Shown here: positions 1 through 24,692 of the stretch, in pieces
Layout of the letters: each line of letters opens with the position of its first letter
Numbering within the stretch: the stretch's first letter is position 1
Virus record (IMG/VR): IMGVR_UViG_3300012232_000049
Coordinates: 1-24,692 of that record
Strand: one strand, 5' to 3'
DNA length: 24,692 bases
Source of the DNA: a virus
Taxonomy: Duplodnaviria > Caudoviricetes
The notes under the pieces: model-generated
Seen by the model: only the letters and a program-made list of their open reading frames with translations
Told to the model about the DNA's origin: nothing
The model's database searches: none
Program-made: the position numbers and the translations under genes

Positions 1-611
1 CGGTACTGCGGCTCAGCATTATCTTCACTCGTGAATTCGAACGAATCCGTATCGAAGACCTGTGCAGCAGTGGGAATCTCCATCGTGTACATACCAGCAC
101 CGAAGGGTACGGTAGTTGGCCAAATAGGTGTCAATGCTGCCTGCGTCGTCTCATTACTACCGACGATCTTGACATTGAACATAAGCGTACCATCAGGGCC
201 AACCGAGAAGGTATAGCTACCAACGACACAACCGACGTAGCCCATAACTTCAGCGTTGCGCTTAATGGAGATCGAAAGCGTCTTAACTGGCACTGCAGCA
301 GAAGTAGGTGTGAACGTATATACGTAAGGACCTGCACCCGACTTAACAAGCAGCGTACGAGAAGCCGTTAGGAAATATGGAACGACATCATCGAAAGCCT
401 CCATATTGATTTCGCCTTCGATGTGAACGTTACCGAACACAGCTCCGACAAGGCCTGACGTATTTCGAATCGGACGACGCCAAACTGTATCTTGCACGTA
501 GCCAAGCGATTCACTGATAAACGGAACAAACTTCTCAGGCGCTAAATACGTATTCGCCGTAGCTTCACGAGCAACGCCTAAAATACCAGATGCACCAATT
601 GCGACAGCCAT
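1..611 (-). CDS. Major tail tube protein (3' end beyond the window edge)
   Basis: Not in the ORF track because it is truncated. ATG at 611 overlaps the upstream stop (TAATG). Reads MAVAIGASGILGVAREATANTYLAPEKFVPFISESLGYVQDTVWRRPIR... and stays open to the edge. The N-terminus is tail-tube-like and the gene follows the tail terminator. Confidence 0.8.
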   Translation of the reverse strand, partial: MAVAIGASGILGVAREATANTYLAPEKFVPFISESLGYVQDTVWRRPIRNTSGLVGAVFGNVHIEGEINMEAFDDVVPYFLTASRTLLVKSGAGPYVYTFTPTSAAVPVKTLSISIKRNAEVMGYVGCVVGSYTFSVGPDGTLMFNVKIVGSNETTQAALTPIWPTTVPFGAGMYTMEIPTAAQVFDTDSFEFTSEDNAEPQY

Positions 612-937
612 TAGTTCTCACTCCCTTCAGGATTGGTAGGCACAGACTTCTCCTTAGCAGGCTTGACACTAGTAGCTGCTGCCTTGGACTTCCCTTCAAC
701 AACAATACTCGTATTGCCCTCAAAGGCTTCCTCTAGCGTTCGCCCAGGGACAATCGAATTCTGGTGATTACCGTCCTCACCAATTTCAGTCTGAATCGTG
801 GAATGCTTCGCCTGGAACATATCTGCTAGCTCGTCCGAAATATCATTCGTTGAACCGTTAGCAAACACTCCTAGTCCATCAACCTCGACTTCAGTACCCT
901 CAGGTAAGTCGGGCAAATTAATTGAAATCGTATACAT
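611..937 (-). CDS. Hypothetical acidic virion-module protein (108 aa)
   Basis: GGAGGG RBS; lies between tail terminator and tail tube with an overlapping stop/start. Confidence 0.7.
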   Translation of the reverse strand: MYTISINLPDLPEGTEVEVDGLGVFANGSTNDISDELADMFQAKHSTIQTEIGEDGNHQNSIVPGRTLEEAFEGNTSIVVEGKSKAAATSVKPAKEKSVPTNPEGSEN

Positions 938-948
938 GTCGTTCCCTC

Positions 949-1386
949 CTAACCGGGTAACTGATTTTGAGATATGGCTGAAAATGTTAAACGACTAGCA
1001 CGCATAAGAGTCGTACCTTTAGTTATGTATCCTGAAGCTATTTCATCAATCATGCAGTGTGTTACTAAGCCACCTAAGTCTCTATCCGCATGAACAAATG
1101 TTTCTAAAGCTTCAGCTAAAGCATCCGCATTACGTCTATTATCTTGCGGTGACGCAACCTGGCTATGATACACTATGATGTAGACCTTAAATTCTACATT
1201 CACAGTTCTAAAGGCACTCTTGAGCGTATTTGTCTTTGTTTCCGGTTCAATACATAAAGCAGGCGTTACAGGTACTCGATTCTGATCTCCATAATAAACA
1301 GCCTCAAGACCGAGGTCTATTTTATTATCATTGAACTTGTCAAAGAGCTTATTAGCAATTACAGACAATGAGGGCGTAAGTGGCAT
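949..1386 (-). CDS. Putative tail terminator / tail completion protein
   Basis: 145 aa; 'VYYGDQ...PALCIEP' and 'D.DLGGLV' patterns; position just upstream of the tail tube region. Confidence 0.65.
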   Translation of the reverse strand: MPLTPSLSVIANKLFDKFNDNKIDLGLEAVYYGDQNRVPVTPALCIEPETKTNTLKSAFRTVNVEFKVYIIVYHSQVASPQDNRRNADALAEALETFVHADRDLGGLVTHCMIDEIASGYITKGTTLMRASRLTFSAISQNQLPG

Positions 1387-1979
1387 TACAACCTCCCGAA
1401 GGAAGCCAGTGCAAGTTTCTCATCAACCCATTTGACAAAGACATCATGAATCGCTTCTTTGTCCTCTACCTGAATCATAAGAAATGGCCTGGCAGGAATA
1501 GCAGCCACTTCGCGCTTACCACTTGCGCGGGGCTGTGGTATTCCTGTCCGGCCACCCGTACCTTCATGGCGACCCATTCCACCCTGATGAACCTTACCAT
1601 ACCAGACTTTTTGTGGCAAGTCTTTAATGATAGCGGAATCTTGTGAAATAGTCCAAATATTCTGTTGTGTTGCCACGCGCTTTAGATCATGTGACCAAAG
1701 AAGAATCGCATCATGCGGCAAACCCCAACGCCTACGAACTTCAAGCGTACCTTCAGATAAAGGTTTCCATGCAGGTCGACCACCAACATCAAAGTTCTTC
1801 GCAATGCTTGGAATCATAACTTGCTTAACTGAGCGCTTCAATGGTTCACTAAATGAACGAATACCTAATGCTGCTTTATCAATACGACCAGCTGCGATAC
1901 CAATAGTAGGTTCGAAGTGAATATCCAAACCAAGAGCATTAGTACCAAGCTTGTTAGAAAAGCCCAGACCGGCTACCAT
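1386..1979 (-). CDS. Phage virion morphogenesis protein (Mu gpG-like)
   Basis: Motifs 'NFDVGGRPAWKPLS', 'YGKVHQGG' and 'IPARPFL' are typical of this family. Confidence 0.8.
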   Translation of the reverse strand: MVAGLGFSNKLGTNALGLDIHFEPTIGIAAGRIDKAALGIRSFSEPLKRSVKQVMIPSIAKNFDVGGRPAWKPLSEGTLEVRRRWGLPHDAILLWSHDLKRVATQQNIWTISQDSAIIKDLPQKVWYGKVHQGGMGRHEGTGGRTGIPQPRASGKREVAAIPARPFLMIQVEDKEAIHDVFVKWVDEKLALASFGRL

Positions 1980-2422
1980 ATCTGCCCCATAGAAAAAACA
2001 GGCCCACCAAGACTAGGATCATCAAAGGTAGGACTCTGCGCAGATGAGGCATCTGTAGGATAGAAATCTGCAGTATCAGGATTAGAAGGTGGAGTCGTAA
2101 CATCATCAAGAACTAATGTACCTGTTACAATACCACTAATTAACTTTTCAGCCTGACTAATAAGCAGCTGGCCGTAATTACTAATATCTTCGTCCTCCGA
2201 GTAAGTACGAAGATAGAACCAACCAGTATAAAGCATAGCAAGAATTTTGCGAACAAGTTTAGGTGTAGTAGTTTCATCCATCCATGTGGAGACGTCGTAG
2301 ACATTGCCAAGCTCTGCAAAGAGTTGGGTCGCCTGCGACGTCTCCAGATCAGCATCGATCGAATCGATGATTAGCTTATTCTTGTCAGCATAAGCATTCG
2401 CTTCGTCCACACTGATGTACAT
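1973..2422 (-). CDS. Putative head-to-tail adaptor (Mu gp36/DUF1320-like)
   Basis: N-terminal 'MYISVDE', 'TPKLVRKI' and 'AEKLISGIVTG' patterns; synteny after the capsid gene. Confidence 0.65.
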   Translation of the reverse strand: MYISVDEANAYADKNKLIIDSIDADLETSQATQLFAELGNVYDVSTWMDETTTPKLVRKILAMLYTGWFYLRTYSEDEDISNYGQLLISQAEKLISGIVTGTLVLDDVTTPPSNPDTADFYPTDASSAQSPTFDDPSLGGPVFSMGQIW

Positions 2423-2434
2423 GGATGAACTTCC

Positions 2435-2677
2435 TTACTTAACGGGCTTAGCTTCGGCGGCAGCGAGCGCAGCTTCAAGCTCTGCGACACGTGCCTCGAG
2501 CGCGGCCTTCTCTCCATCATCGACCACAGGTCCAGGAAGCTCACCAACCAAACCCTGGTCCGTGAGATCCTTGACGACGTCCTTCGGGAGATCCTTAACT
2601 GACTCGCCATAAGCGACCTCAGTCACGGAACCGTCTTCCTCGCCGTGCGAAATGTTCGTAAGTGCAACAGCAGCCAT
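2435..2677 (-). CDS. Small hypothetical head-module protein with C-terminal coiled coil
   Basis: Strong AGGAGG RBS directly after the capsid stop; 80 aa; ends in 'ALEARVAELEAAL'. Confidence 0.7.
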   Translation of the reverse strand: MAAVALTNISHGEEDGSVTEVAYGESVKDLPKDVVKDLTDQGLVGELPGPVVDDGEKAALEARVAELEAALAAAEAKPVK

Positions 2678-2689
2678 AACTCAACCCTC

Positions 2690-3691
2690 CTAGGCGATAG
2701 CGTTCTTGATAAGGTAACCCGTGATGGACTTGCCGAAATCGCCCGATCCCGGATTGATCTCGACGCCGACCATCTTAAGGTCGTAACGACGACCGACGCG
2801 AATAAGATCGGACTTGCGCCGATCCTCACGCCAACGATCAACCATCTGAGCCTTTCCACCATACGACCAGACGAACTCGTAGCCGAATGCAGGAATCTTG
2901 ATACCGGCGCGCGGGGGAACCCAGGCAATAACAACATCCTTGCCCCACAAGTAGCTGGCAGTAACAGCATTGCCAGCAGTACCAACCGAACCCGTACCAT
3001 AACCAACGCCGGGAACAATAACCGTCTGCAGACCGAAGACCGCAGCGATAATTTCCGGAGTCAGAATCGCACGCTCAGAGTACTGAATACGTGCAATGAT
3101 GGAAGGGTGATCCTCGAGAGTGGACATCACCAGATAAGGAATAACGGCGACATTCGGCTCCATGAAGACCTTAGCGTGAATAGCCCGAACAGCAGTCCGG
3201 ATATTCGGAATCGGCGTGGAGTTGGTGTAATCATTCCACTGTGTGGTACCCGAAAGCGTAACCGTATTCGCCGTAGCGTAGTTAGCCGCAGTCGTGACCA
3301 TCGTCTTCATCTTAAGCTCACGGCTCAGGATGATCTTGCTGGTAACGAGCTCCGTGCCATCACGATCAGGTGAAAGAGGCGAGTCGGTGTTCTCTCGCTC
3401 CTCATCAGTCACTGCAATCTGAAGTGCGTGCTCCTGTGCGTAGTACGTATCAAGAGAAACCTTCAGACCAGGAATCTCATTTGCCTCGGTGCCAGGTGCG
3501 CGGTAGTCATTCGACTCCGGAAGCCAAGCCTCACGGCCGAACACGTAGTACTTATCAGACTGCTTACGAACGCCAACGACCGGGAAAAGCTGTTCCCCTA
3601 CAAGACCGTTATTCGGCCATCCAAGGGAGATTTGAGTTAGAACGGCATCGATGTGAACGTTGCCTGTACCAGTAGGCTGGTAAACTGCCAT
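2690..3691 (-). CDS. Major capsid protein
   Basis: 333 aa; 'HIDAVLTQISLGWPN...LFPVVGV' and 'RAPGTEAN' resemble Mu-like/lambda-E-like capsids; GGGAGG RBS; follows protease and decoration genes. Confidence 0.9.
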   Translation of the reverse strand: MAVYQPTGTGNVHIDAVLTQISLGWPNNGLVGEQLFPVVGVRKQSDKYYVFGREAWLPESNDYRAPGTEANEIPGLKVSLDTYYAQEHALQIAVTDEERENTDSPLSPDRDGTELVTSKIILSRELKMKTMVTTAANYATANTVTLSGTTQWNDYTNSTPIPNIRTAVRAIHAKVFMEPNVAVIPYLVMSTLEDHPSIIARIQYSERAILTPEIIAAVFGLQTVIVPGVGYGTGSVGTAGNAVTASYLWGKDVVIAWVPPRAGIKIPAFGYEFVWSYGGKAQMVDRWREDRRKSDLIRVGRRYDLKMVGVEINPGSGDFGKSITGYLIKNAIA

Positions 3692-3705
3692 TTACTACAC
3701 CTCCC

Positions 3706-4119
3706 TTAGTAGAGTCCGCCCGGAGTGAGCTGGACGTCGATGTGATCTCCAGCTGCACCTGCGGCAGTCAGAGCAATACCTAATACCGGAAGCAGCTGTG
3801 CACCAGCTGCAGTGCGCGCACGAGGAATCGCACGAGCAGTGGCATCGTTAGTAACGCGATCGTTAATGGCAACTGGAGCACCAGCCTGAACCCTAACGAT
3901 ACCTCCCATTGCACAGCTGACAATTGCTTTGCCAGTAGCAAGTCGGGTCGTGTCAAGGTCTTCCATAACGACGTAAAGCGGCGTAGTAACGTTAGCAGTA
4001 GCTGCACGTGCAACAGCCGCTTCAGTTGACGTTGGCGTTACAATCTCGCCAGTCGCATATGCCGTAGCGCCAGTAGCAAGGAAGCCCTTGTTAAGCCCAT
4101 AATTCGGTCCAACACCCAT
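3706..4119 (-). CDS. Capsid decoration/cement protein (DUF2190-like)
   Basis: Ala/Gly-rich 137 aa between scaffold and capsid; C-terminal 'GIALTAAGAAGDHIDVQL'. Confidence 0.75.
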   Translation of the reverse strand: MGVGPNYGLNKGFLATGATAYATGEIVTPTSTEAAVARAATANVTTPLYVVMEDLDTTRLATGKAIVSCAMGGIVRVQAGAPVAINDRVTNDATARAIPRARTAAGAQLLPVLGIALTAAGAAGDHIDVQLTPGGLY

Positions 4120-4136
4120 TTCTAGTTACTCCCTTC

Positions 4137-4790
4137 TTACTCTCGCCCAGCATAGGACTCGTTCTGGTACTCCGCAAACAGCATCGGATCATCAGCAGCA
4201 ACACGCACAACGGCGTCAGCGTAACTGAGCTCCTTATCAGACTCACGAAGCTTTACAACAGCTGCAGCCATCTTATCGGAAGCTGACGCAGTACCACCTT
4301 CGGGACGACCATGACCCTGCTCGCCCAACTTAACAAGCCCGACCTCAAGCAGCTTGTCAAACGCACCAATGACCGACTCACCAAGCTGCTTCGGGGACTC
4401 GTTAAGTGCCTTAGTCAGTGCCTCAATCGTCACTGGCGGAATGGCATAACCAGACTTAGCAGCCTTCTCGTTCAGCTTGGCAACCGTAGTGGCTGTGTCA
4501 GCCTCGCGAAGCTTCTTATTCGTCTCAGCAAGCATTGCACCCTGAGCGGTCACCATCTCAACGAGGGCTCGCACGGCAGGATCCTTGCTCTCTGACAGCT
4601 TCTTAATAGCATCATTCTCCGAAGCTGCAACAGGCAGCTTACCCTCTTCGCCCGAGTCGTCAGACTCTTCGGACTCTTCGGGATCGGGATCCGCAGACTT
4701 AGCCTCAGCGGCAGCGAAGACCTGCTCGGCAGTGGCGTCCTCCGGAAGACCAGCCAGCTTTGCAAGCGCCTTAAGCTGTTCTGGAGTCAT
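4137..4790 (-). CDS. Scaffolding protein from an internal in-frame start (Mu gpZ-like)
   Basis: AAGGAGG lies 7 nt before an in-frame ATG at 4790 (MTPEQLKALAKLAGLPEDAT...), exactly at the protease/scaffold boundary. Confidence 0.65.
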   Translation of the reverse strand: MTPEQLKALAKLAGLPEDATAEQVFAAAEAKSADPDPEESEESDDSGEEGKLPVAASENDAIKKLSESKDPAVRALVEMVTAQGAMLAETNKKLREADTATTVAKLNEKAAKSGYAIPPVTIEALTKALNESPKQLGESVIGAFDKLLEVGLVKLGEQGHGRPEGGTASASDKMAAAVVKLRESDKELSYADAVVRVAADDPMLFAEYQNESYAGRE

Positions 4791-5303
4791 GGACGTTCCT
4801 CCTTCATTCATCTGTTGGTCGCCAGCGTGCTCGAACACCTCTGACATATTGATGGGTAAGATATCTTTCAAGAAGGGACGATTAGTAATCCCTCCGCCAA
4901 ACAATACATCCTTGAACACTTGACCAGTCTTCGGATGCGTCCATTCGTCAACAAACTCCGGAGAGAAGTAACGATAGGCCTTCTGCTTGATCTGATCATA
5001 TGCCTTCTTAGTCCAATCGACCAGAAGCCAAAGACCGTCAGGACGAGCATCTGCTTGGCTAACCCAGCCCGCAGCTTCACCACCATTTGCTTTATGGTCG
5101 TAATCGATATCCAGTTGCTGCTCTCTCGCGTTATTATTAACGTTTGAGGCAAACTGAACAACACGCTCAGGCGTGATCTCGATCTTACCGTGAACTGGAT
5201 GAGTATATGTACCAAGTGGCATTGCCTGAATCCAGGTAGATGTACTGTCTTCTTCAAACTTGACACTACTTAATTCTACCCAATAACCAGCACTTTTGGC
5301 CAT
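4137..5303 (-). CDS. Mu gpI-like prohead protease with C-terminal scaffold
   Basis: Motifs 'IDYDH', 'AAGW', 'W...A...I....YRYFSPEF' and 'TNRPFL'; acidic helical C-terminal half. Confidence 0.9.
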   Translation of the reverse strand: MAKSAGYWVELSSVKFEEDSTSTWIQAMPLGTYTHPVHGKIEITPERVVQFASNVNNNAREQQLDIDYDHKANGGEAAGWVSQADARPDGLWLLVDWTKKAYDQIKQKAYRYFSPEFVDEWTHPKTGQVFKDVLFGGGITNRPFLKDILPINMSEVFEHAGDQQMNEGGTSMTPEQLKALAKLAGLPEDATAEQVFAAAEAKSADPDPEESEESDDSGEEGKLPVAASENDAIKKLSESKDPAVRALVEMVTAQGAMLAETNKKLREADTATTVAKLNEKAAKSGYAIPPVTIEALTKALNESPKQLGESVIGAFDKLLEVGLVKLGEQGHGRPEGGTASASDKMAAAVVKLRESDKELSYADAVVRVAADDPMLFAEYQNESYAGRE

Positions 5304-5322
5304 TTCACCCTCCTCTCCTTGT

Positions 5323-5374
5323 ATTGTATCAGTTTACTACTAGGGAACTACACGAACAAAGATATAAAGGTAAC
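5323..5374 (-). promoter_or_regulatory. Putative late promoter copy 1 (GTTACCTTTATATCT box, 31 bp, TACAAT)
   Basis: Same box and spacing as 11030-11081 and 18603-18654; upstream of the protease/capsid genes. Confidence 0.65.
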
Positions 5375-5382
5375 ATCATGTA

Positions 5383-5457
5383 TTACCTTCGAACGAGCAT
5401 AATAATTAAAATTGCTGCAATTCCAATTGTATCAACAATAAGTAGAATCTGATTCAT
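5383..5457 (-). CDS. 24-aa hydrophobic membrane peptide MNQILLIVDTIGIAAILIIMLVRR
   Basis: Below the ORF-track cutoff. GGAGGTGA RBS overlaps the stop region of the Rpf-like gene; one TM helix followed by RR. Confidence 0.7.
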   Translation of the reverse strand: MNQILLIVDTIGIAAILIIMLVRR

Positions 5458-5469
5458 AGCATTCACCTC

Positions 5470-5892
5470 CTAGGTACCTGGACACCATGTCCCATGCCAC
5501 ATACGTAACCCATTATGCTTGTATACATGTAAGAATGCTGCATCTTGTACCCATGCAGGTGCATCCTTTGCTTCATCATACTTCTTAGCCACAAACTTAC
5601 CATTCACTTTGACCCATTCCTTCAGGCCATCCCACGTACCATTCAACCATTGACCTGCGCCACTGGCTGTTGAGACTGGATTCTCTCCTGTATAAGACAT
5701 TGACTCATGTCGTCTAATACAAAGCCATACCATTCTAATGTTATGTGGAACACCGTCCCAAACTTCTGGAACATTGCTATCCTGATATCTTCCTGCTAGA
5801 CCTCGATTTGGCCTTTGCTCTGCCCACTCGCGATCGTTGACCGGATCATTCGGAAGTGCCATTGCTAGGGATAATATTGTAGCTTCGAACAT
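5470..5892 (-). CDS. Rpf/SceD-like lytic transglycosylase (lysozyme fold)
   Basis: 'CIRRHES' catalytic Glu, 'NPVSTASGAGQW...TW', 'APAWVQDAA' and a terminal W...C; short hydrophobic N-terminus. Confidence 0.8.
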   Translation of the reverse strand: MFEATILSLAMALPNDPVNDREWAEQRPNRGLAGRYQDSNVPEVWDGVPHNIRMVWLCIRRHESMSYTGENPVSTASGAGQWLNGTWDGLKEWVKVNGKFVAKKYDEAKDAPAWVQDAAFLHVYKHNGLRMWHGTWCPGT

Positions 5893-5944
5893 GATGCTCC
5901 AATTTCAAGGGATGCCACTTGCCTGTGGCCTTCATACTATATTA

Positions 5945-6439
5945 CTAGGGTCTCAGGACAGGCTTGCCCTGCGTGTATGACCATCGAAGCTTCGGATTCA
6001 CGCGATACGGATTACGATCCTTACCACGGTTCGTCAGACCGTTGCGGCCAGCATCGTACTCGACAATCTGCCACTTCGCACCCTCGCTCATCTGAGCGTC
6101 GGTGGCGAACAAGACATGCAGATGAGGTTCCATGCCGTCACGCTCATCGCGGGTGAACGGCTGGGCGCCGCACTGCTTGAAGCACTGCGACAGTAGCCTA
6201 ATCTCCGCCCTATCGAGACCATCGCTCTCCGTCCGAACATCAGTGACTGCGTCACCATCATGAGTCGAACCTGACGCATCGATCGTATGCGAGAATGATC
6301 CCTGAGAGAGGTTGATCGTAAAGCGTGGTTTATTCGCTCGCTTACGAAACAAGGCCTGTGTGGCGAGGATGCAGTCCCGCACCCGGGCCGTCACCTTCCG
6401 ACCGTCGTACAGGACAATCGTGTTACCAGTCTCAGCCAT
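5945..6439 (-). CDS. Putative endolysin, M15/LAS-type zinc peptidase domain
   Basis: 'SQGS...ASGSTHDGDAVTD' (HxxxxxxD), 'PHLH' and 'Y.AGRNGL.N'; start placed at ATG 6439 using AAGGAGG; no obvious cell-wall binding domain. Confidence 0.75.
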   Translation of the reverse strand: MAETGNTIVLYDGRKVTARVRDCILATQALFRKRANKPRFTINLSQGSFSHTIDASGSTHDGDAVTDVRTESDGLDRAEIRLLSQCFKQCGAQPFTRDERDGMEPHLHVLFATDAQMSEGAKWQIVEYDAGRNGLTNRGKDRNPYRVNPKLRWSYTQGKPVLRP

Positions 6440-6794
6440 CGTCATCCTCCTTGGATATATCGTCAGGTGGGGGCTTCTTCTTTTCATTTTCTATCCGGTA
6501 CACAGTAGCAAGAGAACCCGCCAACGCGCCTATACCGACAGCGGCGAGGTTGTAAGCGTCGGAGTCACGACCAAGCAGCGCACCGACAAGAGCGAGTGCA
6601 GTAAGGATCGACAATGACACAATAAGTGGCGTCGGATGCTTTTCCTTACCGGCCTTATATAACAACCAACCAACCGCTAAGGAGAGCGCAAGACCTGCAA
6701 TGACTGCCAAGAGTATAACAAGAAAAGGACGCTCGCCAGGCAGAGTGATAACCCATACGTTATCATCAGCCGTCGGAACTGGGATTGGAGTCAT
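6432..6794 (-). CDS. Holin-like membrane protein (about 3 TM helices)
   Basis: Three hydrophobic segments and a highly charged C-terminus; overlaps the peptidase start. Confidence 0.6.
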   Translation of the reverse strand: MTPIPVPTADDNVWVITLPGERPFLVILLAVIAGLALSLAVGWLLYKAGKEKHPTPLIVSLSILTALALVGALLGRDSDAYNLAAVGIGALAGSLATVYRIENEKKKPPPDDISKEDDDG

Positions 6795-7693
6795 GCCGCC
6801 TCAATTAATTCGGTTAATGTAGTAGTACCCTGACTAGTAGGAGTAAACGGAATGCCAAGTAGATTTGGATCAGAATGATTCCAACAATACCAATAACACT
6901 TAAAAATACCTTCATCCTTACAAATATCATCTGTACGATTCATGTAATCAGCAATGGCTATATCAGACAGAGGACCACCTTGTAGATTGTAATTTGTTTC
7001 CGTAACCCACTTAGGCTTAGATGGTGCAGACAGACTAGTTAGCTTCTCTTGCCAGCTTTCTGCATACTCACGCCACCGACCTGGTGTATATCCAATCTCT
7101 GGATAGATATGAGCCGAATGAATATCAAACGGCCAACTCTTAGCCTTCAATGCACTTAAGTATTTTCCACCACGAATCATACCACCTGAAGATAAACGAG
7201 GAAGCACTGGACCACTTATTGTCTTTATGGAAGCATTAACCCCATGAATAGCATTATTTGCTATACGAGTCATTTCAGCTAGTGCCGTCCAATCATCGTA
7301 GCCCCAAAAGTCCTTAAGCTGTGGTTCATTCCAAATCTGGTATGATCCAATTCTGCCTAAGTACCTAGCAGCTACCTGAATACAAAATGCTTGCCAGTGA
7401 GTATTATCGATAGGTTGACTATTCGAACCTTGTCCAAGCCATGGTGCATAATTAGGAAGATAAGGATCCTTTGCCCACCATAATGGAGTCGCGCCAAGTA
7501 CATAAGTTAAGTTTGTCGCGCCTTGTGCAATTAACCCATTAACTACATAATCTAGACGAGTCCAATCATATACATTCGGAGCTATGTTAACATGTCGCCA
7601 CGTTACGCCCATATCCCAAATGCGATAATGTTCAACAGGAGCTGTACACCACCCAAGTTCTGGTGTAGGCACAGTCATCCCGTGAATCGTCAT
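6791..7693 (-). CDS. Clan GH-A glycoside hydrolase (GH39/GH5-like TIM barrel)
   Basis: 'YDWTRLD', acid/base 'YQIWNEP', 'SAHIYP' and nucleophile 'WVTETN'; GGAGG RBS inside the portal 3' end. Confidence 0.8.
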   Translation of the reverse strand: MTIHGMTVPTPELGWCTAPVEHYRIWDMGVTWRHVNIAPNVYDWTRLDYVVNGLIAQGATNLTYVLGATPLWWAKDPYLPNYAPWLGQGSNSQPIDNTHWQAFCIQVAARYLGRIGSYQIWNEPQLKDFWGYDDWTALAEMTRIANNAIHGVNASIKTISGPVLPRLSSGGMIRGGKYLSALKAKSWPFDIHSAHIYPEIGYTPGRWREYAESWQEKLTSLSAPSKPKWVTETNYNLQGGPLSDIAIADYMNRTDDICKDEGIFKCYWYCWNHSDPNLLGIPFTPTSQGTTTLTELIEAA

Positions 7694-7695
7694 TC

Positions 7696-9186
7696 TTATT
7701 GACCTCCGGAAGTATCTGTACCAGCATTATCACTAGTCGGCTTAGCTGTAGGAGGACCTTGCCTTGGTGGCCCTGCAGGTGCTTCAGTTGGTGCTGCATT
7801 ACCCCCAGGAGCCTGTGGTGTTGAAGTTTCACGGACCGTCGAAGGATCAGCCTTAGGCAAATCCATTTCATCGCGGACATAGTCTTCCAGGGGCTGATCA
7901 GGCTTAATAACATTCGCTCCAATAAGATTACGAATAGCAAAGCTAAGCGTACGCTGATCAACTGTCTCACCAATGCGCCGCGCCCTAAGCTTCGGAATAT
8001 CTTCCGTATCAAAGTTATATCCGACAAGTTCTGGAATCAAGTAATTGTTCACTGTGTCTGAAACAATCTCAGCAATGAATCGGGTTGCCTTGAGGAACAT
8101 GACCTGATCTTCATCCTTCGTATCAACATCCGAACTAAGGAACGAACCAAGCACATTCTCGCGAATCATTTCATTGTGATGCTCGACAGACTTAAGTGAA
8201 TCAACCATGTTACCTTCGAGCTTAGCGAACAAAAGCTCCCAGTTTGGAGGCAGAACGACATGCGCTCGCTCATTCGTACGAAGATTACGACCAAGCTCAT
8301 TCGCAATACGCTTGTCTTCAGCCGAGAAACCCATAGGCAATTTGATTACAGGGATGCCAATTCCATGCCGTTCCTTCTGAATAGCATCGATCTTGTACAG
8401 CTGCTCCTTGTAATACCAATGCTTATATGCAGAACGAAGAACAGAAATACCTTCGATATTACCGGCTTCCATATCGAATGTAAAGACCAGCATCTTCTTA
8501 ATCGGAATATTAACCGAATCATTCACATCAAGAGAATTAGCCGGATAAAATTCGACGCTATTAGGTCCACCATGACTATCAAAATGCCACTGCTTAACAT
8601 CCATTGGGTGCCTAGGGGCAAGCTTCTTCAACACCATTCGCATTTCACCATCGACAACGCGCTTCTCCCAGACCTTCTCAAACATGTAATAACCAAAATC
8701 ACACATAAGAAGCGACTCAGTGAGGAACTGAGACCAGGAATACGTCGTGTACTCCCACAAACAATCCGTAACAAACTCCGCAATCTTCACATCCTCGCGC
8801 TTATCTGACGCTGGCTCAATATACCAACGCGCAGCAAGCACTGGAGTCTTGACTAAACGAAGCGTTCCTCTAACTGCACCATCACTCTTGCGCATACGAT
8901 CATACTGCTCGAGACCCTTAAGGTCTTGCAAATCGCGATTATATTCCTTACGCGTCTCAGATACAAAAGGAGAAGGCGACGTTGAACCTAATTCGCTCAG
9001 GTTAACTTCCGCTAATTTAGTAGTCTCACGCTCTGACACAACAATAAACGGACGACCCTCATTCACTACCACTTCTTCTAGGTCATATCGCGTTAATAAA
9101 TCGTTCATGTCGATAGTCGCAACCCCGGGCCCCCCTGTATCAGAGACCACAGGAGCTGCAAAACCTAAATATTCCCGCAGTCCCAT
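7696..9186 (-). CDS. Portal protein (Mu gp29/DUF935-like)
   Basis: 496 aa after the terminase; 'G.SVLRSAYKHWYYK' and 'ERHGIGIPV' motifs; Pro-rich tail. Confidence 0.88.
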   Translation of the reverse strand: MGLREYLGFAAPVVSDTGGPGVATIDMNDLLTRYDLEEVVVNEGRPFIVVSERETTKLAEVNLSELGSTSPSPFVSETRKEYNRDLQDLKGLEQYDRMRKSDGAVRGTLRLVKTPVLAARWYIEPASDKREDVKIAEFVTDCLWEYTTYSWSQFLTESLLMCDFGYYMFEKVWEKRVVDGEMRMVLKKLAPRHPMDVKQWHFDSHGGPNSVEFYPANSLDVNDSVNIPIKKMLVFTFDMEAGNIEGISVLRSAYKHWYYKEQLYKIDAIQKERHGIGIPVIKLPMGFSAEDKRIANELGRNLRTNERAHVVLPPNWELLFAKLEGNMVDSLKSVEHHNEMIRENVLGSFLSSDVDTKDEDQVMFLKATRFIAEIVSDTVNNYLIPELVGYNFDTEDIPKLRARRIGETVDQRTLSFAIRNLIGANVIKPDQPLEDYVRDEMDLPKADPSTVRETSTPQAPGGNAAPTEAPAGPPRQGPPTAKPTSDNAGTDTSGGQ

Positions 9187-10658
9187 TAGAAGACTCCTCC
9201 GCTTGTGAAGTAGCCGGAGCTACCGCTTATGTCTGCAAGTTGTGAATTAGTATCGGCAAGCTCGTAAGGTAAAGGAGTACCGCTAATATCATCAACGGCA
9301 TCACTCAAGTGCATAGTCGCACCGAGCTTGAAGATGTGCATCAGTCCATATCGAATAGCGTCAGCTGCGTGGTTCTGGCTTTTGTTGTCACCTTCGGGAG
9401 CGTTACGACCGTTTGTTCCTTCTGGTGCGCGGTAGTTATTGAATTCTTCGATGATTTCGGTGCAGCTGTGGTCGACAAAGAAAGCGGGGGCGTATATCGG
9501 CCCTCCGAATTCGTCTTCGCCTTCTTCCCTATTGAGGAACGAACGGATAAGATCAATTCCTTCACGCCATCCACCAGCATCGCGACTCCCCTTCCCTGTT
9601 TCGCTACCTGATTTAGCCTTGGGATCTGCAATACATGGAACTAATAACTGACTTACAATAGATACTGCCTCTGGATCAGCAGCATCTGCAAAACCAAGGT
9701 CAAGGTGATAGCCCTCAGGCTGGGGACGAGCCTTCATTTGACGAATATGATCCTGAACGCTCGTGAAAGACTTGTAGTGCACACGCCATATATAAATACG
9801 GTCTTGCGGATCTACCTGAAATTCCACGAATGCGGCAGGATTAGTGTATCCCCAGTCAATGCACATGTAATTAGGCCACGCAGGATTGAAGCTTACGTTC
9901 CTTACGTTAGTCGTTACATCCCACTCTGGGAAAATCTTTCCTACGAACGAACCAAAGTCCGCGCCAATTTCCTGATCAAAGGCCTCCGGACTCATCGTCC
10001 TACGCAATAATCGTATTTCAGGATCCAGTTCACCATCGGGGTAAACGGCCGAATTCGCCCAACTGGGGAATCTCCAACTTTCGTACTCAGGAATAGTGTT
10101 ATCCTGACCATACATCCAAAGTTTGTACAGCCAGTTATATCCCTCAGGTGTAGTGGGGAAATCAGCACCGCCGCGACGGTCAGCTAAAGCAGGGCGAATG
10201 AATCGCTCCCACGTATCAGGATTGTGCTTTGCCGCCTCTGACATGATTACCCAGTCCAGGGCATCACCAACGAGATTCTCCGGATGATCTGCAGAGCGAA
10301 CTTCAACACGTGTATTCCAAGGGAATTGAATAAACATGTTGCCTTGCTTCTTGCTATATGCACGCTTGATTGTCTTATCACGACCGAGCTGTTGCTTAAC
10401 AATCAAGTCGTGCCATACAACACGAAACTCTTTTTCGCCTAGGTCATACGTCGGAGCAACAATCCAATATAAACGATCAGGTAGAAAAAGTTTAGGCTCA
10501 AGATCGCGGGCGGCCATAGTACTCTTACCAAACCGTCGGCCGCAATTAGGAAGACGAAAGCGTGCTTTACTAGTATGGTATAGAAGCTGTTGTGGATGGG
10601 GATCATAACCTATACGCCTAAAGAAAGCCGCCTTGTCAATTCCTACCTGGCCTTCCAC
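9186..10658 (-). CDS. terL: Terminase large subunit
   Basis: Q-motif 'PHPQQ', Walker A 'GRRFGKS', Walker B-like 'VIMSEAA', motif III 'TTPEG', nuclease 'DWGYTNP' and 'NHAADAIRY'. Confidence 0.93.
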   Translation of the reverse strand: MEGQVGIDKAAFFRRIGYDPHPQQLLYHTSKARFRLPNCGRRFGKSTMAARDLEPKLFLPDRLYWIVAPTYDLGEKEFRVVWHDLIVKQQLGRDKTIKRAYSKKQGNMFIQFPWNTRVEVRSADHPENLVGDALDWVIMSEAAKHNPDTWERFIRPALADRRGGADFPTTPEGYNWLYKLWMYGQDNTIPEYESWRFPSWANSAVYPDGELDPEIRLLRRTMSPEAFDQEIGADFGSFVGKIFPEWDVTTNVRNVSFNPAWPNYMCIDWGYTNPAAFVEFQVDPQDRIYIWRVHYKSFTSVQDHIRQMKARPQPEGYHLDLGFADAADPEAVSIVSQLLVPCIADPKAKSGSETGKGSRDAGGWREGIDLIRSFLNREEGEDEFGGPIYAPAFFVDHSCTEIIEEFNNYRAPEGTNGRNAPEGDNKSQNHAADAIRYGLMHIFKLGATMHLSDAVDDISGTPLPYELADTNSQLADISGSSGYFTSGGVF

Positions 10659-10660
10659 GC

Positions 10661-10999
10661 TTACTCTTCGCTTTCTGAACCCGCAGCCGCCGCAACAAAT
10701 CCCGTAACTTCGGAAATGAAATCTGCAACAGGATTAACAGCACCGTAAGCGTCATCGCCTACGCGACCCAGCACACGCTCAGTAATATACTTCTGCGCAT
10801 CAAGTCGAGTCCGCTCATTTGAACCATGAATGGCGGTATGCACAATACCTAGGATAGCGGCGCCAACATTCTCTCGAAGGAGGCGGCGTGCAATCTGCTC
10901 GTTATCCTCTTCGGTATGAATGGTACGCTCAGCGATAAGCGCATTTAGGGCATCGTCGGGAACCCAAGTGCTGTCAGACTCTTCCATATCCATGCCCAT
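10661..10999 (-). CDS. Probable terminase small subunit
   Basis: 112-aa helical protein directly upstream of terL; assignment rests mainly on synteny. Confidence 0.55.
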   Translation of the reverse strand: MGMDMEESDSTWVPDDALNALIAERTIHTEEDNEQIARRLLRENVGAAILGIVHTAIHGSNERTRLDAQKYITERVLGRVGDDAYGAVNPVADFISEVTGFVAAAAGSESEE

Positions 11000-11029
11000 C
11001 TCCCTTCATATGAGTTGCACTCTAGCTCT

Positions 11030-11081
11030 ATTATATGGTGAACATCTAGACCGACGCATACACCTTAGATATAATAGTAAC
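11030..11081 (-). promoter_or_regulatory. Putative late promoter copy 2 (GTTACTATTATATCT box, 31 bp, TATAAT)
   Basis: Fills the intergenic gap upstream of the terminase genes; spacing identical to the other two copies. Confidence 0.65.
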
Positions 11082-11082
11082 G

Positions 11083-11349
11083 CTACGTAATAGCTATTGT
11101 GCCGCAGTCCATAACAGGAATTTCAGGAGAGTCAGTGATCTTAGCATAGATATCATACATACCCGGCGTAAGTCCTGAAATCATTACGCCTACTTCAAGT
11201 CCCAATACAACTGCAGTAGTCCAAACTGTAGGTCGCGCACCATGTGCTACGATAGATGTCGAAACACCTGCAGTCTGAATTACACCGTCCTTCTTAATGA
11301 TAAGCGGCTGAAACTCAACCGTCTCACGTGGATAACTATTGGTTTTCAT
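11083..11349 (-). CDS. Small beta-rich virion protein, possible fibre adaptor (Ig/BppU-like)
   Basis: 88 aa; overlaps the end of the giant gene; 'LTPGMYDIYAKITDSPEIPV' beta-sandwich-like pattern. Confidence 0.55.
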   Translation of the reverse strand: MKTNSYPRETVEFQPLIIKKDGVIQTAGVSTSIVAHGARPTVWTTAVVLGLEVGVMISGLTPGMYDIYAKITDSPEIPVMDCGTIAIT

Positions 11350-14300
11350 TTTGTCCTTCCCAACGCTTGAGGTCCAAAGTTGCCGTCCGCTTCCTTCTGC
11401 TTGTACTACCTACCCAACGCTGATCATCCAAAACTGCAGTGCGAGCTCTAATTGCCGTTACTGCTTGCCAACGCCTATCGCCTATAACACCTATAGCGAT
11501 GACATTAAGACCTGTCGATGGAGCAATATTCCATGTAGTACTACGTTCGGATGTAATACTACCTGCACCATATACAGTCCACGTCGTAAGCTTTGTGGAT
11601 AGGATCGTCTTCTTCGTATCCCACATTGTAAGACGTGGTGAATGAATTGCTTGCTTAACATGCCATATAGTAGGACGCTGAGATGTTTCAGTGCGCTTAA
11701 CATCCCACGTAGTAGAATGGAACTTTGTAGTCGTAGTACTTAAGTTCCAAGTTGTCGGACGAGGCTCAGTAATTCTTACATTCGTATTCCATATGATTAC
11801 ACGAAGTGAAGTAACACCACCTGCAAAGAATACATCCCATGTGGTACTACGCGGACTAACTGCAAGACGTAATACCCTCCAGGTAGTCGACCGTGTAGTA
11901 GGACCAACGGGAGTAAACACGTGCCAAGTCGTAGGTTGCAGTTCGGTAACTAATTGCCTAACATTCCAAGTCGTGCTACGAAGCGTAGGCCCAACAGGAG
12001 TAAACACATGCCAAGTAGTAACACGAGGTGATACGGCAAGGAATAACGTATTCCACGTAGTAGGACGTGTAATACTAATTGTCTTAAGCACATGCCATGT
12101 TGTCGGACGAGAAGATTCAGCCGTAACTAATACTCGCCAGGTAGTACCACGTGAGGATGTCGCCTGACCTTGTATCTGTACATCCCAAGTAGTAGGACGT
12201 GAAGATGAAATAGTAACGAGCGTATTCCACATCGTTGATACGGGATCAGTAATAGTCTGCTTAACGTGCCAAGTAGTTAATCGAAGTACAAGAACTGGCG
12301 TAAATACGTGCCACGTGGTGCCCCTTGAATTGGAGACCACAAGCCTAGTATGCCAAGTCGTAGGACGCAGAGATGTAGTCGGAGTATTAACGTTCCAAGA
12401 CACAATACGAGTAACTAGCGGAACCGTGAAGGAAACATTCCAAGTAGTCAAACGAGACGAGGACTCTATCTTTCGTACATTCCAAGTAGTTGATCGAACA
12501 GACGTAGCACTAGTTGTTACTTCTACATGCCAAGTTGTCGATCGTGCAGATGTTTCAGCCTTATTAACAATCCACGATGTGTCCTGTGTCTCGGTAATGA
12601 ACTTCTTCGTATCCCATGTAGTAGGACGTAATACGTTAATTCGTCCAATAACGACCCACGTTGTGCTTCGAGGACTAGTCGCGGAAGTAAAGACGCGCCA
12701 CGTCGTCGCACGAGAGCCTGTAGCAATCTGAGATACTTGCCAAGACGTATCTCTTGACTGTGTAATGAATTTTCGTGTATGCCAAGTAGTGGATCTAGCA
12801 GATACTGCGACGGTAGTAAATACATGCCACGTCGTAGGTTGTGTTTCAGTTACTACCTGTCTAGTATTCCATGTTGTTGACCTAGTAGACGTAACAGGCA
12901 CATTTGCAAGTACATCCCAAGTAGTACTTCGAGGCGATGAAACTGCCTGAAGTGTCTTCCACGTTGTCAGCCTAGTACTAATACCACCTGAGATGAATAT
13001 GTTCCATGTAGTTGCTCTAGTTGTAGGCGCAACTCTAAAGAGCGTATGCCAAGTTGTAGGCTGCGTCTCAGTAATAGCTTGTAGGATTCGCCATGTCGTC
13101 GATATAGGATCAGTAACTGCCTGCCTAACATGCCAGGTAGTGGATACTAGATCTGTTACAGCCTGCAAAGTCTTCCAAGTCGTAGACCTAGTCGACGTTA
13201 CTGGCACTGTCGTAAGTACGTTCCATGTCGTATCGCGTGAAGATGTTTCAGTCTTCTTCGTATTCCAAGTTGTGGCTCGTGCGGATGTTGCAGGCGGATT
13301 AGCGACATTCCACGTCGTACGGACTATTGATGTTACAGGTGGTAATTCGACAAATGCTGCAGTAATATAAGCACTATCATCTACAGTCATAGTCCAGCCA
13401 GCAGGCTCAATAGTCGCCTGCGCATAAAAATCATAGCGAGAAAAGCCTTGACCAGTTAATCCATCATCGGCACTAGTGATAAGCGTCCACCCATATGATG
13501 GTGTCGCAGGAAACGTATCATGACCACTATGAATAGCAAAATAACCACAATACGGTTTACCAACAATAAGACCGGACAGATTTGCCATAGGATTAGCACT
13601 GCCACCAAGACCACCAGTAGAACCAAATTGCCCAACGCCTCGAATTCTATTACCTGCAACACCAGGAATCATTGTTGCTACAACCATACGCTTAAGACTT
13701 GTGCCTGAAGAATCATACGATACTGTTTGAGTACCTGTAGGAATATTATCCAGGAAGTACATATAAACGCCGCCGGGCTCAGTCGTCTCAGAGTAGCCAT
13801 TTAGTTGTGTCATTGAAAAGCCGCCATAAACGACATTGCTAATCTCACTAAACGAAGAACCACTCTGAGCAATAATGACAATAGCTGCCTGTGCCGACGC
13901 GGACGCATTATGCGTTGTATTTTGTGTACCAACTGATGTATTAGTTGCGCTTACAGTAGCTAAATCATGCGTAATTCTCGGCGTAGATGTTAAAGTGACA
14001 TTCCATGTCGTAGTACGGGATGAAGTAACTTTTGCTGTAGGTGTAGTAGATGCCTGATAAAGAACAATACTACCAAATACTGAATCCATAACTGATGCGC
14101 CAGATGCAACAGCCCAACCACTAGAAGCGGATCCAGAAGTTGGCACTAATGATAAGACTTGAAATCCTCGTGCTTGTGACCCAAGATCAGTGGTACTAAG
14201 ACTAACCCAACCGTTAGAAGTAGATGTATTAAATGAATCATGTCCTGCGTGAATAACTTCAAAAAGTAACTGGAAAATACCCGGAGATACACTAATATTC

Positions 14301-17300
14301 AAAAATGGTGCGTTGCTAATAGTGCTATAAGTACCCTGAACAGGTTCTAGATGTCTAATCTGACTTCCTGATTGTGCGATTACTGTTGACACTACTAACT
14401 GCCTATTAGTAGCAGCTGTTGTGGTCATTGCAACGTTCTGAGTTCCTGTAGGAATCCCATCTAAGAAGTAAATATAAATTGCGCCTGGTTCGATAGGATC
14501 AGTATCAAACCTAACGCGATGCATCGGTATGCCGCCATACGTTACACCAGTAATCTCATCAATAGTTGTACCATTCTGAGAAATCATAACAACAGCAGCT
14601 CGAGCCGAAGCGCTAGCGACATGCGACGTAGTTTGCGTACCTATCGAAGCATATGCGGCAGCGATAGTTGACGTATCATAAGACATTGGTGGGGGAACTT
14701 CAATAAACGCTGCACCCAATATAGCGTATGCATGTGATGGAAGTTGCCAACCTATATTTACCTGCTGTCCTGTTGCATAAATATCTTTATACGCAAAACC
14801 TCGACCCTGTAATCCAAGATCAGTACCACTAATAAGAACTGAATCAACCATCGGTGTATTTGGAAATGAATCACTGGACGAATGAATGGCGTAATAAATT
14901 AAATGACGTGCACCAGCTACTGTCAAAGGTGATGCGCCAGGAATACCTGTAGTATTAATAGCCGTACCACCAAGCCCATTGGTAATACCTACAAGCTTGA
15001 TAGTATTACCTGATGTACCAGGAATAATCGTCGAAATGACCATTTGCTTTGAAGATGAACCTGTCGTGGTCATTACGACATTCTGAGTCCCGGTAGCGGG
15101 ATTCTCGAGGTAGTAAAGATAAATCCTTCCGAGTTCCGTAAGTGTATTCCCCTGTGTTCTTACTAATACCATAGAAGTGCCACCATACGTGACACTACTA
15201 ACTTCACTAGTAGAAGAACCATTCTGCACAATCATAACTACTGCACCCTTAGCAAGCGCACTAGCTGTGTGTGAAACAGTCTGCGACCCTGTTGACACAT
15301 AATCAGAGCCAACGGTCGCGGCGTCATGATATAATGCAGCGCCAGTATTCCACGTCGTCGAGCGGGACGAAGTTACCTTCGTTGTACCGGCAACTTGTAA
15401 AAGTGATATACCGCTCGTAACATACGAACCAGAACCTATACCCCATCCACCACTAAAGCTAGATGACCAAGAGTGATGAAACATATGTGCGAAAGCGCGG
15501 CCATTTAACGCATCAGCCTGAGCATAAATAGCACTCCAGCCAGCCTTAGGAGCATTAACATCAAAGGCATTATCACCAAAGTGCATAACTTCAAAAAGTA
15601 AATGTGATGTATCAGGCGTTAATCCATTAAATTGAACTGAACCACTATTAGAACCAGACCACGTAACACCAGTATGACCATTTCCAACATACTCGATATG
15701 ATATCCTGCAATTCCGGTAAGAACTGTAGAAATCGTCATAATCTTACTAGTTGTTCCTGCGGTCGTCATTACTGCATTTTGAGTACCTGTCGGACAACCA
15801 TCAAGGAAGTAAATATATGTTGCGCCTGCCTCTGTTGCATCCGTATCAAAACGAATACGATGCATAGGAACGCCGCCATAAGTAACAGTTCTGACCTCGT
15901 CCCACTGCACCCCGTTCTGCTCGATCATAACGACCACAGCCCGAGCAGAAGCACTACCAGCATGTGAAACGGTCTGCGAACCGATAGACGAGTATGGTGA
16001 AGCGACTGTACTTACATCATGAACAGGCGGCGGTGGAATCTCATAGAACCAAGCTGCTGATAATCCATACGAAGCAGCCATAGAGCCAAACCAACCAGCA
16101 TTTTGTGTTGAAGAAAGAGCCACAATATCTGTATTAGCAAAGCCGCGACCACTTGTGCCAAGGTCTGATGATTCAATTAGTGACCAGGGAGGAGACGTTC
16201 TTGGAGTAGCGGGGAAAGCATCATCGCCCGAAGTAATAGCTTCGTAACCGAGATACTGTCTATTAACATTAAAGGAAGTACCAGCTACAAGTGGATTTGT
16301 AGATGAGGAAAGTGCTCCATTCACCACAAATCCGCGAATGACGTTTCCTGGCGTACCTACAATCATAGTCGCGACAACAAGCTTCTTAGTATTACTGCCA
16401 TACGTCGTCATAACGACGTTTTGCGTACCTGTAGGAATATTATCAAGGAAGAAGACTGTTACACATCCACCTTCTGTCGCATCTGCTTGCCCCCCAAAGT
16501 AACTCATAGGAACGCCGCCATATGTGACGTCAGACACTTCACTTACAGTAGCGGTAAGTGTATGAATCAAGACAACTGCAGCGCGTGCAGATGCTGACGC
16601 AGCATGAGATGTCGTCTGTGACCCTATAGAAGAATAATCTGCGGCAACTGTTATAACATCATTCTGGAATAGCCCAATAACATCCCATGTCGTACTACGT
16701 TGAGACGTAATAGGTGGTTGCGCTACATCCCATGTTGTTGCTCGAAGAGAAGTGATCTCCTTCTTAGTGTCCCAAGTTGTGGCCCTAGGTGATGTTTCAG
16801 CCTTAAATGTTTTCCACGTCGTAGGCCTAGCAACAATAGGAACTAAGAAAAGTGTCTTCCATGTCGTAGCACTAAGCGTCTTAGTCTCAGTCTTTAGTGT
16901 ATTCCAAGTCGTAGCTTGTGTCTCGGTAACTCGACCTTGAAGATCCCACGTCGTAGCTCGAGAAGACGTGACTGAAGTTAAAACGACACCCGGCTGCAAG
17001 ACAAATACGGTGCCACCGATATTGCCCGAACCATTGACGAAGTTCCACGTCTGCGTCGCCGTGCCCGTGACGATCTTGTACTGGGCGAATGACGAGACGT
17101 TCGTTGCAGCGCTACCACCAGTAGTGGCCTGGCAATACGGAGTCGCCCACGATCCGTTCGTCGTGTCCGAGTCGGGCGTATAGGCTGACGTGTTCGTCTC
17201 GCTGCCACCACACCCAATGACAAGATCACCATTCGTAGCGGAACCGCTAGTAATGGCCAGTGTACCGTTTGTCGCTCGACCAAGAACCTCAGCAACACGC

Positions 17301-17677
17301 TCCGTTGTGGACAGGCCAGTAAAACTAAGAATGGTGACAGAGCAGGCCCCAGTAGCGGCGGAGAAGTTGACGGTGATAGTATCCGTAGGAGTGACGAGTG
17401 CACGACTCGGCTTGCCGATCCATACCTGATTCAGAACACCCGAACCACTCGACGGGGTGGCGGGGGCCTTCGTGATTGGGGCGAGAGCCGTGTACGTCGT
17501 TCCCGGTGTATCCGTGACAGACGAGATCGTCGGAGTCGAGGCGCCACTCGGATCGAAGGAAACGATAACGATGATTGTTTCATTCGCTGCCGAGTTAGTC
17601 GAGACGGAACTATTGGCCGTCGAAGTGGAGCCCTTAGCAGCGTAGCCGCCAAGATACGCATCAAAGGCGATCGCCAC
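11336..17677 (-). CDS. 2113-aa repeat-rich virion fibre / receptor-binding-like protein
   Basis: Single long ORF with GTG start and GGGAGGG RBS; Thr/Ser/Val-rich; about 50 short TTW repeats plus five about 220-aa domains. The function is inferred. Confidence 0.75.
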   Translation of the reverse strand: MAIAFDAYLGGYAAKGSTSTANSSVSTNSAANETIIVIVSFDPSGASTPTISSVTDTPGTTYTALAPITKAPATPSSGSGVLNQVWIGKPSRALVTPTDTITVNFSAATGACSVTILSFTGLSTTERVAEVLGRATNGTLAITSGSATNGDLVIGCGGSETNTSAYTPDSDTTNGSWATPYCQATTGGSAATNVSSFAQYKIVTGTATQTWNFVNGSGNIGGTVFVLQPGVVLTSVTSSRATTWDLQGRVTETQATTWNTLKTETKTLSATTWKTLFLVPIVARPTTWKTFKAETSPRATTWDTKKEITSLRATTWDVAQPPITSQRSTTWDVIGLFQNDVITVAADYSSIGSQTTSHAASASARAAVVLIHTLTATVSEVSDVTYGGVPMSYFGGQADATEGGCVTVFFLDNIPTGTQNVVMTTYGSNTKKLVVATMIVGTPGNVIRGFVVNGALSSSTNPLVAGTSFNVNRQYLGYEAITSGDDAFPATPRTSPPWSLIESSDLGTSGRGFANTDIVALSSTQNAGWFGSMAASYGLSAAWFYEIPPPPVHDVSTVASPYSSIGSQTVSHAGSASARAVVVMIEQNGVQWDEVRTVTYGGVPMHRIRFDTDATEAGATYIYFLDGCPTGTQNAVMTTAGTTSKIMTISTVLTGIAGYHIEYVGNGHTGVTWSGSNSGSVQFNGLTPDTSHLLFEVMHFGDNAFDVNAPKAGWSAIYAQADALNGRAFAHMFHHSWSSSFSGGWGIGSGSYVTSGISLLQVAGTTKVTSSRSTTWNTGAALYHDAATVGSDYVSTGSQTVSHTASALAKGAVVMIVQNGSSTSEVSSVTYGGTSMVLVRTQGNTLTELGRIYLYYLENPATGTQNVVMTTTGSSSKQMVISTIIPGTSGNTIKLVGITNGLGGTAINTTGIPGASPLTVAGARHLIYYAIHSSSDSFPNTPMVDSVLISGTDLGLQGRGFAYKDIYATGQQVNIGWQLPSHAYAILGAAFIEVPPPMSYDTSTIAAAYASIGTQTTSHVASASARAAVVMISQNGTTIDEITGVTYGGIPMHRVRFDTDPIEPGAIYIYFLDGIPTGTQNVAMTTTAATNRQLVVSTVIAQSGSQIRHLEPVQGTYSTISNAPFLNISVSPGIFQLLFEVIHAGHDSFNTSTSNGWVSLSTTDLGSQARGFQVLSLVPTSGSASSGWAVASGASVMDSVFGSIVLYQASTTPTAKVTSSRTTTWNVTLTSTPRITHDLATVSATNTSVGTQNTTHNASASAQAAIVIIAQSGSSFSEISNVVYGGFSMTQLNGYSETTEPGGVYMYFLDNIPTGTQTVSYDSSGTSLKRMVVATMIPGVAGNRIRGVGQFGSTGGLGGSANPMANLSGLIVGKPYCGYFAIHSGHDTFPATPSYGWTLITSADDGLTGQGFSRYDFYAQATIEPAGWTMTVDDSAYITAAFVELPPVTSIVRTTWNVANPPATSARATTWNTKKTETSSRDTTWNVLTTVPVTSTRSTTWKTLQAVTDLVSTTWHVRQAVTDPISTTWRILQAITETQPTTWHTLFRVAPTTRATTWNIFISGGISTRLTTWKTLQAVSSPRSTTWDVLANVPVTSTRSTTWNTRQVVTETQPTTWHVFTTVAVSARSTTWHTRKFITQSRDTSWQVSQIATGSRATTWRVFTSATSPRSTTWVVIGRINVLRPTTWDTKKFITETQDTSWIVNKAETSARSTTWHVEVTTSATSVRSTTWNVRKIESSSRLTTWNVSFTVPLVTRIVSWNVNTPTTSLRPTTWHTRLVVSNSRGTTWHVFTPVLVLRLTTWHVKQTITDPVSTMWNTLVTISSSRPTTWDVQIQGQATSSRGTTWRVLVTAESSRPTTWHVLKTISITRPTTWNTLFLAVSPRVTTWHVFTPVGPTLRSTTWNVRQLVTELQPTTWHVFTPVGPTTRSTTWRVLRLAVSPRSTTWDVFFAGGVTSLRVIIWNTNVRITEPRPTTWNLSTTTTKFHSTTWDVKRTETSQRPTIWHVKQAIHSPRLTMWDTKKTILSTKLTTWTVYGAGSITSERSTTWNIAPSTGLNVIAIGVIGDRRWQAVTAIRARTAVLDDQRWVGSTSRRKRTATLDLKRWEGQNENQ
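11520..13335 (-). repeat. About 42 tandem 14-16-aa protein repeats, consensus [VIA]TSxR[SPA]TTWx[VT]xxx
   Basis: Counted by eye in the translation; 7 more lie at about 16680-16975 and 2 between the large domains. Confidence 0.9.
13340..16670 (-). repeat. Five tandem about 220-aa domains
   Basis: Each has D..T......S.G[ST]Q...H.....A.[AG].[VI]V, then V.YGG..M and [FY]L.....GTQ. Confidence 0.88.
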
Positions 17678-17681
17678 TTAA

Positions 17682-17738
17682 CCCTCCCTCACATAATGTC
17701 ACCTTGGGAGGGCCACTAAAGTAATGAGCGACCCTCCC
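17682..17738 (-). promoter_or_regulatory. Mutually exclusive hairpins involving the RBS of the giant gene
   Basis: On the mRNA: GGGAGGGUC ... GGCCCUCCC ... GGGAGGGUU(RBS)-AA-GUG. Confidence 0.5.
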
Positions 17739-17748
17739 GCATCATCGG

Positions 17749-18294
17749 TTACAGCGAACCGGTATCTCCTGTGACAGCGAGGGTCACACCATCCGCAGAC
17801 AGTGCCGAGGAGTTAGTAGCAGTCCGCTTGACCCACACAGCGCGACACTGCGCAATAGGCAGGTTAGATAAAGCCAGCCCAGTACCAGCAGTCGTCGGAG
17901 CCGAGAAGGCACCAACGCCAGAAGGCGCGGTCGTCTCCGAAGCAATCTGCGCAGCCTGGGCTGACGCTGAACCGATTGCACTGGCAGCAATATTGTCAAT
18001 CGCAATCGTAATATTCGCCCCGCCCGCAGTCTCAGCGGAAAGGTAAACGGTGGGGTTCTCGTATGTATTAGCGCCGTTGTTATTATGAATGAACACGCAA
18101 CGATAGTCAACAACGCTCGCAGCATTCTCAGCACCACTGATATTGTCGAACAGGTCATTAAGCGAGCCACCGGCCCACGCTGTAGTCGAAATCTGGTCAC
18201 CCAGGGAGGTAGCAGCTGCTGACCCCGTCGAGTTGCCAGTCGCGGCCACAACGGAATACTTCCACAGGATGTCACCTGCTACGATGGCGGCCAT
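17749..18294 (-). CDS. Virion structural protein, putative fibre subunit (181 aa)
   Basis: Ala/Ser/Thr-rich; 'SLG..IS...LFDNISGAE...DYRCVFIHN' and 'AVWVKRT' patterns recalled from phage structural proteins. Confidence 0.6.
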   Translation of the reverse strand: MAAIVAGDILWKYSVVAATGNSTGSAAATSLGDQISTTAWAGGSLNDLFDNISGAENAASVVDYRCVFIHNNNGANTYENPTVYLSAETAGGANITIAIDNIAASAIGSASAQAAQIASETTAPSGVGAFSAPTTAGTGLALSNLPIAQCRAVWVKRTATNSSALSADGVTLAVTGDTGSL

Positions 18295-18527
18295 TACTTG
18301 TCATCCCCTTCAGCGGTAGTGCTTACACCAAATCCGACACTCTCTTGGAAAGCTACAAGCTCAGTCATAGGTTCGCCGGTCTCATGCTCTGCCAGGTGCT
18401 CAGCGCCTCGAGCCTCCGCTTGTGCCTCGGTCTCCCAACCCTGTGAAAGGAAGGGGGCGCATGTTCCTGCTGGGAAGTCACACAGGAAGTCATACTTGCC
18501 TGTGTCATCGTTCTTGAATACAGCCAT
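18294..18527 (-). CDS. Small hypothetical protein with C-x6-C...H-x3-H (possible Zn site)
   Basis: AGAAGGAG RBS supports ATG 18527; first gene of the late arm; stop overlaps the next start. Confidence 0.7.
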   Translation of the reverse strand: MAVFKNDDTGKYDFLCDFPAGTCAPFLSQGWETEAQAEARGAEHLAEHETGEPMTELVAFQESVGFGVSTTAEGDDK

Positions 18528-18602
18528 TGCCACTCCTTCTAGATTGGTCATGTTGGGTGGTGGAGCTCAAGTTCAAAGTAAATCATAGAGGCCCTTATGG
18601 TT

Positions 18603-18654
18603 ATTATAATGGTGTTGGGTAAGGGGACGCCGACAGGGAAGATATAACAGTAAC
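18603..18654 (-). promoter_or_regulatory. Putative late promoter copy 3 (GTTACTGTTATATCT box, 31 bp, TATAAT)
   Basis: Heads the whole minus-strand arm; same box and spacing. Confidence 0.65.
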
Positions 18655-18694
18655 ACATGAACCTTGGCATATTTTCAGTATACCCCAGGGCCGG

Positions 18695-18722
18695 TTAAAA
18701 ATTTTTTTCGTTCTACTATAAT
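18695..18722 (+). promoter_or_regulatory. Putative early promoter (TATAAT at 18717-18722, AT tract upstream)
   Basis: Perfect -10 but weak -35; followed by a 5' hairpin AGTGCGAGCG-AGAAG-CGCTCGTACT. Confidence 0.5.
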
Positions 18723-18774
18723 ATAGTTATAAGTGCGAGCGAGAAGCGCTCGTACTCTTGCGAGAGGTATGCTC

Positions 18775-19002
18775 ATGTTGGTTACTGGTTACGCCGCTGC
18801 GAAGATCGTGAATGCCGTCCTCACCGAGGCAGGCCTCCCTGCCATCCCACCCCAGATGGTGTACAACTACACCACCGCCCGGCTGCGGGCCGGGAAGGCA
18901 CCCCTCATCGCGTGCGATGCGGAGGGCCGGATTGACACGGAGGCCCTGGAGGCCTGGGTCACCAAGTACGTGGCCAAGAAGGTTGCCAACGCAACCAAGT
19001 AG
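18775..19002 (+). CDS. Xis/HTH-like small protein, paralog 1 (PQMVYNY)
   Basis: GAGAGG RBS supports ATG 18775; 42 of 75 residues identical to 19290-19541 by manual alignment. Confidence 0.75.
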   Translation: MLVTGYAAAKIVNAVLTEAGLPAIPPQMVYNYTTARLRAGKAPLIACDAEGRIDTEALEAWVTKYVAKKVANATK

Positions 19003-19004
19003 GG

Positions 19005-19040
19005 AGTAGGGGAGGGGCCCGTAAGGGCCCCCATCCTGCT
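19005..19040 (+). terminator. GC-rich hairpin GGGGCCC-GTAA-GGGCCCC after paralog 1
   Basis: 7-bp perfect stem with a GNRA loop plus an outer stem; no U-tract, as is common in actinobacterial terminators. Confidence 0.55.
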
Positions 19041-19193
19041 TAGGGTCCTGGAGCCCCGTAGCGCCAGGGTCCTAAGGAGGGTGTCTGCCCTCCGGAGAGA
19101 GGTCTACTATGTGGTCCCCAGTTAGTCATAGCGGTGGGGTCCTAGCTTATCGACCCCGACGGGGTCAATTCAAAATGCGAATGAATAACCATC

Positions 19194-19223
19194 TTGACAT
19201 GTACGAGAGGTACGCATTATAAT
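19194..19223 (+). promoter_or_regulatory. Consensus sigma70/SigA promoter TTGACA-N18-TATAAT
   Basis: Perfect hexamers upstream of paralog 2. Confidence 0.85.
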
Positions 19224-19289
19224 TAGAACATGCAAGAGAGAATCGCGTACGCAAACACGCGTACGTACTCATATCAGAAAGGTACTCAC

Positions 19290-19541
19290 ATGTCCGCAAT
19301 GTCACCGTACGCTGCAAGCAAGGTTGTAAACGTCGTACTCGAAGAGAACAGCATCGCACCGATTCCGCCACAGATGATGTACAACTACACAACGGCACGA
19401 GTTCGTGCGGGTAAGGTTCCGTTGATTCCGATCAATGCGGACAACAAGATCGAGTTGGCCGATCTCGAAGCATGGGTTACGAAGTACGTAACAAAGAAGC
19501 TTTCGAACATCGAAGCGAAGTTGGCCGAGAACACGAAGTAG
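19290..19541 (+). CDS. Xis/HTH-like small protein, paralog 2 (PQMMYNY)
   Basis: AGAAAGG RBS supports ATG 19290; clear paralog of 18775-19002. Confidence 0.78.
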   Translation: MSAMSPYAASKVVNVVLEENSIAPIPPQMMYNYTTARVRAGKVPLIPINADNKIELADLEAWVTKYVTKKLSNIEAKLAENTK

Positions 19542-19598
19542 TACGAAGACGGAGGGTCGGGTTAGAAGAAATTCTAACCCTTCCCCCTGTCTTCGTAC
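19541..19598 (+). other. Long interrupted intergenic hairpin A
   Basis: GTACGAAGAC/GTCTTCGTAC outer stem and GGGTTAGAA-GAAA-TTCTAACCC inner stem. Confidence 0.75.
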
Positions 19599-19625
19599 GG
19601 AAGATGGGTTCTTAAGGGAGGTACT

Positions 19626-19976
19626 ATGAAGAACCTTAAGGCGGTGTTCTCGCAAGCAATTGCGGACGTTGAAAACAGACGTCCTGCGGCCAAGCGGGCC
19701 CCGCATGTTCCGGAGTCCACAGGAGTCGCGGTAACGCGCAACGACCTCTTCAATGACCCGGACAAGCAGAATACAGCACCAGTGTCCAAGCGGCAGAACA
19801 AGAATAGAGGGCCTGCAAGGTCCAAGGCCAACTGGAATGCTCAAAGGTGGGTCCAAGCGGTCGGAGGTACAAGCGACACCATGAAGGCCATCTACGCGGA
19901 CGCCGATAAGGAACTCTGCGTAGTGGTTGATTCCCGAAGAGGATTCCGCCCTGATGGAACACCGTTTAGGTTCTAG
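19626..19976 (+). CDS. Hypothetical basic protein (116 aa)
   Basis: GGGAGG RBS; no recognised motif. Confidence 0.6.
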   Translation: MKNLKAVFSQAIADVENRRPAAKRAPHVPESTGVAVTRNDLFNDPDKQNTAPVSKRQNKNRGPARSKANWNAQRWVQAVGGTSDTMKAIYADADKELCVVVDSRRGFRPDGTPFRF

Positions 19977-20076
19977 AGTATAACAAGACCCTCAAATATG
20001 TAAGCATCAATGTCCCAGGACATTGTGGTCATTGATGATTGAGGTGTTGAGATAACAACTCGCGTTGTGTTCTTGT

Positions 20077-20140
20077 TATAACATGACGATACGTACTATA
20101 ACATTCTATATAACATATAACTATAACATAACTATATAAC
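20077..20140. repeat. AT-rich cluster of TATAAC repeats
   Basis: TATAAC at 20077, 20097, 20109, 20116, 20122 and 20135, plus CATAAC at 20127. Confidence 0.8.
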
Positions 20141-20229
20141 CACATAAATCTCAATCCAAAGGGACTAGTCAGTTTCGTGACCCCTACGGTAATCACCAGG
20201 TTATCTAAAAAGTGCCTAAGATATGGTAC

Positions 20230-20259
20230 TTGAAAAGTTCCAAAGGTTCGCGATATAAT
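20230..20259 (+). promoter_or_regulatory. Promoter TTGAAA-N18-TATAAT
   Basis: Near-consensus hexamers with the same 18-bp spacer as 19194 and 22512. Confidence 0.8.
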
Positions 20260-20301
20260 AGTTATAGCACGAAAAGAATCGCGTACACGAGAGGTTATAA
20301 C

Positions 20302-20490
20302 ATGAAGAAAGATTTGTCAGAACAATCGTTACGGGAACTACTTCTTACGTTCGAAACGATAACCGAATTGCTGTACGACCTAGAAGCGAACGATGCGGGT
20401 CACGAAACAGCAAAACTGTACCACGAAACAAAGGAACGTCTTAAGAACCTAGAATCAAATCAGTTCGAACAAATAATCAAAGGGTTCTAA
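20302..20490 (+). CDS. Hypothetical protein (62 aa)
   Basis: GAGAGG RBS supports ATG 20302 rather than the track's 20212, which lies upstream of the promoter. Confidence 0.7.
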   Translation: MKKDLSEQSLRELLLTFETITELLYDLEANDAGHETAKLYHETKERLKNLESNQFEQIIKGF

Positions 20491-20523
20491 ACACAACCAC
20501 AACAGTACACGAGAGGTACTATT

Positions 20524-20793
20524 ATGAACGTGAACGTGAACAAGGAGGGTAAGGCATCATTCCGTGACCTTACCCCAGAACAGGGACGTACAATATGGTT
20601 CGCTCTTGAGGCCTTGAAGGGTGCATATCAGGCCTCACTCATCGAGTACGCAGAATCGGTTGCGGGTCTACAGAACGAGGACGCCGTGTTCTTATATTCC
20701 GAACTCGCAGCCGTAACAGCATTGCAGTACGAAATGATGGACGACTACATGGAACCGACGCGTACAACAGTACGAGAGTGGTTCTACGTCTAA
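20524..20793 (+). CDS. Hypothetical protein (89 aa)
   Basis: GAGAGG RBS; operon context. Confidence 0.75.
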   Translation: MNVNVNKEGKASFRDLTPEQGRTIWFALEALKGAYQASLIEYAESVAGLQNEDAVFLYSELAAVTALQYEMMDDYMEPTRTTVREWFYV

Positions 20794-20818
20794 CACAACA
20801 CAACCCAGAGAGGTCACA

Positions 20819-21031
20819 ATGGGACAACAGATCGCGGTTACAATATATGTCGACATCGAACCACCCGAAGTGTGCGACATGCCACTAGATGAGTACGCAA
20901 GTACCATTTATGACATAGTGGCACAGTCACCCGATGCACCAGTACTGCTAGGCCCAATGATATGGGTTGAGGTTGCAGAAGAGGACCAAGTGTCACTAGT
21001 AGTGGACAACCGAATACATCGTACTAAGTAG
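20819..21031 (+). CDS. Hypothetical acidic protein (70 aa)
   Basis: GAGAGG RBS; operon context. Confidence 0.7.
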   Translation: MGQQIAVTIYVDIEPPEVCDMPLDEYASTIYDIVAQSPDAPVLLGPMIWVEVAEEDQVSLVVDNRIHRTK

Positions 21032-21080
21032 TACTTGTCAGTACATCCTAACGCGGATGTACTGGCACTGCATTACTTAG
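21024..21080 (+). other. Long interrupted intergenic hairpin B
   Basis: CTAAGTAGT/ATTACTTAG outer stem and TGTCAGTACATCC-TAACGC-GGATGTACTGGCA inner stem. Confidence 0.75.
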
Positions 21081-21105
21081 CACAACTACAACCTAAGGAG
21101 AACCG

Positions 21106-21486
21106 ATGTTCAGTTCAATGGACGTCGAGTGGGACGAAAGGACCGAACTCAGCGAGTGGGAATGCCACTTGAAGGGTGATGTTTGGTATATCGGTCTTAC
21201 CCGCTCGTACAGCGAAGTGAAAGATGTCATATGGGAGGCGTGGGTCTTCACCACGAACCCCGAAGATAAGTCCGAACCGTTCAAGATGGATATGGGGCCT
21301 GTGAACTCCAAGACCCCGATTGCGGTTGCACAGCACTACATTGAGTACATGTTGCGTAAGATGTACTGCGAGAGGTTCGTAAAGGGACTTACGCCTGAAG
21401 AGGTCGATATGTTCGTCAACGTGGTCGATATGATTGTGGATCGTGACTTCAACCTACACACCACTGATAGTACAACAACAGAATAA
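21106..21486 (+). CDS. Hypothetical protein (126 aa)
   Basis: TAAGGAG RBS. Confidence 0.75.
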   Translation: MFSSMDVEWDERTELSEWECHLKGDVWYIGLTRSYSEVKDVIWEAWVFTTNPEDKSEPFKMDMGPVNSKTPIAVAQHYIEYMLRKMYCERFVKGLTPEEVDMFVNVVDMIVDRDFNLHTTDSTTTE

Positions 21487-21506
21487 CAACCCTGAGAGAG
21501 GTTATC

Positions 21507-21749
21507 ATGACTACAACCGATACACCCAAATGTATGGACGACCGAGGTCACGGAACTTGCCTTGGTGAGGTTCAATACCATATGCAACCATACCCTAGCA
21601 CCAAGAGCTTCCCACGGTGCGAACGACATTGGGAAGATAGGTGCAAGTTGCAAGACCAGATCGACAAGCGGTACGCGCCGAACAGCGATGTGCCTCCAAT
21701 TGGATTTGACCCGACGTACGCAGGAGAGAGGTGGAGTGATGACTACTAA
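21507..21749 (+). CDS. Conserved actinophage-type small Cys/His protein
   Basis: 'C.G.V.Y...SFPRC..HW' and 'FDPTYAGERW..DY', a pattern I recall from actinophage hypothetical proteins. Confidence 0.75.
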   Translation: MTTTDTPKCMDDRGHGTCLGEVQYHMQPYPSTKSFPRCERHWEDRCKLQDQIDKRYAPNSDVPPIGFDPTYAGERWSDDY

Positions 21750-22026
21750 GCTAACCAAGCGTGGCAGAAATGTAGTTGTGGGCACTGTGGTGCTTCTAAC
21801 CGCTGGTGCCGCGATGTTTGTGCCGGTGCAAGCTGATAACGCAACCGTGCCAAGGGGCTGGGAACCCGTGAATTCATTCTTAGCGGACGCCCTTGCTGAA
21901 GGGGGAGCACCTGATGCCACGACCCGTAACTGGGAAGCATGCATGGTGAAGTACCGTAAGCTAAGTACGGCGATTAGGTGCCCTGATGGTTACAAAGAAA
22001 GGTGGAGTAACGAAGTAGGCCCGTAA
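21739..22026 (+). CDS. Secreted or membrane-anchored hypothetical protein (95 aa)
   Basis: Start reassigned to ATG 21739; basic n-region, hydrophobic h-region and 'VQA-D' signal-peptidase-like site; two Cys. Confidence 0.7.
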   Translation: MTTKLTKRGRNVVVGTVVLLTAGAAMFVPVQADNATVPRGWEPVNSFLADALAEGGAPDATTRNWEACMVKYRKLSTAIRCPDGYKERWSNEVGP

Positions 22027-22027
22027 A

Positions 22028-22094
22028 GGTCGAAACGTGCTAGGTGAAGTACAACCCTAGCACGTCCACGCATAACTTGCGTGCTGATGAGACC
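22028..22094 (+). ncRNA. Type II hammerhead ribozyme
   Basis: GGTC-GAAA-C-GTGCTAGG(loop)CCTAGCAC-GTC^-CACGCA(TAACT)TGCGTG-CTGATGA-GACC. All core nucleotides and three perfect stems are present. Confidence 0.93.
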
Positions 22095-22107
22095 AGAGAG
22101 GAACATC

Positions 22108-22491
22108 ATGTCACTAGATTATGACCTTACAGAAATTGAAGATTCCGCGAGTGTATGTTATGACCTCGTCGATGAGGCTAACGATACCTTTCAGATGAAG
22201 TCTGTGACTCAGAACATTATCTTCGCAACTATTCCAGTTGACATTGGACATATTACCGAAGATAACTACCTGGACTTCTGGTTGAGGTACAAGCTTTGGG
22301 CAGCTAGTTATGTGTCCGAGAAGTTCCACCTTGGGTTCACGCTTGAAGACATTCATAACCATATCGGACTCAAGACTAACGTAAGTACCATGACAAAACA
22401 TACTTGGCTAACCAAGAGGCTTTCGGAGTTCATGGATTTGCACAAGGCGGACTTTAATTACTCAGTTGCACAGGCCGCAAAAAAGAATTAA
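22108..22491 (+). CDS. Hypothetical protein (127 aa)
   Basis: AGAGAGGA RBS right after the ribozyme supports ATG 22108. Confidence 0.75.
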   Translation: MSLDYDLTEIEDSASVCYDLVDEANDTFQMKSVTQNIIFATIPVDIGHITEDNYLDFWLRYKLWAASYVSEKFHLGFTLEDIHNHIGLKTNVSTMTKHTWLTKRLSEFMDLHKADFNYSVAQAAKKN

Positions 22492-22511
22492 AAATTCCTA
22501 TAGAAGTGGCC

Positions 22512-22541
22512 TTGATTTGTGCTAGATGTACGCGCTATAAT
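22512..22541 (+). promoter_or_regulatory. Promoter TTGATT-N18-TATAAT
   Basis: Same architecture as 19194 and 20230; upstream of paralog 3 and the tRNA. Confidence 0.75.
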
Positions 22542-22579
22542 AGAAACAGAGGCAAGAGAGATGATTGCTTACCTCGTTC

Positions 22580-22605
22580 CAACCACAACCACAACCACAA
22601 CCACA
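22580..22605 (+). repeat. (CAACCA)x4 tandem repeat in the 5' UTR
   Basis: Directly abuts the AGAAGGAG RBS. Confidence 0.9.
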
Positions 22606-22618
22606 GAAGGAGCATAAC

Positions 22619-22963
22619 ATGTCTACCAAGACACTGTCCACGCTCGAAGCGTTGGCCACCGAGGCTGACGCCAAGACGCAGGCACGGTTTGCTGAGCAGT
22701 CCGCTCAGGGCGTTGTCAATCCGATCGTGCTGGCCAACCTCTTAGGAGTTCGGCCGCAGATGATTTACAACTACATTCGTAAGGGCAAGTTCAGCCAGGA
22801 AGAGGCGGCTTTTGGGGAGAACAACACCCAGAAGATCGTCATCCAGCTGAACGAGGCGAACGCATTCGCGTTGGCTTACACCGATCGTAAGGTCGCTCGC
22901 GAGACCGCTGCAGCCGAGAAGATTGCAGCGGAGCTGGCCGGCGAGACCGTCGAGTCGGAGTAA
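22619..22963 (+). CDS. HTH (Xis/MerR-like) protein, paralog 3 (RPQMIYNY)
   Basis: 'NPIVLANLLGVRPQMIYNYIRKGK' is a classic HTH pattern; AGAAGGAG RBS supports ATG 22619. Confidence 0.8.
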   Translation: MSTKTLSTLEALATEADAKTQARFAEQSAQGVVNPIVLANLLGVRPQMIYNYIRKGKFSQEEAAFGENNTQKIVIQLNEANAFALAYTDRKVARETAAAEKIAAELAGETVESE

Positions 22964-23039
22964 CACGAACGACCCACGGAGTCGAACTTAGCGGGTATAA
23001 GAACTAAGCGATGGGGTGCGTGACTCCAACCCATCGTCC

Positions 23040-23112
23040 GCGCTACTAGCCCAATGGCAGAGGCAGAGGACTTAAAATCCTTCCAGTGTGAGTTCGAATC
23101 TCACGTGGCGCA
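23040..23112 (+). tRNA. tRNA-Leu(UAA), short variable loop, CCA not encoded
   Basis: Acceptor GCGCTAC/GTGGCGC-A; D arm GCC..GGC; anticodon arm GAGGA-CTTAAAA-TCCTT; T arm GTGAG-TTCGAAT-CTCAC. Confidence 0.93.
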
Positions 23113-23142
23113 CGCAAGATCAAAACACAGAGGGGAACTACC

Positions 23143-23430
23143 ATGCCTCAAATATACCTAACAAATGATGAACATGAAGTAGTCCTGAAGTTACGGGAAG
23201 CGGAAGAGAAGCCTCTCGGGTACTGCGAGGATTATCCTTGCTGCGGTCATACGCCGGATGATCCATGCACCCGTCAATGGTACGATCATCCTGACGCTTT
23301 CGATGAGCGGGTGAACCCACATTGCTTCTGCGAACATGAATTTGGGTTCTGCAACGTAGCTGATCGGGCCGATGAGGACGATGAAGAAAATGAGTACGAT
23401 GCACTTCTAAACGAAACCACAGAAGGGTAG
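23143..23430 (+). CDS. Cys-rich acidic hypothetical protein (CEDYPCCGH motif)
   Basis: GAGGGG RBS; 7 Cys and several His, so possibly metal-binding. Confidence 0.75.
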   Translation: MPQIYLTNDEHEVVLKLREAEEKPLGYCEDYPCCGHTPDDPCTRQWYDHPDAFDERVNPHCFCEHEFGFCNVADRADEDDEENEYDALLNETTEG

Positions 23431-23434
23431 AATA

Positions 23435-23743
23435 ATGACATCACCGAACGCAGCATATCTTAGGGCAAGGATCAATTTGTTGTCCGAACAGTTGGAAAAG
23501 ATCGAACTTCGTCCGGAAGATAACTTCGAGGATGGTGCTATTATCACCTTCCAGAAGTGCTTCGGACGCCCGCGTGGCACTTATTACACTTATGCCGCCA
23601 TCAAGGCTAAGGGTCAATGGTATCTTTCCGGTAATCGATTGGCACATTCGGCCAATAGCTGGGATACTATCATGGACTTCGTCGAGATGAACGAAGATGT
23701 TCCGCCCACTATTCGATACATGACTCAGTGGGCTGAACTCTGA
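23435..23743 (+). CDS. Hypothetical protein (YTYAAIKA.G.WY motif)
   Basis: Operon context; the motif resembles actinophage hypothetical proteins. Confidence 0.75.
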   Translation: MTSPNAAYLRARINLLSEQLEKIELRPEDNFEDGAIITFQKCFGRPRGTYYTYAAIKAKGQWYLSGNRLAHSANSWDTIMDFVEMNEDVPPTIRYMTQWAEL

Positions 23744-23982
23744 TGGCTACAACAAATGTCTCTACTCGAGGCCCTGAACAAGGCACAATACTTTCAAATG
23801 GCGCAATCGTTATTGAGTACGACAGCGACCACCAGAAAGCGTTGTGTCTCTGGAAGAACAACCGCGATCCATATGTCATCTGGTCTATCGATCAGATGAC
23901 CGGTGAGCCGTATCGAGGACACTACTTTACAGACCTAGCTGTGGCCGTGGAAGCCTGGATGGGACGTAAAGGTCGTCGGTAG
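23743..23982 (+). CDS. Hypothetical protein (79 aa)
   Basis: TGATG overlap with the upstream gene. Confidence 0.7.
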   Translation: MATTNVSTRGPEQGTILSNGAIVIEYDSDHQKALCLWKNNRDPYVIWSIDQMTGEPYRGHYFTDLAVAVEAWMGRKGRR

Positions 23983-24052
23983 TCTGGCGTAGTACCGGCG
24001 AGCACATCTTGTTATACCTCTCCGAGGTGTGCTCGCTGGCCTTATTCCAGAC
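23982..24052 (+). other. Long interrupted intergenic hairpin C
   Basis: GTCTGG/CCAGAC outer stem and CCGGCGAGCACATCTT/GAGGTGTGCTCGCTGG inner stem. Confidence 0.75.
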
Positions 24053-24069
24053 AACTAGGAAGAGGAGTT

Positions 24070-24306
24070 ATGACAGAAGCACAACGCATTCACGAGCACA
24101 ACATGAACGCAGCAGCAGAGGCACAGTACGAACATGATTGCGAAGAGGGTATCCTTAGCGATTACGAGACGTGTTCGTCATGTCTTAAGGTCGTACTTGA
24201 TGCAAGCTTGACTGAAGTTACACTAGGTCGTGTATGTCCTACGTGTCTCGAGACCATCAATAGATTAGTCGCTGATGCGAACGATCTAGGTGATAACGTC
24301 ATATGA
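24070..24306 (+). CDS. Small zinc-finger-like protein (CxxC...CxxC)
   Basis: CSSC and CPTC pairs; GAGGAG RBS. Confidence 0.72.
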   Translation: MTEAQRIHEHNMNAAAEAQYEHDCEEGILSDYETCSSCLKVVLDASLTEVTLGRVCPTCLETINRLVADANDLGDNVI

Positions 24307-24383
24307 TAGGCTATGCGGTCTGTGCTGTCCTTCTTTTAGGCGTCCTAGGTTTGTTACTTGCGATTGCCAAAGGGATGCTATAA
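24303..24383 (+). CDS. 26-aa hydrophobic peptide MIGYAVCAVLLLGVLGLLLAIAKGML
   Basis: ATGA overlap with the upstream stop; AGGTGA upstream; single TM helix; below the track cutoff. Confidence 0.55.
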   Translation: MIGYAVCAVLLLGVLGLLLAIAKGML

Positions 24384-24417
24384 AATAGTAATAGCGAAAG
24401 GAGAAGCCGTGACCTAA

Positions 24418-24669
24418 ATGGACAAGCCATCAGGAAACGAAACAGTTGCAAAGTCCTGTGGCGCTATCATTATAGGAATGCCCATAGTGGCCATTGGCCT
24501 CATACTATGTTTGAGTGTCATCGGCATCATTCCAGGAATCATTCTTATAGTACTAGGTAGCACACCACTCTTCATAGTCCAGAAAAGGAGCATTGAACAT
24601 AAGGTCGCATGGCAATTAAGAGACCATCCACTAGATGATACACCACCACCATGGATCGTTGACGAATGA
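24418..24669 (+). CDS. Membrane protein (2 TM, 83 aa)
   Basis: Hydrophobic hairpin 'AIGLILCLSVIGIIPGIILIVLG'; AAAGGAG upstream. Confidence 0.72.
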   Translation: MDKPSGNETVAKSCGAIIIGMPIVAIGLILCLSVIGIIPGIILIVLGSTPLFIVQKRSIEHKVAWQLRDHPLDDTPPPWIVDE

Positions 24670-24692
24670 TCAACGCCGTTGTTTCCCAAAAG

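Follow-up and report, generated by a model that had tools for sequence, protein, structure and literature searches.

The window (the whole 24,692-nt stretch of DNA analyzed here, IMG/VR record IMGVR_UViG_3300012232_000049) is a tailed-phage fragment, approximately 43% complete, in which head, terminase, portal, and tail genes lie on the minus strand and small genes of no assigned function on the plus strand. The runs that hold this phage record are mostly freshwater sediment metagenomes. Between two of the small plus-strand genes lies a genuine type II hammerhead ribozyme motif of the pseudoknot-free form (22027-22094, plus strand). The gene upstream of it (21739-22026, plus strand; 95 aa, no family match) ends with a TAA stop codon at 22024-22026, and a single base, A22027, separates this stop from stem II of the motif. 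Directly 3' of stem II is a Shine-Dalgarno-like AGAGAGG (22095-22101, plus strand), which is of the same style as those of the neighboring genes, and the ATG of the downstream gene (22108-22491, plus strand; 127 aa, with homologues in other uncultured phages) is located 13 nt past stem II. The product of gene 22108 had no match in PHROG, Pfam, or Atlas, and a direct search of viral contigs with this protein found none.

A sigma-70-type promoter-like site at 20230-20259 (plus strand; 11/12 consensus match) is the likely start of the ribozyme-bearing transcript. A second such site (10/12 consensus match) is present just past the downstream gene at 22512-22541 on the same strand, a further plus-strand promoter-like site was matched to the consensus at 19194, and no plus-strand terminator-like site was found between 20259 and 22491. 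The organization of the region suggests a host-transcribed unit of seven small genes in which the ribozyme would set the last gene apart, and judging from the gene layout this transcript is likely to be early. There are weak hints that the host may be an actinobacterium: gene 21507 matches 81 phage records (79 of Mycobacterium and 2 of Gordonia phages), and the best terminase matches are Microbacterium phages (37%). Two RNA runs (contigs) cover only 22615-22886 and the tRNA described below; the start that they share at 22615 was discarded as it lies at a skipped repeat.

Several other features were observed in the same record. A short tandem CAACCA-type repeat (22573-22614) lies in the leader of a gene at 22619-22963, which shows weak helix-turn-helix matches below the Pfam cut-offs and is covered by both RNA runs. 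A tRNA gene was detected at 23040-23112 (plus strand; Rfam, 56 bits), with two short hairpins upstream, and similar sequence is annotated as tRNA-Leu in phage records. Two adjacent paralogous small genes (18733-19002 and 19230-19541, plus strand) have a common PPQMxYNYTTAR motif, each lies behind a promoter-like site, and their homologues were found in two terminase relatives (L149 and L166). Of two long intergenic stretches, 19003-19230 contains several GC-rich hairpins and 19977-20300 is a very AT-rich run of short repeats, neither with an Rfam match. On the minus strand, 9186-17677 encodes a 2113-aa protein that matches minor tail proteins; this gene lies upstream of that for the terminase, which is an unusual location within the order of virion genes.

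Architecture of the hammerhead element

The initial annotation had described an intact type II hammerhead in this gene gap, and each element that it listed was found where it had been placed. All parts are on the plus strand. The 5' strand of stem II, GGTC (22028-22031), pairs with GACC (22091-22094), G10.1 being 22091 and C11.1 being 22031, and is followed by the G12-A13-A14 part of the core (22032-22034). Based on sequence and folding, the stem III hairpin (22035-22065) has 10 bp in total and an 11-nt loop, and consists of the A15.1 (22035)-U16.1 (22065) pair and nine further pairs (22036-22044 with 22056-22064). Cleavage is predicted from the hammerhead consensus to occur 3' of C17 (22066) in the GUC triplet, i.e., at 22066/22067. 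The stem I hairpin (22067-22083) has 6 bp (22067-22072 with 22078-22083) and a 5-nt loop, UAACU, in which U1.7 is 22073, and the core sequence CUGAUGA (22084-22090) leads into the 3' strand of stem II. All bases of the hammerhead class core (C3 U4 G5 A6 N7 G8 A9, G12 A13 A14 A15.1, U16.1 H17) are present, the core-adjacent pairs are C-G (1.1-2.1), G-C (10.1-11.1), and A-U (15.1-16.1), and stems I, II, and III have 6, 4, and 10 bp, respectively. The type II permutation is evident in that loops close stems I and III and stem II is open. The element had been said to begin two nucleotides after the stop codon and to extend up to the ribosome-binding site; stem II does start at the second base after the stop with the ribosome-binding site directly 3' of it, but A22027, the unpaired base immediately 5' of stem II, probably belongs to the ribozyme as well.

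The 91-nt region folds to the hammerhead shape with z = -3.58, and none of 200 shuffled sequences was equally good. A descriptor for types I-III applied to both strands found exactly one hammerhead within the window, the present element. When the window was dinucleotide-shuffled 150 times and again searched on both strands, seven loose matches were obtained, none of which had stems of at least 5/4/6 bp, and the best of them reached 14 bp in total versus 20 bp in the window element. A model built from 55 relatives, with the window left out, gave the element 61.2 bits (E ~1e-16) and the runner-up 11.2 bits.

The Rfam Hammerhead_II scan that had been proposed as a check was run and went against expectation: there was no match at the gathering score, at E-values up to 10, or in a direct search with RF02276, whose threshold of 37 bits was not reached by the window element. 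RF02276 misses the element because Rfam models the pseudoknotted form. The two agree in core and element order, but in the Rfam consensus stem II is 2 bp and stem I 9 bp long, and a tail is present. The same model found none of the 61 relatives of like build (23 loci) and detected three of the four pseudoknot-type copies in one locus (L129). A pseudoknot between loop I and the 3' tail was examined as a candidate for the window and rejected, as only 2 bp are possible versus at least 4 bp in the consensus described by Perreault 2011 (PMC3088659); among relatives, such a pairing was possible in 17/167 compared with a mean of 20 when tails were shuffled. In blastn searches of the element and of the region 18500-24692 against annotated phages, only tRNA-Leu matches were returned.

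What might take the place of the pseudoknot is suggested by comparison with other hammerheads. According to Perreault 2011 (PMC3088659), many examples lack the pseudoknot, and a U..YN / R..A contact was scored in all three types (Fig S5). The window has four of the four bases of this motif, and among the relatives with a 17-nt domain I (n=152), 73 have four bases, 73 have three, and 6 have fewer. A contact between U1.7 and an A has been described for full-length and minimal hammerheads (O'Rourke et al. as described in PMC11875169), and a conserved reverse Hoogsteen pair in hammerheads is described in PMC6155905. The arrangement in the window resembles the U1.7-A Hoogsteen contact described for sTRSV and Schistosoma hammerheads (PMC11875169) in that a U located seven bases past the cut is unpaired and the 4-bp strand of stem II is immediately preceded by an A. 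However, in the latter this A occupies the final position of a closed tetraloop, whereas in the window stem II is open and the A is one base after the stop codon. One trans construct is presented under a heading that U7 is not essential (PMC11875169 / PMC6155905), so for the window we infer the contact of U1.7 with A22027 rather than take it as given.

Relatives, strain variation, and distribution

By searching 22 of the 64 parts of IMG/VR with an exact-core pattern that fixed nothing but the core, stem II, and the GUC triplet, 127 loci were identified, corresponding to an estimated ~360 stretches in IMG/VR for one exact stem II sequence alone. All 127 loci carry a hammerhead with paired stems I and III, often several per contig. 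From 181 distinct rows, 167 relatives were kept, and 14 were dropped (the window itself, duplicate bodies, alternative registers, and those with stem II shorter than 4 bp or stem I shorter than 5 bp). Two positions outside the search pattern are nearly invariant: an A directly before stem II in 166/167 relatives and U1.7 in 164/167, with both conserved jointly in 164/167. A 17-nt domain I occurs in 152/167, and the window has all three features. When one member per locus was considered, the figures were 104/105 for the A, 103/105 for U1.7, and 97/105 for the 17-nt domain, against a background of ~24% each for A and U. Extensive two-sided pair changes were observed across loci, which are descriptive and do not constitute a test considering that members were chosen for pairing; in stem II, compensatory changes affect three of the four pairs (alignment A2). 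Judging from sequence, the window hammerhead is probably active.

Two further observations concern the relatives. In 45/164 of them (from loci L001-L127), the tail just 3' of stem II can pair over 4-5 bp with the CUGAN core (shuffled mean 14.5, maximum 22), and N7 covaries with the first tail base (23 U-A, 4 C-G, and 1 U-G). Such a tail, which is absent in the window, would be in competition with the active fold or keep the product locked. Arrays of 5-10 hammerheads, with one in nearly every gene gap across 3 kb, were found in L013/L014, L039, L071-L073, and L028, and none of them was detected by Rfam in the loci scanned.

Folding of naked RNA predicts a stem II probability of 0.97 for the element alone and 0.08-0.21 when 10-30 upstream bases are included, because GGCC at 22018-22021 can pair with the 5' strand of stem II. 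A weak stem II is predicted family-wide (probability at least 0.5 in 19/167 relatives with 60-nt flanks), by a folding model that omits tertiary contacts. An upstream competitor hairpin maintained by selection was considered and rejected, since it is not a feature of the family and native flanks are no worse than swapped ones; the predicted stem II median is 0.21 with native upstream flanks and 0.18 with swapped flanks.

A strain contig from another study (X2, depth 5) spans 21735-22965 and differs from the window at 36 positions. Sixteen of the differences fall in 21961-22016 (56 bases) and five in 22102-22107 (6 bases), and there are none in 22017-22101. Thus, 21 positions differ in the flanks of the ribozyme and none inside it. 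If changes were spread uniformly, the probability of no change in 68 nt would be 0.125, and a value of 2e-6 is obtained only within the divergent block, which was chosen post hoc. AGAGAGG is also unchanged in X2, and five of the next six bases differ. Four further DNA runs are near-identical over the element where they cover it and add no variation. The ribozyme appears to be under selection, as far as these sequences tell.

Its distribution among related phages is patchy. Among 28 records with a related terminase, four carry one clear ribozyme of the window's form each; a weak fifth model match (L179, 18.8 bits) was left uncounted. Three of these relatives have a U4C change in the core and a UAACA loop that shares UAAC with the window (L176:1501-1568, minus strand; L177 and L178:1501-1568, plus strand). 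When only near-complete terminase relatives are considered, two of six have a ribozyme and four do not. Gene 22108 homologues were found in 18 loci (not counting L128, the window's own record), in two of which (L129 and L130, with identical arrangement) the gene is flanked by hammerheads on either side, the other 16 having none. In L129 and L130, four type II hammerheads of the pseudoknot type lie within ~1.1 kb (1870-2950), and two of the four bracket a homologue that is 34% identical. The window record, 24.7 kb and ~43% complete, has a single copy and hence no hammerhead cluster bracketing genes. The ribozyme is therefore kept where present, yet patchy among relatives, and its absence from 16 of 18 homologue loci and four of six near-complete terminase relatives implies that it is dispensable in the group.

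This patchiness, together with the weak stem II predicted in context, would be expected if the element were an inactive or neutral passenger, kept merely as two stabilizing hairpins or moved along by exchange of gene modules. We consider this extremely unlikely, as no catalytic base has been lost, the two tertiary positions are retained, and X2 has no change inside the ribozyme while its flanks diverge.

Predicted cleavage products and their fate

The chemistry by which hammerheads leave a 5'-OH end is established. The explanation that we regard as the best overall, and as probably correct, is that a polycistronic transcript, likely an early one, is cut by the ribozyme after C22066 into two hairpin-ended pieces, most likely in a constitutive manner. 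Starting at the promoter-like site at 20230-20259, host RNA polymerase would transcribe six small genes, then the ribozyme, and finally gene 22108. In the resulting RNA, stems I and II would be aligned by a single U-A tertiary contact, formed by U1.7 (U22073) and A22027 in place of the pseudoknot of the Rfam form, and self-cleavage after C22066 would need no regulator. The upstream piece would end in the 10-bp stem III hairpin (predicted -15.7 kcal/mol) with a 2',3'-cyclic phosphate, and the 22108 message would carry a 5'-OH within the 6-bp stem I hairpin (-7.7 kcal/mol; probability 0.90 in the folded downstream product), so that in the predicted fold the product starts inside the hairpin and has no free 5' bases. 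As only the 4-bp stem II would then join the pieces, they would be expected to part, and re-ligation would be unlikely. For the phage, the benefit would be that the lifetime and translation of the 22108 message are uncoupled from the upstream genes, and the direction of the stability effect depends on host nucleases. The split of the polycistron into pieces, with a 22108 message whose 5'-OH lies in a hairpin, had already been put forward in the initial annotation and agrees with the intact motif, the predicted hairpin, and the established chemistry, the cut itself being predicted.

This reading has clear precedents. Type II hammerheads are common in bacteria, where they flank genes in prophages, and processing into gene-length messages was proposed in Perreault 2011 (PMC3088659). 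The earlier statement that phage hammerheads are known is therefore correct, but to call their role largely uncharacterized was an overstatement given that proposal. As described in the same paper, 14 of 18 consensus hammerheads were active and 4 of 18 inactive, and tandem arrays cleave (three in vitro and one in E. coli). The phage hammerheads described there resemble the window element in permutation, core, intergenic site in an operon of small phage genes of unassigned function, and proposed role, and differ in that their consensus has a pseudoknot of at least 4 bp between loop I and the 3' tail, whereas the window has 2 bp and a single copy rather than an array. The HHphage ribozyme of haloviruses HF1/HF2 lies 13 nt upstream of the start codon of an early gene, as in the window, and its in vivo activity is suggested by a 5' end mapped close to the cut (PMC3088659); however, it has a core variant, lies before the first ORF of the transcript, and belongs to an archaeal virus. 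The polycistron idea is taken up again in a 2019 review, according to which these ribozymes have an undefined purpose (PMC6765202). In a literature search that covered few subscription papers, no description of the pseudoknot-free phage form was found beyond what is described in Perreault 2011.

The 5' end of the 22108 message had also been predicted to resist decay that depends on a 5'-monophosphate, which would vary with the host. A 5'-OH end is a poor substrate for the 5'-sensor route of RNase E, and a hammerhead-made 5' end is seemingly not phosphorylated in E. coli, but direct entry is a major route for RNase E (PMC4191395). In B. subtilis, RNase J1 degrades the 5'-OH product of glmS, and a trimming activity turns 5'-OH ends into monophosphate (bioRxiv 10.1101/2023.03.12.532304). 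These B. subtilis findings, together with the weak hints of an actinobacterial host, are in line with an alternative in which the cut lowers expression, either through 5'-3' decay of the downstream message as with glmS or as a switch-off of an early message. Actinobacterial hosts carry RNase J. Nevertheless, the predicted product begins in a 6-bp hairpin, and a hairpin without free 5' bases should hinder exonuclease entry. Moreover, nearly all genes in the arrays are preceded by a hammerhead with a strong ribosome site behind it, an arrangement more in keeping with expression than with silencing. Thus, we find lowered expression quite unlikely.

Two further possibilities were examined in the folded RNA. 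Cleavage-gated translation of gene 22108 was rejected, as the energies for opening the ribosome site (4.9, 7.2, and 9.4 kcal/mol before and 5.6, 7.5, and 7.6 kcal/mol after cleavage; a difference of -0.7 to +1.8 kcal/mol on cutting) reveal no clear switch. In the product, the core is predicted to form a 5-bp helix with the bases that precede the start codon; this helix was not treated as conserved, since five of the six spacer bases differ in X2.

The upstream stop codon and the significance of this form

The initial annotation had suggested that the short stem II beside the upstream stop could couple cleavage to translation. The position of the element raises the question of whether a ribosome terminating at this stop gates or completes cleavage, so that the cut would depend on translation of the upstream gene. 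Judging from its footprint, a terminating ribosome would cover A22027 and the 5' strand of stem II, and translation would clear the competing upstream RNA; the upstream coding hairpin of the window lowers the predicted stem II probability from 0.97 to ~0.1-0.2. However, native upstream flanks of the relatives reduce stem II no more than swapped ones (0.21 versus 0.18). The stop of a long ORF lies -1 to 5 nt from stem II in 109/164 relatives versus 1.7% of random and 3.0% of dinucleotide-matched positions, and in 49 relatives the conserved A or the first G is itself part of the stop codon, although the relatives behind these counts are not phylogenetically independent. Tight packing after stop codons is also ordinary in phage operons, and the pattern may be packing economy. 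The median slack is 2 nt on the stop side versus 10 nt from stem II to the Shine-Dalgarno sequence, the stop side being the smaller in 90/116, but the A/C-rich 3' spacer has a likely reason of its own (ribosome loading). On balance, gating by the terminating ribosome appears unlikely, and constitutive cleavage is preferred.

A broader version of this idea can be stated for the whole form that is invisible to Rfam, defined here by a 4-bp stem II, a 6-bp stem I with a 5-nt loop, and no pseudoknot. It would be an abundant hammerhead that reaches full speed via one U-A contact, with the A in or beside a stop codon, and whose cut is controlled or completed by the terminating ribosome; we regard this as a speculative and unlikely proposal. 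If it were true, the stop-gated form would represent a translation-coupled, protein-free way of chopping early operons into hairpin-capped single-gene messages.

Phage genes flanked by type II hammerheads have been known since 2011, and the window adds one of a common form that is missed by Rfam. What hammerheads do in bacteria and phages is described as an open question (PMC6765202), for which the window provides a clean single-copy test example. The window ribozyme does not itself answer that question, as it comes from an uncultured phage and is flanked by genes of unassigned function. The practical gain lies in annotation, considering that, for a single exact stem II sequence, IMG/VR is estimated to contain ~360 stretches with the form missed by Rfam, and the two nearly invariant positions outside the classical core offer both a better model for this family and a sharp mutational test.
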